NCBI RefSeq assembly: GCF_003334815.1
Contig: NZ_QOWO01000007.1
Direction: 5' to 3' (one strand)
Length of the DNA stretch: 64,000 bases
Source: Escherichia coli
GTDB lineage: Bacteria > Pseudomonadota > Gammaproteobacteria > Enterobacterales > Enterobacteriaceae
Part shown: positions 1-64,000 of the stretch, piece by piece
Numbering within the stretch: position 1 is the stretch's first letter
Layout of the letters: each line of letters begins with the position of its first letter
The notes under the pieces: generated by a model
The model's input: only the letters and a program-made list of their open reading frames with translations
What the model was told of the DNA's origin: nothing
Database searches by the model: none
Position numbers and translations under genes: made by a program

Positions 1-869
1 TGGAAGAGCTTGCCGCCGACGTACAGCGCAATTTCAGGCAGTGCGGCATCCGGATCTTTAAAGCGGCTGATATCGGGAAAGAACAGCTGCATAAAGAACG
101 ACGCCGCGATAAAGATAACGCCACCGTAGACCGCCGTCAGGAAGATGGCTTTCGGGATCACGCGTGCGGCGTCCGGCGTCTCTTCCGAAAGCGTGGTCAC
201 CGCATCGAAACCGAGGAAGGAGAAACAGACAATCGTCGCCCCGGTAATAATCGGGATCAGGTGCGCGTTCTCGCTGATAAACGGCTGAAGTGACCAGACG
301 GTGCCAACGCCTTCTCCTTTATGCAGTCCCTGAACTACCAGGAAGATAAACACCACCATGATGGAGATTTGCACCAGTACAAACAGGGTATTGAAGTTAG
401 CGACCAGGTTGACGCTCTTCAGATTCGCGGCGGTTAAAATGGCGACGAAGGTTACCACCCACACCCACGGCGGCACTTCCGGGAAGAGGGCGGAGAGATA
501 GATTTTCGCCAACAAGACGTTAATCATCGGCAAAAAGAGATAATCCAGCAGCGATGACCAGCCGACCATAAATCCGACGTGCGGGTTAATCGACTTTTGC
601 GCGTAGGTATAGGCCGAACCGGCCTCCGGAAACTGGCGAACCAGTTTGCCGTAGCTGATAGCGGTAAACAGCACACCCGCCAGCGCCAGCAAATAGGACG
701 CCGGAACGTGACCGTCGCTAATGCCGGAGACAATACCAAAAGTATCAAATACGGTCATCGGCGTGAGATAGGCCAGACCCATCATCACCACCTGCCACAA
801 TTTCAGTGATTTTCGCAGACGGGTTTTGCCGGGTTGCGCAGCAATATTCAGTGGTGAATTAATAGCCAT
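1..869 (-). CDS. puuP: Putrescine importer PuuP (APC-family permease), N-terminal part only; gene runs off the window start
   Basis: Minus-strand frame from ATG at 869-867 translates [35 protein letters not shown]... followed by multi-TM hydrophobic sequence; missing from ORF track because no stop lies inside the window. Confidence 0.85.
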
Positions 870-1171
870 AATTGCTGCCTCCCCTGCGTAATAAGGTTTG
901 CGGTCGTGTCGACCTGAAATCAAACCTGTTTAGCAAGGGAAGCAAAGGGGGCGGAGTCCAGTCAGTAGCAGGAGGGGCGCATACGCAGCCTCCCTCGCCA
1001 TGCGGGGATTTAATCATCGGCATTATCTCATTTCCTCGTCACAGTCTTAATCGTTAACGGAAGCCCGTTGCCGCCCGCGCTCCATAACGCGACATCCGGG
1101 AAATGTCTGGATTACCAGCAAATGTCAGGCCTGGCTCCGCTCAGGCCGATGAAACAACCCCGCAAGGGGTA

Positions 1172-2590
1172 TTACGCGTTTTTCAACATCCACTCAATTT
1201 CTGTTTCTGTGATGAGGCGCTCAAACTGCAACAGCTCATCATTTTTACAGGCGTGATAGACATGGCAGAAGCGTTCGCCTAAATAGCGGCGCAGGTGATC
1301 ATTCTCGATAAACTCACCCAGGGCATCGCTCTGGCGAATCGGAAAGGGTAAGCCTTCCTGTTCCAGCCCGTTGCCTTCGACTTCTTCCTGCAACGGCAGC
1401 TCGTTATCAAGGCCATGCAAAATACCGGCAAAAATCGCTGCCATCACCAGATATGGGTTGGCATCGGCACCCGCCACGCGATATTCCACGCGGTGATTAT
1501 GACGGTCGCCGCACGGAATACGCAGGGCGACGGTGCGGTTGTTATGGCCCCACGACGCCTGCGTCGGCACATACATTCCCGGCTGGAAGCGGCGATACGA
1601 GTTCACGTTTGGTGCCAGCAACGCCATCGACGACGGCATCAGGTCAATCATCCCGGCGAGCATCTTTTTCAGCAGCGGCGAATCTTCGCCTTCCGCGTCA
1701 GAAAGCACGTTCTCGCCACGATTATTTTGCATACTGATATGGATATGCATTCCGCTGCCCGCGTGCTCTTCATACGGCTTCGCCATAAAAGTGGCGTGCA
1801 TCTTATGCTTTTCTGCCATCAGACGCACCAGGCGTTTTAGTGCCAGCGCATCATCGCAGGCTTCCAGCACGTTATCAGTATGGTAAAGGTTGATTTCAAA
1901 CTGACCCGGCGAGGCCTCAGCGACCGCGCCATCTGCCGGAATCAGCTGTAACTGCGCCAGTTCATCAATATCATTGAGCACGTCGGCGAAGTGGTTGAGG
2001 TTATCAACGGAGTAAACCTGGCTTTGTGTATTGCGGTCATCGGTGCCAGGCGCGCAGGGCGGTTGCAGATACCCTTCAGCGTCGCGCTGGCGATCCAGTA
2101 AATAGAACTCCAGCTCTACCGCTACGACCGGGAACAATCCGCGCTGGCGCAGCTGCTGCCACAGGCGGTTAAGAACGTTCCGCGGCTCAACGTCAAAGGG
2201 AGCGCCATCTTCATCGACCATGGTCAGGAGCATCTGACCGATAAACTCTGGATCGGCGGCAGAAGGAGTTAAGGAACCGAGAACAGGAACACAGGTACGA
2301 TCCGGCTCGCCCATTTCCTGACCCAGACCTGCTTCTTCTACTACGTTGCCCAGAATATCCATTGCAAATACCGAGGCCGGGAAATAACACCCTTTCTCGA
2401 GCTTCTTCAGGCTTGAAACAGGAATACGCTTTCCACGGAAGCAACCATTTAAATCGGTAAGTAAAACATCAACATATTGCGTATTCGGGTAGCGCTCCAG
2501 GTAGCGTTTCACTTCCTGCGTAAAGGCGCTACCCCGCCTCTCTTCTGACTGCTGAACAAAGTTCTCTACTTCAACGATATTGGTTTCCAT
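1172..2590 (-). CDS. puuA: Gamma-glutamylputrescine synthetase (glutamine synthetase family), 472 aa
   Basis: ORF 1172..2668 trimmed to the ATG at 2590 (METNIVEVENF...); the 26 upstream codons are ORF-finder read-through. Confidence 0.93.
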   Translation of the reverse strand: METNIVEVENFVQQSEERRGSAFTQEVKRYLERYPNTQYVDVLLTDLNGCFRGKRIPVSSLKKLEKGCYFPASVFAMDILGNVVEEAGLGQEMGEPDRTCVPVLGSLTPSAADPEFIGQMLLTMVDEDGAPFDVEPRNVLNRLWQQLRQRGLFPVVAVELEFYLLDRQRDAEGYLQPPCAPGTDDRNTQSQVYSVDNLNHFADVLNDIDELAQLQLIPADGAVAEASPGQFEINLYHTDNVLEACDDALALKRLVRLMAEKHKMHATFMAKPYEEHAGSGMHIHISMQNNRGENVLSDAEGEDSPLLKKMLAGMIDLMPSSMALLAPNVNSYRRFQPGMYVPTQASWGHNNRTVALRIPCGDRHNHRVEYRVAGADANPYLVMAAIFAGILHGLDNELPLQEEVEGNGLEQEGLPFPIRQSDALGEFIENDHLRRYLGERFCHVYHACKNDELLQFERLITETEIEWMLKNA

Positions 2591-2633
2591 GATTCTTCGC
2601 CTTTGGTTTGTTTTCCGCTCGTTATCAAAGCGT

Positions 2634-2648
2634 AAAATATAATGACCA
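2634..2648. promoter_or_regulatory. Candidate PuuR operator copy (AAAATATAATGACCA) in the puuA/puuD divergent control region
   Basis: 15-mer differs at one position from the copy at 2806-2820; a degenerate third copy (AAAAATATTGAACA) lies at about 2731-2745; matches the PuuR recognition motif as I recall it from the literature. Confidence 0.5.
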
Positions 2649-2801
2649 CCATTCGAATCTGTATGCAAACTAAATGTTTGTCAAATGTTAAATTGAGTTT
2701 GCAAAAATGAAAACCCACTGCTAGATTGAAAAAATATTGAACATAAAGGTCATTTAAAGCGCAGTAATGGCGATAATTTAGTCCACTTTGTGAGATTGAG
2801 C

Positions 2802-3566
2802 ATGGAAAATATAATGAACAATCCGGTTATCGGTGTCGTAATGTGCAGGAACAGGCTTAAGGGTCATGCGACCCAGACTCTGCAAGAAAAGTACCTGAAT
2901 GCCATCATCCATGCAGGCGGCTTGCCTATTGCGCTACCACATGCGCTGGCGGAACCGTCATTACTTGAACAACTTTTGCCGAAACTCGATGGCATTTATC
3001 TTCCTGGTAGTCCCAGCAATGTGCAGCCGCACCTATATGGTGAAAACGGCGATGAGCCTGACGCCGATCCCGGGCGTGATCTTCTGAGCATGGCGATAAT
3101 TAATGCCGCACTCGAAAGGCGCATCCCCATTTTCGCCATCTGCCGGGGTTTACAAGAACTGGTGGTGGCAACCGGTGGTTCGTTGCATCGCAAGCTGTGC
3201 GAACAGCCTGAATTGCTGGAACATCGGGAAGATCCCGAACTGCCGGTGGAACAGCAATATGCACCGTCGCATGAAGTTCAGGTTGAAGAGGGGGGATTAC
3301 TGTCTGCGTTGTTACCTGAATGTAGCAACTTTTGGGTAAACTCTCTACATGGACAAGGGGCGAAGGTCGTTAGCCCACGGTTGCGTGTTGAAGCTCGCTC
3401 GCCGGATGGCTTAGTTGAGGCGGTTAGCGTCATCAATCATCCTTTTGCGCTGGGCGTACAGTGGCACCCGGAATGGAACAGTAGCGAGTACGCGCTTTCG
3501 CGTATATTGTTCGAGGGCTTTATCACCGCTTGTCAGCACCATATCGCTGAAAAACAGCGACTCTGA
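2802..3566 (+). CDS. puuD: Gamma-glutamyl-GABA hydrolase (class I glutamine amidotransferase-like), 254 aa
   Basis: ORF 2790..3566 (GTG-extended) trimmed to ATG 2802 (MENIMNNPVIGVV...). Confidence 0.93.
   Translation: MENIMNNPVIGVVMCRNRLKGHATQTLQEKYLNAIIHAGGLPIALPHALAEPSLLEQLLPKLDGIYLPGSPSNVQPHLYGENGDEPDADPGRDLLSMAIINAALERRIPIFAICRGLQELVVATGGSLHRKLCEQPELLEHREDPELPVEQQYAPSHEVQVEEGGLLSALLPECSNFWVNSLHGQGAKVVSPRLRVEARSPDGLVEAVSVINHPFALGVQWHPEWNSSEYALSRILFEGFITACQHHIAEKQRL
2806..2820. promoter_or_regulatory. Candidate PuuR operator copy (AAAATATAATGAACA) overlapping puuD codons 2-7
   Basis: Exact 15-mer starting 4 nt after the puuD ATG; near-identical copy at 2634-2648. Confidence 0.5.
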
Positions 3567-3592
3567 CCACTACAGTTTAAGGAAATGCAAAT

Positions 3593-4150
3593 ATGAGTGA
3601 TGAGGGACTGGCGCCAGGAAAACGCTTGTCGGAAATCCGCCAGCAGCAGGGGCTTTCACAACGTCGTGCCGCCGAACTCTCCGGGCTGACTCACAGTGCT
3701 ATCAGTACGATAGAACAAGATAAAGTCAGCCCTGCCATCAGTACGCTGCAAAAGCTGCTGAAGGTGTATGGTCTGTCACTCTCGGAATTCTTTTCCGAGC
3801 CGGAAAAACCTGATGAGCCGCAGGTCGTCATTAATCAGGACGACTTAATTGAGATGGGTAGTCAGGGTGTGTCAATGAAGCTGGTTCATAACGGTAACCC
3901 GAATCGCACGCTGGCGATGATCTTTGAAACGTACCAGCCGGGCACAACCACTGGGGAAAGAATTAAGCATCAGGGTGAGGAAATAGGCACTGTACTGGAA
4001 GGTGAAATTGTTCTGACGATTAATGGTCAGGATTACCACCTCGTCGCGGGGCAAAGTTATGCCATTAATACCGGCATCCCGCACAGTTTCAGTAATACGT
4101 CGGCAGGTATTTGCCGAATTATCAGCGCCCATACGCCCACCACGTTTTAA
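3593..4150 (+). CDS. puuR: Putrescine-utilisation repressor PuuR (XRE-type HTH plus cupin domain), 185 aa
   Basis: ORF 3593..4150; N-terminal HTH (LSQRRAAELSGLTHSAISTIEQ), C-terminal cupin-like; AAGGA Shine-Dalgarno at 3579-3583. Confidence 0.93.
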   Translation: MSDEGLAPGKRLSEIRQQQGLSQRRAAELSGLTHSAISTIEQDKVSPAISTLQKLLKVYGLSLSEFFSEPEKPDEPQVVINQDDLIEMGSQGVSMKLVHNGNPNRTLAMIFETYQPGTTTGERIKHQGEEIGTVLEGEIVLTINGQDYHLVAGQSYAINTGIPHSFSNTSAGICRIISAHTPTTF

Positions 4151-4225
4151 TCTTTTTGTTCTGTAAGCCGGGTAAGCGCAATGCGCCCGGCAATCTATAC
4201 ACAAAATCATTCAAGTTGCATCAAG

Positions 4226-4310
4226 GCGGCAAGTGAGCGAATCCCGATGAGCTTACTCAGGTAAGTGATTCGGGGGAGCGAACGCAGCCAAGGCAGAGGC
4301 GGCTTGAAGG
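4226..4310. repeat. ERIC/IRU-like imperfect palindromic intergenic repeat
   Basis: GAGCGAATCCCGATGAGCTTACTCAGGTAAGTGATTCGGGGGAGCGAACGCAGCC: imperfect inverted arms, resembles the enterobacterial ERIC consensus core; lies in the puuR-puuC spacer. Confidence 0.4.
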
Positions 4311-4424
4311 ATGAAGTGTATATAAAGAATGTCGCCAGAAATAAACGGGCATACGGCCCGGGGATCTCTGCGCCCTGACGTTCACAAACTGCATATATCT
4401 GATAGACGTGAAACAGGAGTCATA

Positions 4425-5912
4425 ATGAATTTTCATCATCTGGCTTACTGGCAGGATAAAGCGTTAAGTCTCGCCATTGAAAACCGCTTATTTATTAACG
4501 GTGAATATACTGCTGCGGCGGAAAATGAAACCTTTGAAACCGTTGATCCGGTCACCCAGGCACCGCTGGCGAAAATTGCCCGCGGCAAGAGCGTCGATAT
4601 CGACCGTGCGATGAGCGCAGCACGCGGCGTATTTGAACGCGGCGACTGGTCACTCTCTTCTCCGGCTAAACGTAAAGCGGTACTGAATAAACTCGCCGAT
4701 TTAATGGAAGCCCACGCCGAAGAGCTGGCACTGCTGGAAACTCTCGACACCGGCAAACCGATTCGTCACAGTCTGCGTGATGATATTCCCGGCGCGGCGC
4801 GCGCCATTCGCTGGTACGCCGAAGCGATCGACAAAGTGTATGGCGAAGTGGCGACCACCAGTAGCCATGAGCTGGCGATGATCGTGCGTGAACCGGTCGG
4901 CGTGATTGCCGCCATCGTGCCGTGGAACTTCCCGCTGTTGCTGACTTGCTGGAAACTCGGCCCGGCGCTGGCGGCGGGAAACAGCGTGATTCTAAAACCG
5001 TCTGAAAAATCACCGCTCAGTGCGATTCGTCTCGCGGGGCTGGCGAAAGAAGCAGGCTTGCCGGATGGTGTGTTGAACGTGGTGACGGGTTTTGGTCATG
5101 AAGCCGGGCAGGCGCTGTCGCGTCATAACGATATCGACGCCATTGCCTTTACCGGTTCAACCCGTACCGGGAAACAGCTGCTGAAAGATGCGGGCGACAG
5201 CAACATGAAACGCGTCTGGCTGGAAGCGGGCGGCAAAAGCGCCAACATCGTTTTCGCTGACTGCCCGGATTTGCAACAGGCGGCAAGCGCCACCGCAGCA
5301 GGCATTTTCTACAACCAGGGACAGGTTTGCATCGCCGGAACGCGCCTGTTGCTGGAAGAGAGCATCGCCGATGAATTCTTAGCCCTGTTAAAACAGCAGG
5401 CGCAAAACTGGCAGCCGGGCCATCCACTTGATCCCGCAACCACCATGGGCACCTTAATCGACTGCGCCCACGCCGACTCGGTCCATAGCTTTATTCGGGA
5501 AGGCGAAAGCAAAGGGCAACTGTTGTTGGATGGCCGTAACGCCGGGCTGGCTGCCGCCATCGGCCCGACCATCTTTGTGGATGTGGACCCGAATGCGTCC
5601 TTAAGTCGCGAAGAGATTTTCGGTCCGGTGCTGGTGGTCACGCGTTTCACATCAGAAGAACAGGCGCTACAGCTTGCCAACGACAGCCAGTACGGCCTTG
5701 GCGCGGCGGTATGGACGCGCGACCTCTCCCGCGCGCACCGCATGAGCCGACGCCTGAAAGCCGGTTCCGTCTTCGTCAATAACTACAACGACGGCGATAT
5801 GACCGTGCCGTTTGGCGGCTATAAGCAGAGCGGCAACGGTCGCGACAAATCCCTGCATGCCCTTGAAAAATTCACTGAACTGAAAACCATCTGGATAAGC
5901 CTGGAGGCCTGA
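4425..5912 (+). CDS. puuC: Gamma-glutamyl-gamma-aminobutyraldehyde dehydrogenase (NAD(P)-dependent aldehyde dehydrogenase), 495 aa
   Basis: ORF 4329..5912 trimmed to ATG 4425 (MNFHHLAYWQDK...) with AGGAG at 4415-4419; ALDH motifs EAGGKSA and NQGQVCIAGTR. Confidence 0.93.
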   Translation: MNFHHLAYWQDKALSLAIENRLFINGEYTAAAENETFETVDPVTQAPLAKIARGKSVDIDRAMSAARGVFERGDWSLSSPAKRKAVLNKLADLMEAHAEELALLETLDTGKPIRHSLRDDIPGAARAIRWYAEAIDKVYGEVATTSSHELAMIVREPVGVIAAIVPWNFPLLLTCWKLGPALAAGNSVILKPSEKSPLSAIRLAGLAKEAGLPDGVLNVVTGFGHEAGQALSRHNDIDAIAFTGSTRTGKQLLKDAGDSNMKRVWLEAGGKSANIVFADCPDLQQAASATAAGIFYNQGQVCIAGTRLLLEESIADEFLALLKQQAQNWQPGHPLDPATTMGTLIDCAHADSVHSFIREGESKGQLLLDGRNAGLAAAIGPTIFVDVDPNASLSREEIFGPVLVVTRFTSEEQALQLANDSQYGLGAAVWTRDLSRAHRMSRRLKAGSVFVNNYNDGDMTVPFGGYKQSGNGRDKSLHALEKFTELKTIWISLEA

Positions 5913-5913
5913 A

Positions 5914-7194
5914 ATGACCGAACATACCAGCAGTTACTACGCCGCCAGTGCGAATAAATATGCACCATTCGACACGCTGAATGAGTCAATCACCTGCGAC
6001 GTTTGCGTGGTTGGCGGCGGCTATACCGGGCTCTCCTCCGCGCTGCATCTGGCGGAAGCGGGCTTTGACGTAGTGGTTCTCGAAGCCTCACGCATCGGCT
6101 TTGGCGCAAGCGGGCGCAATGGCGGACAGCTTGTGAACTCCTACAGCCGCGACATCGACGTGATCGAAAAAAGCTACGGCATGGACACCGCCCGTATGCT
6201 CGGCAGCATGATGTTCGAAGGTGGTGAGATCATCCGCGAACGTATCAAACGTTATCAGATTGACTGCGACTACCGCCCCGGCGGCCTGTTTGTGGCGATG
6301 AATGATAAACAGCTCGCCACACTTGAAGAGCAGAAAGAGAACTGGGAACGCTACGGCAATAAACAGCTGGAATTGCTGGACGCCAACGCCATTCGCCGTG
6401 AAGTAGCCAGCGATCGCTATACCGGTGCGCTGCTGGATCACAGCGGTGGGCATATTCATCCGCTAAACCTTGCCATTGGCGAAGCGGACGCCATCCGCCT
6501 CAACGGCGGGCGCGTGTATGAACTTTCTGCCGTGACGCAGATCCAGCACACCACGCCAGCCGTTGTGCGAACTGCCAAAGGTCAGGTGACGGCGAAGTAT
6601 GTGATTGTCGCCGGGAATGCGTATCTGGGCGATAAAGTAGAGCCGGAACTGGCGAAACGCAGCATGCCGTGCGGCACGCAGGTGATCACCACCGAACGGC
6701 TGTCGGAAGATTTAGCCCGTTCGCTGATCCCGAAAAACTACTGTGTGGAAGACTGTAACTATCTGCTTGATTACTACCGTCTTACCGCCGACAACCGCCT
6801 GCTGTACGGCGGCGGCGTGGTCTACGGCGCGCGCGACCCGGATGACGTTGAGCGCCTTGTGGTGCCGAAACTGCTGAAAACCTTCCCGCAGCTGAAGGGC
6901 GTGAAAATTGATTACCGCTGGACGGGCAACTTCCTGCTGACCCTGTCGCGTATGCCGCAGTTTGGTCGCCTCGATACCAACATCTATTACATGCAGGGCT
7001 ACAGCGGCCACGGCGTGACCTGTACTCATCTAGCCGGACGTTTGATTGCCGAACTGCTGCGCGGCGACGCCGAACGTTTCGATGCCTTCGCCAATCTGCC
7101 GCATTACCCGTTCCCCGGCGGGCGCACGCTGCGTGTGCCGTTTACCGCGATGGGCGCGGCGTATTACAGCCTGCGCGATCGTCTGGGCGTTTAA
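5914..7194 (+). CDS. puuB: Gamma-glutamylputrescine oxidase (FAD-dependent), 426 aa
   Basis: ORF 5914..7194; FAD-binding VVGGGYTGLSSA; starts 2 nt after the puuC stop. Confidence 0.93.
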   Translation: MTEHTSSYYAASANKYAPFDTLNESITCDVCVVGGGYTGLSSALHLAEAGFDVVVLEASRIGFGASGRNGGQLVNSYSRDIDVIEKSYGMDTARMLGSMMFEGGEIIRERIKRYQIDCDYRPGGLFVAMNDKQLATLEEQKENWERYGNKQLELLDANAIRREVASDRYTGALLDHSGGHIHPLNLAIGEADAIRLNGGRVYELSAVTQIQHTTPAVVRTAKGQVTAKYVIVAGNAYLGDKVEPELAKRSMPCGTQVITTERLSEDLARSLIPKNYCVEDCNYLLDYYRLTADNRLLYGGGVVYGARDPDDVERLVVPKLLKTFPQLKGVKIDYRWTGNFLLTLSRMPQFGRLDTNIYYMQGYSGHGVTCTHLAGRLIAELLRGDAERFDAFANLPHYPFPGGRTLRVPFTAMGAAYYSLRDRLGV

Positions 7195-7231
7195 TTTCCG
7201 ATTAACCGTGAAGAGTCAAAAGGTGTGAAAC

Positions 7232-8497
7232 ATGAGCAACAATGAATTCCATCAGCGTCGTCTTTCTGCCACTCCGCGCGGGGTTGGCGTGATGTGTAAC
7301 TTCTTCGCCCAGTCGGCTGAAAACGCCACGCTGAAGGATGTTGAGGGCAACGAGTACATCGATTTCGCCGCAGGCATTGCGGTGCTGAATACCGGACATC
7401 GCCACCCTGATCTGGTCGCGGCGGTGGAGCAGCAACTGCAACAGTTTACCCACACCGCGTATCAGATTGTGCCGTATGAAAGCTACGTCACCCTGGCGGA
7501 GAAAATCAACGCCCTTGCCCCGGTGAGCGGGCAGGCCAAAACCGCGTTCTTCACCACCGGTGCGGAAGCGGTGGAAAACGCGGTGAAAATTGCTCGCGCC
7601 CATACCGGACGCCCTGGCGTGATTGCGTTTAGCGGCGGCTTTCACGGTCGTACGTATATGACCATGGCGCTGACCGGAAAAGTTGCGCCGTACAAAATCG
7701 GCTTCGGCCCGTTCCCTAGTTCGGTGTATCACGTACCTTATCCGTCAGATTTACACGGCATTTCAACACAGGACTCCCTCGACGCCATCGAACGCTTGTT
7801 TAAATCAGACATCGAAGCGAAGCAGGTGGCGGCGATTATTTTCGAACCGGTGCAGGGCGAGGGCGGTTTCAACGTTGCGCCAAAAGAGCTGGTTGCCGCT
7901 ATTCGCCGCCTGTGCGACGAGCACGGTATTGTGATGATTGCTGATGAAGTGCAAAGCGGCTTTGCGCGTACCGGTAAGCTGTTTGCCATGGATCATTACG
8001 CCGATAAGCCGGATTTAATGACGATGGCGAAAAGCCTCGCGGGCGGGATGCCGCTTTCGGGCGTGGTCGGTAACGCGAATATTATGGACGCACCCGCGCC
8101 GGGCGGGCTTGGCGGCACCTACGCCGGTAACCCGCTGGCGGTGGCTGCCGCGCACGCGGTGCTCAACATTATCGACAAAGAATCACTCTGCGAACGCGCG
8201 AATCAACTGGGCCAGCGTCTCAAAAACACGTTGATTGATGCCAAAGAAAGCGTTCCGGCCATTGCTGCGGTACGCGGCCTGGGGTCGATGATTGCGGTAG
8301 AGTTTAACGATCCGCAAACGGGCGAGCCGTCAGCGGCGATTGCACAGAAAATCCAGCAACGCGCGCTGGCGCAGGGGCTGCTCCTGCTGACCTGTGGCGC
8401 ATACGGCAACGTGATTCGCTTCCTGTATCCGCTGACCATCCCGGATGCGCAATTCGATGCGGCAATGAAAATTTTGCAGGATGCGCTGAGCGATTAA
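7232..8497 (+). CDS. puuE: 4-aminobutyrate aminotransferase (class III PLP aminotransferase), 421 aa
   Basis: ORF 7232..8497; class-III aminotransferase sequence recognised. Confidence 0.93.
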   Translation: MSNNEFHQRRLSATPRGVGVMCNFFAQSAENATLKDVEGNEYIDFAAGIAVLNTGHRHPDLVAAVEQQLQQFTHTAYQIVPYESYVTLAEKINALAPVSGQAKTAFFTTGAEAVENAVKIARAHTGRPGVIAFSGGFHGRTYMTMALTGKVAPYKIGFGPFPSSVYHVPYPSDLHGISTQDSLDAIERLFKSDIEAKQVAAIIFEPVQGEGGFNVAPKELVAAIRRLCDEHGIVMIADEVQSGFARTGKLFAMDHYADKPDLMTMAKSLAGGMPLSGVVGNANIMDAPAPGGLGGTYAGNPLAVAAAHAVLNIIDKESLCERANQLGQRLKNTLIDAKESVPAIAAVRGLGSMIAVEFNDPQTGEPSAAIAQKIQQRALAQGLLLLTCGAYGNVIRFLYPLTIPDAQFDAAMKILQDALSD

Positions 8498-8514
8498 TAG
8501 CCCAAGGCAATAAT

Positions 8515-8597
8515 GTCTGATGCGCTGCGCTTATCAGGCCTGCAAACGACGTATTGATTATGTATGCCGAATAAAGCATTCACGCCGCATCCGGCAA
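8515..8597. repeat. REP (repetitive extragenic palindrome) pair
   Basis: TGATGCGCTGCGCTTATCAGGCCTGC and inverted TGCCGAATAAAGCATTCACGCCGCATCCGGCA between the convergent puuE and pspF. Confidence 0.7.
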
Positions 8598-8616
8598 GTT
8601 GTATTGCTCAACTTCG

Positions 8617-9594
8617 CTAAATCTGGTGCTTTTTCAACAACGCGCGGAACTGATGATAAGTTAACCCCAGTAATTCAGCCGCGCGCTTCTGGTTATATTT
8701 CCCTTGTTGCAAACTGAGTTGCAGCAACTCTTTTTCCTGCTGCATCTGAAACTCACGTAAATCCAGCGGCAGTGTTGGAAGCGAGGTGGTTTCTGAAACG
8801 GCGATAGCGTCTTCAGGCGGACGCCGTTTAAAGGGATCAATAATGATGTCATCAAGCGGATAATCGCTGGTGCCGTGGCGATACACTGAACGTTCCACCA
8901 CGTTTTTCAATTCACGAATATTTCCCGGCCAACGATAATTCAGCAATGTTTCTCTGGCGCGCTCCGTAAACCCCGGGAACAGAGGCAGCTTGATTTCCCG
9001 ACACATCTGGATGGCAAAGTATTCTGCCATCAACATTATGTCGCTTTCGCGCTCGCGCAGTGGTGGCAGTTGTACAACATCAAAAGCCAGTCGGTCGAGC
9101 AGGTCAGCGCGAAAAGTGCCTTCATTGACCATCGCCGGGAGATCGGCATTCGTCGCGCATACCAACCGCACATTCACCTGCAATGGCTGGCTGCCGCCAA
9201 CGCGCTCCAGTTCACCGTACTCAATCACGCGCAATAATTTCTCCTGCACCATCATCGGTGCCGTAGCGAGTTCATCAAGAAATAGCGTACCGCCGTCGGC
9301 ACGTTCAAATCTCCCTGGATGACGTTTTTGCGCACCGGTAAACGCCCCCGCTTCGTGACCAAACAGTTCGGAATCCAGCAGATTTTCATTTAACGCCGCG
9401 CAGTTAAGGGAAATAAACGGCCCTTGCCAACGGGAGGAGAGATAATGCAGGCGGCTGGCAATCAGCTCTTTACCGGTGCCGCGTTCGCCGATGATGAGCA
9501 CCGGTTTGTCCAGCGGTGCGAGATGCGAAACCTGTTCCAGCACTTCGAGAAAGCTGTTCGCCTCACCAAGTAAATTATCTTTGTATTCTGCCAT
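8617..9594 (-). CDS. pspF: Sigma54-dependent activator of the psp operon, 325 aa
   Basis: ORF 8617..9609 trimmed to ATG 9594 (MAEYKDNLLGE...); Walker A GERGTGKE and GAFTGA motif present. Confidence 0.93.
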   Translation of the reverse strand: MAEYKDNLLGEANSFLEVLEQVSHLAPLDKPVLIIGERGTGKELIASRLHYLSSRWQGPFISLNCAALNENLLDSELFGHEAGAFTGAQKRHPGRFERADGGTLFLDELATAPMMVQEKLLRVIEYGELERVGGSQPLQVNVRLVCATNADLPAMVNEGTFRADLLDRLAFDVVQLPPLRERESDIMLMAEYFAIQMCREIKLPLFPGFTERARETLLNYRWPGNIRELKNVVERSVYRHGTSDYPLDDIIIDPFKRRPPEDAIAVSETTSLPTLPLDLREFQMQQEKELLQLSLQQGKYNQKRAAELLGLTYHQFRALLKKHQI

Positions 9595-9688
9595 GATGAA
9601 ATTCGCCACTTGTTAGTGTAATTCGCTAACTCATCCTGGCATGTTGCTGTTGATTCTTCAATCAGATCTTTATAAATCAAAAAGATAA

Positions 9689-10429
<741 letters not shown>

Positions 10430-10482
10430 TAACATCCAGGCGGCGTCCGAACGCGCCGCCGCTCATCGTCTAAGGAGTACTT

Positions 10483-10707
10483 ATGAGCGCGCTATTTCTG
10501 GCTATTCCGTTAACCATTTTTGTGCTGTTTGTTTTACCGATCTGGTTATGGCTGCATTACAGCAATCGTTCTGGTCGCAGTGAATTGTCGCAAAGTGAGC
10601 AGCAGCGATTAGCGCAACTGGCTGATGAAGCAAAACGGATGCGCGAACGTATTCAGGCGCTGGAATCTATTCTTGATGCAGAACATCCGAACTGGAGGGA
10701 TCGCTAA
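10483..10707 (+). CDS. pspB: Phage shock protein B, 74 aa
   Basis: ORF 10483..10707; single N-terminal TM helix. Confidence 0.93.
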   Translation: MSALFLAIPLTIFVLFVLPIWLWLHYSNRSGRSELSQSEQQRLAQLADEAKRMRERIQALESILDAEHPNWRDR

Positions 10708-11066
10708 TGGCGGGCATTAATCTCAATAAAAAATTATGGCGTATTCCACAGCAGGGCATGGTCCGCGGCGTCTGCGCCGGGATTGCCAACTATTTTGATG
10801 TACCGGTAAAACTGGTGCGTATCCTGGTGGTGCTGTCGATTTTCTTCGGTCTGGCGCTGTTTACCCTGGTTGCTTACATCATTTTGTCATTTGCGCTTGA
10901 TCCAATGCCGGACAACATGGCCTTTGGTGAGCAGCTACCTTCCAGCAGCGAATTGCTGGATGAAGTCGACCGTGAACTGGCGGCAAGTGAAACGCGTTTA
11001 CGCGAGATGGAACGTTATGTCACTTCCGATACTTTCACGTTACGTAGCCGTTTCCGTCAACTGTGA
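10707..11066 (+). CDS. pspC: Phage shock protein C, 119 aa
   Basis: ORF 10707..11066; start overlaps the pspB stop. Confidence 0.93.
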
Positions 11067-11074
11067 GGAAAGTT

Positions 11075-11296
11075 ATGAATACTCGCTGGCAACAGGCCGG
11101 GCAAAAGGTAAAGCCTGGTTTCAAATTAGCAGGCAAGCTGGTACTTCTTACCGCACTGCGCTATGGCCCGGCGGGTGTGGCGGGCTGGGCGATAAAATCA
11201 GTTGCTCGCCGACCGCTGAAAATGTTGCTGGCTGTGGCGCTGGAACCGCTGTTAAGTCGGGCTGCTAATAAACTGGCACAGCGTTATAAAAGGTGA
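11075..11296 (+). CDS. pspD: Phage shock protein D, 73 aa
   Basis: ORF 11063..11296 (GTG-extended) trimmed to ATG 11075 ([10 protein letters not shown]...) with GAGGA Shine-Dalgarno. Confidence 0.88.
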
Positions 11297-11370
11297 GGGG
11301 AGTTTCGCAAAAATTGTTAAATCTCAGGCGTATAATGGATGGCAATTTTCATCCATAGAAGGACGCTTAC

Positions 11371-11685
11371 ATGTTTAAAAAAGGCTTACTTGCTCTGGCA
11401 CTGGTGTTTTCACTGCCCGTTTTCGCCGCTGAACACTGGATCGATGTTCGTGTTCCAGAGCAGTATCAGCAAGAGCACGTTCAGGGGGCCATCAATATTC
11501 CCCTGAAGGAAGTGAAAGAGCGCATTGCCACCGCCGTTCCGGATAAAAACGACACCGTGAAAGTGTATTGCAATGCCGGACGCCAGTCAGGGCAAGCAAA
11601 AGAGATCCTTAGCGAGATGGGATATACCCACGTTGAGAACGCCGGTGGCCTGAAAGACATCGCAATGCCGAAGGTCAAAGGTTAA
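11371..11685 (+). CDS. pspE: Thiosulfate sulfurtransferase (rhodanese) PspE, 104 aa with signal peptide
   Basis: ORF 11371..11685; rhodanese active-site Cys in YCNAGRQS. Confidence 0.93.
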   Translation: MFKKGLLALALVFSLPVFAAEHWIDVRVPEQYQQEHVQGAINIPLKEVKERIATAVPDKNDTVKVYCNAGRQSGQAKEILSEMGYTHVENAGGLKDIAMPKVKG

Positions 11686-11700
11686 AAGAATTCACCATGA

Positions 11701-11726
11701 GCGGCGCTTATGCGCCGTTTTTTTTT
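11701..11726 (+). terminator. Rho-independent terminator after pspE
   Basis: CGGCGC-ttat-GCGCCG stem-loop followed by a 9-T run. Confidence 0.7.
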
Positions 11727-11897
11727 CTGTCACACCTTATTTACATCCCCATAGATTATTTGCGTCAGCTCACAAATACGCTTTTTCCCTGGTAAAAAAT
11801 GATTTCCTGCGTGACTAAAACCCTTGTGCTCAATTGACAGTTTATTTTCTGCGGAGTAGTCTCTCGTTTCATGGGACCGCTACCACGGAAAGGCAAC

Positions 11898-13577
11898 ATG
11901 AAACAGAAAATTACGGATTACCTGGACGAAATCTACGGTGGAACATTTACCGCAACTCATTTACAGAAACTTGTAACGCGTCTTGAGAGTGCGAAACGAT
12001 TAATTACACAGCGACGTAAAAAACACTGGGATGAAAGTGATGTCGTGTTAATTACCTATGCCGATCAATTTCACAGCAATGATTTAAAACCATTACCCAC
12101 ATTTAATCAGTTTTACCATCAATGGCTGCAAAGCATTTTTTCACATGTTCATTTGTTGCCGTTTTATCCATGGTCATCTGATGATGGCTTTTCGGTAATT
12201 GATTATCATCAGGTCGCCAGTGAAGCGGGGGAGTGGCAGGATATTCAGCAACTCGGTGAATGCAGTCATTTAATGTTTGATTTTGTCTGCAACCATATGT
12301 CGGCAAAAAGTGAATGGTTTAAAAACTATTTACAACAGCATCCAGGTTTTGAAGATTTTTTTATTGCCGTTGACCCGCAAACCGATCTCAGCGCCGTCAC
12401 TCGCCCGCGTGCGTTACCGTTATTAACGCCATTCCAGATGCGCGATCATTCAACGCGCCATTTATGGACCACCTTTAGTGACGATCAAATTGACCTGAAT
12501 TACCGTAGCCCTGAAGTGTTGCTGGCGATGGTGGATGTTTTACTCTGTTACCTTGCGAAAGGTGCTGAGTATGTCCGCCTGGATGCCGTTGGCTTTATGT
12601 GGAAAGAGCCGGGAACAAGCTGCATCCATCTGGAAAAAACACATCTGATTATCAAACTGTTACGGTCGATTATTGATAACGTTGCGCCAGGTACAGTGAT
12701 CATTACCGAGACCAATGTTCCGCATAAAGACAACATTGCTTACTTTGGCGCAGGCGATGACGAAGCACATATGGTGTACCAGTTCTCGCTGCCGCCACTG
12801 GTGCTGCATGCGGTGCAAAAACAGAACGTTGAGGCGCTTTGTGCGTGGGCGCAAAACCTGACACTACCTTCCAGCAACACCACCTGGTTTAACTTCCTCG
12901 CCTCTCACGATGGCATCGGGCTAAACCCGCTACGGGGCTTGTTGCCTGAAAGCGAAATATTAGAGCTGGTCGAGGCGTTACAGCAGGAAGGTGCATTAGT
13001 AAACTGGAAAAATAATCCCGACGGTACACGCAGTCCGTATGAAATAAATGTGACCTATATGGATGCGTTAAGCCGCCGTGAGAGTAGCGATGAAGAACGT
13101 TGCGCCAGGTTTATCCTTGCCCATGCGATTTTGTTAAGTTTCCCCGGTGTGCCAGCGATATATATTCAAAGTATTCTTGGCTCGCGTAATGATTACGCAG
13201 GTGTCGAAAAAATCGGATATAACCGTGCGATTAACCGTAAAAAATATCACAGTAAAGAGATAACCCGAGAACTGAACGATGAAGCTACATTAAGGCATGC
13301 GGTATATCATGAGTTGTCGCGTTTAATTACACTTCGTCGCAGCCATAACGAGTTTCATCCGGATAATAATTTTACCATTGATACGATTAATTCATCCGTA
13401 ATGCGTATTCAAAGAAGTAACGCTGATGGTAATTGTCTGACTGGATTGTTTAATGTCAGTAAAAATATTCAGCATGTAAATATTACTAATCTGCATGGTC
13501 GGGATCTGATTAGTGAAGTTGATATATTGGGTAATGAAATAACGCTGCGCCCCTGGCAGGTTATGTGGATTAAATAA
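11898..13577 (+). CDS. ycjM: GH13 sucrose-phosphorylase-like enzyme (reported as glucosylglycerate phosphorylase), 559 aa
   Basis: ORF 11871..13577 trimmed to ATG 11898 (MKQKITDYLDEIYG...); AT-rich relative to downstream genes. Confidence 0.9.
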   Translation: MKQKITDYLDEIYGGTFTATHLQKLVTRLESAKRLITQRRKKHWDESDVVLITYADQFHSNDLKPLPTFNQFYHQWLQSIFSHVHLLPFYPWSSDDGFSVIDYHQVASEAGEWQDIQQLGECSHLMFDFVCNHMSAKSEWFKNYLQQHPGFEDFFIAVDPQTDLSAVTRPRALPLLTPFQMRDHSTRHLWTTFSDDQIDLNYRSPEVLLAMVDVLLCYLAKGAEYVRLDAVGFMWKEPGTSCIHLEKTHLIIKLLRSIIDNVAPGTVIITETNVPHKDNIAYFGAGDDEAHMVYQFSLPPLVLHAVQKQNVEALCAWAQNLTLPSSNTTWFNFLASHDGIGLNPLRGLLPESEILELVEALQQEGALVNWKNNPDGTRSPYEINVTYMDALSRRESSDEERCARFILAHAILLSFPGVPAIYIQSILGSRNDYAGVEKIGYNRAINRKKYHSKEITRELNDEATLRHAVYHELSRLITLRRSHNEFHPDNNFTIDTINSSVMRIQRSNADGNCLTGLFNVSKNIQHVNITNLHGRDLISEVDILGNEITLRPWQVMWIK

Positions 13578-13590
13578 AAAGGAACATCTC

Positions 13591-14883
13591 ATGATTAAAT
13601 CAAAAATCGTGCTGTTATCAGCACTGGTTTCATGCGCCCTGATTTCAGGCTGTAAAGAAGAAAATAAAACGAATGTATCCATCGAATTTATGCATTCTTC
13701 GGTGGAGCAGGAGCGCCAGGCCGTTATCAGTAAATTGATTGCCCGTTTTGAAAAAGAAAACCCTGGCATCACCGTTAAGCAAGTGCCCGTGGAAGAAGAT
13801 GCCTATAACACTAAAGTCATTACTCTTTCACGTAGCGGTTCGCTGCCGGAAGTGATCGAAACCAGCCATGACTACGCCAAAGTGATGGACAAAGAGCAGC
13901 TTATCGATCGCAAAGCGGTTGCCACAGTCATCAGCAACGTTGGTGAAGGCGCGTTTTACGATGGCGTACTGCGTATTGTGCGTACCGAAGATGGTAGCGC
14001 ATGGACCGGTGTTCCTGTCAGCGCCTGGATTGGCGGTATCTGGTATCGCAAAGATGTGCTGGCAAAAGCGGGGCTTGAGGAGCCGAAAAACTGGCAACAG
14101 CTGCTGGACGTTGCACAGAAACTGAATGACCCGGCGAATAAAAAATACGGCATTGCGCTGCCTACAGCAGAAAGCGTGTTGACGGAACAATCCTTCTCCC
14201 AGTTTGCGTTATCCAACCAGGCTAACGTCTTTAACGCCGAAGGCAAAATCACCCTTGATACACCAGAGATGATGCAGGCACTGACCTATTACCGCGACCT
14301 TGCTGCCAACACTATGCCGGGTTCTAACGACATCATGGAAGTGAAAGACGCCTTTATGAACGGCACCGCGCCGATGGCGATTTACTCCACCTATATCCTT
14401 CCGGCTGTGATTAAAGAAGGCGACCCGAAAAACGTCGGTTTCGTGGTGCCAACCGAGAAAAACTCTGCGGTCTACGGCATGTTGACCTCGCTGACCATTA
14501 CCGCCGGGCAAAAGACCGAAGAGACGGAAGCAGCAGAAAAATTTGTCACCTTTATGGAGCAGGCAGACAACATTGCCGACTGGGTGATGATGTCGCCAGG
14601 TGCTGCGCTGCCGGTGAATAAAGCGGTGGTGACTACCGCCACCTGGAAAGACAACGACGTTATTAAGGCGCTGGGTGAACTACCGAATCAGCTAATCGGT
14701 GAACTGCCAAATATTCAGGTTTTTGGCGCAGTAGGGGATAAAAACTTTACCCGCATGGGTGATGTGACGGGTTCTGGCGTGGTGAGTTCAATGGTGCATA
14801 ACGTCACCGTGGGTAAAGCCGATCTCTCTACTACGCTGCAAGCGAGCCAGAAAAAACTGGATGAACTGATCGAACAGCACTAA
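13591..14883 (+). CDS. ycjN: ABC transporter periplasmic sugar-binding lipoprotein, 430 aa
   Basis: ORF 13591..14883; signal peptide with lipobox LISGC. Confidence 0.92.
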   Translation: MIKSKIVLLSALVSCALISGCKEENKTNVSIEFMHSSVEQERQAVISKLIARFEKENPGITVKQVPVEEDAYNTKVITLSRSGSLPEVIETSHDYAKVMDKEQLIDRKAVATVISNVGEGAFYDGVLRIVRTEDGSAWTGVPVSAWIGGIWYRKDVLAKAGLEEPKNWQQLLDVAQKLNDPANKKYGIALPTAESVLTEQSFSQFALSNQANVFNAEGKITLDTPEMMQALTYYRDLAANTMPGSNDIMEVKDAFMNGTAPMAIYSTYILPAVIKEGDPKNVGFVVPTEKNSAVYGMLTSLTITAGQKTEETEAAEKFVTFMEQADNIADWVMMSPGAALPVNKAVVTTATWKDNDVIKALGELPNQLIGELPNIQVFGAVGDKNFTRMGDVTGSGVVSSMVHNVTVGKADLSTTLQASQKKLDELIEQH

Positions 14884-14903
14884 ACCCAGGACAGGAATCC
14901 GCA

Positions 14904-15785
14904 ATGAACAGGCTTTTTTCAGGTCGTTCCGATATGCCCTTTGCGCTGCTGCTTCTCGCGCCCAGCTTATTACTGCTGGGCGGTCTGGTGGCGTGGCCGA
15001 TGGTGTCGAATATCGAAATCAGTTTTTTACGTCTGCCGCTCAATCCCAACATCGAGTCAACGTTTGTTGGGGTGAGCAACTATGTGCGTATCCTCTCCGA
15101 TCCCGGCTTCTGGCATTCGCTGTGGATGACGGTCTGGTATACCGCGCTGGTGGTGGCGGGCAGCACCGTGCTCGGGCTGGCGGTGGCGATGTTTTTCAAC
15201 CGCGAGTTCCGCCTGCGCAAAACCGCGCGTTCGCTGGTGATCCTCTCCTACGTAACGCCGTCCATTTCGCTGGTGTTCGCCTGGAAATACATGTTCAACA
15301 ACGGCTACGGCATTGTTAACTACCTCGGCGTCGATCTTCTGCATCTCTATGAGCAGGCACCGCTGTGGTTCGATAATCCGGGCAGTAGCTTTGTGCTGGT
15401 GGTGCTGTTCGCCATCTGGCGCTACTTCCCGTATGCCTTTATCTCGTTTCTGGCGATTTTGCAGACCATCGACAAATCGCTGTACGAAGCGGCAGAGATG
15501 GATGGCGCTAATGCCTGGCAACGGTTTCGTATCGTCACGCTGCCCGCAATTATGCCGGTCCTGGCGACGGTGGTGACACTGCGCACCATCTGGATGTTCT
15601 ACATGTTCGCGGATGTTTATTTGCTGACGACCAAGGTCGATATTCTCGGTGTATATCTCTACAAAACCGCCTTTGCCTTTAATGATTTAGGAAAAGCGGC
15701 GGCGATCTCGGTGGTGCTCTTCATCATTATTTTCGCTGTCATTCTGCTGACCAGGAAACGGGTGAACCTCAATGGCAACAAATAA
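14904..15785 (+). CDS. ycjO: ABC sugar transporter permease, 293 aa
   Basis: ORF 14904..15785; multi-TM with EAA loop (YEAAEMDGANAWQRF). Confidence 0.92.
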   Translation: MNRLFSGRSDMPFALLLLAPSLLLLGGLVAWPMVSNIEISFLRLPLNPNIESTFVGVSNYVRILSDPGFWHSLWMTVWYTALVVAGSTVLGLAVAMFFNREFRLRKTARSLVILSYVTPSISLVFAWKYMFNNGYGIVNYLGVDLLHLYEQAPLWFDNPGSSFVLVVLFAIWRYFPYAFISFLAILQTIDKSLYEAAEMDGANAWQRFRIVTLPAIMPVLATVVTLRTIWMFYMFADVYLLTTKVDILGVYLYKTAFAFNDLGKAAAISVVLFIIIFAVILLTRKRVNLNGNK

Positions 15786-16614
15786 ACGCACACTCAGTCG
15801 CATCGGTTTTTACTGCGAGCTGGCGCTGTTTCTCATCATCACGCTGTTTCCATTTTTTGTGATGCTGATGACCTCGTTCAAGGGCGCGAAAGAGGCGATC
15901 TCACTGCATCCTACGCTGCTGCCGCAGCAGTGGACGCTGGAGCATTACGTCGACATTTTTAACCCGATGATTTTCCCGTTTGTCGACTACTTCCGTAACA
16001 GTCTGGTGGTGTCTGTGGTTTCATCCGTGGTGGCGGTATTCCTCGGCATTCTTGGGGCTTACGCGCTTTCCCGCCTGCGCTTTAAAGGTCGGATGACCAT
16101 CAACGCCAGCTTTTACACGGTGTATATGTTCTCTGGCATTTTGCTGGTGGTGCCGCTTTTCAAAATCATCACCGCGCTTGGCATTTACGACACTGAGATG
16201 GCGCTGATCATCACCATGGTGACGCAAACTCTGCCCACCGCCGTGTTTATGCTGAAAAGCTACTTCGACACCATCCCCGATGAGATCGAAGAAGCGGCGA
16301 TGATGGATGGCCTCAACCGTCTGCAAATTATCTTCCGCATCACCGTGCCGTTGGCGATGTCCGGGCTGATATCCGTGTTCGTCTACTGCTTTATGGTGGC
16401 GTGGAACGACTATCTGTTTGCGTCGATTTTCCTCTCCAGCGCCAGCAATTTCACCTTACCGGTGGGCCTGAACGCGCTGTTCAGTACGCCAGATTACATC
16501 TGGGGACGGATGATGGCGGCCTCACTGGTGACCGCATTGCCGGTGGTGATTATGTATGCGCTTTCGGAACGTTTTATTAAGAGTGGTTTGACCGCCGGTG
16601 GCGTGAAGGGCTAA
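15772..16614 (+). CDS. ycjP: ABC sugar transporter permease, 280 aa
   Basis: ORF 15772..16614; EAA loop (EEAAMMDGLNRLQ); overlaps the ycjO 3' end. Confidence 0.92.
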   Translation: MATNKRTLSRIGFYCELALFLIITLFPFFVMLMTSFKGAKEAISLHPTLLPQQWTLEHYVDIFNPMIFPFVDYFRNSLVVSVVSSVVAVFLGILGAYALSRLRFKGRMTINASFYTVYMFSGILLVVPLFKIITALGIYDTEMALIITMVTQTLPTAVFMLKSYFDTIPDEIEEAAMMDGLNRLQIIFRITVPLAMSGLISVFVYCFMVAWNDYLFASIFLSSASNFTLPVGLNALFSTPDYIWGRMMAASLVTALPVVIMYALSERFIKSGLTAGGVKG

Positions 16615-16644
16615 AGCGGCCAGTTTCTTTACAAGGAGTTTTAA

Positions 16645-17697
16645 ATGAAAAAGTTAGTAGCCACAGCACCGCGTGTTGCTGCGCTGGTTGAGTATGAAGA
16701 TCGGGCGATTTTAGCTAATGAAGTGAAGATCCGCGTGCGTTTCGGCGCACCGAAACACGGAACGGAAGTGGTCGACTTCCGCGCCGCCAGCCCGTTTATT
16801 GATGAAGACTTTAACGGCGAATGGCAGATGTTCACTCCGCGTCCGGCAGATGCGCCGCGCGGCATTGAGTTTGGCAAATTCCAGCTTGGCAACATGGTGG
16901 TTGGCGACATTATCGAGTGCGGCAGCGACGTTACCGACTACGCGGTGGGCGACAGCGTATGCGGCTACGGCCCGCTCTCCGAGACGGTCATCATTAACGC
17001 TGTGAATAACTACAAGCTGCGCAAAATGCCGCAAGGCAGCTCCTGGAAAAACGCCGTCTGCTACGACCCGGCGCAGTTTGCCATGAGCGGCGTGCGCGAT
17101 GCCAACGTGCGCGTAGGGGATTTTGTGGTGGTGGTAGGGCTTGGCGCAATCGGTCAAATTGCCATCCAACTGGCTAAACGCGCTGGCGCTTCTGTGGTGA
17201 TTGGCGTCGATCCTATCGCCCATCGCTGTGATATTGCCCGTCGCCACGGCGCGGATTTCTGCCTTAACCCCATCGGCACTGATGTAGGTAAAGAGATCAA
17301 AACGCTGACCGGCAAGCAGGGTGCCGATGTGATTATCGAAACCAGCGGCTACGCCGACGCGCTGCAATCGGCGCTCCGCGGTCTGGCTTATGGCGGCACC
17401 ATCTCCTATGTCGCGTTTGCCAAGCCGTTTGCCGAAGGTTTTAACCTCGGACGCGAAGCGCATTTCAATAACGCCAAAATTGTCTTCTCTCGCGCGTGCA
17501 GCGAACCGAACCCGGATTATCCGCGCTGGAGCCGCAAGCGTATTGAAGAAACCTGTTGGGAACTGCTGATGAACGGTTATCTCAATTGCGAAGATTTAAT
17601 CGACCCGGTGGTGACCTTTGCCAATAGCCCGGAAAGCTATATGCAGTATGTCGACCAGCATCCGGAACAGAGCATCAAAATGGGCGTTACGTTTTAA
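16645..17697 (+). CDS. ycjQ: Zn-dependent medium-chain dehydrogenase (reported D-guloside 3-dehydrogenase), 350 aa
   Basis: ORF 16645..17697; MDR/alcohol dehydrogenase fold. Confidence 0.92.
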   Translation: MKKLVATAPRVAALVEYEDRAILANEVKIRVRFGAPKHGTEVVDFRAASPFIDEDFNGEWQMFTPRPADAPRGIEFGKFQLGNMVVGDIIECGSDVTDYAVGDSVCGYGPLSETVIINAVNNYKLRKMPQGSSWKNAVCYDPAQFAMSGVRDANVRVGDFVVVVGLGAIGQIAIQLAKRAGASVVIGVDPIAHRCDIARRHGADFCLNPIGTDVGKEIKTLTGKQGADVIIETSGYADALQSALRGLAYGGTISYVAFAKPFAEGFNLGREAHFNNAKIVFSRACSEPNPDYPRWSRKRIEETCWELLMNGYLNCEDLIDPVVTFANSPESYMQYVDQHPEQSIKMGVTF

Positions 17698-17715
17698 TTC
17701 AAAGGAATGAAAAAA

Positions 17716-18504
17716 ATGAAAATCGGCACACAGAATCAGGCGTTCTTTCCGGAAAACATTCTGGAGAAATTTCGTTATATCAAAGAGATGGGCTTCGATG
17801 GTTTTGAGATTGACGGCAAACTGCTGGTTAACAACATCGAAGAAGTCAAAGCGGCGATCAAAGAAACCGGTTTACCGGTGACCACCGCCTGCGGTGGCTA
17901 TGACGGATGGATTGGCGACTTTATCGAAGAGCGTCGTCTTAATGGCTTAAAGCAGATCGAGCGCATTCTCGAAGCGCTGGCAGAAGTGGGCGGTAAAGGC
18001 ATCGTCGTTCCGGCTGCGTGGGGCATGTTTACCTTCCGCTTACCGCCGATGACCTCGCCGCGTAGCCTGGACGGCGACCGCAAAATGGTGAGTGATTCCC
18101 TGCGCGTACTGGAACAGGTCGCCGCGCGTACCGGAACCGTGGTGTATCTCGAACCGTTAAACCGCTATCAGGATCATATGATCAACACCCTCGCCGATGC
18201 CCGCCGTTACATCGTCGAAAACGATCTTAAACATGTACAGATTATCGGCGATTTCTATCACATGAATATCGAAGAAGATAACCTGGCGCAGGCGCTGCAT
18301 GACAACCGCGACCTGCTCGGTCATGTGCATATTGCGGATAACCATCGCTACCAGCCGGGCAGCGGCACCCTGGATTTCCACGCGCTGTTTGAACAGCTGC
18401 GCGCGGATAACTATCAGGGCTATGTAGTGTACGAAGGGCGTATCCGGGCGGAAGATCCTGCCCAGGCGTACCGTGATTCGTTGGCCTGGTTGCGTACCTG
18501 CTAA
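17716..18504 (+). CDS. ycjR: Sugar epimerase/isomerase, xylose-isomerase-like TIM barrel, 262 aa
   Basis: ORF 17707..18504 trimmed to ATG 17716 (MKIGTQNQAFF...); the ATG at 17707 abuts the GGA and has no usable spacing. Confidence 0.88.
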   Translation: MKIGTQNQAFFPENILEKFRYIKEMGFDGFEIDGKLLVNNIEEVKAAIKETGLPVTTACGGYDGWIGDFIEERRLNGLKQIERILEALAEVGGKGIVVPAAWGMFTFRLPPMTSPRSLDGDRKMVSDSLRVLEQVAARTGTVVYLEPLNRYQDHMINTLADARRYIVENDLKHVQIIGDFYHMNIEEDNLAQALHDNRDLLGHVHIADNHRYQPGSGTLDFHALFEQLRADNYQGYVVYEGRIRAEDPAQAYRDSLAWLRTC

Positions 18505-18513
18505 GAGGTCTTT

Positions 18514-19569
18514 GTGAAAAGTGCAATGACAAGCTCTCCGCTGCGGGTCGCGATAATAGGCGCAGGCCAGGTGGCGGATAAGGTTCATGCTTCGTACTAC
18601 TGCACCCGCAACGATCTGGAACTGGTGGCTGTCTGTGACAGCCGCCTTTCCCAGGCGCAGGCGCTGGCAGAAAAATACGGGAATGCATCCGTGTGGGACG
18701 ATCCGCAGGCCATGCTGCTGGCGGTGAAACCTGATGTGGTTAGCGTCTGCTCACCTAACCGTTTTCATTACGAACATACCCTGATGGCACTGGAAGCGGG
18801 CTGCCATGTGATGTGCGAAAAACCGCCCGCCATGACGCCAGAACAGGCGCGGGAAATGTGCGATACCGCGCGCAAACTGGGCAAGGTGCTGGCCTACGAC
18901 TTTCACCATCGTTTTGCGCTCGATACGCAACAGCTGCGTGAACAGGTGACCAACGGCGTTTTGGGAGAGATTTACGTTACCACCGCCCGCGCCCTGCGTC
19001 GCTGCGGCGTTCCCGGCTGGGGTGTCTTTACCAATAAAGAACTGCAGGGTGGTGGCCCGCTGATCGACATCGGCATTCATATGCTGGATGCTGCGATGTA
19101 TGTGCTGGGCTTTCCGGCGGTGAAAAGCGTGAATGCGCATAGCTTTCAAAAGATCGGCACGCAAAAGAGCTGTGGTCAATTTGGTGAGTGGGATCCGGCA
19201 ACTTACAGCGTCGAAGATTCGCTGTTTGGCACCATTGAATTTCATAACGGCGGCATTCTGTGGCTGGAAACGTCATTTGCACTCAACATCCGCGAACAGT
19301 CGATTATGAACGTCAGCTTTTGTGGTGATAAAGCTGGTGCGACGCTGTTTCCAGCACATATCTACACCGATAACAACGGTGAATTAATGACGCTGATGCA
19401 ACGGGAAATGGCAGACGACAACCGCCATTTGCGCAGCATGGAAGCCTTTATCAATCACGTACAGGGCAAGCCCGTGATGATAGCCGACGCCGAGCAGGGG
19501 TACATCATCCAGCAACTGGTGGCGGCGTTGTATCAATCCGCAGAAACAGGGACGCGTGTGGAATTATGA
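18514..19569 (+). CDS. ycjS: Gfo/Idh/MocA-family NAD-dependent sugar dehydrogenase, 351 aa (GTG start)
   Basis: ORF 18514..19569; Rossmann motif IGAGQVA. Confidence 0.9.
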   Translation: MKSAMTSSPLRVAIIGAGQVADKVHASYYCTRNDLELVAVCDSRLSQAQALAEKYGNASVWDDPQAMLLAVKPDVVSVCSPNRFHYEHTLMALEAGCHVMCEKPPAMTPEQAREMCDTARKLGKVLAYDFHHRFALDTQQLREQVTNGVLGEIYVTTARALRRCGVPGWGVFTNKELQGGGPLIDIGIHMLDAAMYVLGFPAVKSVNAHSFQKIGTQKSCGQFGEWDPATYSVEDSLFGTIEFHNGGILWLETSFALNIREQSIMNVSFCGDKAGATLFPAHIYTDNNGELMTLMQREMADDNRHLRSMEAFINHVQGKPVMIADAEQGYIIQQLVAALYQSAETGTRVEL

Positions 19570-21833
19570 CCAGGCCAGTAACGTTATCAGAACCCCATTT
19601 CAGCCAGCATACCCTGAACAAGTATGCATCGCTGATGGCGCAGGGGAACGGCTATCTTGGGCTTCGCGCCAGCCATGAAGAAGATTACACGCGCCAGACG
19701 CGAGGGATGTATCTGGCGGGGCTGTATCATCGGGCGGGAAAAGGTGAAATCAACGAACTGGTGAACCTGCCTGATGTCGTGGGGATGGAGATTGCCATAA
19801 ATGGTGAGGTTTTCTCGTTATCCCACGAAGCCTGGCAGCGTGAGCTTGACTTTGCCAGTGGCGAATTACGCCGCAATGTTGTCTGGCGTACCAGCAACGG
19901 CTCAGGTTACACCATCGCCAGCCGTCGCTTTGTTTCGGCAGACCAACTGCCGCTCATTGCGCTGGAAATCACTATTACGCCACTGGACGCCGACGCGTCA
20001 GTGCTGATTTCAACAGGCATTGACGCCACGCAAACCAATCACGGTCGCCAACATCTCGACGAAACCCAGGTGCGGGTGTTTGGTCAGCATCTGATGCAGG
20101 GGAGCTACACCACCCAGGATGGACGCAGTGATGTGGCCATCAGCTGTTGCTGTAAGGTGAGCGGTGATGTGCAGCAATGCTATACCGCCAAAGAGCGCCG
20201 TTTACTGCAACATACCAGTGCGCAGCTTCATGCAGGCGAGACAATGACGTTGCAAAAACTGGTGTGGATCGACTGGCGGGATGACAGGCAAGCTGCTTTA
20301 GACGAGTGGGGCAGCGCGTCGCTTCGCCAGCTTGAAATGTGCGCGCAGCAGAGTTACGACCAACTTCTTGCAGCATCAACAGAAAACTGGCGTCAATGGT
20401 GGCAGAAACGTCGTATCACGGTAAATGGCGGCGAAGCGCACGATCAGCAAGCGTTAGATTATGCGCTTTATCATCTGCGCATCATGACGCCTGCCCACGA
20501 CGAGCGCAGCAGCATTGCGGCAAAAGGCTTAACCGGCGAAGGCTACAAAGGCCACGTTTTCTGGGATACAGAAGTATTTTTGTTACCGTTTCATCTGTTT
20601 AGCGATCCGACGGTTGCCCGAAGTTTACTGCGTTATCGCTGGCACAACTTGCCAGGCGCGCAGGAGAAAGCGCGACGCAACGGCTGGCAGGGCGCGCTAT
20701 TTCCGTGGGAAAGCGCGCGCAGCGGCGAAGAAGAGACGCCGGAATTTGCCGCCATTAACATTCGCACCGGGCTGCGGCAAAAAGTGGCCTCGGCGCAGGC
20801 GGAACATCATCTGGTGGCCGATATCGCCTGGGCGGTTATTCAATACTGGCAGACCACGGGGGATGAAAGTTTCATTGCGCATGAAGGCATGGCGCTACTT
20901 CTGGAGACGGCAAAGTTCTGGATTAGCCGCGCGGTGAGAGTTAACGATCGTCTGGAAATTCATGATGTTATTGGGCCAGACGAATATACCGAACATGTCA
21001 ATAATAATGCATACACCAGCTATATGGCCCGCTACAACGTTCAACAGGCGCTGAATATTGCCCGCCAGTTCGGCTGTAGCGACGATGCGTTTATCCATCG
21101 CGCCGAAATGTTCCTCAAAGAGCTATGGATGCCAGAAATTCAGCCCGACGGCGTTTTGCCGCAGGATGATTCGTTTATGGCTAAGCCGGCGATTAATCTG
21201 GCGAAATACAAAGCGGCGGCGGGGAAGCAAACCATACTGCTGGATTATTCACGCGCAGAAGTGAACGAGATGCAGATCCTCAAACAAGCTGATGTGGTGA
21301 TGCTCAATTACATGCTGCCGGAGCAGTTCTCAGCGGCATCGTGTCTTGCCAATCTGCAATTTTATGAACCGCGCACTATTCACGACTCGTCATTAAGTAA
21401 AGCAATCCACGGCATTGTTGCCGCACGCTGTGGCCTGCTGACCCAAAGTTATCAGTTCTGGCGCGAGGGGACTGAAATCGATCTTGGTGCTGATCCGCAT
21501 AGTTGTGATGATGGTATCCATGCTGCCGCAACTGGCGCTATCTGGCTGGGGGCGATTCAGGGTTTTGCCGGGGTGAGCGTGCGTGACGGTGAATTGCATC
21601 TCAATCCGGCGTTACCTGAGCAGTGGCAACAGTTGTCTTTCCCTCTGTTCTGGCAGGGCTGCGAATTACAGGTCACTCTTGACGCGCAGCGTATTGCGAT
21701 TCGAACTTCTGCGCCCGTTTCACTGCGTTTGAACGGTCAGCTTATAACCGTGGCTGAAGAATCTGTTTTCTGTTTGGGTGATTTTATTTTGCCCTTCAAT
21801 GGGACCGCTACCAAACATCAGGAGGATGAATGA
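19566..21833 (+). CDS. ycjT: GH65 disaccharide phosphorylase (kojibiose phosphorylase), 755 aa
   Basis: ORF 19566..21833; start overlaps the ycjS stop. Confidence 0.92.
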
Positions 21834-32615: not shown

Positions 32616-33536
32616 TTACAGAGTTTCCTCAAAGAACGGAGCTAATACTGAAATTGCTTCAGCCACATAGGCTTTGCCGTCATAAAGATCCATATGGTTT
32701 GCGCCTTCAACAATGTGATAGCGTTTATCCTGGCTTGATGCTCGATCGTACAGGTCGTCACTCATCCATTTGCTCCCTGCCTGGCTGCCCGCCACAATCT
32801 GCGTCGGCTGAGTCAGGTACACTTCCGCCATATGGTAAGCATCATAGGTAATAATCTGGTTAAGGCTGCGCAAAGTAGCGTAACCCGGTGCTGTTGGATA
32901 CTGCGCGCGAGGGGTGTGGTAATACTCCCAGGCCTGACGCAGTTCTTCGTTCGGCGCATCGGACTCCTTCATTGGTGCCAGTGGCATAATGGCGTATTCT
33001 CCGCTGCTAATATCGCTGGTTCTGGCGTTTGAACCCGCTTCAACGTATGGCAGGGCATCAATAGATTTCACATTGTTTTCCCAACCATTACGGAATATCG
33101 AACCAATATTGACCGCACTAACGGTACCGATGGCCTTGATGCGGCGATCCTGAATTGCAGCATTGGCTGTATATCCTGCACCGGCACAAATTCCCATCGC
33201 ACCAATTCGGGTATTGTCGACATAAGAAAGCGTTGTCAGGTAATCAATCACGGCACTGATGTCTTCAGTACGAATGTATGGGTTTTCTAACTGACGCGGC
33301 TCGCCGCCACTTTCACCTTGATAAGATGCGTCATAAGCAATAGTGACAAATCCCTTTTCCGCCAGTTTTTTGGCATAGGTTCCGGCCGTTTGTTCTTTAA
33401 CGCCCCCACCTGGGTGAGATAACACAATTGCCTGATACTGACGGGTTTCATCAAATTTTGGAGGGAAATAGATCACTGCAGACAAAGAGATGGTTGGATT
33501 ATTGCTGTTAGTGAAGCTGACTTTATTATTCATCAT
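32616..33536 (-). CDS. ycjY: Alpha/beta hydrolase (dienelactone-hydrolase-like, Cys nucleophile), about 306 aa
   Basis: ORF 32616..33548; start placed at ATG 33536 (MMNNKVSF...) which has an AGGA Shine-Dalgarno; nucleophile elbow GICAG. Confidence 0.85.
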   Translation of the reverse strand: MMNNKVSFTNSNNPTISLSAVIYFPPKFDETRQYQAIVLSHPGGGVKEQTAGTYAKKLAEKGFVTIAYDASYQGESGGEPRQLENPYIRTEDISAVIDYLTTLSYVDNTRIGAMGICAGAGYTANAAIQDRRIKAIGTVSAVNIGSIFRNGWENNVKSIDALPYVEAGSNARTSDISSGEYAIMPLAPMKESDAPNEELRQAWEYYHTPRAQYPTAPGYATLRSLNQIITYDAYHMAEVYLTQPTQIVAGSQAGSKWMSDDLYDRASSQDKRYHIVEGANHMDLYDGKAYVAEAISVLAPFFEETL

Positions 33537-33606
33537 TCCGTTCCTCATGGAGTTGTCGGTTCGTTTTAACGGTTGGTGATATCACTATAGATATTGATCA
33601 TTAAGT

Positions 33607-33639
33607 TGATTAGACCCAAAATCATGATTAGACCTATCA
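33607..33639. promoter_or_regulatory. Tandem TGAT-N-ATCA dyads, candidate LysR-type (PgrR) operator in the ycjY/pgrR divergent spacer
   Basis: TGATTAGACCCAAAATCA immediately followed by TGATTAGACCTATCA; the 10-mer TGATTAGACC occurs twice 18 bp apart. Confidence 0.4.
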
Positions 33640-33673
33640 TTTAAATGATTAATAGATTGCATGGAGATACTGA

Positions 33674-34573
33674 ATGAAGCGTGAAGAAATCGCTGATCTG
33701 ATGGCGTTTGTCGTCGTTGCAGAGGAGCGTAGCTTCACTCGTGCAGCAGCCCGCCTGAGCATGGCGCAGTCAGCTTTAAGCCAGATAGTGCGTCGTATAG
33801 AAGAACGATTGGGATTGCGGCTTCTGACGCGAACCACGCGCAGCGTTGTTCCAACTGAAGCGGGCGAGCATCTTTTGTCTGTTCTTGGCCCTATGTTGCA
33901 TGACATAGATTCAGCCATGGCATCCCTGAGCGATCTGCAGAACCGCCCATCCGGGACAATACGTATTACTACTGTAGAACATGCAGCAAAAACGATATTG
34001 TTACCAGCAATGCGCACATTCCTGAAATCGCATCCTGAAATTGATATTCAGCTCACCATTGATTATGGTTTGACCGATGTCGTTTCTGAACGTTTTGATG
34101 CAGGCGTCCGTCTGGGTGGGGAGATGGATAAAGATATGATCGCCATTCGAATCGGGCCAGATATACCAATGGCTATTGTTGGCTCACCGGATTATTTTTC
34201 TCGCCGAAGTGTTCCAACGTCAGTGTCACAATTAATAGATCATCAGGCAATTAATTTGTATCTTCCCACATCGGGTACAGCAAATCGCTGGAGATTAATA
34301 CGCGGTGGACGTGAAGTTCGTGTTCGCATGGAAGGTCAGCTTTTACTGAATACGATAGACCTGATCATTGATGCTGCAATTGATGGGCATGGATTGGCGT
34401 ATCTACCTTATGATCAGGTTGAGCGGGCTATTAAAGAAAAAAAACTGATACGTGTTTTGGATAAATTCACACCAGATTTACCCGGTTATCACCTGTACTA
34501 TCCACACCGTCGACATGCTGGCTCGGCATTCTCATTATTTATAGATAGGCTGAAGTATAAAGGTGCTGTTTAG
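33674..34573 (+). CDS. pgrR: LysR-family regulator PgrR (YcjZ), 299 aa
   Basis: ORF 33674..34573; N-terminal LysR HTH; GGAG Shine-Dalgarno. Confidence 0.92.
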   Translation: MKREEIADLMAFVVVAEERSFTRAAARLSMAQSALSQIVRRIEERLGLRLLTRTTRSVVPTEAGEHLLSVLGPMLHDIDSAMASLSDLQNRPSGTIRITTVEHAAKTILLPAMRTFLKSHPEIDIQLTIDYGLTDVVSERFDAGVRLGGEMDKDMIAIRIGPDIPMAIVGSPDYFSRRSVPTSVSQLIDHQAINLYLPTSGTANRWRLIRGGREVRVRMEGQLLLNTIDLIIDAAIDGHGLAYLPYDQVERAIKEKKLIRVLDKFTPDLPGYHLYYPHRRHAGSAFSLFIDRLKYKGAV

Positions 34574-34822
34574 CACTACTTGCTGATACATTAATTTAAT
34601 TCTTCTCTTAACGTATTCTCAGTTCCTTTCAACGTTTTGGTCATTTTTTATTCTTCGTACAATGGCGACAGATGCTGATTATGATACCGAAAACGGGTTT
34701 GAACGTGCGAAGCCCGAACGTAGTGTTCGGAGTTCTATGTGCTTTACCGCATTTTGGAGACTATTATTTACACTAAATCTGATTTGATATATTGATACTT
34801 AAAACATTTGATGCTTCCTTTG

Positions 34823-34853
34823 TCACTTTTTTGATGGAAGTTGTTTGCATTTC
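34823..34853. repeat. Copy B of the 31-bp element, 57 bp upstream of the mppA ATG
   Basis: TCACTTTTTTGATGGAAGTTGTTTGCATTTC; contains a possible -35 TTGCAT with AATAAT 17 bp downstream. Confidence 0.6.
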
Positions 34854-34909
34854 TTTAAGGCGAAACAAATAATTACGCATCAATTTTAAAGTCGGTTAGA
34901 GGGAAACTT

Positions 34910-36523
34910 ATGAAGCACTCTGTTTCAGTCACGTGTTGTGCGCTGTTGGTCAGCAGCATTTCTCTTTCGTATGCTGCAGAAGTTCCGAGCGGCACAGTAC
35001 TGGCAGAGAAGCAGGAGCTGGTGCGCCACATTAAAGATGAGCCTGCGTCGCTGGATCCCGCTAAAGCCGTGGGCCTGCCAGAGATTCAGGTCATTCGCGA
35101 TCTGTTTGAAGGTCTGGTGAATCAGAACGAAAAAGGGGAGATTGTCCCCGGCGTTGCGACTCAGTGGAAAAGTAATGACAACCGTATCTGGACTTTTACC
35201 CTGCGCGATAACGCAAAATGGGCGGATGGCACACCGGTAACGGCGCAAGATTTTGTCTACAGCTGGCAACGTCTGGTGGACCCAAAAACATTGTCGCCAT
35301 TTGCATGGTTTGCCGCGCTGGCGGGAATCAACAACGCACAGGCGATTATTGATGGTAAAGCTACGCCTGACCAGCTTGGCGTCACCGCAGTTGATGCCCA
35401 TACTTTGAAAATTCAGCTTGATAAACCGTTGCCGTGGTTTGTGAATTTAACCGCTAACTTTGCCTTCTTCCCGGTGCAAAAAGCCAACGTAGAAAGCGGT
35501 AAAGAGTGGACGAAACCCGGAAATCTGATCGGCAATGGCGCTTATGTTCTTAAAGAGCGCGTAGTCAATGAAAAACTGGTCGTGGTACCGAATACCCATT
35601 ATTGGGATAACGCCAAAACGGTACTGCAAAAAGTGACCTTCCTGCCAATTAATCAGGAATCCGCAGCCACTAAGCGTTACCTCGCGGGGGATATTGATAT
35701 CACCGAATCCTTCCCGAAAAATATGTATCAGAAGCTGTTGAAGGATATTCCGGGGCAGGTTTATACGCCGCCGCAGCTCGGGACCTATTATTATGCGTTT
35801 AACACGCAAAAAGGGCCGACGGCAGATCAGCGCGTTCGTCTGGCATTAAGTATGACGATAGATCGCCGCCTGATGACCGAAAAAGTATTAGGGACGGGCG
35901 AAAAGCCAGCGTGGCATTTTACACCAGATGTTACCGCGGGATTTACGCCGGAACCTTCGCCGTTTGAACAAATGAGTCAGGAAGAACTGAATGCGCAGGC
36001 AAAAACTTTGTTGAGCGCAGCTGGTTATGGTCCGCAAAAACCGCTGAAGCTGACGCTTTTGTATAACACTTCAGAAAACCATCAAAAAATTGCGATTGCT
36101 GTAGCATCGATGTGGAAAAAGAACCTTGGCGTAGATGTTAAATTGCAAAATCAGGAATGGAAAACCTATATCGATAGCCGTAACACCGGCAATTTTGATG
36201 TTATCCGCGCCTCGTGGGTGGGGGATTATAATGAACCCTCCACTTTCCTGACATTATTAACGTCAACGCATTCAGGAAATATTTCACGCTTTAACAATCC
36301 GGCATATGACAAAGTTCTGGCCCAGGCATCGACGGAAAATACCGTTAAAGCGCGTAATGCCGATTACAACGCGGCAGAAAAAATCCTCATGGAGCAAGCA
36401 CCGATTGCACCAATTTATCAATATACCAATGGACGATTAATCAAGCCGTGGCTGAAAGGTTATCCCATTAATAATCCTGAAGATGTGGCGTACAGTCGGA
36501 CTATGTATATTGTGAAGCATTGA
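34910..36523 (+). CDS. mppA: Periplasmic murein tripeptide-binding protein (ABC SBP family 5), 537 aa
   Basis: ORF 34910..36523; signal peptide; AGAGGGA Shine-Dalgarno. Confidence 0.93.
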   Translation: MKHSVSVTCCALLVSSISLSYAAEVPSGTVLAEKQELVRHIKDEPASLDPAKAVGLPEIQVIRDLFEGLVNQNEKGEIVPGVATQWKSNDNRIWTFTLRDNAKWADGTPVTAQDFVYSWQRLVDPKTLSPFAWFAALAGINNAQAIIDGKATPDQLGVTAVDAHTLKIQLDKPLPWFVNLTANFAFFPVQKANVESGKEWTKPGNLIGNGAYVLKERVVNEKLVVVPNTHYWDNAKTVLQKVTFLPINQESAATKRYLAGDIDITESFPKNMYQKLLKDIPGQVYTPPQLGTYYYAFNTQKGPTADQRVRLALSMTIDRRLMTEKVLGTGEKPAWHFTPDVTAGFTPEPSPFEQMSQEELNAQAKTLLSAAGYGPQKPLKLTLLYNTSENHQKIAIAVASMWKKNLGVDVKLQNQEWKTYIDSRNTGNFDVIRASWVGDYNEPSTFLTLLTSTHSGNISRFNNPAYDKVLAQASTENTVKARNADYNAAEKILMEQAPIAPIYQYTNGRLIKPWLKGYPINNPEDVAYSRTMYIVKH

Positions 36524-36534
36524 TGTGATGGGAA

Positions 36535-36562
36535 CTGGCGTTACCCTTGTGCATAACGCCAG
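36535..36562. terminator. Hairpin between the convergent mppA and ynaI
   Basis: 9-bp inverted repeat CTGGCGTTA...TAACGCCAG with a 10-nt loop; no strong T-run. Confidence 0.45.
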
Positions 36563-36573
36563 TGATGTCTGAT

Positions 36574-37605
36574 TTAGCGACCCTGTTCCGGCGGTGTAAT
36601 GTTATCCATATACAGCGTCTGGCTGGGGAAGGCAAAGTCCGCGCCGTGTGACTGTACAATATCGATAATCTTCAAATAAACGTCTTGCTGTGCAGCAAGC
36701 CATTCAGCCCATACCGTGGTTTTGGTAAAGCAATAAACCATAATATTCAATGAAGAGTCAGCAAACTGGTTGAAATAAACCAGTAAGGTTTGTCGCTGGT
36801 CGATGGCCGGGTGATTTTTCAGCATCTCACGTACAGCTTCGACAATAACGCCCACTTTTGCCGCATCCTCATAACGTAAACCAATGGTCGTGGTAATGCG
36901 GCGGTTGGTCATTCGTCCTGGGTTTTCTACGCTGATCGACGAAAACAGCGAGTTCGGTACGTACAATGGACGATTATCAAAGGTCGTAATTTTGGTAATT
37001 CGCCAGCCAATTTCCGCTACTGTACCTTCGATATTTCTGTCCGGTGAACGGATCCAGTCGCCAATACTGAAAGGACGGTCGAAATAGAGCATAATCCCGG
37101 AAAAGAAGTTACTCAGAATATCTTTACCGGCCATACCGACAGCCAGACCACCAATACCACCAAAGGTCAGCAAGCCAGAAAGGCTCATGCCGAAATGTTC
37201 GCCATAAAGCAGAACAAGCACCACAATAATGGTGATTTTGATGATACGCGACATAATCCGCGCACTGGTGATATCGCGACCTTTTTTAATCTGCTGTTTT
37301 TCAAACTGATTAATCAGCAGAAATAGCTTAATCGTCAGAATAACCGCAATCAGGGACGTACAGATAAAATCGATAACGCCTGGGGTGATAAATTTGAGTT
37401 TATAGTTTTCTATAACATAATTAATAATGCTACCAACAGCACTGATAATTATGGTGTAGATTAAAAATTGCACCGCATGGAATAAAAATCCTTTTCTTTT
37501 ACGATTTCCACGGCGAAACCAAAAGCTCATCAGAATCAATGCTGCGCAGCTACCGAAAATAATGACCAGATTAAGCGCATTATTTGTAAACAGTTCAGCG
37601 ATCAT
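36574..37605 (-). CDS. ynaI: MscS-family mechanosensitive channel, 343 aa
   Basis: ORF 36574..37605; multi-TM N-terminus plus MscS beta domain. Confidence 0.92.
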
Positions 37606-37848
37606 TGTTTTATCAGGCTCCTCCAGATAATTGTCGTCATGCCGGAAACCCCTGGCGGGGCTATTTTACCGCGACAATTCATTCAGATCATCAATAGTCA
37701 GGGAAGGAAGTAGCAACATTAGCTAACTAATCAATGCGTTGATTGTAAATCCAGCTAAGAGGTGAGGTTTTCAGAGCAGACAACGGTGAAATGTCATGGT
37801 ATTGTTACGTTTAGGTAACAAGAAATTTGTCTGCACAAGGATTACATC

Positions 37849-38106
37849 ATGATTATGGCGAAACTGAAGTCAGCGAAAGGGAAGAAATTTCTCTTTGGTT
37901 TGTTGGCGGTTTTCATTATTGCGGCGTCGGTTGTGACTCGCGCGACCATCGGCGGCGTTATAGAACAGTACAATATTCCGCTGTCTGAGTGGACGACATC
38001 AATGTATGTGATTCAGTCATCGATGATTTTTGTTTATAGCCTGGTCTTTACTGTGTTGCTGGCAATCCCGTTGGGAATTTATTTCCTTGGCGGCGAAGAG
38101 CAGTAA
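37849..38106 (+). CDS. ynaJ: Small inner-membrane protein YnaJ, 85 aa
   Basis: ORF 37849..38106; two hydrophobic helices. Confidence 0.88.
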   Translation: MIMAKLKSAKGKKFLFGLLAVFIIAASVVTRATIGGVIEQYNIPLSEWTTSMYVIQSSMIFVYSLVFTVLLAIPLGIYFLGGEEQ

Positions 38107-38115
38107 GTAAAAAAT

Positions 38116-38135
38116 AGGCCCGATAACTCGGGCCT
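38116..38135. terminator. Bidirectional terminator between ynaJ and uspE
   Basis: AGGCCCG-ataact-CGGGCCT stem with AAAAAT on one side and a T-rich tract on the other. Confidence 0.7.
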
Positions 38136-38155
38136 TGTCAGTTATTGAAGAGTCG

Positions 38156-39106
38156 TTAATCGTCTTCTTCGTCATCCAGTTCAACGGGTGTCTGATACTG
38201 GTCAGGTTTAATGACCAGCAGGTCGCAGCGAAGATGATCAATCACCTGTTCCGCCGTGTTGCCGAGGAATGCTGCTGAAATACCGGTGCGTCCTACCGTG
38301 CCCAGAACCACAATCCCCGCCTGTAAGTGCTCCGCCAAATCAGGAATCACCTCTTCTGGCAGACCTTTTTCTACGTGCGTCATGTTTTCATTAATGCCGA
38401 ATTTCTGCCGCAGGGCTTTCATTGCCAGCAAATGTTGCCCACGAATGGCATCGTTATAAACGCTCGGGTCAAATTCCGGCAGTTCAATCGCGATATTAAT
38501 TGGCGTTACCGGATAAGCGCCAACCAGATGAACTTCGGTATGGTTGACTTGTTCTGCCAGTTCGATCGTCTCTTTGACCAGTTTTTCATTGAGCGCATTA
38601 TGATACGGCTCTTCACTGGCGAGATTCACCGCCACCAGCGCCTTGCCTCCTTCCGGCCACGGCTGGTCTTTCACCATCCACACCGGGCTTGGGCATTTGC
38701 GTAACAGATGCCAGTCCGTTGGCGTAAAAATCACCGCTTCCAGACGGTCATGTTGGTGCGCCATTTTTAGCACCAAATCGTGTCCGCCGCTGATCACTTC
38801 CTGAATGATGGCTTCGAAAGGACGGTTATGCCAGACCACTTTAATTTCAATGGGAACGCCAGCATTGAGATAATATTTTGCCTGCTCGTGGATCCAGGCT
38901 GTACGCTGGCTGATGACGCCCTGACGCATAGCGGTACGTTCGTCCGGGGAGAGCAGGGTGGTCATTTCGTATGAGAAGTCATAGATCGGCAAAAAGGCTT
39001 TAATTTTGCCACCAATCCGTTGATGTAAATAAACAGCTCGCCGCAATGCTGGTTGGTCGTCCTGGTTAGGATCGATAACAACGAGCATGTTCTGATACAT
39101 AGCCAT
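38156..39106 (-). CDS. uspE: Universal stress protein E (tandem Usp domains), 316 aa
   Basis: ORF 38156..39133 trimmed to ATG 39106 ([12 protein letters not shown]...) with AGGAG Shine-Dalgarno. Confidence 0.92.
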
Positions 39107-39257
39107 ACAGGGTCTCCTTACAACAACTGTCAACGCAGTTTGTAATTAAAAGATTAACCCATATCTGGTGAATGAAACAGTGATGAACCTTCTGCCAGAT
39201 CAATAAATCAGAAAAATTTAATGATATGACAGAAGGATAGTGAGTTATGCGGAAAAA

Positions 39258-40010
39258 TCAGGCAACGTTACGCGTATGACCAGCAAGCTGGGCCAGCGCA
39301 TCGTTATTTTCGATGGTGATGTATTTACCTTTGACTGCCAGCATGCCGCTTTTCTGGAAGCGACCCAGCAGACGGCTGATGGTTTCTACCGTCAGGCCCA
39401 GATAGTTACCGATATCGCCACGAGTCATCGTCAGGCGGAATTCACGAGGGGAGAAGCCGCGTTGGGCAAAACGACGGGACAGGTTGTAGATGAATGCAGC
39501 CAGACGTTCCTCGGCATTTTTCTTCGACAACAGCAGGATCATGTCCTGATCGCCTTTGATTTCACCGCTCATCAGACGCATCATCTGCTGACGCAGATTC
39601 GGCATTTTACCGGACAAATCGTCCAGCGTTTCGAACGGGATTTCACATACCATCGAGGTTTCCAGCGCCTGCGCGAAGCTCGGGTGATGGCCGCTGCCGA
39701 TGGCGTCAAATCCCACCAGGTCGCCTGCTAAATGGAAACCAGTGATTTGCTCGTCGCCTTGCTCAGTGATGGTATAACTTTTAATCGTACCGGAGCGGAT
39801 GGCATAAAGCGATTTAAGTTCATCACCAGCCTTAAACAGCGTCTGGCCTTTCTGAATAGGCTTCTTCCGCTCAATGATATTATCAAGCTGATCAAGCTCA
39901 TGTTCGTTGAGTGTGAACGGGATGCAAAGCTGGCTGATGCTGCAATCCTGGCAATGGATAGCACAACCGCCAGACTGAATGCGCCGTATAATTCGCTTTT
40001 CCGGGATCAT
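39258..40010 (-). CDS. fnr: Anaerobic global regulator FNR (CRP/FNR family), 250 aa
   Basis: ORF 39258..40067 trimmed to ATG 40010 ([29 protein letters not shown]...); N-terminal Fe-S cysteine cluster. Confidence 0.95.
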
Positions 40011-40029
40011 AGGTCTGCTCAAGCCGTAA

Positions 40030-40043
40030 TTGATATTTGTCAA
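40030..40043 (-). promoter_or_regulatory. FNR box at the fnr promoter (autoregulation)
   Basis: Minus strand reads TTGAC-aaat-ATCAA, 20-33 bp upstream of the fnr ATG. Confidence 0.7.
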
Positions 40044-40204
40044 TTTTAACATCTTTTTAGGGAGCAAGTAAGTCTAAGCAAACCTTAACAGCAGAGAATT
40101 CCGATATTAGATGTAAATATATGTCTATCTATTTGAAAACCCTTAAGTTGTTAAGGGTAACTTTACATAAAAGTGTGAACAAGCTGGCACAAATTGTTTA
40201 ATGT

Positions 40205-40720
40205 TTACAGCAAAAGATAACCTTCATGGCGCAATAACCACTCTTTTCGCTGAACTCCGCCTGCATATCCGGTCATGGTGCCGTTTCGGCCAATAACCCG
40301 ATGGCAAGGTACGACGATGCTGATGGGATTCGATCCGTTTGCCGCACCAACGGCACGCGCCGCGCCAGGACGGCCCAATTGCTCAGCCAGTTGGCCGTAA
40401 TGCATTACCTGCCCGCAGGGGATAGTGCGTAGTGTTTTCCAGACTTCGCGCTGAAATGGCGTCCCCCCCGTAGCAGTGGGAAGCGTATCAATAATGCTAA
40501 GATTACCGGCAAAATATTCACGAAGCTTGTCGCTTAAACCGCCTGGATTGGTGGCAGAAATGCGCTCATAGCCTTCTTTGCGATAATGGATGTCCAGCAG
40601 CTGCACCATGCGTTCGCTGTACTCTTCCCATTCAACCGCCCGCAGGCGAAATTGCTCATCGCAAATCACCCACAGTGGACCCAGTGGCGTGGCAATTTTT
40701 TCTTCAAGTAATCTCAGCAT
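40205..40720 (-). CDS. ogt: O6-alkylguanine-DNA alkyltransferase, 171 aa
   Basis: ORF 40205..40720; active-site PCHRV motif. Confidence 0.95.
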
Positions 40721-40730
40721 CCGTTCTCTC

Positions 40731-42257
40731 TTAAGACAAACGTGGGTAAATACCCGGACCTATCGGCAGACCGACAAGATACCACGCCAGCAACATCAGC
40801 AGCCATACCACCAAAAAGATAAGTGGATAGGGCAAGACTAACGAATAGTAAGTACCCAGTTTCGCGTCTGGTTTGTAGCGTTGCAGGAATCCAAGAAACA
40901 GTGGAACAAAAGGAGATACCGGCGCTAAAGGCAATACGGATGAGTCGGCAATACGAAAGAGGATTTGCGCAAATGCCGGGTGAAAGCCAAGTAGCATAAA
41001 CATTGGTACGAAAATGGGGGCAAGAATCGACCAGATTGCGGAACCGCTGGCAATAAACATGCATAAGAAAGAGGAAAGCAACGCCAGACCGACAAACGCC
41101 GGGATGCCGCTAAGCCCTGAACTTTCCAGTATATCGGTCAGCCCCACGGCGATGAATTTCCCCATGTTGCTCCAGTTAAACATGGCGACAAATTGGGCGA
41201 GGGGAAAAACCATCACGATAAATCCCGCCATCTCTTTCATCGGTTCAATCATTAAATGCGGTAAATCCGCCTGACGTCGAATTGTGCGGGTAGCGATGCC
41301 ATAAGCCAGCGAGACAACAAAGAAAAAAAGAATGATCAGTGGCACGATACCTTTAATAAAGGGTGATGGCATCACGGTGTGATTAATCGGATCGCGCAAT
41401 ATCCCGTTTTGCGGGATCACCATCAGCGCAATCGCAGCAATAAAAAGTAGCGATACGACACCTGCTATGCGTAAACCAAAACGCTGACTTTCGGTCAATG
41501 TCTGCAGTTTCTCATCGCTGTTTCCCTGCCATTGACCTAACCGTGGCTCGATGATTTTGTCGGTTATCAGGCCGCCAACAATCGTCAGTACGACTACGGA
41601 GCTGGCCATAAAATACCAGTTATCAATTACACTGACGTGCATTTGCGGATTGAACGCAGCTGCCGCTTCCGTGCTGATCCCCGACAGCAACACGTCGGTT
41701 GTGACAATCAGTAAATTAGCCGTAAAGCCGCAACCTACGCCTGCAATGGCAGCCAGTAAACCTGCAACTGGATGCCTGCCCACCGCCAGAAAAATCAGCG
41801 CACCCATCGGTGGCATGATCACTAACGCCGCATCGGAAGAAATGTGGCTGAAAAAAGCAATAAACAGCACCATATAACTGGCGTAGCGGGCATTAACATG
41901 CGATGCCATTTTAACCATTAGTGCTGGCAGTAAGCCGACGCGCTCCGCCAGACCGGCACCTAAAACCAGCGCCAGGATCGCACCAAGTGGAGCAAAACCG
42001 CTAAAGTTTTTAATAACATTGGGTAAAAACCAGTGTAATCCTTCCACACTGAGCAGGTTTTTCACCACGACCGGCGTACCATCGGTCGGGTTTTTCGCAC
42101 TGACGCCAAAGGCCGACAAAATTGCCGTCGTCACCATGAGTACGATAATCAAATAGATAAAGAGCAGAAAAGGATGGGGAACCTTGTTACCAATTCTTTC
42201 GACCCAGCCATAGAGCTTCCCGGATTGGGAGGACGACGGTATGGATGACATACTCAT
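40731..42257 (-). CDS. abgT: p-Aminobenzoyl-glutamate transporter (AbgT family), 508 aa
   Basis: ORF 40731..42263; start placed at the second ATG (42257), which has better GAGG spacing. Confidence 0.9.
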
Positions 42258-42293
42258 GGGCATTCCTCGGTTGTTGTGTTTGCGTTGTTGTTG

Positions 42294-43739
42294 TTATTTT
42301 AAAGGTGACGGTGTCACGTTTTTCGGGATAGGGCAGTGATACGGTTGCGTGTCCGTTACTTGCTGATGCTCTTGTTGGCATTCTTGCAATAGCCCTGAAT
42401 CAAGGAAGAGATTGACTGTGGTTGCTGCCATAGTTTTCGCCGCCAGCAGCATTCCTTTATGAGCAATAGATGTTCGCCCCTGGCTAACCAGTTGCCACGT
42501 ATGTAGCGGTGTACCGACGGCAAAACAGGGGCTGAAACACTGGGCAACAGGCAGTTTCCAACTGACGTCGCCGACATCAGTCGATGCCGCAAGCACGTTA
42601 TCGGTGGCGGCATATGGAGCGACTTCATTCGCCAGTACCGTTTCACGATGACGTAGTGCAAAAACCTTGCCGTTTTCGCCACCGGTTGCGGCGATATTAT
42701 TCAGACTGTTTTGCCGATCGTTGGAGGTGAGCGTAGCCTGAATTTGTTTCGCAAAAGCCAGTTCTTCGGAGTTCCATTCCGGGGTACCAAAATGGGATAG
42801 GGCCTGGTACATGGCATTTTCTAAGGTGCGATTCGGGAGATAACTGGAACAGGCTTTGTCGAAGCGGCATTCAACCGTGGTTTCGGTCATCAATGCCGCA
42901 CCTTCGGCGATTTTGGCGACCCGATCATAAATATGCTGCACGTCGGTCATTTCGGGGGCGCGGATAAGATAAAGCACTTCTGCCTGCGCCTGGACCACGT
43001 TGGGCGAGATCCCGCCGCTATTTGTGATGGCATAGTGTACGCGCGCTTTTTCAATAATATGTTCGTTGAGGAAGTTGGTGCCAGTGGTCATCAACGTTAC
43101 GGCATCAAGGGCGCTGCGTCCCAAATGAGGGGAATTCGCGGCATGTGCTGCGATCCCTTTAAAGCGCCATGATGCCTGAATGTTTGCCAGCGTGCGGGTA
43201 TTGAACATACCGGCAAAGGCTTCCGGGTGCCAGGTGAGTGCCGCATCCACATCATCAAATACCCCCTCGCGAACCATGAACGTTTTACCCGAGCCGCCTT
43301 CTTCGCCAGGACAACCATAAAAGCGCACCGTGCCGCCTTGCCCATATTGTTCCAGCCATTTCTTGACGGCTATTGCAGCGGCAAAGGCGGCGGTTCCCAG
43401 CAAATTGTGTCCGCAACCGTGACCATTTTCACCGGGCGTCACGGATGTAGGTTGCGCGCAACCTGCTTGCTGACTTAAACCTGCCAGGGCGTCATATTCT
43501 CCCAGCAGGGCGATAACCGGTTTGCCTTGACCAAACGAAGCAATAAAGGCATTTGGGATATTGCCTACGTTGCGGGTAACGGTGAAGCCTGCAGATTCCA
43601 GCGCCGAAGCCAGATGCTCCGCTGACCAGAACTCTTCAAAACGTGTTTCTGGATGATCCCAGATTTGATCGGCAATATCGGTATAACGTTGGCGATCGGC
43701 TTCAATCGCATCGTCGATAAAACGATAGATTTCCTGCAT
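42294..43739 (-). CDS. abgB: p-Aminobenzoyl-glutamate hydrolase subunit B (M20 peptidase family), 481 aa
   Basis: ORF 42294..43739. Confidence 0.93.
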   Translation of the reverse strand: MQEIYRFIDDAIEADRQRYTDIADQIWDHPETRFEEFWSAEHLASALESAGFTVTRNVGNIPNAFIASFGQGKPVIALLGEYDALAGLSQQAGCAQPTSVTPGENGHGCGHNLLGTAAFAAAIAVKKWLEQYGQGGTVRFYGCPGEEGGSGKTFMVREGVFDDVDAALTWHPEAFAGMFNTRTLANIQASWRFKGIAAHAANSPHLGRSALDAVTLMTTGTNFLNEHIIEKARVHYAITNSGGISPNVVQAQAEVLYLIRAPEMTDVQHIYDRVAKIAEGAALMTETTVECRFDKACSSYLPNRTLENAMYQALSHFGTPEWNSEELAFAKQIQATLTSNDRQNSLNNIAATGGENGKVFALRHRETVLANEVAPYAATDNVLAASTDVGDVSWKLPVAQCFSPCFAVGTPLHTWQLVSQGRTSIAHKGMLLAAKTMAATTVNLFLDSGLLQECQQEHQQVTDTQPYHCPIPKNVTPSPLK

Positions 43740-45049
43740 CAGATACCTCGCGTCCAGGGAAAATTGAGCGCGGTGCGCGCCAGCGTTTCGACGGCAATAG
43801 CGAGAACCTGCTCGTCAAAATCGAATTTTTCGTTGTGATGACCTGCCGCCAGCTGTGTGCCAAACACCACGTAGGAGGCTTGCCCTTGATGTTGCTGCAC
43901 GCGGGCCATCATTAATGTGGCATCTTCGGAACCCGCAGGCGCTTCAACACGTTCAATGGCCTGATTGACCCCCGCGACCTGAGCCGCCTGACTTTGCAAC
44001 CATGCGACCCATTGCGGCGAAGGAGAACTGGCGGTAGCTGCACCCATCAGACGAGTTTCAACGCCGACACCATACATGGTTGCTGCGCCCTGAATCGCTT
44101 GTTGTGCACGGTCAAAAACATATTGATTAATGACGTCGCTGGCCCCGCGTGTTTCCACTTTCAGCAACGCCGAGGCAGGAACAACGTTACGACCGCTTCC
44201 TGCCTGCATAACGCCCACGTTTACTCTGGAAGCTCCTTCGCTGTGCGGGGCGATTGCATGCAGTGCAAGAGTGGCTTGTGCTGCCGCCAACAAGGCATTG
44301 TGACCGTCTTCTGGTTTTGCGCCTGCGTGAGCGGCGGTACCGGTGAAGTGCGCGTCAAATTTGGTGGTTGCCATAAAATTATCACTGCCGCACACCACGG
44401 TGCCCGCAGGTACGCCAGTGCCAATGTGCACGGCAGTAAAATAATCAACATCATCTACGACACCTGCATCGACCATCGCCCGCGCGCCACGCGTACCTTC
44501 CTCTGCAGGCTGAAAAATCAGTTTGATGACGCCATGTAGTCCGGACTCGAACTGTTTAAGGGTATGCGCCAGCCCAAGCCCAATGGCGGTATGTCCATCA
44601 TGACCACAGGCATGCATCATTCCGGCGTTACATGACGCAAAACCGTCGCGGTAGGGGCGATGGCTGACATCCTGCTCTTCACTGAGATCCAGCGCGTCCA
44701 TATCGACACGGAAAGCCATCACCGGACCGGGGCGACCGGTATCCAGGGTGGCGACGATACCAGTGAAACCACCTTCAAAAGCCGCAATCCATTGTGCTAG
44801 CGCACCCTGTTGACGAGCGCGCTCGAATTCGCGTTGTAGAGTGAATTCATCAGGTAATCCCATCCGGCTACTTTCATTAACTACTTCGCGACCCAGCGCC
44901 AGTGAATAGCCGAGCTGGTGCAATTCTTCCGCAACAAGGGTGGCAGTGCGGAATTCCACCCAGCCAGACTCTGCATAGTGATGAAAATCACGTCGCCAGT
45001 GCGATAATTTTGGGGCAAGCGAATTAACAAATTGATTCAAAGACTCCAT
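43739..45049 (-). CDS. abgA: p-Aminobenzoyl-glutamate hydrolase subunit A (M20 family), 436 aa
   Basis: ORF 43739..45064 trimmed to ATG 45049 (MESLNQFVNSLAPK...); stop overlaps the abgB start (ATGA). Confidence 0.92.
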   Translation of the reverse strand: MESLNQFVNSLAPKLSHWRRDFHHYAESGWVEFRTATLVAEELHQLGYSLALGREVVNESSRMGLPDEFTLQREFERARQQGALAQWIAAFEGGFTGIVATLDTGRPGPVMAFRVDMDALDLSEEQDVSHRPYRDGFASCNAGMMHACGHDGHTAIGLGLAHTLKQFESGLHGVIKLIFQPAEEGTRGARAMVDAGVVDDVDYFTAVHIGTGVPAGTVVCGSDNFMATTKFDAHFTGTAAHAGAKPEDGHNALLAAAQATLALHAIAPHSEGASRVNVGVMQAGSGRNVVPASALLKVETRGASDVINQYVFDRAQQAIQGAATMYGVGVETRLMGAATASSPSPQWVAWLQSQAAQVAGVNQAIERVEAPAGSEDATLMMARVQQHQGQASYVVFGTQLAAGHHNEKFDFDEQVLAIAVETLARTALNFPWTRGI

Positions 45050-45224
45050 AACCTTTCCCGTCATCAGTAAAAAGTGTGACCCGGTTCACGTAGCGATAGT
45101 TTTTACTTATCACTAACTGATTTTTCACAGTTTTAACCGTTCATAAATTACCCTGACACAATCATCTGCATTAAAGTAGATGCCAGTTTCTTTGGTCTGA
45201 TAAATAACGGTTATCGGTGGCGTC

Positions 45225-46133
45225 ATGGCTTTTCAGGTAAAAATTCATCAAATTCGGGCTTTTGTTGAAGTGGCTCGTCAGGGCAGCATTCGCGGAGCGA
45301 GCCGAATGTTGAATATGTCGCAACCGGCACTGAGTAAATCTATTCAGGAGCTAGAAGAAGGGTTAGCGGCGCAACTCTTTTTTCGCCGTAGTAAAGGCGT
45401 GACGTTAACTGATGCCGGTGAAAGTTTTTATCAGCACGCCAGTCTAATTCTTGAAGAGCTGCGCGCAGCCCAAGAGGATATTCGCCAACGACAAGGGCAA
45501 CTGGCAGGGCAGATTAATATCGGCATGGGGGCCAGTATTTCCCGCAGTCTGATGCCAGCTGTCATATCTCGTTTTCATCAGCAGCATCCGCAGGTAAAAG
45601 TACGCATTATGGAAGGGCAACTGGTGTCGATGATTAATGAATTGCGTCAGGGAGAATTGGATTTCACCATCAATACCTATTATCAGGGACCGTACGACCA
45701 CGAATTTACTTTTGAGAAATTACTGGAAAAGCAATTCGCGATCTTTTGCCGCCCGGGACACCCCGCCATTGGTGCCCGTTCGATCAAACAGTTACTGGAT
45801 TACAGCTGGACAATGCCGACGCCACACGGCAGCTACTACAAACAGTTGAGTGAATTGCTTGACGATCAGGCGCAAACGCCACAGGTCGGTGTAGTCTGCG
45901 AGACGTTCTCAGCCTGTATCAGTCTGGTGGCAAAAAGCGATTTTCTCAGCATACTGCCTGAAGAAATGGGCTGCGATCCCTTGCACGGACAGGGGCTGGT
46001 GATGTTGCCGGTTAGCGAAATTTTACCGAAAGCGGCCTATTATTTGATTCAGCGGCGTGATAGTCGCCAGACACCACTGACCGCGTCATTAATCACGCAA
46101 TTCCGGCGAGAATGCGGCTATCTGCAAAGTTAA
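45225..46133 (+). CDS. abgR: LysR-family regulator of the abg operon, 302 aa
   Basis: ORF 45225..46133; divergent from abgA. Confidence 0.93.
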   Translation: MAFQVKIHQIRAFVEVARQGSIRGASRMLNMSQPALSKSIQELEEGLAAQLFFRRSKGVTLTDAGESFYQHASLILEELRAAQEDIRQRQGQLAGQINIGMGASISRSLMPAVISRFHQQHPQVKVRIMEGQLVSMINELRQGELDFTINTYYQGPYDHEFTFEKLLEKQFAIFCRPGHPAIGARSIKQLLDYSWTMPTPHGSYYKQLSELLDDQAQTPQVGVVCETFSACISLVAKSDFLSILPEEMGCDPLHGQGLVMLPVSEILPKAAYYLIQRRDSRQTPLTASLITQFRRECGYLQS

Positions 46134-46142
46134 AACTGCATA

Positions 46143-46235
46143 AAAAAATAGAGTCTGTCGACATCCGCCAGACTCTACAGTACACACAGCAGTGCATCCG
46201 CGTCTTAAATCCGGCATTGTCTCCTCTGCGCCGGT
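46143..46235 (-). ncRNA. mcaS: Small RNA McaS (IsrA)
   Basis: Minus strand reads ACCGGCGCAGAGGAGACAAUGCCGGAUUUAAGACGCGGAUGCACUGCUGUGUGUACUGUAGAGUCUGGCGGAUGUCGACAGACUCUAUUUUUUU: multiple GGA motifs and an intrinsic terminator; abgR-smrA spacer. Confidence 0.8.
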
Positions 46236-46462
46236 GACTGTGTTATAACGGTTTTAACCTTTAGTTGCCAATTTTCTTCAGTGACAGATTTCACGAAAAT
46301 ATAAGTTACATTATTAATATCGTGAATGAATAATCATGCATAAGTATTTTGCTTAAAATATCGGCAATATTTGGAACTTATTACTGGAAATTTGGGTAAT
46401 ACGTTGTTGGACCGACCCGGTCTGGTTATCATATCGCGCTCTTAATTGCGGGAGGATGTAAC

Positions 46463-47026
46463 ATGAACCTTGACGACAAATCGCTGTTTCTTGACGCCAT
46501 GGAAGATGTCCAGCCGCTGAAACGTGCTACCGATGTCCACTGGCATCCAACGCGTAACCAACGTGCGCCGCAGCGTATCGACACGCTGCAGCTTGATAAT
46601 TTCCTCACCACCGGATTTCTCGACATCATCCCACTAAGTCAGCCGCTGGAGTTTCGGCGGGAAGGGTTGCAACATGGGGTGCTGGATAAGCTGCGCAGTG
46701 GTAAATATCCGCAACAGGCGAGCCTGAATCTTTTGCGCCAGCCGGTGGAAGAGTGCCGCAAAATGGTGTTCAGTTTTATTCAACAAGCCCTGGCGGATGG
46801 TTTGCGTAACGTGCTGATTATTCATGGTAAAGGGCGGGATGATAAATCGCATGCCAATATTGTCCGCAGCTATGTGGCGCGCTGGCTGACCGAATTTGAT
46901 GATGTTCAGGCATATTGCACCGCGCTACCGCATCATGGCGGCAGCGGGGCGTGTTACGTCGCACTACGTAAAACGGCGCAGGCGAAGCAAGAAAACTGGG
47001 AGCGCCACGCTAAGCGCAGTCGTTGA
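46463..47026 (+). CDS. smrA: Smr-domain DNA endonuclease SmrA (YdaL), 187 aa
   Basis: ORF 46463..47026; GGAGG Shine-Dalgarno. Confidence 0.92.
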   Translation: MNLDDKSLFLDAMEDVQPLKRATDVHWHPTRNQRAPQRIDTLQLDNFLTTGFLDIIPLSQPLEFRREGLQHGVLDKLRSGKYPQQASLNLLRQPVEECRKMVFSFIQQALADGLRNVLIIHGKGRDDKSHANIVRSYVARWLTEFDDVQAYCTALPHHGGSGACYVALRKTAQAKQENWERHAKRSR

Positions 47027-47046
47027 TCTCGAGACGCATCCGCGGC

Positions 47047-48279
47047 TTATGCCGCCAGCACGCGGTTGCGTCCATCATTTTTCGCCCGATACAAAGCATC
47101 ATCAACGCGTTTAAACAGTTCATCGATGCTTTCATTTCCTTCGTGATGCGCCACACCAATGCTGACGGTAAAGCGTGGTAAGCCCGAAATACTCACTTTT
47201 GCCACGCTTACGCGGATAGTTTCAGCCAGCGAAAGCGCGGTATCCAGTGGGGTTCTTGGTAGCAATAAGACAAACTCTTCGCCTCCCCAACGAAACACCA
47301 AATCGCCTTTGCGAGCGCAACTTTCGAGGGTGCGGGCGAGGGCGCATAACACCTCATCACCTTTAGAATGCCCATAGAGATCGTTAATGTGTTTAAAACG
47401 ATCGGTGTCGATGAGCAACAAGCTGTAATCCTGAGCGATGGCGAGATGCTGCATTTGGCCTGGTTCCGTAATGTGATAAAACTGTCGCCGATTCAGTAAT
47501 CCGGTCATCGCGTCATGGTGAGCAGCATGTTCCAGCTGCTCCTCCAGCCGTTTTTGCTCAGTAATATCATGCACAATACATAACATGAGCTTGTCGCCAT
47601 AAATTTCAATCGGTCCGGCATAGGTCTGCACATGACGAGTCGAACCATCCGCCAGTTTATGAACAAAATTCAAAGGTTTATGACCACCGGGTAAATGCGA
47701 GATTTCATGCATGATAGGCATGACGCGACGCCCGAGCATATTTATTTCCCAGGTATGTTTCTGGCACATCGTTTCATGGTTATAACCATAGAAATTGAGC
47801 GCGGCGAGGTTAGCATCGACGATTTGTCCATCTCGTGACGGGTCAATCAACAACATTGGTGCAGAGTTAGTCAGAAAAAAGCGCGCATAAAAACCTTGTT
47901 TTTTGCGCTGATAATTTGCCGAGCGACTGGCTTTTAAACCCAGCGTTGCCGGCGCTTCGATACCTTCGAAAATAATCACCGGTTCTGTTTCTGTCAGCTT
48001 TCGCAAAACAAGCCGACAGCTCAATGCTGTTTCCTCTTCTTTACGCTGAACAGTGAGGATTTCGATAATATCGTGTTGGTTTTGCAGATCGGAGAGGTAT
48101 TTCGGCAGTTCTTTTTGTGAGGAGACGGAATAGGGTCCGGTTCGTAGCTGACTAAACGTGAGGTCTTGCATCAACAGTTTCGCCGCGCTATTGGCATAAA
48201 TTAACTGTTCCTCAAAGGGCGAAACGATCCAGACAGGACTGGTGAGTAAGTCCAGGGTATTGAAGTTGTGCGTAATCAT
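47047..48279 (-). CDS. dgcM: Diguanylate cyclase DgcM (YdaM; PAS-PAS-GGDEF), 410 aa
   Basis: ORF 47047..48339 trimmed to ATG 48279 (MITHNFNTLDLL...); GGEEF active-site motif (RWGGEEFVLL). Confidence 0.92.
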   Translation of the reverse strand: MITHNFNTLDLLTSPVWIVSPFEEQLIYANSAAKLLMQDLTFSQLRTGPYSVSSQKELPKYLSDLQNQHDIIEILTVQRKEEETALSCRLVLRKLTETEPVIIFEGIEAPATLGLKASRSANYQRKKQGFYARFFLTNSAPMLLIDPSRDGQIVDANLAALNFYGYNHETMCQKHTWEINMLGRRVMPIMHEISHLPGGHKPLNFVHKLADGSTRHVQTYAGPIEIYGDKLMLCIVHDITEQKRLEEQLEHAAHHDAMTGLLNRRQFYHITEPGQMQHLAIAQDYSLLLIDTDRFKHINDLYGHSKGDEVLCALARTLESCARKGDLVFRWGGEEFVLLLPRTPLDTALSLAETIRVSVAKVSISGLPRFTVSIGVAHHEGNESIDELFKRVDDALYRAKNDGRNRVLAA

Positions 48280-48512
48280 TGAGATCCCGTTATTTTTATC
48301 AATTTTTGTTGCTATCCGATCGCAAAAAAGCCACGTCATATGATCAGATAATTCTGATAATGATAGACGCTATTTAACACTTCACACGGTTTGTATACGG
48401 AAAAGCATTTTGCTTTTTGTATTCAATTTAGACAGAATTTTATTAATCATTTCAGGGTAATGGGGTGATGAGATGTTGCGTAACAGGGCCAGAAGGCTAG
48501 ACTACAAAATAA

Positions 48513-49517
<1,005 letters not shown>

Positions 49518-49563
49518 CAAAAGCAATTTTTCCGGCTGTCTGTATACAAAAACGCCGCAAAGT

Positions 49564-49577
49564 TTGAGCGAAGTCAA
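49564..49577 (+). promoter_or_regulatory. FNR-binding site of the fnrS promoter (class II, centred about -42)
   Basis: TTGAG-cgaa-GTCAA centred about 42 bp upstream of the FnrS 5' end. Confidence 0.65.
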
Positions 49578-49612
49578 TAAACTCTCTACCCATTCAGGGC
49601 AATATCTCTCTT

Positions 49613-49734
49613 GCAGGTGAATGCAACGTCAAGCGATGGGCGTTGCGCTCCATATTGTCTTACTTCCTTTTTTGAATTACTGCATAGCACAATTGATTCG
49701 TACGACGCCGACTTTGATGAGTCGGCTTTTTTTT
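49613..49734 (+). ncRNA. fnrS: FNR-activated small RNA FnrS (about 122 nt)
   Basis: GCAGGUGAAUGCAACGUCAAGCGAUGGGCG... ending in the GCCGACU-uugaug-AGUCGGC hairpin plus a U8 run. Confidence 0.85.
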
Positions 49735-49791
49735 GCCTGTTATTTATCAGCGTCTACCCTTTAAGAGTCCACCCAATGACCAGAGGGAAAT

Positions 49792-49965
49792 ATGACGACA
49801 CTTATTTATTTGCAAATTCCTGTCCCTGAACCGATTCCTGGCGATCCTGTTCCAGTGCCCGATCCGATCCCTCGCCCGCAACCCATGCCTGACCCACCAC
49901 CCGATGAAGAACCGATTAAATTGTCGCATCGTGAGCGTAGATCTGCGAGGATACGCGCCTGCTAA
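49792..49965 (+). CDS. Candidate small proline-rich protein (57 aa), not in the ORF track
   Basis: ATG 5 nt after a GAGG Shine-Dalgarno; MTTLIYLQIPVPEPIPGDPVPVPDPIPRPQPMPDPPPDEEPIKLSHRERRSARIRAC; stops 29 nt before the dbpA GTG. Confidence 0.4.
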   Translation: MTTLIYLQIPVPEPIPGDPVPVPDPIPRPQPMPDPPPDEEPIKLSHRERRSARIRAC

Positions 49966-49994
49966 CTTTGCGTCGATGACCACGAGAATAGATT

Positions 49995-51368
49995 GTGACC
50001 GCTTTTTCTACCCTGAATGTTTTGCCTCCCGCCCAACTCACGAACCTTAATGAGTTGGGTTATTTAACCATGACGCCGGTGCAGGCCGCCGCGCTTCCGG
50101 CGATCCTTGCCGGAAAAGATGTTCGCGTGCAGGCGAAAACCGGCAGCGGCAAAACGGCGGCTTTTGGCCTCGGCTTGTTACAGCAAATTGATGCGTCGCT
50201 ATTTCAAACCCAGGCTTTAGTGCTGTGTCCTACGCGTGAACTGGCGGATCAGGTGGCAGGTGAATTGCGTCGGCTGGCGCGTTTTCTGCCAAATACCAAA
50301 ATTTTGACGTTGTGCGGTGGTCAACCGTTCGGTATGCAGCGTGATTCGTTGCAACATGCGCCGCATATTATCGTGGCAACGCCGGGGCGTTTGCTGGATC
50401 ACCTGCAAAAAGGCACGGTATCACTGGATGCGTTGAATACGCTGGTGATGGATGAGGCCGACCGCATGCTGGATATGGGATTTAGCGATGCCATTGATGA
50501 TGTCATCCGTTTTGCGCCTGCATCTCGACAGACGCTTCTGTTTTCGGCAACCTGGCCGGAAGCCATCGCTGCAATCAGCGGACGAGTGCAACGCGATCCT
50601 TTGGCGATTGAAATTGACTCAACAGATGCTTTGCCACCCATTGAACAACAATTTTATGAGACATCCAGCAAAGGCAAAATTCCTCTGTTGCAACGGTTAT
50701 TAAGCTTGCATCAGCCATCCTCTTGCGTGGTGTTTTGCAATACCAAAAAAGATTGCCAGGCTGTCTGCGACGCGCTGAATGAAGTAGGGCAAAGTGCATT
50801 GTCATTACACGGCGATTTGGAGCAACGCGATCGCGATCAGACCCTGGTACGTTTTGCTAACGGTAGCGCCCGTGTACTGGTCGCGACTGATGTTGCTGCG
50901 CGTGGTCTGGATATTAAATCGCTTGAGCTGGTGGTGAACTTTGAGCTGGCGTGGGACCCTGAAGTTCATGTACATCGCATCGGTCGTACAGCTCGTGCAG
51001 GAAATAGCGGTCTGGCGATCAGTTTCTGTGCTCCGGAAGAAGCACAGCGGGCCAATATCATTTCTGACATGTTGCAGATAAAACTTAACTGGCAAACGCC
51101 GCCAGCTAATAGTTCCATTGCGACGCTGGAAGCAGAAATGGCAACGTTGTGTATCGATGGCGGGAAAAAAGCCAAAATGCGCCCGGGTGATGTATTAGGT
51201 GCACTGACAGGAGATATCGGGCTTGATGGCGCAGATATTGGCAAAATCGCCGTGCATCCGGCGCATGTCTATGTCGCGGTCCGTCAGGCTGTTGCTCATA
51301 AAGCATGGAAACAGTTACAGGGCGGGAAGATTAAAGGAAAAACGTGCCGGGTGCGGTTATTAAAATAA
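49995..51368 (+). CDS. dbpA: ATP-dependent DEAD-box RNA helicase DbpA, 457 aa (GTG start)
   Basis: ORF 49995..51368; motifs AKTGSGKT, DEAD, SAT, HRIGRTAR. Confidence 0.95.
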   Translation: MTAFSTLNVLPPAQLTNLNELGYLTMTPVQAAALPAILAGKDVRVQAKTGSGKTAAFGLGLLQQIDASLFQTQALVLCPTRELADQVAGELRRLARFLPNTKILTLCGGQPFGMQRDSLQHAPHIIVATPGRLLDHLQKGTVSLDALNTLVMDEADRMLDMGFSDAIDDVIRFAPASRQTLLFSATWPEAIAAISGRVQRDPLAIEIDSTDALPPIEQQFYETSSKGKIPLLQRLLSLHQPSSCVVFCNTKKDCQAVCDALNEVGQSALSLHGDLEQRDRDQTLVRFANGSARVLVATDVAARGLDIKSLELVVNFELAWDPEVHVHRIGRTARAGNSGLAISFCAPEEAQRANIISDMLQIKLNWQTPPANSSIATLEAEMATLCIDGGKKAKMRPGDVLGALTGDIGLDGADIGKIAVHPAHVYVAVRQAVAHKAWKQLQGGKIKGKTCRVRLLK

Positions 51369-51415
51369 TGAAATGTTGAATTGCCGGGTGCAAGAGTAAA
51401 CATCTTATTCGGGAT

Positions 51416-51452
51416 TGCCGGATGCGACGCTGGCCGCGTCTTATCCGGCCTC
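51416..51452. repeat. REP element
   Basis: TGCCGGATGCGACGCTGGCCGCGTCTTATCCGGCCTCC between the convergent dbpA and ttcA; a second hairpin follows at 51464-51487. Confidence 0.65.
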
Positions 51453-51496
51453 CATAAGAGTAGCCCGATACGCTTGCGCATCGGGCGCTATCCTGG

Positions 51497-52432
51497 TTAT
51501 TTCACTTCAACCACATTCAGCCGTAACTCATCCAACTGATTTTCATCTTCTTCTGGCTGCCAGCACGCCGGTTGTAGTGGGATCTCTTCGCGATCAAACG
51601 CCAGATCACCCCCGTTAACCACTTCAGAACCGTGGGTGATGCCTTTGAAATCGAACAGGTTGGTATCGCACAGATGCGACGGCACCACATTCTGCATCGC
51701 GCTGAACATCGTCTCGATACGCCCTGGATAACGTTTATCCCAGTCACGCAACATGTCAGCAATCACCTGACGTTGCAGGTTAGGCTGTGAACCGCACAGG
51801 TTGCACGGAATAATCGGGAACGCTTTTGCATCGGCAAATCGCTGAATATCTTTCTCGCGGCAGTAGGCCAGCGGACGAATAACGATATGTTTGCCATCAT
51901 CGCTCATCAGTTTCGGAGGCATACCTTTCATCTTACCGCCGTAGAACATATTTAAGAACAACGTTTGCAGGATATCGTCACGATGGTGACCCAACGCGAT
52001 CTTCGTCGCCCCCAGTTCCGTTGCGGTACGATAAAGGATACCGCGACGAAGGCGAGAACACAGTGAGCAAGTGGTTTTGCCCTCTGGAATCTTCTCTTTC
52101 ACGATACCGTAAGTATTCTCTTCAACAATCTTGTACTCAACGCCCAGCTTTTCAAGATACTCGGGCAGAACGTGTTCCGGGAAGCCCGGTTGCTTTTGAT
52201 CGAGGTTAACAGCCACCAGCGAAAAATTGATTGGCGCGCTTTGCTGCAAATTGCGCAGAATCTCCAGCATGGTATAGCTGTCTTTACCCCCGGAGAGGCA
52301 AACCATGATGCGATCGCCTTCTTCAATCATATTGAAGTCAGCAATGGCTTCGCCCACGTTACGACGCAGACGTTTTTGTAATTTGTTCAGGTTGTATTGT
52401 TCTTTCTTACTAATTTCTTGATTTTGCGACAT
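51497..52432 (-). CDS. ttcA: tRNA 2-thiocytidine(32) synthetase TtcA, 311 aa, uninterrupted
   Basis: ORF 51497..52432; PP-loop CLSGGKDS and Cys-x-x-Cys motifs; N-terminus [17 protein letters not shown]. Confidence 0.93.
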
Positions 52433-52576
52433 TTAAAAGCGACTCAATTCGTTATATGGCATCAGAAGAGTATGCGTCATGCCGGAACGCCCAGCATAAG
52501 AAATCTGATATAAAAAACTGTGGCGTGTATGGTACGGATTAGAGGGGAAAATGTCAGCACATTTGCGAAATGAATC

Positions 52577-52601
52577 AAAAAGCCCGCAGCAATGTGCGGG
52601 C
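52577..52601 (-). terminator. Rho-independent terminator of uspF
   Basis: Minus strand: GCCCGCA-cauugc-UGCGGGC followed by UUUUU. Confidence 0.65.
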
Positions 52602-52608
52602 GTTAGTG

Positions 52609-53124
<516 letters not shown>

Positions 53125-53151
53125 TTAGATCAAAGGAGGAAGAATAAGCAG

Positions 53152-53175
53152 AAAAAGCCCGCCATAACAGCGGGC
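53152..53175 (-). terminator. Rho-independent terminator of ompN
   Basis: Minus strand: GCCCGC-uguuaugg-GCGGGC followed by UUUUUC. Confidence 0.65.
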
Positions 53176-53183
53176 AGGAGGAT

Positions 53184-54317
53184 TTAGAACTGATAAACCA
53201 GACCTAAAGCGACAATATCATCGGTAGAGATGCCATTGGCAGCGTAGAAGCTGTCATCTTCATCCAACAGGTTGATTTTATAGTCAACGTAGGTGGACAT
53301 GTTTTTATTGAAATAGTAAGTCGCGCCAATATCGGCGTATTTAACCAGATCTTTATCATCAACACCTGCCGGGTTGTCTGCACCACCCGCAGCGTGCAGG
53401 TCACGGCCTTTAGACATCAGGAAAGAGACTGCCGGACGCAGACCAAAATCAAACTGGTACTGTGCAGTGACTTCAAAATTCTGGGTTTTGTTTGCCACAG
53501 CATAATCGCTGTCGCCAAACGGGGTCATATTACGCGTTTCTGAATACATGGTTGCCAGGTAAATATTGTTAGCATCGTATTTTAGCCCAGCAGTCCACGC
53601 GTCTGCTTTATCACCACCCGCCGCAGTATGGTTAACCTGGTCATTGGTGCGGTCAGAAGAGGTGTATGCCGCACCAGCGCTAAAGCCCATGCCTAAATCA
53701 TATGTTGTGGAAAGACCCCAGCCGTCACCGTTTTCATGGCGAACATCACGTCCGTTGTTGGTGCCTTCCTGACCATTACTGGCTCCTTCGTTGTTACCTT
53801 GATACTGCACCGCGAAGTTCAGACCATTTACCAGACCGAAGAAATCAGTATTACGATAAGTCGCGACGCCATTGGCTCGACCAGTCATAAAGTTGTCTGC
53901 ATTGGTATAAGAGTCACCGCCAAATTCAGGCAGCATATCGGTCCAGCCTTCGATGTCGTACATTACGCCATAATTACGTCCGTAATCGAAAGAACCGTAA
54001 TCTGCAAATTTCAGCCCGGCAAATGCCAGACGGGTCCATGACTGGTTTTTTGAAGATTCAGTGTTGTTTGCCTGAATATTGTATTCCCATTGACCGTAGC
54101 CAGTGAGTTGATCGTTAATTTGGGTTTCGCCTTTAAAACCCAGACGCGCATAGCTCTGGTCGCCATCTTTCGCTGAATTATCAGAAAAATAATGCAGGCC
54201 ATCAACTTTGCCATACAGATCTAATTTGTTGCCGTCTTTATTATAAACTTCGGCTGCATGTGCAGCACCTGCGGCGAGCAGGGCAGGAATTAAAAGTGCC
54301 AGTACTTTGCTTTTCAT
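53184..54317 (-). CDS. ompN: Outer membrane porin OmpN (OmpC/OmpF family), 377 aa
   Basis: ORF 53184..54317; signal peptide; ends in ...GLVYQF. Confidence 0.93.
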
Positions 54318-54544
54318 TGAATAAATCCTTTAGTTATTTTATTTGCCTTTTATCCCCATTTCGGGGAGTGAAAACATCCTAAAGGAGAAGTTCAGTTAGC
54401 CGATAAATATCATTTGTTACGCCTTAAGTAAAACCTTAATCAAATAATTCCTCTGAAATGATAATAAGTCTGGTGAATGTATCGAAGATAATACATACAA
54501 AATAAAAATTATACTTTTAATTTGCTATACGTTATTCTGCGCGG

Positions 54545-64000: not shown

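Follow-up and report, generated by a model that had tools for sequence, protein, structure and literature searches.

Escherichia coli carries puuA, ymjE and puuP on the minus strand of the 64,000-nt stretch of DNA analysed here (the window), with 302 nt between the stop codon of puuA (1172-1174) and the first base of the puuP ATG (869). What is this long interval for, and does it help to set the amount of PuuP relative to PuuA? By importing putrescine, PuuP supplies the main pathway of putrescine catabolism in E. coli. The published puu regulation that we examined is transcriptional and involves PuuR, ArcA, FNR, sigma-S and CRP, and a full-text search of the papers available to us found puuP never joined with a riboswitch, an upstream open reading frame (uORF), a leader peptide or attenuation. 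The original prediction for this locus described a spacer holding a small hairpin, a palindrome and a dyad with a third half-site, and proposed that an internal promoter or an RNA processing site within it sets the PuuP to PuuA ratio. Our results support this interpretation in part. Conservation across genera and covarying RNA structure indicate that the ratio is probably set within the interval, but the evidence argues against an internal promoter and lends no support to a processing site.

The length of 302 nt was correct, but the interval is not a spacer, since RefSeq places ymjE at 859-1023 on the minus strand; only about 148 nt are free of any coding sequence once ymjE is excluded. The original prediction overlooked both ymjE and a hairpin that sequesters the Shine-Dalgarno sequence (SD) of puuP. 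The features concerned are as follows.

859 to 1023 (859 to 1026 with an upstream ATG), minus strand: ymjE, a uORF of 54 amino acids (RefSeq, conservation, published detection)
946 to 954, minus strand: Pro-Pro-Pro codons of ymjE just 5′ of the anti-SD arm, specific to Escherichia (sequence and translation)
872 to 945, minus strand: hairpin in the 3′ half of ymjE (fold energy, covariation)
878 to 884, minus strand: puuP SD, GGGGAGG, upstream of the puuP ATG at 869-867 (sequence)

ymjE overlaps the start of puuP by 11 nt and ends in a TAA at 861-859. We compared 79 puuA-puuP loci from Enterobacterales, using the 43 distinct spacers for frame counts. Enterobacteriaceae keep this gene order, and the spacer stays long (266-426 nt); 4374 of the 4375 E. 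coli genomes with puuA-puuP contain the spacer. A uORF of 55-78 codons ending at +9 to +11 of puuP was found in 71 of the 79 loci, with TAA as the stop codon in 68, TGA in two and TAG in one. All eight loci without a stop at +9 to +11 also lack the uORF. The uORF frame contained no stop in 43 of 43 distinct spacers, compared with means of 3.2 and 2.4 stops in the other frames, and each of its ten different lengths is in frame. Codon 3 of puuP invariantly has T (T104) at its synonymous third position, and this T creates the TAA stop. A second in-frame ATG (1026-1024), one codon before the annotated start, is present in MG1655 and in all other genera; in this window it reads ATA.

Published work shows that ymjE is translated. 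The protein could be detected with an SPA tag, and (tetracycline) ribosome profiling registered initiation (PMC6001520; bioRxiv 511675), with YmjE-SPA among the least abundant of the small proteins tested (bioRxiv 511675). The N-terminus shows codon periodicity with variation mostly at third positions, suggesting that the first 13-25 residues are under selection at the amino-acid level. The peptide pattern is M-x-Q-x-F-K-Y-P-H/Q-G-E-G ... R-x-x-Y-G-P, and RxxY(D)GP occurs in many genera. Past the N-terminus, the peptides of 55-78 residues have a mean column identity of 38% and no invariant column, and we found no NCBIfam family for the four uORF peptides searched. Escherichia YmjE contains APP or PPP. 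Given the established behaviour of polyproline stretches and EF-P, ribosomes might stall at the PPP codons of ymjE. Furthermore, the most C-rich 78-nt stretch lies inside the uORF in every species (C/G 1.5-2.7). A C/G of at least 2.0 occurs in 2% of the stretches scanned across the 64 kb, placing the uORF value of ~2 in the top 2-4%. The list of bicyclomycin-sensitive 3′ ends of Adams 2021 contains nothing in ymjE or puuP, under conditions in which puu is poorly expressed.

We found that the 3′ half of ymjE is predicted to fold onto the puuP SD. The 5′ arm of the hairpin is 945-930, an inner helix joins 927-921 to 900-894, and the SD lies in the 3′ arm (891-872). The segment 855-960 folds with a dG of -38.1 kcal/mol (z = -4.3), and none of 200 shuffles was as stable. 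In the consensus, 95.8% of cells were paired and 6 of 11 pairs showed compensatory changes, two of them within the helix between the SD and its anti-SD. These values were matched by none of 500 shuffles, and slid controls were 38-63% paired. The anti-SD:SD helix itself was 96.2% paired, with compensatory changes from C-G to U-A and from C-G to G-C. The mean predicted unpaired probability of the puuP SD was 0.14. G-rich SDs are often predicted to be paired, and predicted SD openness in the loci without a uORF was not clearly greater (0.13-0.76), so that this measure does not discriminate. Together, fold energy and covariation indicate that the puuP SD is sequestered by pairing with uORF sequence.

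Upstream of ymjE, an alignment of the loci (A1) revealed a structured leader RNA, which we described by a covariance model (R1). Its parts, all on the minus strand, are as follows.

1021 to 1155, minus strand: leader RNA of ~135 nt, model R1 (alignment A1, alifold structure, covariation)
1154 to 1148 with about 1027 to 1021, minus strand: helix P0, pairing with the uORF start GAUGAUG
1128 to 1147, minus strand: hairpin P1, GGCCUG-AGCGGAGC-CAGGCC (covariation)
1106 to 1119, minus strand: hairpin P2, GCUGG-UAAU-CCAGA (covariation)
1064 to 1100, minus strand: P3 (1100-1097 with 1067-1064) enclosing P4 (1093-1070), CCCG..GUCGC, a loop with AUGGAGCGC, GCGGC..CGGG
1029 to 1037, minus strand: uORF SD region GAGGAAAUG, in which CGAGG is invariant

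The leader has a mean column identity of 80% across genera. Its helices were paired in 96.9% of cells with compensatory changes in seven pairs, values reached by 0 of 500 shuffles, and slid controls were 21-42% paired. R1 matched once at each locus, in every case between puuA and the uORF; the match in the window scored 128.7 bits and is the single copy within 64 kb. In Pantoea the leader lies directly before puuP. Each of the four pairs of P1 has changed at both positions among the genera, and GC, AU, UA and CG types occur. The second pair of P2 is U-A in 11 sequences, A-U in 16 and C-G in Pantoea. P3 and P4 were 95-99% paired; most of their positions are invariant, with changes of G-U into A-U, and GGA is invariant in the loops of P1 and P4. 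The uORF SD region is also complementary to a conserved CAUUUCC at 1105-1099, and could therefore enter an alternative anti-SD pairing; this helix was 95.8% paired, a compensatory change was seen in only two cells, and the observed value was reached in 7 of 500 shuffles. As P0 and the anti-SD helix hardly vary, covariation gives them little or no support. The full non-coding part has an ordinary fold energy (z = -0.93). A search of 4227 Rfam families left the leader unmatched in the window and in the spacers of 10 other species (cut-off there E ≤ 0.1); the best match in the spacer was RAGATH-36, with 18.4 bits where the gathering score is 70 (E = 1.1).

These structures account for the motifs that had drawn attention to the interval. 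The palindrome CAGGCCTG at 1126-1133 and the GACAT-N7-ATGTC dyad at 1091-1107 with a third ATGTC at 1122-1126 are indeed present. They are fragments of the leader helices P1, P2 and P4: CAGGCCTG makes up the 3′ arm of P1, and the ATGTC sites adjoin P2 and the start of P4, the one at 1103-1107 (plus strand) adjoining P3/P4. Only in Escherichia does the dyad have a GACAT arm; in other genera this arm reads GCCAT. When the spacer was shuffled 2000 times with its dinucleotides kept, 26% of the shuffles contained a 5-bp stem with a 4-nt loop, 72% an 8-nt palindrome and 26% a 5-N7-5 dyad; the dyad with a third half-site was rare (0.5%), and the single motifs were not beyond chance. The interval exceeds chance by the comparative evidence, not by motifs taken from one sequence.

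The remaining motif is the small hairpin directly after puuA.

1157 to 1170, minus strand: GC-rich hairpin after the puuA stop, ACCCC-UUGC-GGGGU followed by UGUUUCAU (terminator-like scan, MFE fold)

This hairpin (ACCCCGCAAGGGGT) is in the predicted position, but its loop is not of the GNRA type. As both genes are read from the minus strand, the loop in the mRNA is UUGC. In most genera a GC-rich hairpin or a REP-like palindrome of variable sequence occupies the same position. With a stem of 5 bp (four G-C) and five T in the next 8 nt, it barely passes a terminator scan, and terminator-like matches were no commoner than in shuffles (2 found versus 2.5 expected); a search for a mapped Term-seq 3′ end at this position found none. 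It looks like a weak terminator-like element or one that protects a 3′ end.

Taken together, these results lead us to propose, with a probability of about 60%, that puuA, ymjE and puuP form one transcript in which translation of puuP is coupled to translation of the uORF and gated by the leader. The small hairpin (1170-1157) would probably end or stabilise part of the puuA message. The leader (1155-1021), whose structure is shown by covariation, would hold the ymjE start codon in P0, and possibly the ymjE SD in the alternative helix, and might thereby gate ymjE initiation. Once ymjE is translated, as tagging, ribosome profiling and conservation show it to be, ribosomes would melt the hairpin that its 3′ half, as shown by fold energy and covariation, forms with the puuP SD, and would terminate 11 nt past the puuP AUG. 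Because of this termination site, puuP could be initiated by unmasking of its SD, by termination-reinitiation or by both; we infer the coupling because the stop position is invariant. Where ymjE is not translated, the puuP SD would remain sequestered, and the C-rich untranslated stretch may, more speculatively, allow Rho-dependent polarity. The net effect would be PuuP synthesis that is below, and separate from, that of PuuA and that follows whatever controls ymjE initiation or elongation. The region most likely sets the amount of PuuP because translated ymjE crosses the hairpin that hides the SD and stops at +9 to +11 in puuP.

An internal promoter that makes puuP mRNA independently of puuA would be a different answer to the same question. 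Three candidate sites bear on it.

1117 to 1132, minus strand: sigma-54-like -24/-12 match AGGCCTGACATTTGCT, overlapping the 3′ arm of P1 and the 5′ arm of P2 (pattern scan)
1022 to 1050, minus strand: sigma-70-like match TTAAGA-N17-(TG)GATAAT, with a -35 that is not conserved in other genera (promoter scan)
997 to 1016, plus strand: predicted AtoC site GCCATGCGGGGATTTAATCA, over ymjE codons 3-9 (published)

Such a promoter would be useful given the terminator-like hairpin after puuA, and the authors of one study remarked that PuuP may have its own promoter (PMC8674398). RegulonDB lists puuP among sigma-54 promoters (puuPp in RegulonDB/EcoCyc), a review refers to a promoter of the NtrC-sigma-54 type in the puu cluster, and the -24/-12 match, perhaps served by NtrC or AtoC, is good in E. 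coli. This annotated promoter shares bases with the motifs above, as AGGCCTGACATTTGCT takes in CAGGCCTG and the third ATGTC. However, its GG-N10-GC signature occurs in E. coli only. Klebsiella, Raoultella, Lelliottia, Citrobacter, Cedecea and E. albertii have either a -24/-12 spacing that differs by 1-2 nt or no GG, and the surrounding bases are kept nonetheless, as P1 and P2. Moreover, it is not among the sigma-54 sites found in vivo or in vitro: neither the site tables in the main text of the sigma-54 ChIP-seq study nor the RpoN gSELEX paper has an entry for puu or ymjA. The AtoC site was ChIP-positive with over-produced AtoC (PMC3118216), but it lies downstream of the sigma-54 promoter and inside conserved ymjE codons, where variation concentrated at third codon positions argues for constraint on the protein rather than on a DNA site. 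We rejected the sigma-70 match at 1050-1022, which is not conserved and owes part of its quality to a SNP at 1024 private to this window that improves the -10 (GATGAT in MG1655); transcription from inside ymjE would also remove the conserved uORF start. Finally, puuAP has been treated as, and behaves as, an operon (PMC8674398; PMC11968103), and deletion of puuA resembled deletion of puuAP, a result that its authors read as pointing to an operon (PMC8674398). We therefore regard an internal promoter as improbable, and the sigma-54 assignment of puuP in RegulonDB deserves re-examination.

Other readings differ in what the uORF or the leader does. YmjE might be a free-standing small protein acting in trans, for example on PuuP or putrescine metabolism, with the overlap as ordinary compact packing. 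The tagged protein is detectable, its N-terminal 13-25 residues are selected across genera, and VanOrsdel et al. suggest a function tied to the neighbouring gene. However, YmjE is variable beyond the N-terminus, belongs to no NCBIfam or Pfam-style family, and has a C-terminal third whose sequence follows from the hairpin, the SD and the start of puuP. This reading also leaves unexplained both the constant stop at +9 to +11, reached with differing stop codons, and the compensatory pairing of the SD with uORF codons, and we give it a low probability. Equally, the leader might be mainly a platform on which a trans regulator, CsrA or a small RNA, represses translation of both ymjE and puuP, rather than a self-contained switch. 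Three invariant GGA, in the P1 loop, the P4 loop and the uORF SD, lie ~50 nt apart, and puuA RNA and ribosome footprints are up in a csrA mutant. Against this, no CLIP peak is recorded for puuA, a GGA is expected at an SD, and two more among ~70 conserved positions are weak evidence; such a platform seems unlikely to us. The idea that the motifs are chance features of a functionless, neutral spacer agrees with every motif being singly common in shuffles and with the z of -0.93 for the non-coding part, but the comparative data refute it: the leader identity of 80%, covariation in two structures, a frame open across ten lengths and a spacer kept in all but one of the E. coli genomes with puuA-puuP. 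Coupled translation of ymjE and puuP remains our preferred explanation.

Coupling of this kind has precedents. In trpE-trpD, trpB-trpA and the coat and lysis genes of phage MS2, translation is coupled by termination-reinitiation. As in those pairs, the ymjE stop lies a few nt from the downstream AUG, and the downstream gene has an SD that is by itself poorly accessible. Unlike them, the upstream partner is no enzyme gene but a poorly conserved uORF of 55-78 codons, and its stop lies past the AUG, fixed at +9 to +11 in 71 loci. SecM-secA, MifM-yidC2 and ErmCL-ermC are examples of control by a leader ORF or arrest peptide that unmasks a downstream SD. These share with ymjE a short translated ORF upstream on the same mRNA, a downstream SD locked in an overlapping hairpin that a ribosome within the leader ORF opens, and a partly conserved peptide. 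However, the conserved segment of YmjE is N-terminal and away from the hairpin, save for the PPP of Escherichia, and stalling here is hypothetical; in addition, the uORF crosses the hairpin and stops in puuP, which adds termination-reinitiation, and a separate leader precedes it. SpeFL-speF-potE and TnaC-tnaAB use metabolite-sensing nascent peptides that block Rho-dependent termination. Likewise, ymjE is an enterobacterial leader ORF with a conserved peptide and a C-rich candidate Rho loading stretch, placed before a polyamine-pathway or transport gene. It differs in that YmjE has no sequence similarity to those peptides, that the uORF runs into the beginning of the regulated gene, and that a bicyclomycin-sensitive 3′ end is not listed for ymjE or puuP (Adams 2021).

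The leader itself resembles Rfam riboswitches and protein-binding leaders in its several helices over ~135 nt, its covarying stems, its many invariant unpaired nucleotides, the helix at a start codon and its position near a transporter gene. Unlike the cis-regulatory leaders of Rfam, it matched none of the 4227 families in 11 species, and it mostly precedes a uORF, not the transporter gene. Like riboswitches in general, it has a conserved, covarying structured domain upstream of a regulated ORF. A further possibility is that the region senses polyamines directly, either by putrescine-responsive stalling of YmjE or by binding of putrescine or a related amine to the leader, which we hold to be doubtful. 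If it did so, it would represent a new sensor class, with a mechanism like that of SpeFL (ornithine) or the eukaryotic AMD1 and AZIN1 uORFs, and to our knowledge the first riboswitch for polyamines, or the first arrest peptide governing polyamine import, in bacteria. Such a sensor could also serve as a part in engineering putrescine-producing strains, in which puuP and puuA are routinely deleted. Independently of such sensing, the comparative data show a second, post-transcriptional layer before puuP that is kept across Enterobacterales. They give ymjE, one of many E. coli small ORFs that have so far had no assigned function, a concrete and testable role, and they add a structured RNA motif outside Rfam in the best-studied bacterium.

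Several further candidates in the leader were considered. A long hairpin between CGUUAUGGAGC and GCUUCCGUUAACG, found by single-sequence MFE folding, was rejected in favour of P3/P4 because its T/A variation across genera is uncompensated, as judged by eye on A1. A short leader ORF beginning ATGTCGCGT (13 codons) is not conserved and meets a stop after three codons in Klebsiella. A REP or BIME identity was also discarded: the match to a REP head at 1088-1100 has three mismatches, which is at chance level, and the element is single-copy and, unlike REPs, orthologous across genera. The REP111 of EcoCyc is not P3/P4 and is most probably located after puuP, where a REP variant is found. A possible pseudoknot between the GGAGC of the P1 or P4 loop and GGCUUC is a conserved 4-bp match.

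The genome is E. coli K-12-like, and the window begins within its puuP. The 302-nt interval between puuA and puuP (870-1171) is not empty, as RefSeq annotates a small ORF there, ymjE. The features discussed here are as follows:

puuP: ATG at 869, minus strand
puuA: 1172-2590, minus strand
puuD and puuR: next after puuA, plus strand
ymjE: 859-1023, minus strand, 54 aa (RefSeq), stop 11 nt inside puuP
SD hairpin: 945-872, minus strand, last ~75 nt of ymjE, its 3' arm holding the puuP Shine-Dalgarno sequence (SD)
puuP SD: 884-878, minus strand, GGGGAGG
leader RNA: 1155-1021, minus strand, ~135 nt between the hairpin after puuA and the uORF start

YmjE carrying a chromosomal SPA tag was detected by VanOrsdel et al. 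(PMC6001520), who also noted that ymjE, directly upstream of puuP, had been positive in a tetracycline ribosome-profiling screen. Weaver et al. placed the protein among the least abundant small proteins, and the literature searched yielded no functional study of ymjE. Using a PuuA query we collected 80 Enterobacterales loci, in nearly all of which puuA is followed by puuP, with spacers of 266-426 nt in Enterobacteriaceae. In 43 distinct spacers (Escherichia, Pseudocitrobacter, Klebsiella, Raoultella, Enterobacter, Lelliottia, Citrobacter, Cedecea, Buttiauxella, Pluralibacter, Trabulsiella, Franconibacter and some Serratia) the alignment shows an ORF of 55-70 codons with a common start ATG, an invariant CGAGG SD before it, and a common end point 11 nt inside puuP. 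Its frame contains no stop in any of the 43, the other two frames averaging 3.2 and 2.4, and its ten different lengths are every one in frame. Across all 79 loci in which the puuP start could be recognised, 71 carry a uORF of 55 or more codons whose stop falls at +9 to +11 of puuP (TAA in 68, TGA in 2, TAG in 1); the eight loci without a stop there, from Erwinia, Pantoea and short-spacer Serratia, have no uORF at all. Codon 3 of puuP always has T as its third base, which makes the TAA, although the site is synonymous (ACN and GCN codons).

The first ~13 uORF codons (M-M-Q-M-F-K-Y-P-H/Q-G-E-G) vary chiefly at third positions, where entropy reaches 1.7 bits; for the first and second positions it is 0-0.9. 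Within clades this codon periodicity holds over codons 1-26 and fades toward the 3' end. A related start, M-G-Q-F/Y-F-K-P-V-P-V-P-A-G, is found at second puuA-puuP loci of Serratia, Rahnella, Rouxiella, Ewingella and Hafnia. Mean column identity of the peptides overall is only 38%, and they matched no NCBIfam model. The uORF is translated, and its frame, its start and stop positions and its N-terminal peptide are under selection. At one Hafnia paralvei locus (L038, 3920-5946 in its own numbering) ~2 kb separates puuA from puuP, and a 72-codon uORF is still there, ending at +9 to +11 with TAG. A three-codon mini-ORF, ATG-AGA-TGA, lies out of frame across the ymjE start (1032-1024, minus strand) and reads ATG-AAA-TGA or ATG-TGA in other genera; it may merely reflect a conserved GGAAAUG.

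The 3' end of the uORF folds over the puuP SD. The segment 855-960 has a predicted dG of -38.1 kcal/mol (z = -4.3), matched by none of 200 shuffles. A consensus fold of 37 aligned sequences kept two helices, the anti-SD:SD pairing and an inner AGGUUUG/CAAACCU, with 95.8% of cells paired and compensatory changes in 6 of 11 pairs, including C-G to U-A and C-G to G-C in the SD helix (8 sequences each). No column shuffle out of 500 reached the observed values, and slid controls paired at 38-63%. Fold energy and covariation show that the puuP SD pairs with codons of the uORF itself. Three proline codons (954-946) stand directly 5' of the anti-SD arm in Escherichia. E. coli CFSAN061770 carries an IS1 (L084, 2789-3486) that interrupts the SD-sequestering hairpin in the 3' part of ymjE; it splits the uORF from puuP and would be a natural disruption of the proposed coupling.

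Upstream of the uORF lies the leader, with 80% mean identity across genera. Its RNAalifold consensus contains five helices:

P0: GCAUCAU with the uORF start AUGAUGC
P1: 4-bp stem closing an invariant UGAGCGGAGCC loop
P2: GCWGG/CCWGC
P3: CCCG/CGGG
P4: GUCGC/GCGRC, loop with AUGGAGCGC

We found 96.9% of cells paired and compensatory changes in seven pairs; all four pairs of P1 vary on both sides, and P2 has U-A in 11 sequences versus A-U in 16. Slid controls paired at 21-42%, and 0 of 500 shuffles reached the observed values. The leader therefore has a conserved, covarying structure, the support for P0, P3 and P4 being mainly conservation. CAUUUCC (1105-1099) could also pair with the uORF SD, GGAAAUG, as an alternative helix (95.8% paired, nearly invariant). 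A covariance model built from the leader alignment matched exactly once in the 64-kb window, at 1155-1021 (128.7 bits), and once in each of 40 other scoring loci, always between puuA and the uORF. Rfam families gave no match to the spacer in E. coli or ten other species. In Pantoea the leader (34.7 bits, P2 as C-G) stands immediately before puuP and no uORF is present, and second loci of Serratia and Rahnella have the uORF without the leader; the two modules are therefore separable. At the Pantoea sp. locus L042 (3898-4080), where the ymjE-type uORF is missing, a 60-codon ORF, perhaps there by chance, begins out of frame in the puuA 3' end and stops at a TAATG overlapping the puuP start. Sub-threshold matches to the Rfam family STnc240 (44-52 bits; gathering score 55) occur upstream of the uORFs in the long spacers of second loci of Serratia, Rouxiella and Rahnella (L056 4055-4120, L074 4045-4111, L080 3982-4048).

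The motifs behind the original prediction, a GNRA-type hairpin (1157-1170), an 8-nt palindrome (1126-1133) and a GACAT-N7-ATGTC dyad with a third ATGTC (1091-1126), are all present at these plus-strand coordinates. The GNRA label belongs to the wrong strand, because the transcribed hairpin reads ACCCC-UUGC-GGGGU, followed by UGUUUCAU. Dinucleotide-preserving shuffling of the 302 nt (2000 replicates) produced a hairpin with a 5-bp stem and 4-nt loop in 26% of cases, a palindrome of 8 nt in 72% and a dyad of the 5-N7-5 type in 26%; the one rare outcome, at 0.5%, was a dyad accompanied by a third half-site. Taken by itself, the non-coding part is not better folded than shuffled sequence (z = -0.93). 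Judged on this one sequence, the observation is genuine yet not remarkable. In the alignment the palindrome, CAGGCCTG, corresponds to the P1 3' arm, the ATGTC sites lie on either side of P2 and at the start of P4, and the GACAT arm is confined to Escherichia.

The interval had also been suggested to hold an internal promoter. A good sigma-54 -24/-12 match, AGGCCTGACATTTGCT, lies at 1132-1117 (minus strand); Pilalis et al. included puuP among sigma-54 promoters taken from RegulonDB and reported that over-produced AtoC gave a ChIP signal at GCCATGCGGGGATTTAATCA (plus strand, 997-1016), and a review repeats an NtrC-sigma-54 assignment. However, most genera and E. albertii have either a GG-N10-GC spacing that differs by 1-2 nt or no GG, sigma-54 ChIP-seq tables and the RpoN gSELEX paper list no puu sites, and the AtoC site falls on ymjE codons whose variation is synonymous. 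A sigma-70-like site at 1050-1022 is strengthened by a SNP private to the window, is not conserved, and would begin transcription inside ymjE. By eye, no conserved promoter-like hexamers were evident across genera between the puuA stop and the leader, and two papers treat puuAP as an operon (PMC8674398, PMC11968103).

The SNP is at 1024, the one base at which window 1-3671 departs from MG1655. On the minus strand it is A instead of G, so that in the conserved ATGATG pair at the ymjE start the first ATG becomes ATA, P0 is weakened and an extended -10-like site, TGaGATAAT, arises. The change is absent from all 4374 complete E. coli genomes carrying the region (best identity 99.7%). The puuA, spacer and puuP sequences are all unmatched in ~1051 of 5426 complete genomes, about a fifth of strains; where the puu genes occur the spacer occurs too (4374 versus 4375). 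Six of the matches are on records labelled plasmid.

We propose that ribosomes translating ymjE would open the SD hairpin and that termination 11 nt past the AUG would permit puuP initiation, with the leader using P0 and the anti-SD helix to gate initiation on ymjE. Read-through may be reduced by the hairpin that follows puuA. Rho polarity via the C-rich core of the uORF is a more speculative step; its C/G ratio is 1.5-2.7 in all species, and 2% of sequence windows across this 64 kb reach a ratio of at least 2.0. The signal might, speculatively, be polyamines sensed by the nascent peptide or leader, CsrA at three invariant GGA motifs, or proline/EF-P-dependent pausing. Direct polyamine sensing, if true, would make the region of high interest. 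The arrangement would resemble SecM-secA, MifM-yidC2 and ErmCL-ermC, as a leader ORF unmasking an SD, with termination-reinitiation coupling added, and is like SpeFL-speF-potE by pathway. It differs in three respects: the position of the stop inside the regulated gene is fixed, the conserved peptide segment is N-terminal, and a separate structured leader without Rfam match lies before the uORF. ymjE is already annotated; we found no description of its conservation as a coupled uORF, of the SD hairpin or of the leader motif in the searchable literature.

Most species have a GC-rich hairpin of variable sequence, or in some genera REP-like palindromes, after the puuA stop. The E. coli hairpin barely passes a terminator scan that gives as many matches in shuffles; it may be a weak terminator or protect a 3' end. 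Several Enterobacter, Cedecea and Pluralibacter genomes carry REP/BIME-like palindromes between the puuA stop and leader (L023-L027, L029, L032, L033, ~3920-4010), and much of the spacer-length variation is due to such insertions. In MG1655 a REP variant, TCGGATGCGCGGCGCATTATCCTGCC..., lies just after the puuP stop (L085 ~805-755, minus strand), outside the window; it is probably REP111, which a paper linked to the puuA/puuP transcription unit and which, probably following puuP, is therefore not in the puuA-puuP spacer. The 3' ends listed by Adams et al. (2021) include a bicyclomycin-sensitive one antisense to puuA, at MG1655 coordinate 1360663 (+), ~2345 in the window. Elsewhere in the window McaS (46140-46235, minus), FnrS (49613-49730, plus) and MicC (54542-54662, plus) match above their Rfam gathering scores. 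Compared with MG1655 coordinates, the spacing of these three suggests that the source strain lacks an IS5 copy (~1.2 kb) and the Rac prophage (~23 kb).

Follow-up and report, generated by a model that had tools for sequence, protein, structure and literature searches.

The repressor PuuR of Escherichia coli binds the puuA and puuD promoter regions and is released from them by putrescine, as set out in passages of PMC9951944, PMC7901475, and PMC9397018 that cite Nemoto et al. 2012, and the same study (J Bacteriol 194:3437), as cited in PMC9951944, is the source of four DNA-binding motifs in the puuA-puuD spacer. The regulator, its four sites, and derepression by putrescine were published in 2012 and have already been put to use in putrescine biosensors. 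The operators described in that work for E. coli K-12 share with the locus analyzed here the organism, the DNA (identical to that of MG1655), and the regulator, and there is no material difference between the two. Among more distant relatives, PauR, PsdR, and ErfA, XRE-cupin repressors of Pseudomonas aeruginosa, resemble PuuR in combining a helix-turn-helix with a cupin domain and in serving as local repressors of adjacent metabolic genes; they bind palindromic operators as dimers and are released by a metabolite of the pathway, which in the case of PauR is putrescine or cadaverine (PMC7901475). The consensus differs among the three, and their sites lie mostly in the core promoter (PMC7901475). 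In the puu cluster, by contrast, two of the four are found past the transcription start, one of them intragenic.

DNA looping is the mode of action of such intragenic auxiliary operators as galOI (+53.5, inside galE) and lacO2 (+401, inside lacZ), and the puu arrangement is like both in placing one operator inside the first structural gene, together with promoter-proximal or upstream partners, as well as in the several-fold weakening of repression that follows loss of the outer operators. It differs from them in that looping and oligomerisation have been demonstrated for GalR/HU and LacI but only proposed for PuuR, and in that the intragenic site (S3 below) stands at non-integral numbers of helical turns from two of its partners (S2 and S4). 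The PurR operator in purB, at about +242 in the coding region, acts instead as a transcriptional roadblock, and it shares with the puuD site the binding of a single repressor dimer beyond the promoter, inside the coding sequence; purB, however, is without a promoter-proximal PurR site, whereas puuD has S2, and because of S2 a roadblock is not needed to explain the repression of puuD. Beyond this prior work, the present analysis contributes comparative conservation, an explicit placement of the sites against the mapped transcription start, and a codon-level constraint.

The DNA under study is one stretch of 64 kb, referred to throughout as the window, of which positions 1-8000 are the E. coli putrescine-utilisation cluster, as identified by megablast against 4372 complete E. 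coli genomes together with the RefSeq annotation and the MG1655 record; all 283 compared bases of the control-region stretch are the same as in MG1655. The minus strand of the cluster carries puuP and puuA, and the plus strand carries, in this order, puuD, puuR, puuC, puuB, and puuE. The genes that matter here are:

1172 to 2590, minus strand: puuA, glutamate-putrescine ligase coding sequence (RefSeq annotation, identical E. coli DNA)
2802 to 3566, plus strand: puuD coding sequence, 254 aa (RefSeq; NCBIfam NF008471 aligned over residues 1-254 of 254)
3593 to 4150, plus strand: puuR coding sequence, XRE-HTH plus cupin repressor (NCBIfam equivalog NF007408, 385 bits; RefSeq)

The divergent spacer between puuA and puuD measures 211 bp (2591-2801), and the repressor gene belongs to the same operon as puuD, 0.8 kb downstream of the operators. 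Annotation and NCBIfam equivalogs identify a divergent puuA-puuD(R) control region in a PuuR-encoding genome. A sequence-based structure search found no solved structure of PuuR.

The preliminary description of this DNA had called attention to two 15-mers, AAAATATAATGACCA at 2634-2648 and AAAATATAATGAACA at 2806-2820, and both are present on the plus strand at exactly these coordinates; the second begins, as it had also stated, 4 nt past the A of the puuD ATG (2802-2804), and reaches from codon 2 into codon 7, where it ends on the first base. A degenerate third copy, which it had placed at 2731-2745, does exist, but not in that register, where 6 of 15 positions are mismatched; the correct register is 2729-2743 (AAAAAATATTGAACA), with 2 mismatches. 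Across the three copies the mismatches to AAAATATAATGAACA number 0, 1, and 2, and these three are the only 15-mers with two mismatches or fewer among the 128,000 positions of the window. When the 211-bp spacer was shuffled 20,000 times with its dinucleotides preserved, extra copies averaged 0.004 per shuffle and two or more of them never appeared, and the repeats are therefore real and not the product of chance. The second and third copies remain similar for 4 nt further to the left (2725-2743 against 2802-2820, 19 nt, 84% identical, beginning ATTG and ATGG, respectively), and the repeat unit is a 20-bp dyad that starts at the ATG itself rather than a 15-mer direct repeat.

We compared 80 loci with PuuR orthologues (76-100% identical), one genome per species; 58 of them have the divergent puuA / puuD-puuR arrangement with a spacer of about 212 bp and were aligned with the window, giving 59 sequences with PuuR identities above 84%. 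The alignment consists of separate conserved blocks amid variable sequence, and four of the blocks share one pattern, from which a position matrix was built (four site classes over 59 loci); the scores given below are in-sample, the matrix having been made from the same sites.

2630 to 2649, unstranded: PuuR operator S1, GCGTAAAATATAATGACCAC; 20.9 bits; holds the first 15-mer; -104 to -85 from the puuD transcription start
2725 to 2744, unstranded: PuuR operator S2, ATTGAAAAAATATTGAACAT, the "degenerate" third copy; 22.4 bits; conserved; -9 to +11 of the puuD promoter
2767 to 2786, unstranded: PuuR operator S4, ATGGCGATAATTTAGTCCAC; 20.0 bits; +34 to +53 from the puuD transcription start
2802 to 2821, unstranded: PuuR operator S3, ATGGAAAATATAATGAACAA; 24.2 bits, the top score of the window; +69 to +88; holds the second 15-mer; MG1655 1361120-1361139

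Each of the 15-mers first noted makes up the centre and right half of one operator (S1, S2, or S3), and S4 is a fourth copy absent from that earlier account. Each of the four operators keeps its position and spacing (95, 41/42, and 35/34 bp) across the 59 Enterobacterales loci: the S1 core AATATAATG.CCAC is kept, with an S1-S2 distance of 95 bp in 53/59, and the S4 core ATAATTTAGTCCA is conserved, with S4 standing 41-42 bp away from S2 and 34-35 bp away from S3 in every locus but one. The top-scoring site of a locus is S3 in 33 of 57 and S1 in the other 24, and never another site. In terms of the helix, the distances S1-S2 and S2-S4 amount to 9.0 and 4.0 turns and are in phase, whereas S4-S3 (34-35 bp) and S2-S3 (76-77 bp) come to the non-integral values of 3.3 and 7.3 turns, respectively.

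Symmetrising the matrix yields the operator consensus ATGGACAATATATTGTCCAT, which matches what we take to be the 20-bp PuuR consensus of Nemoto 2012 and EcoCyc. Set against its reverse complement, the matrix gives a correlation of r = 0.82, a value reached by none of 5000 column shuffles, and a 26-column version gives r = 0.81 in register and r of 0.33 or less when shifted by 1-4 columns; by our own count, single E. coli sites have only about 5 of 10 self-complementary positions each. The dyad form agrees with dimer binding of the kind seen at the operators of XRE-cupin repressors, in opposition to a published statement that denies the PuuR site a palindromic form and sees no evidence for a dimer (PMC12645834). 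The RegulonDB matrix for PuuR is about 22 positions long. S1 to S4 score between 20 and 24 bits, and because the next best site in the window reaches only 14, the other intergenic regions of the cluster hold no comparable site; the matrix scan found no extra PuuR-like site upstream of puuP, puuC, or puuE or elsewhere in the 64 kb. A look-alike inside puuD (3090-3109), which shares ATGGCGATAATT with S4, was rejected: its 12-13 bits fall short of the maximum obtained from shuffles, and other genera show synonymous drift at this place. The matrix, the conservation, and the identity of the locus agree in supporting the earlier assignment of the repeats to PuuR-type operators of the puuA-puuD control region, and the sites are very probably the known PuuR operators of this spacer. 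That S1 to S4, with the boundaries given here, are the four published motifs is probable from the citing paper, its primer design, and the match to the 20-bp consensus. The arrangement is already known, and what it represents is textbook regulation rather than a new element.

The start of the puuD transcript has been mapped in two independent experiments. A directed 5' RACE experiment for ycjL places it at -68 from the ATG (Mendoza-Vargas 2009, PMC2760140 supplement), and TSS-seq gives position 1359076 with a 68-nt 5' untranslated region and a listed upstream sequence that ends at the same base (Kim 2012, PMC3415461 supplement). The elements predicted for ycjL in the former study are a -10 of 'GCTAGATT' and a -35 around 'GAGTTTGCA' (PMC2760140 supplement). 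The K. pneumoniae list of Kim 2012 is without a puu entry, and we found no puu start in the text of Ettwiller 2016 or Yan 2018. Transferred to the window, the puuD promoter reads:

2699 to 2704, plus strand: puuD -35 hexamer TTGCAA, within the -35 region predicted for ycjL by Mendoza-Vargas 2009
2719 to 2727, plus strand: puuD extended -10, TGC TAGATT (hexamer TAGATT at 2722-2727), the -10 of Mendoza-Vargas 2009
2734, plus strand: puuD transcription start, from the two published experiments, -68 from the ATG

Of the 59 loci, 38 have TTGCAA as the -35 hexamer and 13 have TTGAAT; TGCTAGATT is found in 52/59, and the offset from -35 to -10 is 23 bp (spacer 17) throughout the 59. For the opposite direction, the alignment suggests the following elements:

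2671 to 2692, unstranded: near-invariant block AAATGTTTGTCAAATGTTAAAT, with TGTTT/TGTTA 11 bp apart, ArcA-box-like; includes the putative puuA -35
2684 to 2679, minus strand: putative puuA -35 TTGACA (TGTCAA in 43/59 loci; the remainder, TTGCAA or TTGAAA on the minus strand, mostly -35-like)
2656 to 2661, minus strand: putative puuA -10 CAGATT, 17 nt after TTGACA, by our own reading

Sites for ArcA and FNR have been reported in the puuA-puuD spacer, according to passages of PMC9397018 (citing Partridge 2006) and PMC3798270. Positions 2 (A, the complement of T2660) and 6 (T, the complement of A2656) of the puuA -10 hexamer fall in columns that are near-invariant, with conservation in 98% or more of the 59 loci. 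On this reading of the sequence, the puuA mRNA would start near 2649, and S1 would occupy about +1 to +20 of the puuA transcript.

With these starts in place, S2 covers the -10 and +1 of the mapped puuD promoter, a core-promoter position that S1 would share by way of the putative puuA promoter. S3, at +69 to +88, lies outside the core promoter, and S3 and S4 (+34 to +53) both fall in the transcribed region past the footprint of the initiating polymerase. The sequence of S3 could also be read in another manner, in which its TATAAT (2810-2815) is a promoter -10, paired with TTGTGA (2788-2793) over a 16-nt spacer, and the repeats are promoter elements; a promoter scan does match this pair at 10 of 12 positions, but one such match is the level of shuffled sequence (0.9 expected), a transcript begun near 2822 would leave out the puuD start codon, the -35-like hexamer lacks conservation, most genera have TATATT for the -10, and both data sets of mapped starts give puuD a start only at -68. 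We rejected a promoter within S3 on the grounds of the chance-level scan match, the non-conserved -35-like hexamer, and the mapped starts, and consider it highly improbable.

The relationship between S3 and the beginning of puuD deserves closer attention. One operator does overlap the initiation region of puuD, as the preliminary description had it, the first base of S3 being the A of ATG 2802, and the ribosome-binding site lies directly upstream:

2792 to 2795, plus strand: puuD Shine-Dalgarno, GAGA in E. coli and GAGG in most genera, 6 nt upstream of the ATG

The alternative start at ATG 2814, which had been put forward as the way in which the site might come to sit in the 5' untranslated region, does not survive the comparison, in which ATG 2802 is invariant (59/59) and codon 5 is TTT in 40/59. 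Because ATG 2802 is invariant and ATG 2814 is missing from most genera, S3 is truly intragenic: it opens with the puuD start codon and spans codons 1-7. The encoded residues 2, 5, 6, and 7 are variable (MENIMNN, MGNIFDK, MVDIFYR, and others), whereas every locus has the rare ATA as codon 4 and no substitution occurs at the third base of codons 3, 4, or 6; conservation at degenerate third positions within codons 8-13 is 44-86%. The invariant nucleotides of S3 are those that S1, S2, and S4 have in common. In Rahnella, about 13 residues are inserted into PuuD behind residue 6, and the protein still begins MGNIF/MGNIS on ATGGGCAATATAT(T/C)TTCCAC behind GAGG, and second puuA-puuR loci of Serratia, which are without puuD, keep ATGGGCAATATATTTTCCAA (sometimes GTGG...) 89-136 bp upstream of puuR, where the retained operator heads a variable open reading frame of 11-42 codons. 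S3 is constrained as DNA.

One might suppose instead that 2802-2821 is conserved for coding or for translation initiation, as an A/U-rich open start whose likeness to the upstream 15-mers is incidental. The segment is indeed A/T-rich and overlaps the start codon, and the leader RNA is without unusual structure, which would suit an open initiation region: the puuD leader and start (2734-2850) fold no more stably than shuffles do (z = +0.77), and an RNA element in this stretch, which we rejected as a candidate, is unlikely for the same reason. Such a reading nevertheless fails to account for amino acid residues that vary while synonymous third positions and a rare ATA do not, for conserved nucleotides that coincide with those of three other sites, for the persistence of the element where puuD has been deleted, and for repeats that the shuffles of the spacer did not once reproduce, and we attach next to no credence to it.

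As regards the function of the four sites, evidence comes from reporter fragments of a Corynebacterium biosensor paper, which cites Nemoto et al. 2012 and mentions four PuuR motifs, and whose primers we placed on the window. PpuuDF (2591-2839) and PpuuAF (2826 down to 2591) contain all four sites, PpuuDS (2658-2801) contains S2 and S4 only, and PpuuAS (2714 down to 2591) contains S1 only; since the primers reach 2826 and 2839, the field already extends its "full-length" promoters into puuD and thereby captures S3. Repression by PuuR was 36-fold for PpuuDF against 6.9-fold for PpuuDS, a comparison in which S1 and S3 are lost together, the host is Corynebacterium, and the translation context is altered.

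We propose that, without putrescine, PuuR dimers would occupy the operators, with S2 and S1 blocking RNA polymerase directly, and with S1 and S3, the two strongest sites, flanking the weaker S2 and S4 at fixed spacing, where they may raise or lock occupancy through cooperative binding or looping in the manner of galOI and lacO2; any physical block that S3 presents to an escaping polymerase would be a secondary effect, and putrescine would free PuuR and let both operons fire. The flanking layout with its conserved spacing and the 5-fold loss of repression in the fragment that lacks both S1 and S3 together suggest a stabilising effect of the outer sites on occupancy of the promoter sites. The non-integral turns between S4 or S2 and S3 disfavour simple face-to-face looping to S3, and the chances of a cooperative or looping role for S3 appear to us to be evenly balanced.

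The preliminary description had expected PuuR at the intragenic site to act as a roadblock rather than at the promoter. The first half of that expectation stands insofar as the site does lie beyond the promoter, at +69 to +88; the contrast with promoter action does not, given S2 on the -10/+1 and a transcription start at -68, and because S2 sits on the mapped puuD promoter, ordinary promoter occlusion is present. In its strict form, the idea is that PuuR at S3 mainly obstructs elongation, some 65-70 nt into the puuD transcript and independently of the other sites. S3 is well clear of the polymerase footprint at the promoter and is the best consensus match both in E. coli and in the 33 loci counted above, and the roughly 5-fold drop in repression on loss of S3 and S1 would be explained equally well by this mechanism, but that comparison does not separate S3 from S1. 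Helical phase is of no concern to a roadblock, so the out-of-phase 34-35 bp between S4 and S3 mildly favours it, whereas the strict spacing of four sites across genera, which it does not require, and the repression at initiation that S2 already affords each mildly disfavour it. We judge an elongation block that is the main action of S3 and independent of the other sites to be rather unlikely; a pure roadblock at S3 is possible, and cooperative binding or looping is equally likely.

Returning to the proposed mechanism, the left half-site ATGG of S3 supplies the start codon, and the operator would in this way also fix the first codons of PuuD (M-x-N/D-I). A tentative joint reading, which we think falls somewhat short of probable, is that S3, not S2, may be the primary high-affinity operator, serving as a loop anchor or an elongation roadblock from +69 to +88; that the demands of its sequence may have settled, across Enterobacterales, both the puuD start codon and the opening four or five codons (M-x-N/D-I-F/M, the rare ATA being invariant); and that the puuD-less second loci of Serratia keep the operator, with its Shine-Dalgarno, heading a short open reading frame before puuR. 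In the accessible literature we found no statement of an operator-dictated N-terminus of PuuD.

For the puu cluster itself, the outcome is a cleaned-up map in which a 20-bp dyad occurs four times, the puuD transcript starts at -68, the promoter-proximal site is the copy that had been called "degenerate", and the start codon is ATG 2802. For users of the promoter, full-length PpuuD sensors, which carry S1 and S3 in addition, repress five times better than shortened ones. For Enterobacterales at large, the point is a modest evolutionary one, namely that an operator lying in the first codons of puuD has placed the N-terminus of the protein under constraint ever since the cluster has been present in the group.

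The interval between the back-to-back -35 hexamers of the puuA and puuD promoters (an inferred TTGACA on the minus strand, 2684-2679, and TTGCAA on the plus strand, 2699-2704) holds a near-invariant block, AAATGTTTGTCAAATGTTAAAT, which the alignment of fetched loci encoding PuuR orthologues places within window 2664-2703. This block contains TGTTT and TGTTA, 11 bp apart, in an ArcA-box-like arrangement, and is enclosed by a 12-nt inverted repeat (TGCAAACTAAAT and ATTGAGTTTGCA), the arms of which lie at 2664-2675 and 2692-2703. ArcA and FNR sites in the puuA-puuD spacer have been reported in the literature (PMC9397018, citing Partridge 2006; PMC3798270), which also describes direct repression of puuA and puuDR by ArcA.

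An exact 12-mer, ATGGCGATAATT, occurs both in the PuuR operator S4 (2767-2778) and inside puuD (3090-3101, codons MAII); because the synonymous positions of the puuD copy are not kept in other genera, this internal copy is probably a chance occurrence and was rejected as a candidate.

Kim 2012 (supplementary file 6) gives the puuD orthologue of K. pneumoniae MGH78578, KPN_01020, a length of 753 nt, compared with 765 nt for the E. coli gene, so that translation is annotated from codon 5, the second ATG. To judge by the conserved ATG and the Shine-Dalgarno sequence, this gene model appears to lack four codons. Rahnella PuuD has 267 aa (L076, L079 and L081; locus position 4193 onward), with an insertion of about 13 residues immediately after the operator-encoded MGNIF or MGNIS(S/T), past which the N-terminal remainder, YRPIIGVVMC, resumes. 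Serratia species carry a second locus in which puuA and puuR are divergent and puuD is absent (L058, L059, L062, L064, L065, L067 and L072; locus positions about 4865-4912). At 89-136 bp upstream of puuR these loci keep an operator of the S3 type together with a Shine-Dalgarno sequence and a short ORF. This ORF, which begins MGNIFS, is variable (11-42 codons), with GTG in place of ATG in two of the loci; what survives there is a remnant of puuD or else an upstream ORF.

Of 5426 complete E. coli genomes, about 1050 gave no match to the puuA-puuD region (window 2400-3000), and thus a sizeable minority of strains lack the cluster; six matches were plasmid-borne. One fetched contig, CACSKA010000001.1 (L025), labelled Chryseobacterium sp. 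18061, carries a typical enterobacterial puu locus. Its PuuR shares 95% identity with the E. coli protein, and its spacer resembles the one in Citrobacter sp. 18056, which comes from the same project; the assembly is probably mislabelled or contaminated.

A separate puuP transcription start has been mapped at window about 1015 (Kim 2012, PMC3415461). One further annotated feature is the following:

About 859-1023, minus strand: small YmjE-family ORF between puuA and puuP, overlapping the puuP start (RefSeq annotation).

A second plus-strand transcription start, 1359392 (window about 3050), lies within puuD, with 18 reads versus 5 at the puuD promoter, and was attributed to puuR with a leader of 543 nt (Kim et al. 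2012, PMC3415461). This start may represent an internal promoter that allows PuuR-independent expression of puuR.

Follow-up and report, generated by a model that had tools for sequence, protein, structure and literature searches.

The puuR and puuC genes of Escherichia coli lie in the same direction on the + strand of the 64,000-nucleotide stretch of DNA analysed here (the window), at 3593-4150 and 4425-5912, respectively, and are separated by a spacer of 274 bp. Within this spacer, at 4196-4322, resides a full-length, 127-bp copy of the ERIC repeat (enterobacterial repetitive intergenic consensus; also named IRU or RU-1), to which we assign no strand. The element starts 45 nt past the puuR stop codon, and a further 102 nt separate its end from the puuC start codon, such that neither the stop codon nor the ribosome-binding site is covered by it. 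Its ends are formed by the terminal inverted repeats TATACAC (4196-4202) and GTGTATA (4316-4322), in which the first and the last TA, respectively, represent the two copies of a duplicated target, and an inverted-repeat finder delineated complementary arms at 4196-4222 and 4296-4322. The conserved apical stem-loop of ERIC, GAGCTTAC-TCAG-GTAAGTGA, occupies 4249-4268, where the central inverted repeat is matched exactly and its columns are conserved in 8/8 aligned copies. The ERIC core motif GAGCTTACnnnnGTAAGTGA was found once in the window, against 0.00 occurrences expected by chance. A preliminary description of this DNA had recognized this core and placed it in an imperfect palindrome of some 85 bp (4226-4310); both the palindrome and its ERIC-type core are indeed present, with a strongly non-random fold (z -6.6; see below), but the coordinates covered the inner part only, as the arms and the empty-site alleles described below set the insertion bounds at exactly 4196-4322, that is, 127 bp with both flanking TA. 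By coordinate offset, the element corresponds to NC_000913.3 1362514-1362640 in MG1655, the record of which annotates only CDS in the puu region, such that the missing repeat feature there is uninformative.

The assignment to ERIC is supported by a gapless alignment to the consensus, by the empty-site bounds and by a sub-threshold Rfam match that we discuss below. Aligned to the published 127-nt E. coli consensus (that of Wilson & Sharp, reprinted in Delihas 2007, PMC2759123 Table 1a), the puu copy spanned 127/127 columns with 106 identities (83.5%), compared with 54/127 for the opposite orientation, thereby substantiating over its entire length the ERIC/IRU resemblance proposed earlier. In this alignment the consensus printed by Delihas 2007 had to be reverse-complemented to match the + strand of the window. 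A Salmonella copy, SeRU-1, was identical at 100/127 positions. The 7-bp terminal inverted repeats and the 5'-TA-3' at both termini are features tabulated for ERIC/IRU/RU-1 elements (PMC2229807 Table 1). Each of the 5,426 complete E. coli genomes queried with the consensus contained between 2 and 22 places (median 13; 63,005 in total), such that similarity to a dispersed repeat family, on which the preliminary description depended, is evident throughout the species; the window copy used as query returned 47,678 places, likewise in all 5,426 genomes, with a median of 10 per genome. The family was reportedly described in 1990-91, by Sharples & Lloyd in 1990 and Hulton et al. in 1991, and the copies of E. 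coli K-12 are said to have been catalogued by Wilson & Sharp in 2006.

To place the puu element among other members of the family, copies were fetched from the yeiL-psuT spacer, the ybhJ-ybhI spacer and a site beside a type VI secretion (T6SS) vgrG/DUF4123 cluster, and all copies from these three sites were 127 bp long with TATAC...GTATA ends. Among the copies compared, the closest to the puu ERIC was the T6SS-adjacent one, with 85% identity and the same distinctive terminal sequences, while the yeiL/ybhJ type was 95% identical to the Salmonella SeRU-1 copy. This pattern of sequence similarity suggests that the puu and T6SS-adjacent copies may belong to an ERIC subfamily of their own, separate from the yeiL/ybhJ type. 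The T6SS-adjacent copy (NZ_OW967795.1) lies just downstream of the vgrG/DUF4123 gene pair, in an accessory region. The copy in the ybhJ-ybhI spacer starts 1 nt past the stop codon of ybhI, and its transcribed orientation is the reverse of that of the puu copy; in strain JJ2434 it is represented by an allele in which the apical stem GGAGCTTAC is changed to GTCACTTAC.

We then examined the puuR-puuC site across complete E. coli genomes, the presence/absence comparison proposed with the preliminary description. The region was present in about 4,372/5,426 genomes, and many of the matches were exactly 125 bp shorter than the window sequence. Three alleles were counted at the site. The filled allele, taken as the element plus short flanks, was found in 2,794 genomes at 95% identity or more (in 2,791 at no less than 99%), an empty allele reading GGCAATC-CA-TAAAG (CA-empty) in 979 genomes, and a second empty allele reading GGCAATC-TA-TAAAG (TA-empty) in 527 genomes, 490 of them exact. 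Together these sum to 4,300 genomes, in agreement with the 4,303 that carry the neighbouring single-copy hairpin described below. The element is thus polymorphic within the species: it occupies the site in about 65% of the genomes that have the locus, and 1,506 E. coli genomes lack it there. Strain-to-strain presence and absence of E. coli ERICs is attributed to Wilson & Sharp 2006 in PMC10969869. Several further observations were made in the course of these searches. About 1,050 of the 5,426 genomes yielded no puuR-puuC region at megablast sensitivity, and six places with the puu locus fell on records typed as plasmids. In strain 2017.17.03CC, an IS1 has entered downstream of the ERIC and ahead of the puuC start codon, at about 800-1590 of the segment NZ_AP027829.1 186495-188672, with the IS1 transposase CDS ending 39 nt before puuC, and the native puuC upstream region is therefore probably disrupted or replaced.

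The TA-empty allele was predicted from the TA-duplication rule ahead of the search and was subsequently found. Comparison of the filled allele of the window with the TA-empty allele of APEC O2-211 revealed a clean 125-bp indel, corresponding to the element plus one duplicated TA, with no other difference over 175 bp. To polarize the alleles, species representatives were queried genome-wide with the conserved hairpin that neighbours the ERIC; four loci were returned, in E. albertii NBRC 107761, Escherichia sp. E1V33, the divergent E. coli E69 and a 'Citrobacter' MAG, and 4/4 carried the CA-empty site. Judging from this comparison of alleles, the most parsimonious history begins with an ancestral puuR-puuC spacer reading GGCAATC-CA-TAAAG, which acquired a TA dinucleotide when C mutated to T in an E. 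coli lineage, and continues with the entry of an ERIC at the new TA and the duplication of that TA. Because the CA-empty site is found in E. albertii and in a cryptic Escherichia clade, the insertion is placed inside E. coli. Given the gapless consensus match, the terminal inverted repeats, the TA duplication, the dispersal and the presence/absence polymorphism, we identify the puuR-puuC palindrome as an ordinary, full-length member of ERIC, a known and well-characterized family of small mobile repeats in enteric bacteria.

As RNA, the region 4196-4322 folded into a single long hairpin of -51.7 kcal/mol, compared with a mean of -29.3 +/- 3.4 kcal/mol for dinucleotide shuffles, none of which folded as well (0/200; z -6.6). 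The antisense RNA reached -36.3 kcal/mol, such that the orientation of the element present in the puu sense transcript is the one that folds better. Moreover, in 7/7 ERIC sequences tested the orientation matching the window + strand gave the more stable fold, by 10-17 kcal/mol, an asymmetry that stems from G.U pairs and whose presence in all seven copies, as predicted folds, hints at a constraint acting at the RNA level. When the hairpin was projected onto 8 copies and consensus sequences, 92.7% of the cells held standard pairs, compared with 31-46% when the partners were slid, and helix 1, which is formed by the terminal repeats, was paired in 100% of the cells. Changes on both sides occurred in 6/43 hairpin pairs, and the covariation score was reached by 0/500 shuffles, in a sample that comprises 8 related sequences only, one of which supplied the structure. 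The compensatory changes include C51G/G76C, which is unique to the puu copy, and U58G/A69C in the T6SS-adjacent copy. Complementary arms are also expected from transposon inverted repeats at the DNA level.

The remainder of the spacer contains further structured segments. A G+C-rich hairpin outside the ERIC (GCCGGGTAAGCGCAATGCGCCCGGC; 4167-4191, + strand) begins 17 nt after the puuR stop codon and folds to -15.6 kcal/mol (z -2.4). It is single-copy, with a single match in each of 4,303 genomes, and is common to filled and empty alleles as well as to E. albertii. No T-run follows it in the spacer sequence, and it therefore does not resemble an intrinsic terminator; it may stabilise puuDR RNA at the 3' side or direct its processing. 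By eye this hairpin appeared REP-like, yet it was rejected as a REP unit because it is single-copy, and a search of the puuR-puuC spacer for REP-type motifs gave no match. Between the ERIC and puuC, a terminator-like hairpin on the minus strand (4346-4360; CGGGCCGTATGCCCG then TTTATTTCTG) has no minus-strand gene nearby, and such patterns occurred at chance level (1 found, 0.7 expected); E. albertii keeps its stem through changes that are G.U-compatible on the + strand. Scanning the spacer for sigma-70-like promoters and intrinsic terminators identified none inside the ERIC, the only matches being at chance level and outside the element. Elsewhere in the window, the puuE-pspF spacer holds two REP units in opposite orientation at 8515-8600, a BIME-like pair that is probably the REP112a-b of EcoCyc, and three known sRNA genes exceeded the Rfam gathering thresholds: McaS/IsrA (46140-46235, - strand), FnrS (49613-49730, + strand) and MicC (54542-54662, + strand).

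The consequences of the insertion depend on how the puu genes are transcribed. The preliminary description regarded the surrounding genes as a single transcription unit, which agrees with a PuuR-repressed puuDRCBE operon (PMC9397018) but holds only in part, as Maciag et al. 2011 (PMC3141248) also mapped a sigma-S-dependent start from which a separate puuCBE unit is transcribed. This start already allows puuCBE transcription to vary independently of puuR, and if it were located upstream of 4196, the ERIC would sit in the puuCBE 5' leader. In a read-through puuDR transcript, the ERIC would be expected to form a stable 127-nt hairpin within the spacer. ERICs of Yersinia that are cotranscribed with flanking genes lower the upstream mRNA in an orientation-dependent manner by exposing an RNase E site, according to De Gregorio 2005 as reviewed in PMC2229807, PMC3184786 and PMC10969869. 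These Yersinia elements constitute the only experimental precedent for ERIC function. The destabilising copies of De Gregorio et al. (2005; J Bacteriol 187:7945) are reported to overlap or adjoin stop codons in one orientation and to require disturbance by ribosomes, while ERICs far from ORFs are reportedly in the other orientation and may stabilise upstream RNA. By analogy, the ybhI copy fits this stop-codon rule, which would put the puu copy in the class of distant elements in the other orientation. A literature search for puuR or puuC in connection with ERIC returned nothing relevant, and the RNase III and RNase E transcriptome papers searched made no mention of puu or ERIC.

These data allow several readings of the element to be weighed. 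As the preliminary description proposed, and in reasonable analogy with Yersinia, the hairpin could act as a post-transcriptional control module in puuDRCBE read-through RNA, either by blocking 3' exonucleases and thus stabilising the upstream puuDR segment or by providing an entry site for RNase E or RNase III, such that filled and empty strains would differ in their PuuR:PuuCBE ratio. The high stability of the sense-strand hairpin relative to its antisense counterpart, the orientation asymmetry shared by seven copies, with its hint of RNA-level constraint, the compensatory changes that keep the stem and the reported RNase E-mediated effect of Yersinia ERICs on cotranscribed upstream mRNA all speak for such a role, but complementary arms are expected anyway of transposon inverted repeats, uncoupling needs no ERIC where puuCBE has its own sigma-S start, and 1,506 E. 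coli genomes together with all outgroups do without the element. Furthermore, the element is set off from the puuR stop codon by 45 nt that include another hairpin, and the Yersinia effect reportedly needs proximity to the stop codon. On balance we regard a control module, the main rival to near-neutrality, as unlikely. The more specific proposal that the insertion is a natural regulatory polymorphism, in which the hairpin alters the processing or decay of puuDR read-through RNA and thereby shifts the ratio of PuuR repressor to PuuCBE, appears to us distinctly unlikely; if it were true, filled and empty lineages, the former including K-12, would differ in their induction of putrescine catabolism.

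Two further readings were weighed. A small RNA gene homologous to the Vibrio antisense RNA AS5 (Rfam RF02818) is indicated by a cmscan match at 4195-4318 on the + strand that covers the full model length with E = 4e-8 to 8e-9, yet its score of 44.8 bits is far below the gathering threshold of 96 and marks a related sequence rather than a member, the apical part of the model is unaligned, and no promoter-like or terminator-like signals flank the element; we consider this reading very improbable. Rfam holds no ERIC family, this sub-threshold match to V_AS5 being the sole Rfam match of the element, and it is best explained by a Vibrio RNA that overlaps an ERIC-related repeat. ERIC has been reported in Vibrionaceae (PMC10969869). 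Finally, the position of the element between two genes of one pathway, with a G+C-rich hairpin just upstream, could point to a locus-specific regulatory palindrome (a terminator, attenuator or operator) or to another repeat family such as REP/BIME or boxC. The chance of this is negligible in our estimate: the element agrees with the ERIC consensus along its whole length, belongs to a dispersed repeat with a median of 10-13 places in each genome, is missing from the 1,506 E. coli genomes and the outgroups with flanks that are otherwise identical, and has no T-run behind it. A REP/BIME identity was ruled out by the length of 127 bp and the ERIC match; the genuine REP pair of the puu operon lies after puuE, and the hairpin upstream of the ERIC is single-copy.

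Taken together, the element is very probably an ERIC insertion that is tolerated and near-neutral, and not a dedicated operon regulator. Near-neutrality is the most likely status, inferred from the expectation that the hairpin would occlude neither a stop codon nor a ribosome-binding site and from the lack of promoter-like or terminator-like signals in the element; as a 3' structure on puuDR-containing RNA, its effect would be modest at most. Against neutrality, the filled allele is frequent and conserved at 99% or more in 2,791 genomes, a pattern that either selection or recent common descent could produce, and Yersinia ERICs do alter the levels of cotranscribed mRNA. Beyond correct annotation the significance of the insertion is small, and the three-allele series with its outgroup polarity, while neat, is not conceptually new. 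Nevertheless, with the CA, TA and filled stages all present in living strains, the puu locus offers a textbook example of the insertion of a miniature mobile element. The natural filled and empty alleles are also suited to tests of the effect of an ERIC hairpin on E. coli operon mRNA, such as has been reported for Yersinia, and where K-12 serves as the reference for puu regulation, its puuR-puuC spacer should be understood as 125 bp longer than the ancestral one.

Several known systems provide points of comparison. REP/BIME elements are, like the puu copy, intergenic palindromic repeats of E. coli and are able to stabilise upstream mRNA, and REP112a-b has been associated with stabilised puu transcripts under fluoride stress, according to PMC10100675; REPs differ in being about 35-40 bp long, G+C-rich and present in hundreds of copies. 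The Vibrio RNA V_AS5 is significantly similar to the element along the outer stems, both in sequence and in structure (E about 1e-8), but it belongs to another genus, has been described as an antisense RNA and not as a repeat, and cannot be aligned in the apical region. The Yersinia ERICs belong to the same family as the puu copy, lie between codirectional genes and form an RNA hairpin. The puu copy, however, stands 45 nt from the puuR stop codon, whereas the destabilising Yersinia class is reportedly found at stop codons, and in the puu sense RNA the A/U-rich arm is the 5' one, the reverse of the arrangement in the ybhI-adjacent copy. With the ERIC/IRU/RU-1 family itself there is no categorical difference, the puu copy being only somewhat diverged, with 21 substitutions relative to the consensus. 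It shares with the family the length of 127 bp, the colinear sequence, the TATAC-type 7-bp ends, the TA duplication, the intergenic position and the long imperfect hairpin, as well as an abundance of about 10-20 copies per E. coli genome and presence or absence from strain to strain.

Follow-up and report, generated by a model that had tools for sequence, protein, structure and literature searches.

Conserved TGAT/ATCA motifs in the ycjY/pgrR spacer of Escherichia coli as the probable operator of the LysR-type regulator PgrR

Which bases between the divergent genes ycjY and pgrR of E. coli are recognised by the LysR-type regulator PgrR, and do the numerous TGAT and ATCA motifs found there represent its operator? 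According to the RefSeq annotation of the E. coli K-12 window (the whole stretch of DNA analysed here, 64 kb), a spacer of 137 bp (33537-33673) divides ycjY, which lies on the minus strand (32616-33536), encodes an alpha/beta hydrolase and is the first gene of its unit, from pgrR (ycjZ) on the plus strand (33674-34573), with mpaA being located downstream of ycjY and mppA after pgrR. This confirms an earlier note on this DNA, which had described the spacer as separating the LysR gene pgrR from a ycjY-side unit with mpaA. Between ycjY and mpaA, the ymjC/ymjD region (32408-32545) is annotated as a truncated NAD-dependent dehydratase pseudogene, so that the "operon" of E. coli carries a decayed gene between the hydrolase gene and mpaA. 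The assignment of PgrR to the LysR family is based on the annotation, on the domains PF00126 (HTH_1) and PF03466 (LysR_substrate), which are present in all homologues listed, and on full-length matches to the solved LysR regulators 3mz1, 3szp/3t1b and 3hhg (E = 1e-29 to 1e-34), while BenM yielded a weaker, N-terminal match (E about 5e-12). The 401 bases around the feature match strain RP437 at 100% identity, and 5,227 of 5,426 complete E. coli genomes contain them. With a G + C-content of 33%, the spacer is considerably poorer in G + C than the 64-kb window (51%).

Binding of PgrR to this spacer is already known; new in this study are a corrected, conservation-based parse of the site and a testable layout. 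In PMC5934670, a PgrR genomic-SELEX peak is placed in the ycjY/ycjZ spacer, and the regulon is given as ycjY-ymjDC-mpaA (repressed), ycjG and ycjXF-tyrR. RegulonDB holds 82 curated PgrR SELEX interactions (PMC6094552). Negative autoregulation of pgrR was shown by CRISPRi promoter-response sequencing and with a tunable-TF strain, and was described as agreeing with a PgrR site known from its own promoter (PMC10505187). The published regulon study on PgrR (YcjZ) is that of Shimada, Yamazaki and Ishihama (2013, as cited in PMC5934670, PMC4797297, PMC6094552 and PMC10505187), and, as far as the citing passages convey it, the locus described here agrees with that regulon in the protein, the spacer, the SELEX peak, the repression of ycjY-ymjDC-mpaA and the autoregulation. 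Spacer binding, repression and autoregulation are taken from this literature throughout. No base-level PgrR operator or consensus was found in the accessible text of the literature citing the primary PgrR study.

In E. coli, TGATTAGACCCAAAATCA (33607-33624) is directly followed by TGATTAGACCTATCA (33625-33639), with TGATCA at 33595 and a third TGATTA at 33646, and the starts of the TGATTA copies are spaced 18 and 21 bp. The sequence thus matches exactly what the earlier note had described, namely adjoining TGAT/ATCA dyads accompanied by nearby TGATCA/TGATTA half-sites. Overlooked by it were ATCATTTAAATGAT (33636-33649), which is a perfect 14-bp palindrome, and a second ATCA-N6-TGAT, ATCATTAAGTTGAT (33597-33610). 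The 10-mer TGATTAGACC occurs in two copies, at 33607 and 33625 (18 bp apart, 33607-33634, plus strand), and nowhere else in the 64-kb window. The role of chance was computed with 5000 dinucleotide-preserving shuffles of the 137-bp spacer. TGAT and ATCA together occur nine times, compared with a shuffle mean of 3.8 (fraction reaching nine: 0.0034), the longest short-range direct repeat measures 10 bp against a mean of 6.2 bp (fraction: 0.0072), and the four dyads that can be built from TGAT/ATCA arms (shuffle mean: 0.22) were reached in none of the 5000 shuffles. As the shuffles reject it, the TGAT/ATCA pattern is not a product of chance. The 137-bp segments of the 64 kb which are densest in TGAT/ATCA (11 copies) start at 33566-33570, over the spacer, and segments with at least nine copies make up 0.15% of all. 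GATTAGAC on its own is unremarkable in the 64-kb window (two found, 0.9 expected).

For a comparison across species, the relatives returned by a first protein search were uninformative for footprinting, as they only comprised proteins of about 88% identity or more. A scan with one genome per species gave 11 orthologous loci (PgrR identity 58-98%, ten of them at least 85%), all of which include a divergent ycjY homologue. The useful range was provided by a metagenome scan with PgrR alignment, which added 80 further loci (52-100% identity); at most of these a YcjY homologue (73-92% identical) is located upstream of pgrR and the spacers are 117-162 bp long. The spacers of 41 lineage-representative PgrR orthologs (55-100% protein identity) could be aligned with no gaps. 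Among five enteric lineages, the mean pairwise identity is 88% for a 70-bp core (33584-33653), compared with 57% for the spacer flank on the ycjY side and 22% for the pgrR leader. In orthologs with 85-88% identical PgrR proteins, the core shares 81-93% of its bases with E. coli, compared with 42-53% for the third codon positions of pgrR. Spacer flanks and synonymous sites are therefore nearly saturated while the core is conserved, and the far higher conservation of the core than of flanks and third codon positions indicates strong purifying selection on it. Single-nucleotide polymorphisms in Escherichia spacers are confined to the flanks, with position 33630 as the only exception. The layout is collinear and gapless in the 41 lineages down to 56% protein identity and consists of a −10-like hexamer on the minus strand, 18 bp, GATTAGAC, 19 bp and TATCA-N6-TGAT. 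The core is also kept beside pgrR where the divergent gene differs from ycjY (loci L046/47, L058, L060, L062/63, L065 and L073), and the element therefore goes with pgrR. Taken together, the TGAT/ATCA stretch is a real and strongly conserved regulatory core and very probably the operator of PgrR.

The best conserved element of this core is the dyad ATCA-N6-TGAT formed by ATCATTTAAATGAT (33636-33649), a T-N10-A box which, on the basis of its conservation and of a dyad scan, is proposed to be the high-affinity recognition site (RBS) of a PgrR dimer and which with its flanks reads TATCA-N6-TGATnAAT (33635-33653). In the 41 lineages its arms match on average at 7.78 of 8 bases, ATCA being retained in 35 and TGAT in 40 of them, and an unbiased dyad scan ranks it at the top with 3.8 of 4 complementary pairs. 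The N6, on the other hand, varies freely (TTTAAA, TTGAGG, CTGGAG, CGGTGG and others). Arms which are kept together with variable spacers are as expected of dimer-binding sites, and across the 41 lineages this signature was found in both of the conserved dyads, the second of which is discussed below. The canonical T-N11-A box is not found, as the conserved dyad gives T-N10-A and the TGAT-N7-ATCA pairing of the earlier note gives G-N11-C or T-N13-A, but the conserved dyad falls under the relaxed T-N10-A/T-N9-A definition. The recognition helix of PgrR (QSALSQIVRR) is almost invariant across the lineages, and four lineages with the helix TQSALSQ(I/L)MRR have altered dyad arms. The two arms did not co-vary symmetrically, the arm variants observed being ATAA or AGAA with TGAT and, in one case, ATAA with TAAT.

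In distant orthologs the palindrome abuts the ATG of pgrR (TGATnAATG) and its N6 carries the Shine-Dalgarno sequence. The site is therefore located in the pgrR leader, which fits with autorepression. Judged from the sequence, the right arm TGAT next to the start codon could in these orthologs be constrained partly as an extended Shine-Dalgarno sequence (GGAGGTGAT). Enterics and locus L035 possess about 20-22 nt of additional leader sequence, in which a new GGAG is found. In E. coli this lineage-specific leader, which is missing from distant orthologs, spans 33654-33673 on the plus strand and has its own Shine-Dalgarno sequence (GGAG, 33663-66). At the old ATG position the leader-bearing enterics and L035 read ATA, ATT or ATC. 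Another ATG is located inside the right arm of the palindrome (AAATGATT). In Citrobacter- and Klebsiella-type loci this ATG shares the reading frame of pgrR, which explains the many database entries of 309 aa compared with the 299-aa form of PgrR, and in E. coli it opens an out-of-frame mini-ORF of ten codons, ending just beyond the start codon of pgrR. A translation start at this ATG is probably an annotation artefact. Inside the first codons of pgrR, a terminator-like hairpin with a T-run was observed (33691-33706; CGCTGATCTGATGGCG TTTGTCG; one found compared with 0.1 expected in a consensus scan), which is probably coincidental coding sequence.

A second, weaker dyad with the same 14-bp geometry, ATTA-N6-TAAT (33609-33622), is proposed to be the activation-type site (ABS), likewise from conservation and scan. 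Most orthologs show ATTA-N6-TAAT at this place, many lineages in the form ATTAGACGGGTAAT, and the E. coli version is ATTAGACCCAAAAT. The dyad includes the conserved block GATTAGAC (33608-33615) as well as a conserved AAT (33620-33622), and it matches at 6.37 of 8 arm bases in the 41 lineages. In the unbiased scan it is the next independent match (2.8 of 4 pairs), and the conservation per column amounts to 83-90% at 33609-13 and 71-88% at 33620-22. The centres of both dyads are 27 bp apart, which corresponds to 2.6 turns and not to an integral number. The third dyad, ATCA-N6-TGAT in ATCATTAAGTTGAT (33597-33610), has perfect arms in E. coli and matches at 4.44 of 8 bases across lineages; its left arm reads ATTA, ACCA, AACA or TCAA among enterics and AAGA or AGGA in distant orthologs. 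Judged by its sequence and position, it is a possible lineage-specific extra site over the ycjY −35/−10 interval. A conserved ATT (33600-02) and a conserved TTG (33628-30) are left unexplained by the two-dyad model.

The position of these dyads relative to the ycjY promoter depends on which hexamer is taken as its −10. The most likely candidate is TATAGT on the minus strand (33589→33584), where TAnnnT is present in 29 of the 41 lineages (TAGATT in most, TATAGT in E. coli, and TAAATT among others); several of the remaining 12 fit after a shift of 1 nt. The hexamer agrees with a sigma-70 −10 at the fixed positions T(−12), A(−11) and T(−7) and is followed seven bases downstream by a conserved CA on the minus strand, whereas the corresponding −35 position reads TAATCn and is poor. 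From the conserved TAnnnT, transcription of ycjY is predicted to start likely near 33577, and relative to this start the centres of the primary, second and third dyad would lie at −65.5, −38.5 and −26.5, respectively. If instead the published predicted −10 TCTAAT (start at ~33602) is used, the dyads would come to lie at about −40 and −13, as in a pure occlusion operator. A perfect 10-bp palindrome, GTGATATCAC (33576-33585), covers the predicted start of ycjY. Only Escherichia and Serratia PL17 retain it unchanged, L031 and S. proteamaculans come close, and elsewhere GATGGGATAAC or a comparable sequence takes its place. SELEX with RNA polymerase holoenzymes gave a strong peak in the spacer for the RpoE-holoenzyme (intensity 17.2) and one for the RpoH-holoenzyme (4.4), and both ycjY and pgrR were called RpoE-dependent (PMC5493296). 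A sigma-E promoter was considered as a candidate and rejected: a −35-like TCAACTT is present (33606→33600, minus strand), but by eye no TC-containing −10 is found at the right spacing, and the TCAACTT motif is not conserved in Citrobacter-type loci.

The earlier note had proposed a LysR-type dyad operator with a different pairing of arms, in which PgrR dimers would occupy the abutting dyads TGAT-N10-ATCA (33607-33624, plus strand) and TGAT-N7-ATCA (33625-33639, plus strand). A regulatory core with LysR-type dyads was indeed found, and in E. coli both of these divergent-arm dyads do occur and stand out statistically. Moreover, TGAT-N7-ATCA has the 15-bp geometry (4 + 7 + 4) of classical LysR boxes, of which ATAC-N7-GTAT of BenM is an example, and its left arm is partly conserved (TG.T at 59-80%). 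The pairing itself, however, is not borne out by the lineages. TGAT-N10-ATCA is composed of the right arm of the 33597 dyad and a non-conserved ATCA, which is lost within enterics (33621-24 reads ATAA, ATTA or ATTG in Citrobacter- and Serratia-type loci); it matches at 4.85 of 8 arm bases in the 41 lineages, and its half-site centres, 14 bp apart, would be a poor fit to a winged-helix dimer. For TGAT-N7-ATCA the match is 6.2 of 8, but 3.8 of these bases come from the ATCA that doubles as the left arm of the conserved palindrome, while its own TGAT arm only reaches 2.4 of 4 (T 61%, G 59%, A 39%, T 80%). In the unbiased scan both score 2.32 of 4, compared with 3.8 and 2.8 for the ATCA-N6-TGAT-type dyads (arm matches 7.78 and 6.37). 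As each of the earlier pairings joins arms of different conserved elements and the non-shared arms are poorly conserved, they are disfavoured, and it appears unlikely that this parse is the right one; TGAT-N7-ATCA is possibly a degenerate contact without being the best-supported pairing. The perfect repeat of TGATTAGACC also rests on a derived base. Position 33630 is A in E. coli and G in 37 of the 41 lineages (and also in L023, an Escherichia-type metagenome contig outside the 41, with a 97% identical PgrR), and position 33634 is C in 23 and T in 18 of them, so that the derived A33630 together with C33634 created the perfect duplication. For copy 2, other enterics have TGATTGGAC(T/C) and distant orthologs (T/G)(G/T)(C/A)TTGnnC, and the repeat region as a whole reads TGATTAGACC and TGATTGGACT in other enterics and GATTAGAC and nnTTGnnC in distant orthologs. 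Its TTG (33628-30) is strongly conserved (80, 95 and 90%) and may belong to the start-site region of pgrR. A tandem, iteron-like array of direct repeats was rejected as a candidate, since the units are not kept as repeats and the exact 10-mer needs A33630.

Conservation of the core could also mainly reflect two overlapping promoters facing each other, with the repeats being hexamers that are read on both strands. From SELEX with the sigma-70 holoenzyme, TAGACC-18-TATCAT was predicted for pgrR and ATGATA-19-TCTAAT for ycjY (PMC3946193), the same pgrR pair was found by our consensus scan, TCTAAT (27 of 41 lineages) and TATCA(T/C) are conserved, and RNA polymerase holoenzymes bind to the spacer in vitro (PMC3946193, PMC5493296). 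Given these predictions, some of the conservation may stem from promoter elements, and the locus does resemble overlapping divergent sigma-70 promoters in having two promoters in a 137-bp spacer and some conserved hexamers which can be read as −10 or −35 on both strands. The difference is that the palindromic arms are kept here and the −7 T is not: this T of TATCAT is found in only 18 of 41 lineages, compared with 35 for ATCA and 40 for the partner TGAT, which is located outside the predicted hexamers, and a dimeric protein site fits better with this pattern. TCTAAT furthermore lacks the critical −11 A, the distance between ATGATA and TCTAAT was counted here as 20 nt (33615-33634), and in distant orthologs, where N6 carries the pgrR Shine-Dalgarno sequence, TATCA would be part of the leader and not a −10. 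Promoter-like sites in the consensus scan were no more frequent than in shuffles (1 vs. 0.9). Promoters as the main cause of the conservation are therefore improbable. Less probable still is that the motifs merely reflect AT-rich intergenic DNA, sites of global nucleoid proteins or an RNA element of the pgrR leader. The low G + C-content of the spacer (33 vs. 51%) would fit with this idea, as would the fact that many other PgrR SELEX targets are AT-rich loci which we take to be bound by H-NS, such as leuO, rfaL and yjgL, and the palindrome could in principle fold as a 4-bp hairpin. Chance, however, was rejected by the composition-preserving shuffles, and the arms persist in orthologous spacers which are rich in G + C. 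An RNA element was rejected, as the fold is no better than that of shuffles (−3.4 kcal/mol, z = +0.98), the arms show no compensatory changes and no credible Rfam match was obtained for the leader (one at E = 0.9).

The core (33584-33653) is thus probably the shared control region of ycjY and pgrR, with its TGAT/ATCA motifs forming the PgrR operator in the two-dyad parse. Other reported targets within the window, ycjG and ycjXF-tyrR, differ from the published picture in that no comparable dyad is present there: ATCA-N6-TGAT with up to one mismatch was found neither in the ycjW/ycjX spacer (25645-25799) nor in the tpx/ycjG spacer (30495-30612). One-mismatch dyads are located at 34822 (GTCACTTTTTTGAT, 75 bp upstream of the mppA start codon) and at 28363 (upstream of tyrR), but as 78 such matches occur per 64 kb neither of them is significant. 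The region upstream of mppA (34574-34909) is rich in TGAT (eight copies), and the dyad search there, which the earlier note had suggested, yielded nothing significant. Direct control of ycjX, ycjG and mppA by PgrR is not supported by sequence alone.

To our knowledge, no regulator of murein-peptide recycling in E. coli other than PgrR has been reported. Across a wide range of loci (L001-L012 and L025-L087), ycjY and pgrR are kept together as a two-gene cassette, with YcjY (73-92% identity) being better conserved than PgrR (55-88%). In organisms other than Escherichia this cassette is not located beside mpaA, ycjG or mppA, and Citrobacter-type loci carry a second alpha/beta-hydrolase paralogue after ycjY. 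Near-identical cassettes were found in Citrobacter, Kluyvera, Shimwellia and Serratia assemblies as well as on five Klebsiella plasmids, of which four are conjugative. Such a distribution points to a horizontal spread of the cassette and to an ancestral function outside murein recycling. It can be proposed tentatively, with somewhat less than even confidence, that the two-dyad operator (ATCA-N6-TGAT at ~−65 and ATTA-N6-TAAT at ~−38 of ycjY) belongs to an old, horizontally mobile cassette of pgrR plus hydrolase gene, which has retained this operator from enterics to distant bacteria rich in G + C, that PgrR is primarily an inducer-responsive regulator of YcjY, and that the link to murein-peptide recycling (mpaA, ycjG, mppA) is secondary and Escherichia-specific.

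How such an operator might function can be outlined in a model, for which we infer the contacted bases from their conservation. One PgrR dimer would recognise the near-invariant ATCA-N6-TGAT (33636-49), and a second dimer of the same tetramer would contact the weaker ATTA-N6-TAAT 27 bp away (33609-22) or, alternatively in E. coli, the extra ATCA-N6-TGAT (33597-33610). If TAnnnT at 33589→84 is indeed the −10 of ycjY, the sites would follow the classical layout of LysR operators. PgrR bound over the weak −35 would repress ycjY, and PgrR bound downstream of, or on, the pgrR promoter would repress pgrR itself. In the presence of a co-inducer the second dimer would be expected to change its position, and the model accordingly predicts an inducer switch of the classical LysR type; it also points to ycjY, rather than the recycling genes, as the ancestral target. 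For experiments, the corrected operator gives the exact bases to be mutated, namely 33636-39 and 33646-49, followed by 33609-12 and 33619-22. Its use lies in curation and in the design of footprint and reporter work; as an ordinary operator of a known kind it leaves the view of the LysR regulator family unchanged.

In classical LysR systems the RBS is located near −65 and the ABS near −35, and T-N9/10/11-A boxes are found in the family (PMC8407307). Compared with the classical divergent operators of BenM/CatM, CbnR, AtzR and OxyR, the putative PgrR operator differs in its box, a 14-bp ATCA-N6-TGAT (T-N10-A) instead of a 15-bp T-N11-A dyad, in the extra perfect dyad of E. coli (33597-33610) and in its positions of −65 and −38, which are predicted ones. 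PgrR has moreover been described so far only as a repressor, with no known inducer. Several features are shared with these systems: regulator and target are transcribed divergently, a strong interrupted dyad with conserved arms and a free spacer is accompanied by a weaker dyad two to three helical turns away, over the weak −35 of the target, the conserved region measures about 55-70 bp, and the regulator represses its own gene (for PgrR: PMC10505187). If ycjY transcription starts near 33577, the two dyads would also share the classical positions, at about −65 and −38.

Follow-up and report, generated by a model that had tools for sequence, protein, structure and literature searches.

An unoccupied IS5 target in the ynaI-ynaJ spacer of an Escherichia coli chromosome closely related to K-12

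Introduction

The insertion sequence IS5 uses a 4-bp YTAR target, which is duplicated on insertion. One of its copies in Escherichia coli K-12 lies between the genes ynaI (b1330) and ynaJ (b1332). The annotation of MG1655 (NC_000913.3) places the 'insertion sequence:IS5F' at 1396044-1397238 of the chromosome, together with insH4 (b1331), which is annotated as IS5 transposase.

This copy has appeared in the literature in more than one setting. In BW25113, ynaI/ynaJ is one among 11 IS5 loci, and a scar-free deletion of the IS5 copy found there has been described (PMC11677980). In W3110 stocks, 'the known IS5 element b1331' recombines with an IS5 near ogt, and the genes ynaJ-uspE-fnr are lost as a result; for MG1655 stocks, the same paper refers to fnr deletions described earlier (PMC2072959). 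The paper describing the YnaI channel does not mention an IS5 upstream of ynaI (PMC3508906).

Here, the same spacer is described in a 64-kb stretch of E. coli DNA, which we call the window, and is compared with K-12 and with a collection of complete E. coli genomes. An earlier note on this DNA, made from its letters alone, had drawn attention to the missing IS5. We find that the window carries the site uninterrupted, with a single copy of the target that is duplicated in K-12, and that this is the usual state of the locus in the species.

The ynaI-ynaJ spacer in the window

The genes in this part of the window follow the order mppA, ynaI (minus strand), ynaJ (plus strand), and then uspE and fnr (both on the minus strand). 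Their coordinates, where given, and those of the other features discussed are collected in Table 1. The open reading frames (ORFs) place the limits of the spacer at 37606 and 37848, in agreement with the 243 bp given in the earlier note. The absence of a transposase from the spacer, which had also been stated there, is borne out as well: the ORF list holds no ORF of at least 40 aa wholly inside the spacer, and a blastn search with the K-12 IS5F as query (E<=1e-3) gives no match to IS5 anywhere in the 64-kb window.

Table 1. Positions of the features discussed, in window coordinates
Feature	Position	Strand	Description	Basis or comparison
mppA	34910-36523	+		
ynaI	36574-37605	-	Low-conductance mechanosensitive channel, 343 aa	ORF and RefSeq name in matching genomes
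ynaI-ynaJ spacer	37606-37848		Divergent intergenic region, 243 bp, 42% G+C, uninterrupted	
GGAAGTAGC	37706-37714	+	9-bp target	Duplicated by IS1 in WEM25
CTAA, unoccupied IS5 target	37723-37726	+	4-bp target	Duplicated either side of IS5F in K-12
Second CTAA of the tandem	37727-37730	+		Independent 916-bp IS5-family insertion in FDAARGOS_943
ynaJ	37849-38106	+	DUF2534 small membrane protein, 85 aa	ORF and RefSeq name
McaS	46140-46235	-	Small RNA, usual position	Rfam
FnrS	49613-49730	+	Small RNA, usual position	Rfam
ttcA	51497-52432	-	Intact, 311 aa, native 5' end	
Unoccupied Rac attachment core	52383-52425		In the 5' end of ttcA	43-bp block overlap versus K-12
MicC	54542-54662	+	Small RNA, usual position	Rfam

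Within the spacer lies the tandem CTAA, CTAACTAA, at 37723-37730. The longer string AGCTAACTAATC, which includes both CTAA copies, had been recognized in the earlier note as containing the IS5 target motif; the string is present, but it occupies 37721-37732 rather than 37724-37735, an offset of 3 bp. Taken by itself, the CTAA motif is statistically unremarkable and represents no more than chance. The tandem CTAACTAA occurs twice in the 64-kb window against 0.76 expected occurrences, a count reached by 19 of 100 shuffles, and the window-wide density is about 3 per kb for CTAA/TTAG and about 8 per kb for YTAR. The motif is relevant only through its use as a target in K-12.

The stretch from 37690 to 37760 is A+T-rich, with 36.6% G+C compared with 50.6% for the window. 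A search of 37500-37950 for sigma-70 promoters gave no consensus-like match. A terminator-like hairpin can be drawn on the plus strand at 37640-37667, with its stem at 37640-37657 (TGCCGGAAACCCCTGGCG) followed by GGGCTATTTT. The hairpin lies in antisense orientation to the ynaI leader, some 35 bp before the start codon of that gene, and shuffled sequences yield about as many. Scanned against Rfam, the full 64 kb yields McaS, FnrS and MicC only, with zero matches in the ynaI-ynaJ spacer.

Comparison with K-12 MG1655

A blast comparison of the window with positions 1358319-1446576 of MG1655 yields three colinear blocks of 99.96-99.97% identity. Over the 64 kb, the two sequences differ by 21 substitutions and one 1-bp indel, and only two structural differences separate them, namely the absence of IS5F and the absence of the Rac prophage from the window. 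The blocks overlap at both of these places: the first and second share exactly 4 bp, the CTAA at 37723-37726, and the second and third share 43 bp, 52383-52425, where K-12 holds Rac.

At the first place, the K-12 locus ynaI-IS5F(insH4)-ynaJ (NC_000913.3 1394891-1397622) has the same genes as the window, in the same order and orientation. What the window lacks in comparison is the IS5 itself, 1195 bp long, and the duplicate of its 4-bp target. The earlier note had stated, correctly, that MG1655 carries an IS5 here: the NC_000913.3 annotation has IS5F/insH4 between these two genes, and the copy is not at a different locus.

The junctions in K-12 can be read as CTAA/GGAAGGTGCG...CGCACCTTCC/CTAA-CTAATC, where the slashes mark the ends of the element, or, with longer flanks, as ...ACATTAG-CTAA/GGAAGGTGCGAACAAG...CTTATTCGCACCTTCC/CTAA-CTAATCAATG.... 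The 16-bp terminal inverted repeats of IS5F, GGAAGGTGCGAACAAG and GGAAGGTGCGAATAAG (the latter as reverse complement), match at 15 of 16 bases. On either side of the 1195-bp element stands a direct duplication of CTAA, found at 6041-6044 and 7240-7243 of the K-12 extract (L001). In K-12, a single CTAA stands to the left of IS5 and a pair to its right, which identifies the first CTAA of the tandem as the target. The alignment with K-12 that the earlier note had proposed thus locates the insertion at 37723-37726, with a 4-bp duplication in K-12. The insertion point is upstream of both genes, at 117 bp from the start codon of ynaI and 122 bp from that of ynaJ. When IS5 and one CTAA are removed from the K-12 sequence, the remainder is the spacer of the window at 243 of 243 bases by exact string comparison. 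The locus therefore offers everything that identifies an empty IS5 allele: a YTAR target, a 4-bp duplication, IS5 terminal repeats together with an IS5 transposase, and identity of the excised sequence with the uninterrupted one.

An empty site in an assembly might also arise if IS5 were present in the organism and had been collapsed out of the assembled sequence. IS copies commonly cause assembly errors, and short-read assemblies often lose repeats; beyond this general experience, nothing specific speaks for such a collapse here. A repeat normally breaks the contig, so that a seamless join with one target copy is unexpected, and it is this join that makes a collapse unlikely. In addition, the window is continuous over 64 kb and holds zero IS5 fragments, and its junction matches that of thousands of complete, mostly long-read genomes. 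We consider a collapsed IS5 extremely improbable, and we take the join at the single CTAA as the true structure of this chromosome.

The second structural difference lies in ttcA. In the window, uspF and ompN come immediately after ttcA. In K-12, Rac (annotated at 1411899-1434958, 23 kb) displaces the native 5' end of ttcA, which is annotated as the pseudogene ttcC, whereas the ttcA of the window is whole. The prophage that the earlier note had described as missing is indeed absent from the window, with ttcA intact and the aligned blocks joining across the site. This absence says little about lineage because the ttcA attachment site is unoccupied in 2491 of the 5426 complete E. coli genomes. 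In roughly half of E. coli genomes, something is integrated or altered at the ttcA site.

In the window, ycjV (22503-23585) is an intact ORF for a 360-aa ABC-transporter ATPase. One G of this ORF, at 23457 of the window, is missing from K-12 (position 1381775), where the resulting frameshift gives the annotated pseudogene pair ycjV/ymjB.

The markers of the K-12 laboratory lineage that the window fails to show are thus IS5F, Rac in ttcA, the ycjV frameshift and a near-zero SNP distance. The substitutions, together with a ycjV that is intact and a ttcA that keeps its native 5' end, show that the window is a very close relative of K-12 without being derived from it. The earlier note had suggested a non-K-12 or pre-insertion lineage on the strength of the missing IS5 and the missing Rac together. 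'Non-K-12' is the better description of the two, and the missing Rac adds little support to it.

Distribution of the empty and occupied sites

The survey was carried out on 5426 complete E. coli genomes. The query for the empty site was the uninterrupted 122-bp core around the target, and the query for the left junction in K-12 consisted of 60 bp of flank and 60 bp of IS5 (L001 5985-6104; the right junction is at 7180-7299).

The uninterrupted core is present in 5058 of 5426 genomes (about 93%), including O157:H7 strains. The K-12 left junction was found in 355 of the 5426, against 346 for the right one. Of the 355 junction carriers, about 64 were sampled (60 right-junction records listed and 4 full-length left-junction records), and all of these are K-12-type laboratory strains or derivatives, as assigned by strain name or source field or, for a few carriers such as BHUCD01, by IS5 copy number and size of the genome only. 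The sampled carriers include MG1655, C600, J53, DH5alpha, DH1, RR1, NCM3722, AG100 and NEB strains; among the remaining ones, a rare wild strain may share the insertion. The left junction count exceeds the right one by 9 genomes, and these left-only genomes may carry rightward IS5-mediated deletions like that of ynaJ-uspE-fnr.

The wild E. coli strains NCTC86, ATCC 8739 and CP8-3_Sichuan have the same 243-bp spacer and gene arrangement as the window, and show no difference from it at the site. The first of these is Escherich's strain, and its 243-bp spacer is empty. In many genomes, the 851 bp around the spacer are 100% identical to the window. Two genomes, NCTC86 (about 1.4 kb) and FDN-24 (about 1.3 kb), have extra DNA within the 25-kb query region; as their spacers are both empty, at 243 bp, this DNA is inserted elsewhere.

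Origin of the empty site

The window almost certainly shows the ancestral, never-occupied spacer of a wild-type chromosome near K-12, with IS5 having inserted in the K-12 laboratory lineage. On this account, one IS5 copy would have transposed into the first CTAA of CTAACTAA in that lineage, with the 4-bp target duplication that is usual for IS5, and the window would present the ynaI-ynaJ site as it was before the event. What can be read directly from the genomes is where IS5 inserted, its inverted repeats and 4-bp duplication, the identity between the K-12 spacer after excision and that of the window, and the population frequencies. As to the direction of the event, an insertion in K-12 rather than a loss elsewhere is indicated, because the empty allele is that of the majority of the species, because the occupied allele has been seen, among the carriers sampled, only in one laboratory lineage, and because the window bears independent markers that are not those of K-12.

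It could be argued that a K-12-like ancestor of this strain once had the IS5 and lost it through precise excision or an engineered deletion, either of which would have left a single CTAA. Precise excision would yield exactly the sequence seen at the site in the window, indistinguishable from one that was never occupied; the identity of the window to K-12 is as high as 99.97%; and scar-free IS5-deleted derivatives of K-12 do exist (PMC11677980). However, 21 substitutions, an intact ycjV, no Rac and a native ttcA 5' end form a combination that a K-12 derivative would not have. The empty site is also the majority state (5058/5426), and the occupied state has been seen, among the carriers sampled, only in K-12 laboratory strains. 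A secondary loss of IS5 is accordingly very improbable in our view, and we keep to a site that was never occupied.

The empty site is an ordinary and already known strain difference, IS5F (b1331) being an insertion of the K-12 laboratory lineage. In practice, the IS5 locus between ynaI and ynaJ provides a clean marker to tell K-12 derivatives from their close wild relatives. Strains with the empty site do not have the IS5 copy that is involved in the ynaJ-uspE-fnr deletion of some K-12 stocks; compared with MG1655, the window is without the IS5 partner of this deletion, as reported for some W3110/MG1655 stocks (PMC2072959).

Other insertions at the same patch

The patch around the target has received other elements as well. 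An IS1 is annotated in the same stretch in WEM25, NCTC11121 and NCTC9966, with the junctions read in WEM25 only, where the IS1 has duplicated GGAAGTAGC. In FDAARGOS_943, a 916-bp element sits within the second CTAA, with a duplication of 2-3 bp (TA or CTA), and a 10-bp deletion is found nearby in the same genome. In RefSeq, this element is annotated as a transposase of the IS5 family, with programmed frameshift; at the DNA level it is unrelated to IS5. Three different insertion sequences are thus found within 24 bp, at 37706-37730 (extracts L004 1586-2501 and L005 918-1690). In about six further genomes, the spacer core is interrupted by something besides the three insertions described.

For these comparisons, the IS junctions were read directly and strings were compared exactly. 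A MAFFT alignment of the half-spacers that bear insertions was discarded, as their left halves were misaligned.

The clustering of insertions is a mild curiosity and no evidence of anything new. That 37706-37730 serves insertion sequences repeatedly as a landing pad, and that IS5F might alter the expression of ynaI or ynaJ by splitting their divergent control region, is a reading we consider unlikely, although an effect of IS5F on the expression of either gene is conceivable from its position. If it were true, data obtained in K-12, such as a YnaI activity detectable only on overexpression, would be unrepresentative of wild E. coli.

Close wild relatives

The pig isolate CP8-3_Sichuan aligns colinearly with the window over its full length and lacks both IS5 and Rac. 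Over the 64 kb, it differs from the window by 77 substitutions and 1 indel. The substitutions are unevenly spread: 73 of the 77 fall in window positions 1-17000, the puu-psp-ycjM region, and the two sequences are identical over 27000-51900. In 1-17000, the window is nearer to K-12 than to CP8-3_Sichuan, and the divergence from CP8-3_Sichuan in this part looks like a recombination patch. No genome of the collection reaches a perfect-match score over window positions 1-25000. Over 27000-51900, the top score is held jointly by CP8-3_Sichuan, ETEC4073 and D53-1.

Follow-up and report, generated by a model that had tools for sequence, protein, structure and literature searches.

What purpose does the short stretch separating abgB from abgT serve in Escherichia coli? 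The junction lies within the 64,000-nt stretch of E. coli DNA analysed here (hereafter, the window). A sequence-only reading had described it as a short (AAC)n tract followed by a CA-rich stretch immediately upstream of the abgT Shine-Dalgarno (SD) sequence, adding that CA-rich tracts can enhance translation and that trinucleotide repeats can vary in length by slippage. Analysis of the junction confirmed both elements. The abgB-abgT spacer comprises 36 nt on the minus strand (42258..42293; CAACAACAACGCAAACACAACAACCGAGGAATGCCC) and reads, from the abgB stop to the abgT start, TAA-CAACAACAAC-GCAAACACAACAAC-C-GAGGA-AUGCCC-AUG. The repeat, AACAACAACAAC, matches the window at a single site, 42295..42284 (minus strand); its 5' end sits 2 nt outside the spacer, the leading AA belonging to the abgB stop codon, and the previously assigned 5' end is corrected by these 2 nt. 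The CA stretch lies directly upstream of the SD, as had been described: GAGGA begins 1 nt past the tract, and the gap between GCAAACACAACAAC and the SD is likewise 1 nt. The coordinates of all features are listed in Table 1. No promoter or terminator was found on the coding strand of the junction, and abgT is therefore probably translated from the abgABT mRNA, with the spacer acting as an intercistronic site. The explanation that we consider best, and hold with moderate confidence, is that the spacer is a translation-control element of abgT, combining an enhancer with a site to which the R1 seed of the Hfq-dependent small RNA GcvB would bind and an (AAC)4 repeat that plausibly recruits Hfq.

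Table 1. Features of the abgB-abgT junction; mRNA positions are relative to the abgT start codon.
Feature	Positions	Strand	Basis and remarks
abgB CDS, p-aminobenzoyl-glutamate hydrolase subunit B	42294..43739	-	ORF list, RefSeq annotation of matching genomes, translation; C-terminus ...NVTPSPLK
abgB stop codon TAA	42294..42296	-	Both A's also belong to (AAC)4, as its first two bases
(AAC)4 tract, mRNA -38..-27	42284..42295	-	Single match; n = 3, 4, 5 in E. coli
(A-R-N)5 run AAUAACAACAACAAC, candidate Hfq distal-face motif	42284..42298	-	Holds an (AAN)4 element as in rpoS; putative Hfq binding
GCAAACACAACAAC, GcvB-complementary core, mRNA -26..-13 (register A)	42270..42283	-	Perfect 14-nt complement of GcvB nt 77-90
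Longer imperfect GcvB pairing, mRNA -38..-12 (register B)	42269..42295	-	GcvB nt 63-87; takes in (AAC)4
Polymorphic position -13, 3' edge of core	42270	-	C in the reference, A or U elsewhere
abgT Shine-Dalgarno GAGGA, -11..-7	42264..42268	-	Sequence; GAGG conserved in orthologous leaders
abgT start AUG as annotated, 508-aa protein MSMSS...	42255..42257	-	RefSeq CDS limits; in frame with abgB across one TAA
abgT CDS, p-aminobenzoyl-glutamate:H+ symporter	40731..42257	-	ORF list, RefSeq annotation

The composition of the leader is extreme. Between positions -41 and -12, 28 of 30 residues are C or A, making this the richest 30-mer on both strands of the 64 kb, and the same interval holds six ACA motifs, the highest count in the window. 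Folding of a 241-nt segment predicts no pairing anywhere in the tract, in the minimum free energy and centroid structures alike. C/A-rich, ACA-containing elements located just 5' of the SD are translation enhancers (Yang et al. 2014, PMC3879156), and the ACA motifs in the GcvB sites of yifK and dppA strongly enhance translation independently of GcvB (PMC3879156); the general claim that CA-rich tracts can enhance translation is thus established experimentally in the literature. The abgT leader presents the features of such an enhancer, namely ACA motifs, predicted single-strandedness and a position close 5' of the SD, and we infer that the spacer doubles as a putative ACA-type translation enhancer.

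Judged from the sequence, the most specific match of the tract, missed by the earlier reading, appears to be its complementarity to GcvB. Using the gcvB sequence of MG1655, with its identity confirmed by Rfam RF00022 (199 bits), we found that all 14 nt of GCAAACACAACAAC are Watson-Crick complementary, without a gap, to GcvB nt 77-90, within the G/U-rich R1 seed. No other sequence on either strand of the window (128 kb in total) complements GcvB over such a length, the runners-up (12 and 11 nt) falling outside R1. Among random 45-nt windows from 1 Mb of enterobacterial DNA, only about 0.07% contain an R1 complement of at least 10 nt. The site contains AACACAAC, corresponding to the CACAACAU / AACACAAC type of R1 core target, and its AACACAACAA segment agrees at 9 of 10 positions with the published GcvB target consensus AACACAACAT, the core of which is CACAACAT (PMC5900567). 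Both registers in which the site can pair (-26..-13 or -38..-12) fall within the -39..+19 footprint quoted in the same source (PMC5900567), and GCAAACACAACAAC has 12 nt in common with the validated yifK/thrP site UGCAAACACAACA (-22..-10). Compared with shuffles of its own leader (-45..-12), the 14-nt E. coli match exceeds the mean of 6.9 nt obtained with mononucleotide shuffles (p = 0.003) and the mean of 8.5 nt obtained with dinucleotide shuffles (p = 0.007). Such composition-controlled p-values are modest (0.003-0.03), any C/A-rich tract tending to match a G/U-rich seed.

Predicted interaction energies place abgT among the validated targets of GcvB. Suboptimal duplexes were trimmed to the sub-helix minimising the sum of hybridisation energy and the opening energies of both RNAs, in an IntaRNA-like manner, and opening energies were checked against constraint folding; a score based on raw RNAduplex energies plus the opening energy of the full, over-extended duplex was dropped, as validated targets scored badly under it too. 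With the trimmed-duplex score, all six validated R1 targets are among the nine best of 56 translation-initiation regions (argT -24.9, gltI -16.7, dppA -14.2, oppA -13.6, yifK/thrP -12.9 and sstT -11.3 kcal/mol). The abgT region scores -18.2 kcal/mol and ranks second of the 56, outscoring five of the six validated targets, with argT alone performing better. The best non-target among the 56 regions reaches -11.7 kcal/mol. The abgT score is matched neither by any of 2,990 random 100-nt windows (minimum -15.2, median -3.1 kcal/mol) nor by any of 440 neighbouring gene starts (minimum -14.9 kcal/mol). The two registers are nearly isoenergetic: the perfect 14-bp helix of register A has a hybridisation energy of -20.1 and a total of -17.0 kcal/mol, and register B (GcvB 63-87 with mRNA -38..-12) a hybridisation energy of -26.0 and a total of -18.2 kcal/mol, with an mRNA opening cost of about 0 kcal/mol at the abgT site. 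The other two cistrons, abgA (-0.2 kcal/mol) and abgB (-1.6 kcal/mol), are without a GcvB site. Joint folding of full-length GcvB with 150 nt of mRNA in RNAcofold kept the R1-junction helix, with a ddG within the range of validated targets, which we take as weak support given that this joint fold is noisy and adds many implausible intermolecular helices. The best-scoring non-targets were pspB (-11.7 kcal/mol) and pspA (-11.6 kcal/mol), near the weakest validated control; the pspA and pspB starts lie at 9080 and 9802 of locus L010, or approximately 9761 and 10483 of the window, and their scores are probably due to chance.

To examine the leader beyond E. coli, we collected 80 abgT loci from other Enterobacterales and scored every species with the E. 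coli GcvB, taking the conservation of R1 from the Rfam consensus and the literature. The orthologous leaders have different sequences, with C/A-rich runs 5' of the SD, and carry perfect R1 complements in differing registers, spread from GcvB 64-75 to 84-94. Leaders in Enterobacter, Leclercia and Lelliottia match GcvB 71-88 over 17-18 nt, those of Klebsiella and Raoultella match GcvB 77-87 over 11 nt, and those of Buttiauxella match GcvB 64-75 over 11-12 nt; the corresponding matches are GCAAACACAA (GcvB 81-90) in Photorhabdus and Xenorhabdus, AATTGCAAACA (GcvB 84-94) in Providencia and TTGCAAACACAA in Pantoea. In the Rfam consensus, GUUgUGAUG and UUGUGUUUGCA are conserved and the intervening 8 nt are an insertion in E. 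coli GcvB, so the 17-18-nt matches assume that Enterobacter GcvB shares this insertion. Complementarity to R1 persists at loci where a gene other than abgB lies upstream. The median energy of the 80 leaders is -14.1 kcal/mol, versus -3.1 kcal/mol for neighbouring genes; 50 of the 80 score -12 kcal/mol or better and 36 score -15 kcal/mol or better, almost all of the Enterobacteriaceae being among these 36. Within the Enterobacteriaceae, 33 of 34 leaders reach -14.5 kcal/mol, the signal in other Enterobacterales being partial. When each leader was compared with its own shuffles, 56% (mononucleotide) and 42% (dinucleotide) attained p ≤ 0.05, against 5% expected; this shuffle-controlled signal is concentrated in the Enterobacteriaceae and weak in the Morganellaceae and some Yersiniaceae. 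On these sequence comparisons, R1 complementarity in abgT leaders appears to exceed what composition explains.

These controls bear directly on a simpler alternative, in which the leader would act solely as an enhancer or standby site promoting 30S loading through protein S1, and the GcvB match would be a by-product of its composition. The window-extreme C/A and ACA content, the fully single-stranded prediction and the capacity of ACA motifs to enhance translation without GcvB (PMC3879156) all agree with this possibility, as do the retention of C/A-richness in orthologues and the finding that shuffled leaders still match R1 over 7-9 nt. It accounts less well for the fact that the R1 pairing of real leaders surpasses that of mono- and dinucleotide shuffles of the same leaders, or for an exact 14-mer within the seed that nearly duplicates the validated yifK site; moreover, yifK, dppA and gltI, that is, all studied SD-adjacent enhancers of this type, are GcvB-regulated. 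We regard an enhancer without GcvB control as rather unlikely, although still the most credible of the alternatives. It is also compatible with the presence of a GcvB site, rather than strictly exclusive of it.

Next to the GcvB-complementary core, on its 5' side, the (AAC)4 repeat and the preceding AAU form an (ARN)5 run; both strands together (128 kb) contain five runs that long, this one included. The distal face of Hfq binds (ARN)n sequences, including the (AAN)4 element in the rpoS mRNA leader (PMC3458560), and by analogy (AAC)n may serve as an Hfq (ARN)n motif. Like the rpoS-type motifs, (AAC)4 is a literal (AAN)4, here extended to (ARN)5, beside an sRNA pairing site; it differs from them in that its role is putative, in its lack of conservation among orthologues and in being paired with GcvB in register B. 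Runs of at least three ARN units are present in 60% of abgT leaders versus 10% of neighbours, a comparison in which composition is a confounder; long ARN runs are not retained by the abgT leaders of genera other than Escherichia.

The variation in repeat number anticipated by the sequence-only reading was borne out by a comparison across 5,426 complete E. coli genomes, in which the length of the tract proved not to be invariant: n = 3, 4 and 5 were all found. Alleles were counted with allele-specific queries of 82-88 nt, the band of at least 99% identity corresponding to an exact match. About 4,200 of the 5,426 genomes carry the junction. By exact allele match, (AAC)4 occurs in 3,616 genomes (about 86% of carriers), comprising 3,002 with C, 600 with A and 14 with U at position -13; (AAC)3 occurs in 260 genomes, and (AAC)5 in one, plus at least two with a single mismatch. 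In the alleles that were read directly, whole AAC units were cleanly gained or lost. The (AAC)3 variant is found on two flanking haplotypes (E9 and O103:H2 versus ETEC1749), and (AAC)5 is seen both with -13C (PD7) and with -13A (ETEC1738). The occurrence of the n = 3 and n = 5 variants on two haplotypes each indicates recurrent slippage, which from these sequences looks confined to 3-5 units. Regarding the junction itself, it is missing in approximately 1,226 of the 5,426 genomes, and five matches were on records labelled as plasmid. In strain HH45 similarity ends about 12 codons into abgT, and the 'AbgT family transporter' CDS annotated there measures 813 nt.

Throughout this variation, the 14-nt core is the same in 11 of 11 directly read E. 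coli junction alleles, save for its -13 edge. The -13A variant, found in about 14% of E. coli genomes, costs approximately 2.6 kcal/mol in predicted GcvB pairing, and -13U keeps a G:U pair with GcvB; all natural alleles score -15.6 kcal/mol or better (-15.6 for -13A and -15.7 for -13U). Changes in repeat number alter the predicted pairing only between -17.0 and -18.2 kcal/mol for n = 2-5 (-17.1 for n = 3 and -18.2 for n = 5). According to this energy model, the (AAC)n polymorphism would be minor, predicted GcvB pairing being little changed by it.

Could the spacer be no more than a neutral, low-complexity sequence, generated by slippage without function and changing in length by drift? The (AAC)n run is Escherichia-specific and variable in length, and it is unusual locally, with 0.02 chance matches to AACAACAACAAC expected per 64-kb window (2 of 100 dinucleotide shuffles contained one), yet roughly one such 12-nt tract is expected by chance, by extrapolation, in a genome of the size of E. 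coli. The repeat, however, is only part of the leader. GcvB complementarity is conserved across genera, C/A-rich R1-complementary leaders being kept despite other sequences and other upstream genes; the core is identical in the 11 alleles save at -13; and no other 30-mer of the 64 kb is as extreme in composition. A functionless spacer is hence improbable in our assessment. The occurrence of n = 3, 4 and 5 in different strains and the recurrence of variants on two haplotypes could also be expected of a contingency repeat, in which (AAC)n slippage would constitute an evolved, high-frequency switch of abgT. Such loci in pathogens resemble the abgT repeat in being short tandem repeats by a translation start with natural length variation. 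In contrast to them, (AAC)n has 3-5 units and one dominant allele (n = 4), lies outside the reading frame and any promoter spacer, with no coding-strand promoter found, and changes by whole triplets with no predicted on/off consequence and near-constant GcvB pairing. It is thus not a long switching tract of the kind that defines classical high-frequency phase variation, and we judge an evolved switch to be very improbable.

Equally improbable is the proposition that another trans-acting factor binds the tract, be it a different sRNA or an RNA-binding protein besides Hfq. The sRNAs that we screened (FnrS, MicC, McaS and GcvB) cover part of the E. coli set, which leaves room for such a factor, but the three encoded in the window, FnrS, MicC and McaS, are complementary to the junction over just 6-7 nt, compared with the 14 nt of GcvB, and no Rfam family matched the junction.

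The closest known counterpart of the abgT site is that of yifK (thrP), where GcvB, by pairing directly upstream of the SD, prevents 30S toeprints and silences the ACA enhancers (PMC3879156). The two targets are near-identical (UGCAAACACAACA in yifK, GCAAACACAACAAC in abgT), address the 3' half of R1 and lie just 5' of the SD of a secondary-transporter gene, with ACA motifs in both. They differ in that the yifK site occupies a primary 5'UTR and the abgT site lies between two cistrons, with the preceding stop codon 11 nt away; in the polymorphic (AAC)n flank and the second, longer register of abgT; and in that yifK is validated and abgT predicted. The dppA, gltI, oppA and argT sites of GcvB R1 (Sharma et al. 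2007, as cited in PMC9299463) resemble abgT in being unstructured and C/A-rich, in lying in or upstream of the ribosome-binding site of amino-acid or peptide uptake genes, and in doubling as translation enhancers, with comparable predicted energies. These are genes for ABC-transporter binding proteins detected by RIL-seq, CLASH and MAPS, whereas the product of abgT is an AbgT-family symporter whose substrate is a folate catabolite, and abgT is in none of the lists checked. The GcvB regulon comprises mostly amino-acid and peptide transporters and also the folate enzyme purU, and it includes intra-operon sites, at hisQ in argT-hisJQMP and at several positions in ilvLXGMEDA (PMC9299463). The hisQ and ilv sites resemble abgT in the discoordinate control of an internal cistron, which for abgABT is predicted. 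Functionally, abgT fits this transporter-dominated regulon, which already has purU and sites within operons.

The compiled table of verified GcvB targets, which has more than 50 entries (PMC9299463), does not list abgT, and neither do the Hfq-CLASH supplementary tables, an inferred sRNA-regulon supplement or a delta-gcvB RNA-seq supplement. Full-text literature searches returned nothing relevant on abgT with GcvB, and none combining GcvB with 'aminobenzoyl'. As a GcvB target, abgT is thus new in every source checked, and there may be an unremarked entry in a RIL-seq, MAPS or CopraRNA table. Expression of the abg operon in laboratory media is poor, and this could hide abgT from such interaction screens.

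Taken together, these results make it fairly probable that GcvB can repress abgT through the predicted R1 site at -26..-13. The mechanism that we favour would operate as follows. Within the polycistronic abgABT mRNA, the spacer would function as a translation-control element of abgT, its single-stranded, ACA-rich leader promoting 30S loading on this cistron. When GcvB is abundant, as in growth with glycine or on peptide-rich media, R1 would pair with -26..-13 or -38..-12, forming a duplex that abuts the SD, masks the enhancer and blocks 30S binding, and AbgT synthesis would be repressed. Repression would be selective for AbgT, leaving abgA and abgB untouched. The (AAC)4 repeat within (ARN)5 would plausibly recruit Hfq via its distal face, and its length would shift by replication slippage within the n = 3-5 range seen in nature. 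Access of the sRNA to the site may meet competition from ribosomes that terminate at the abgB stop codon, 11 nt 5' of the core.

If confirmed, this regulation would widen the GcvB regulon beyond amino-acid and peptide uptake to include import of a folate breakdown product, and it would explain part of the poor expression of abg. It would also provide a natural case of operon-internal sRNA control beside a polymorphic (AAN)n, useful for studies of Hfq-motif length. AbgT-dependent uptake of p-aminobenzoyl-glutamate (PABA-Glu) determines the way in which E. coli exploits folic-acid supplements, and this has consequences for a host (PMC6002978). The advance itself is incremental, adding one more target, under a canonical mechanism, to an sRNA that has more than 50. 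A broader and clearly speculative reading, which we consider unlikely as a whole, would have GcvB, co-regulated with the tetrahydrofolate-dependent glycine-cleavage system, selectively silence abgT, which would link glycine and one-carbon status to PABA-Glu salvage and contribute to the long-noted 'cryptic' character of abg, with the n = 3-5 alleles differing in Hfq recruitment or enhancer strength and thereby tuning AbgT output heritably; any phenotypic effect of repeat number is likewise putative.

Two further features of the junction were considered and rejected. A hairpin that would sequester the SD by pairing it with abgT codons ~10-12 (42208-42272, minus strand) yielded no consensus structure or covariation when 22 orthologues were analysed with RNAalifold; in single-sequence folds from many Enterobacteriaceae, the abgT SD pairs with UCCUC or UUCC about 30 nt into the CDS. 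Likewise, abgB and abgT share a reading frame with a single TAA between them (42255-42296, minus strand), such that readthrough would fuse the two proteins, and all triplet repeat alleles preserve this frame. Readthrough of the abgB stop was rejected, as the frame is not conserved in Enterobacter asburiae, and the shared frame is most likely a coincidence.

Several minor observations concern the surroundings of the junction. On the plus strand, 42305-42317 carries an inverted repeat, GTGACGGTGTCAC followed by GTTTTTCGGG, that is terminator-like, antisense to the 3' end of abgB and the only one nearby; on the mRNA strand, the same repeat folds into a hairpin of 5 bp immediately ahead of the abgB stop codon. 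Identity between the window and approximately 1.36-1.42 Mb of E. coli K-12 MG1655 amounts to 99.96-99.98%, and the site occupied in MG1655 by IS5F (1396044-1397238, between ynaI and ynaJ) is empty in the window, at approximately 37723-37726; the DNA thus derives from a strain closely related to K-12 but distinct from MG1655. The Rfam sRNA genes encoded in the window comprise McaS (46140-46235, minus strand), beside abgR, followed by FnrS (49613-49730, plus strand) and MicC (54542-54662, plus strand), in that order.

What the first reader, a model, noticed from the sequence alone, without database searches (positions are those of the whole stretch)
49792..49965. Unlisted 57-codon proline-rich ORF between fnrS and dbpA
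An ATG sits 5 nt after a GAGG Shine-Dalgarno and opens a 57-codon frame encoding MTTLIYLQIPVPEPIPGDPVPVPDPIPRPQPMPDPPPDEEPIKLSHRERRSARIRAC. It was missed by the ORF track because it is under 60 aa. It ends 29 nt before dbpA, which starts with GTG and has only a weak Shine-Dalgarno. The PPP/PxP runs are the kind of sequence that stalls ribosomes without EF-P, so it could act as an upstream ORF coupling dbpA translation to elongation capacity, or it could be a small protein in its own right. I cannot verify from memory whether it is already annotated.
Basis: seen in the sequence. Interest (0 to 1): 0.5.

Follow-up and report, generated by a model that had tools for sequence, protein, structure and literature searches.

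The report
Known small-protein gene ynaL upstream of dbpA
The 57-codon proline-rich reading frame is real, but it is the already annotated and experimentally detected E. coli small-protein gene ynaL, so the finding is ordinary; only its function and any link to the neighbouring helicase gene dbpA remain open.

Summary
The ORF at 49792-49965 is exactly as described. It is not unlisted. RefSeq annotates it as ynaL, "proline-rich small protein YnaL" (WP_001296046.1); the stretch is present in 5393 of 5426 complete E. coli genomes. It is a full-length match to Pfam PF23677. VanOrsdel et al. 2018 detected the protein by chromosomal SPA tagging, and it has tetracycline and retapamulin ribosome-profiling support.

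Across 67 Enterobacteriaceae species:
- The (X-P)n core is under strong purifying selection (dN/dS 0.08, against 0.04 for dbpA).
- 64 of 67 species have a correctly spaced Shine-Dalgarno and ATG.
- The N-terminus is nearly free to vary.
- The last ~17 codons are constrained as nucleotides, not as codons.

The two invariant 3' blocks align with a near-consensus TG-extended -10 promoter in outgroups that lack ynaL. They are therefore probably dbpA's own promoter, embedded in the 3' end of ynaL (inferred; no TSS data could be retrieved).

The EF-P-sensing uORF idea is untested, and the comparative data lean against simple translational coupling:
- dbpA keeps its GTG start and weak SD in species without ynaL.
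- The stop-to-start gap varies from 14 to 63 nt.
- No RNA structure exceeds chance.
- PPP is lost in 4 of 67 species.

Verdict: already known, low interest.

The parts
49613..49730 (+). fnrS sRNA (context; its terminator stem is at 49707-49726, followed by a T run)
   Evidence: Rfam RF01796, 134.8 bits, E 6e-26; terminator scan
49733..49760 (+). Candidate ynaL promoter: TTGCCT (49733-49738), 16-nt spacer, TACCCT (49755-49760). Weak (7 of 12) but conserved; the -35 overlaps the end of the fnrS terminator T run. Inferred only.
   Evidence: The motif GCCT...CAGCGTCTACCCT is conserved after the terminator in the 67 species listed. The simple scanner does not call it.
49783..49786 (+). Shine-Dalgarno GAGG of ynaL, 5 nt before the ATG
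   Evidence: Sequence. An SD-like 4-mer, mostly GGAGG, lies 4-16 nt before the ATG in 64 of 67 species.
49792..49965 (+). ynaL CDS, 57 codons plus TAA; product 'proline-rich small protein YnaL' (WP_001296046.1)
   Evidence: RefSeq annotation; Pfam PF23677, E 2.2e-40, model positions 1-57 of 57; identical sequence listed as ynaL in PMC6001520 and PMC11188072
49840..49908 (+). Conserved (X-P)n core, codons 17-39 (GDPVPVPDPIPRPQPMPDPPPDE); the part under protein-level purifying selection
   Evidence: Diversity at codon positions 1, 2, 3 = 0.098, 0.063, 0.514; dN/dS 0.08; dS 1.30. Invariant residues P16, P21, P27, P29, P31, P33, D34, P35. AlphaFold pLDDT about 90 with no secondary structure.
49894..49902 (+). 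P35-P36-P37 (CCA CCA CCC) within DPPPD; potential EF-P-dependent stall site
   Evidence: Sequence. PPP retained in 63 of 67 species. D before PPP is in the strong-stalling class (PMC4176338). Stalling itself was not tested.
49803..49902 (+). C-rich, G-poor, unstructured stretch of the transcript (41 C, 16 G per 100 nt). Rut-like if left untranslated; a by-product of the CCN codons.
   Evidence: 99.97th percentile of C minus G among all 100-nt windows of the 64-kb window; leader fold z = +1.7
49912..49927 (+). Block A, CCGATTAAATTGTCGC: nucleotide-level conserved block inside ynaL (codons P41-H46). Aligns with the AAATGACC (-35) region of outgroup dbpA promoters; TTGTCG is at 49921-49926.
   Evidence: Third-position diversity 0.119 against about 0.5 in the core; alignments; retained in Kluyvera, which lacks ynaL
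49939..49959 (+). Block B, AGATCTGCGAGGATACGCGCC: probable dbpA promoter. TG extension at 49944-49945, -10-like GAGGAT at 49947-49952, GC-rich discriminator ACGCGCC. The transcription start inferred near 49959-49960 was not measured.
   Evidence: Diversity 0.06, 0.11, 0.08 at the three codon positions; dS 0.12; dN/dS about 1.1. Invariant even in the 12 species whose ynaL stops upstream of it. Homologous to ATGACC-17-TAGAAT with TG in outgroups.
49983..49997 (+). dbpA weak SD (CGAGA, 49983-49987) and GTG start (49995-49997); dbpA CDS runs 49995-51368
   Evidence: GAGA plus GTGAC is conserved in all 14 aligned loci, including those without ynaL. GTG start in 65 of 67 species.

Best explanation
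Shown: this is ynaL, a known protein-coding gene found in many genera of Enterobacteriaceae, always between the fnrS terminator and dbpA. It has its own conserved Shine-Dalgarno and ATG. It is translated in E. coli. Its roughly 23-residue (X-P)n core, DPxPxPDPIPRPQPMPDPPPDE, is under purifying selection as strong as that on a normal enzyme gene.

Inferred (about 0.65): the 3' third of the ORF is conserved as DNA, not as protein, because dbpA's own promoter is embedded there. Block B would supply a TG-extended -10 plus a GC-rich discriminator, and block A the upstream element. The basic tail RSARIRAC is therefore a passenger of the promoter sequence, and 12 species dispense with it. On this reading dbpA is transcribed both from this internal promoter and by read-through from ynaL, since no terminator lies between the two genes.

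Inferred (about 0.5): the functional product is the free peptide. It would be an extended, acidic, polyproline-II-like rod with no globular fold that works by binding a partner in trans, plausibly one connected with DbpA or 50S subunit assembly given the strict synteny.

Not excluded (about 0.15-0.2): a cis role of the nascent chain.
For: Identity: RefSeq annotates ynaL, WP_001296046.1, in all 30 records sampled across the identity range; 5393 of 5426 genomes hold the stretch. Pfam PF23677, E 2.2e-40, full length. Identical sequence and coordinates in PMC6001520.

Translation: SPA-tag immunoblot in LB, and positive in tetracycline ribosome profiling. Retapamulin TIS count 6, RPF count 20. SD plus ATG in 64 of 67 species.

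Selection: core dN/dS 0.08 with dS 1.30, against the dbpA control at 0.038 and 1.53. Within-Escherichia dN/dS 0.059. 162 homologues, all PF23677, in Citrobacter, Salmonella, Enterobacter, Klebsiella, Kosakonia, Leclercia and others.

Embedded promoter: block B shows no codon periodicity and dS 0.12. It is invariant in the 12 species where it is untranslated. It is retained in Kluyvera and L081, which have lost the Pro-rich ORF. It aligns with ATGACC-N17-TGCTAGAAT-GCGCGCC upstream of dbpA in genera with unrelated upstream genes, and the scanner calls that element a promoter with a TG extension.

Shape: AlphaFold gives no secondary structure, pTM 0.22, and pLDDT about 90 only over residues 21-40. 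PMC11188072 lists a 'consensus disorder prediction'.
Against: No function is known for YnaL and no partner has been identified; the trans-acting reading is an inference from selection and shape. The promoter assignment has no experimental transcription start behind it: the TSS datasets I tried were not held. The simple sigma-70 scan finds no promoter in the window at 49400-50200. In E. coli the -10-like hexamer is poor (GAGGAT), and the -35-like TTGTCG sits 20 nt away, not 17. Ribosome-profiling support in rich medium is weak (6 initiation reads, 32% of the ORF covered). The architecture of a variable N-terminus followed by a conserved ~22-residue segment ending at a PPP motif also fits a ribosome-arrest peptide.
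Confidence: 0.8

Rival explanations
1. One reading: ynaL is a regulatory upstream ORF. Ribosomes stall at DPPPD when EF-P or prolyl-tRNA capacity is limiting, and this changes expression of dbpA on the same transcript. In effect it would be an arrest or leader peptide that ties a 50S-assembly helicase to elongation capacity.
For: Strict synteny with dbpA in all 67 species that have ynaL. No terminator lies between the two genes. PPP is kept in 63 of 67 species, mostly as DPPPD, and D before PPP is in the strong-stalling class. The conservation pattern resembles an arrest peptide: a variable N-terminus (dN/dS about 0.64), then about 22 conserved residues ending at PPP-D-E, with the rest explained by DNA-level constraint. 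The PPP-to-block-B spacing is fixed at 44 nt in 66 of 67 species. Proline-based leader peptides are an established regulatory device, for example SecM and MgtL (review PMC12856214).
Against: dbpA's GTG start and GAGA SD are the same in Kluyvera and in outgroups without ynaL, so they do not indicate dependence on the uORF. A probable dbpA promoter lies downstream of the stall site. The stop-to-start gap varies from 14 to 63 nt. No RNA structure above chance could transmit a stall to the dbpA RBS (z = +0.12 and +1.7), and there is no Rfam hit. PPP is replaced by PSP or PPQ in 4 species. The tagged protein accumulates to detectable levels. No ynaL entry was found in the held Δefp/ΔefpL profiling tables.
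Confidence: 0.15
2. Polarity model: the peptide sequence is secondary. What matters is that translation of ynaL covers an unusually C-rich, unstructured RNA segment. Without that cover Rho would load and terminate ynaL-promoter transcripts before they reach dbpA.
For: 41 C against 16 G in 100 nt, the 99.97th percentile of the window. The leader is less structured than all 100 shuffles. EF-P loss combined with rut sites causes Rho-dependent loss of downstream expression in reporters (PMC5021804).
Against: C-richness follows automatically from CCN codons. A dN/dS of 0.08 shows that amino-acid identity is selected, not merely the act of translation or base composition. The C-rich stretch lies upstream of the PPP site, so a ribosome stalled there would block Rho rather than expose the site (geometry; inference). 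Rho dependence was not tested.
Confidence: 0.1
3. Not a functional gene: the open frame persists only because it overlaps conserved DNA elements (the dbpA promoter and the fnrS flank), or the real gene is the 78-codon antisense ORF at 49747-49983.
For: The 3' third of the ORF is indeed constrained at the nucleotide level. Initiation-profiling counts are low. An antisense ORF exists.
Against: The core shows classic third-position wobble in the ynaL frame with dS equal to that of dbpA. SD and ATG are conserved in 64 of 67 species. The protein has been detected. The antisense frame mirrors the codons exactly, so the variable sense third positions are antisense first positions, and CCN read backwards (NGG) can never be a stop. 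Its openness is therefore mechanical (plus coordinate arithmetic).
Confidence: 0.02

Closest known systems
YnaL family (Pfam PF23677; RefSeq WP_001296046.1, 'proline-rich small protein YnaL')
   Same: Identical 57-aa sequence, identical position between fnrS and dbpA, and a full-length HMM match.
   Different: Nothing; this is the family's E. coli K-12 member. No function is assigned to the family.
Proline-based regulatory leader or arrest peptides (SecM upstream of secA; MgtL upstream of mgtA)
   Same: A short ORF just upstream of a larger gene; a conserved peptide segment ending in a proline motif that is hard to translate; a variable N-terminus (review PMC12856214).
   Different: No alternative RNA structure links ynaL to the dbpA RBS. 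A probable promoter for the downstream gene lies between the stall site and that gene. The stop-to-start distance is not conserved. Arrest has never been shown. The protein accumulates.
EF-P-dependent polyproline genes with Rho-mediated polarity (Elgamal, Artsimovitch and Ibba 2016, PMC5021804)
   Same: A PPP motif plus C-rich, unstructured RNA upstream of a downstream cistron.
   Different: The C-rich tract lies upstream of PPP, not downstream of it. No Rho terminator is documented here. ynaL was not among the genes analysed in that paper.
TonB proline-rich spacer ((EP)n-(KP)n; Pfam TonB_N PF16031)
   Same: An alternating X-Pro repeat predicted to be an extended rod.
   Different: Not significant as homology: Pfam E 0.75; NCBIfam TonB 20.8 bits against a cut-off of 315. 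YnaL has no TonB C-terminal domain and no membrane anchor. The resemblance is compositional.

Membership tests
YnaL family (PF23677) | Significant, full-length match to the Pfam YnaL HMM | tested here: met
   E 2.2e-40, 136.8 bits, query 1-57 against model 1-57 of 57
YnaL family (PF23677) | Same protein as the RefSeq/K-12 ynaL product, in the same genomic position (fnrS - ynaL - dbpA) | tested here: met
   WP_001296046.1 is annotated on the 100%-identical stretch; sequence and neighbours are identical to Table 1 of PMC6001520; fnrS confirmed by Rfam
YnaL family (PF23677) | Protein actually made | not testable with these tools
   Taken from the literature: SPA-tag immunoblot and tetracycline Ribo-seq (PMC6001520); retapamulin TIS count 6 (PMC11188072)
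Ribosome-arrest or leader peptide controlling the downstream gene (SecM/MgtL type) | Located on the same transcript, upstream of the regulated gene | tested here: inconclusive
   No terminator between ynaL and dbpA, but a probable dbpA promoter lies inside the ynaL 3' end. No TSS data could be retrieved.
Ribosome-arrest or leader peptide controlling the downstream gene (SecM/MgtL type) | An RNA structure (RBS sequestration, or terminator/antiterminator) whose state depends on ribosome position | tested here: not met
   MFE z = +0.12 for 49885-50035 and +1.7 for 49735-50035; no Rfam match at E <= 1
Ribosome-arrest or leader peptide controlling the downstream gene (SecM/MgtL type) | Conserved arrest sequence ending at the stall codon | tested here: inconclusive
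   The conserved core ends at PPP-D-E and the N-terminus is variable, but PPP is lost in 4 of 67 species, and the same pattern fits a trans-acting peptide
Ribosome-arrest or leader peptide controlling the downstream gene (SecM/MgtL type) | Demonstrated elongation arrest and an effect on the downstream gene | not testable with these tools
   Needs toeprinting, profiling in Δefp, and reporter fusions
Translationally coupled gene pair (termination-reinitiation) | Overlapping, or very short and conserved, stop-to-start distance | tested here: not met
   Gap is 29 nt in E. coli and ranges from 14 to 63 nt across 67 species
EF-P-dependent polyproline ORFs | PPP or a strong XPP/PPX motif in a stall-promoting context | tested here: met
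   DPPPD at codons 34-38; D before PPP is in the strong class (PMC4176338)
EF-P-dependent polyproline ORFs | Reduced output or increased pausing without EF-P | not testable with these tools
   ynaL is absent from the held supplementary tables of PMC11611912
TonB-type proline-rich domain | Significant match to TonB models | tested here: not met
   Pfam TonB_N E 0.75; NCBIfam NF008084 20.8 bits against a cut-off of 315

The most novel reading that the evidence does not exclude
The most novel reading not excluded is that the conserved YnaL core acts in cis as a nascent-chain, EF-P- or proline-sensitive pause element. It sits a fixed 44 nt upstream of the dbpA -10 element. Ribosome pausing there, and with it the behaviour of the coupled RNA polymerase as it crosses the embedded dbpA promoter, would tune production of the 50S-assembly helicase DbpA to the cell's elongation capacity. 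That would be a new arrest-peptide/promoter arrangement with no RNA switch.
Probability: 0.1. Interest if true: 0.6.

Novelty: already known. Interest (0 to 1): 0.15.

Why it matters
As a discovery it does not matter. The gene is annotated, has a Pfam family, and its product has been detected. What remains of value is narrower. YnaL is one of many validated E. coli small proteins with no known function, and the comparative anatomy worked out here gives a sharper starting point for studying it:
- Only the (X-P)n core is selected as protein.
- The basic tail is a by-product of what looks like the dbpA promoter.
- Kluyvera has lost the ORF but kept that element.

This tells experimenters which residues to mutate. 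It also warns that a 3' tag or deletion of ynaL will probably disturb dbpA transcription. Finally, it shows that the natural test of the EF-P idea must separate read-through transcripts from those starting at the internal promoter.

Tried and rejected
1. rRNA mimicry. From memory, block B (GAGGAUACGCGCCUGC) looked like 23S rRNA near helices 90-92 (GUGGUACGCGAGCUGG), the DbpA target, which suggested autoregulation. Local alignment of 49905-49997 against 23S 2454-2606 and against the whole rrlH scored no better than shuffles (663 of 1000 and 206 of 300 shuffles scored at least as high). Rejected.

2. RNA switch or RBS sequestration at the ynaL-dbpA junction. Folding z-scores were +0.12 and +1.7, and there was no Rfam match at E <= 1. 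Rejected.

3. Pairing between blocks A, B and the dbpA SD, checked by eye: only 4-bp matches, and these are broken by the natural C/A polymorphism in block B. Rejected.

4. Sigma-E, sigma-54, sigma-32 or MerR-type (long-spacer) promoter readings of blocks A and B, judged from memory of the consensus sequences: no match, and the spacer between the blocks is not conserved, so there is no operator. Not pursued.

5. TonB homology: compositional only.

6. Anti-phage defence and solved-structure relatives: none.

7. Experimental transcription-start and transcript-boundary data for dbpA/ynaL: the supplements of Cappable-seq, SMRT-Cappable-seq and the Rend-seq annotation paper either do not contain the region as stored or are not held.

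8. EF-P dependence data: ynaL is not in the held tables of the EF-P/EfpL profiling paper; dbpA appears only for its own PPI motif, with pause scores near 1.

9. Supplements of VanOrsdel 2018 and of the Mg-starvation small-protein paper are not held.

10. The antisense 78-codon ORF: a mechanical mirror of the CCN codons.

Full report
OBSERVATION.
- ATG at 49792, preceded by GAGG (49783-49786) and 5 nt.
- 57 codons giving MTTLIYLQIPVPEPIPGDPVPVPDPIPRPQPMPDPPPDEEPIKLSHRERRSARIRAC.
- TAA at 49963-49965, then 29 nt to the dbpA GTG at 49995.
- Upstream are zntB (48534-49517) and the sRNA gene fnrS (49613-49730; Rfam RF01796, 134.8 bits), with its terminator at 49707-49726 plus a T run.

IT IS ALREADY KNOWN. 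A megablast of 49560-50100 against 5426 complete E. coli genomes found the stretch in 5393. All 30 records sampled across the identity range annotate it as 'ynaL: (proline-rich small) protein YnaL'. The annotated CDS has the same boundaries and the product is WP_001296046.1. The protein is a full-length member of Pfam PF23677, 'Protein YnaL-like' (E 2.2e-40).

VanOrsdel et al. 2018 (PMC6001520) list ynaL between fnrS and dbpA at MG1655 1409308-1409481 with the identical 57-aa sequence. They detected it by chromosomal SPA tagging and immunoblot in LB. They note that it was also an unidentified positive in a tetracycline ribosome-profiling screen, and they already remark that it lies next to dbpA and might form an operon with it.

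Fesenko et al. 2024 (PMC11188072, Table S4) list it with 6 retapamulin initiation-site reads, 20 RPF reads covering 32% of the ORF, a within-Escherichia dN/dS of 0.059, and a disorder prediction. I found no paper in the searchable library that assigns YnaL a function.

COMPARATIVE ANATOMY. I fetched dbpA loci from one genome per species (80 loci). A Pro-rich ORF sits immediately upstream of dbpA in 67 of them, including Escherichia, Citrobacter, Salmonella, Enterobacter, Klebsiella, Raoultella, Kosakonia, Leclercia and Lelliottia. A protein search gave 162 homologues, all carrying PF23677.

The N-terminal ~16 residues are almost free to vary (dN/dS about 0.64). Codons 17-39 (GDPVPVPDPIPRPQPMPDPPPDE) have diversity 0.098, 0.063 and 0.514 at codon positions 1, 2 and 3, with dN/dS 0.08 and dS 1.30. 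That is the same regime as dbpA codons 2-120 (dN/dS 0.038, dS 1.53). In 64 of 67 species a GGAG/GAGG-type Shine-Dalgarno lies 4-16 nt before an ATG that sits 55-60 nt after the fnrS terminator. The frame is a real gene, and selection acts on the amino-acid sequence of the core, not merely on its being translated.

THE 3' THIRD IS SOMETHING ELSE AS WELL. From codon 40 onwards the conservation loses its codon periodicity. Block A (CCGATTAAAwTGTCGC, 49912-49927) has third-position diversity of only 0.12. Block B (AGATCTGmGAGGATACGCGCC, 49939-49959) has diversity 0.06, 0.11 and 0.08, with dS 0.12 and dN/dS about 1.1. The 11 nt between the blocks are variable.

In 12 of 67 species a stop codon falls between the blocks, so the protein ends at ...SHR or ...SR. 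Block B is still invariant in those species. Kluyvera and one MAG have lost the Pro-rich ORF altogether but keep the fnrS terminator, a block-A-like sequence and block B.

Cedecea, Dryocola, Atlantibacter and Siccibacter lack both fnrS and ynaL and have unrelated genes upstream. At the homologous position, about 45 nt before the dbpA GTG, they carry AAATGACC-N17-TGCTAGAAT-GCGCGCC. The consensus scanner calls that element a promoter with a TG extension (ATGACC/17/TAGAAT).

I therefore infer that blocks A and B are dbpA's own promoter region. In E. coli this would be TG at 49944-49945, -10-like GAGGAT at 49947-49952, a GC-rich discriminator, and a start near 49959-49960. On this reading the basic tail RSARIRAC of YnaL is a translation of promoter DNA.

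There are caveats:
- The E. coli hexamers are weak.
- The -35-like TTGTCG is 20 nt from the -10-like hexamer.
- The scanner finds nothing in the window itself.
- I could not retrieve experimental start-site data.

Evidence for:
- Strict synteny with dbpA.
- No terminator between the two genes.
- DPPPD is conserved (PPP in 63 of 67 species), and Starosta et al. 2014 place its context among the strong stallers.
- The conservation pattern looks like an arrest peptide.
- The PPP-to-block-B spacing is constant at 44 nt.

Evidence against:
- dbpA's GTG start and GAGA SD are the same in species without ynaL, so they cannot be read as dependence on an upstream ORF.
- The probable promoter lies downstream of the stall site.
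- The stop-to-start distance ranges from 14 to 63 nt.
- The junction RNA is no more structured than shuffles (z = +0.12), and the whole leader is less structured than shuffles (z = +1.7). There is no Rfam hit.
- PPP is replaced in E. albertii, two Citrobacter species and one other.
- The tagged protein accumulates.

A related polarity idea rests on the core RNA being extremely C-rich and G-poor: 41 C against 16 G per 100 nt, the 99.97th percentile of the window. Elgamal et al. 2016 showed that loss of EF-P combined with rut sites causes Rho-dependent loss of downstream expression. However, the C-rich tract lies upstream of PPP, and its composition follows automatically from CCN codons. None of these cis models can be tested with sequence alone.

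WHAT THE PROTEIN LOOKS LIKE. AlphaFold on a 25-species alignment gives no secondary structure and no tertiary fold (pTM 0.22). Local confidence is high only over residues 21-40, which fits an extended polyproline-II-like rod. There are no relatives among solved structures, no defence-system family, and only compositional resemblance to the TonB proline spacer.

REJECTED SIDE IDEAS. My recollection that block B resembles the 23S rRNA site bound by DbpA did not survive a shuffle test. The 78-codon antisense ORF is a mechanical mirror of the CCN codons.

VERDICT. The claim that the ORF is unlisted is wrong. The reading that it is a small protein in its own right is right and already published. 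The EF-P uORF coupling idea is an untested hypothesis that the comparative data make less likely in its simple translational form. Novelty: already known. Interest: low (0.15). The one point that may be new is the evidence that the dbpA promoter is embedded in the 3' end of ynaL. That bears on how ynaL mutants and tagged alleles should be interpreted.

Noticed in passing
window 49912-49959 (blocks A and B inside the ynaL 3' end): Two nucleotide-invariant blocks with no codon periodicity, conserved even where they are untranslated or where ynaL is absent. They are homologous to a near-consensus TG-extended -10 promoter with a GC-rich (rrn-like) discriminator upstream of dbpA in outgroups, so they are probably the dbpA promoter. 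The published chromosomal 3' SPA tag on ynaL would sit next to or inside this element.
   Followed up: yes
L072, L073, L076, L078 (Kluyvera) and L081, about 130 nt upstream of dbpA (start at 2501; 1495 in L078): These genomes keep fnrS, its terminator, the CTACCCT motif and blocks A and B, but lack the roughly 130 nt that encode the Pro-rich part of ynaL. This looks like a clean secondary loss of the ORF that spares the flanking elements.
   Followed up: partly
L022, L031, L032, L040, L042, L047, L049, L052, L057-L059, L062 (linker between blocks A and B): In 12 of 67 species ynaL ends at ...SHR* or ...SR*, upstream of block B. The basic tail RSARIRAC is therefore dispensable, and YnaL comes in a long and a short natural form.
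   Followed up: yes
L005 (E. coli strain E69), ynaL: A 46-aa allele with an in-frame 11-codon deletion (PEPIPGDPVPV) between the two near-identical IPVP(E/D)PIP repeats. This suggests repeat-mediated slippage that preserves the reading frame.
   Followed up: no
window 49733-49760: A conserved TTGCCT-N16-TACCCT motif directly after, and overlapping, the fnrS terminator T run in nearly all 67 species and in Kluyvera. It is a candidate weak promoter for ynaL, and the arrangement raises the question of whether ynaL is also fed by fnrS read-through under anaerobiosis.
   Followed up: partly
window 48473-48520 (+): A 15-codon [18 protein letters not shown], 13 nt upstream of zntB. RefSeq annotates it as protein YnaN, and Fesenko et al. 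list it with 112 retapamulin TIS reads.
   Followed up: partly
L002 (E. coli R6, NZ_CP107178.1), between fnrS and ynaL: This strain's match is 7 nt longer than the window (548 against 541 nt). The ynaL start is shifted by 7 nt, but the YnaL protein is identical, so the indel lies upstream of the ORF, in or next to the fnrS/candidate-promoter region.
   Followed up: partly
window 49803-49902 (+): The strongest C-over-G bias on the + strand of the 64-kb window (41 C, 16 G), in RNA that folds worse than all shuffles. It would be rut-like if left untranslated. Another comparably biased region lies on the - strand near 58540, and I did not examine it.
   Followed up: partly
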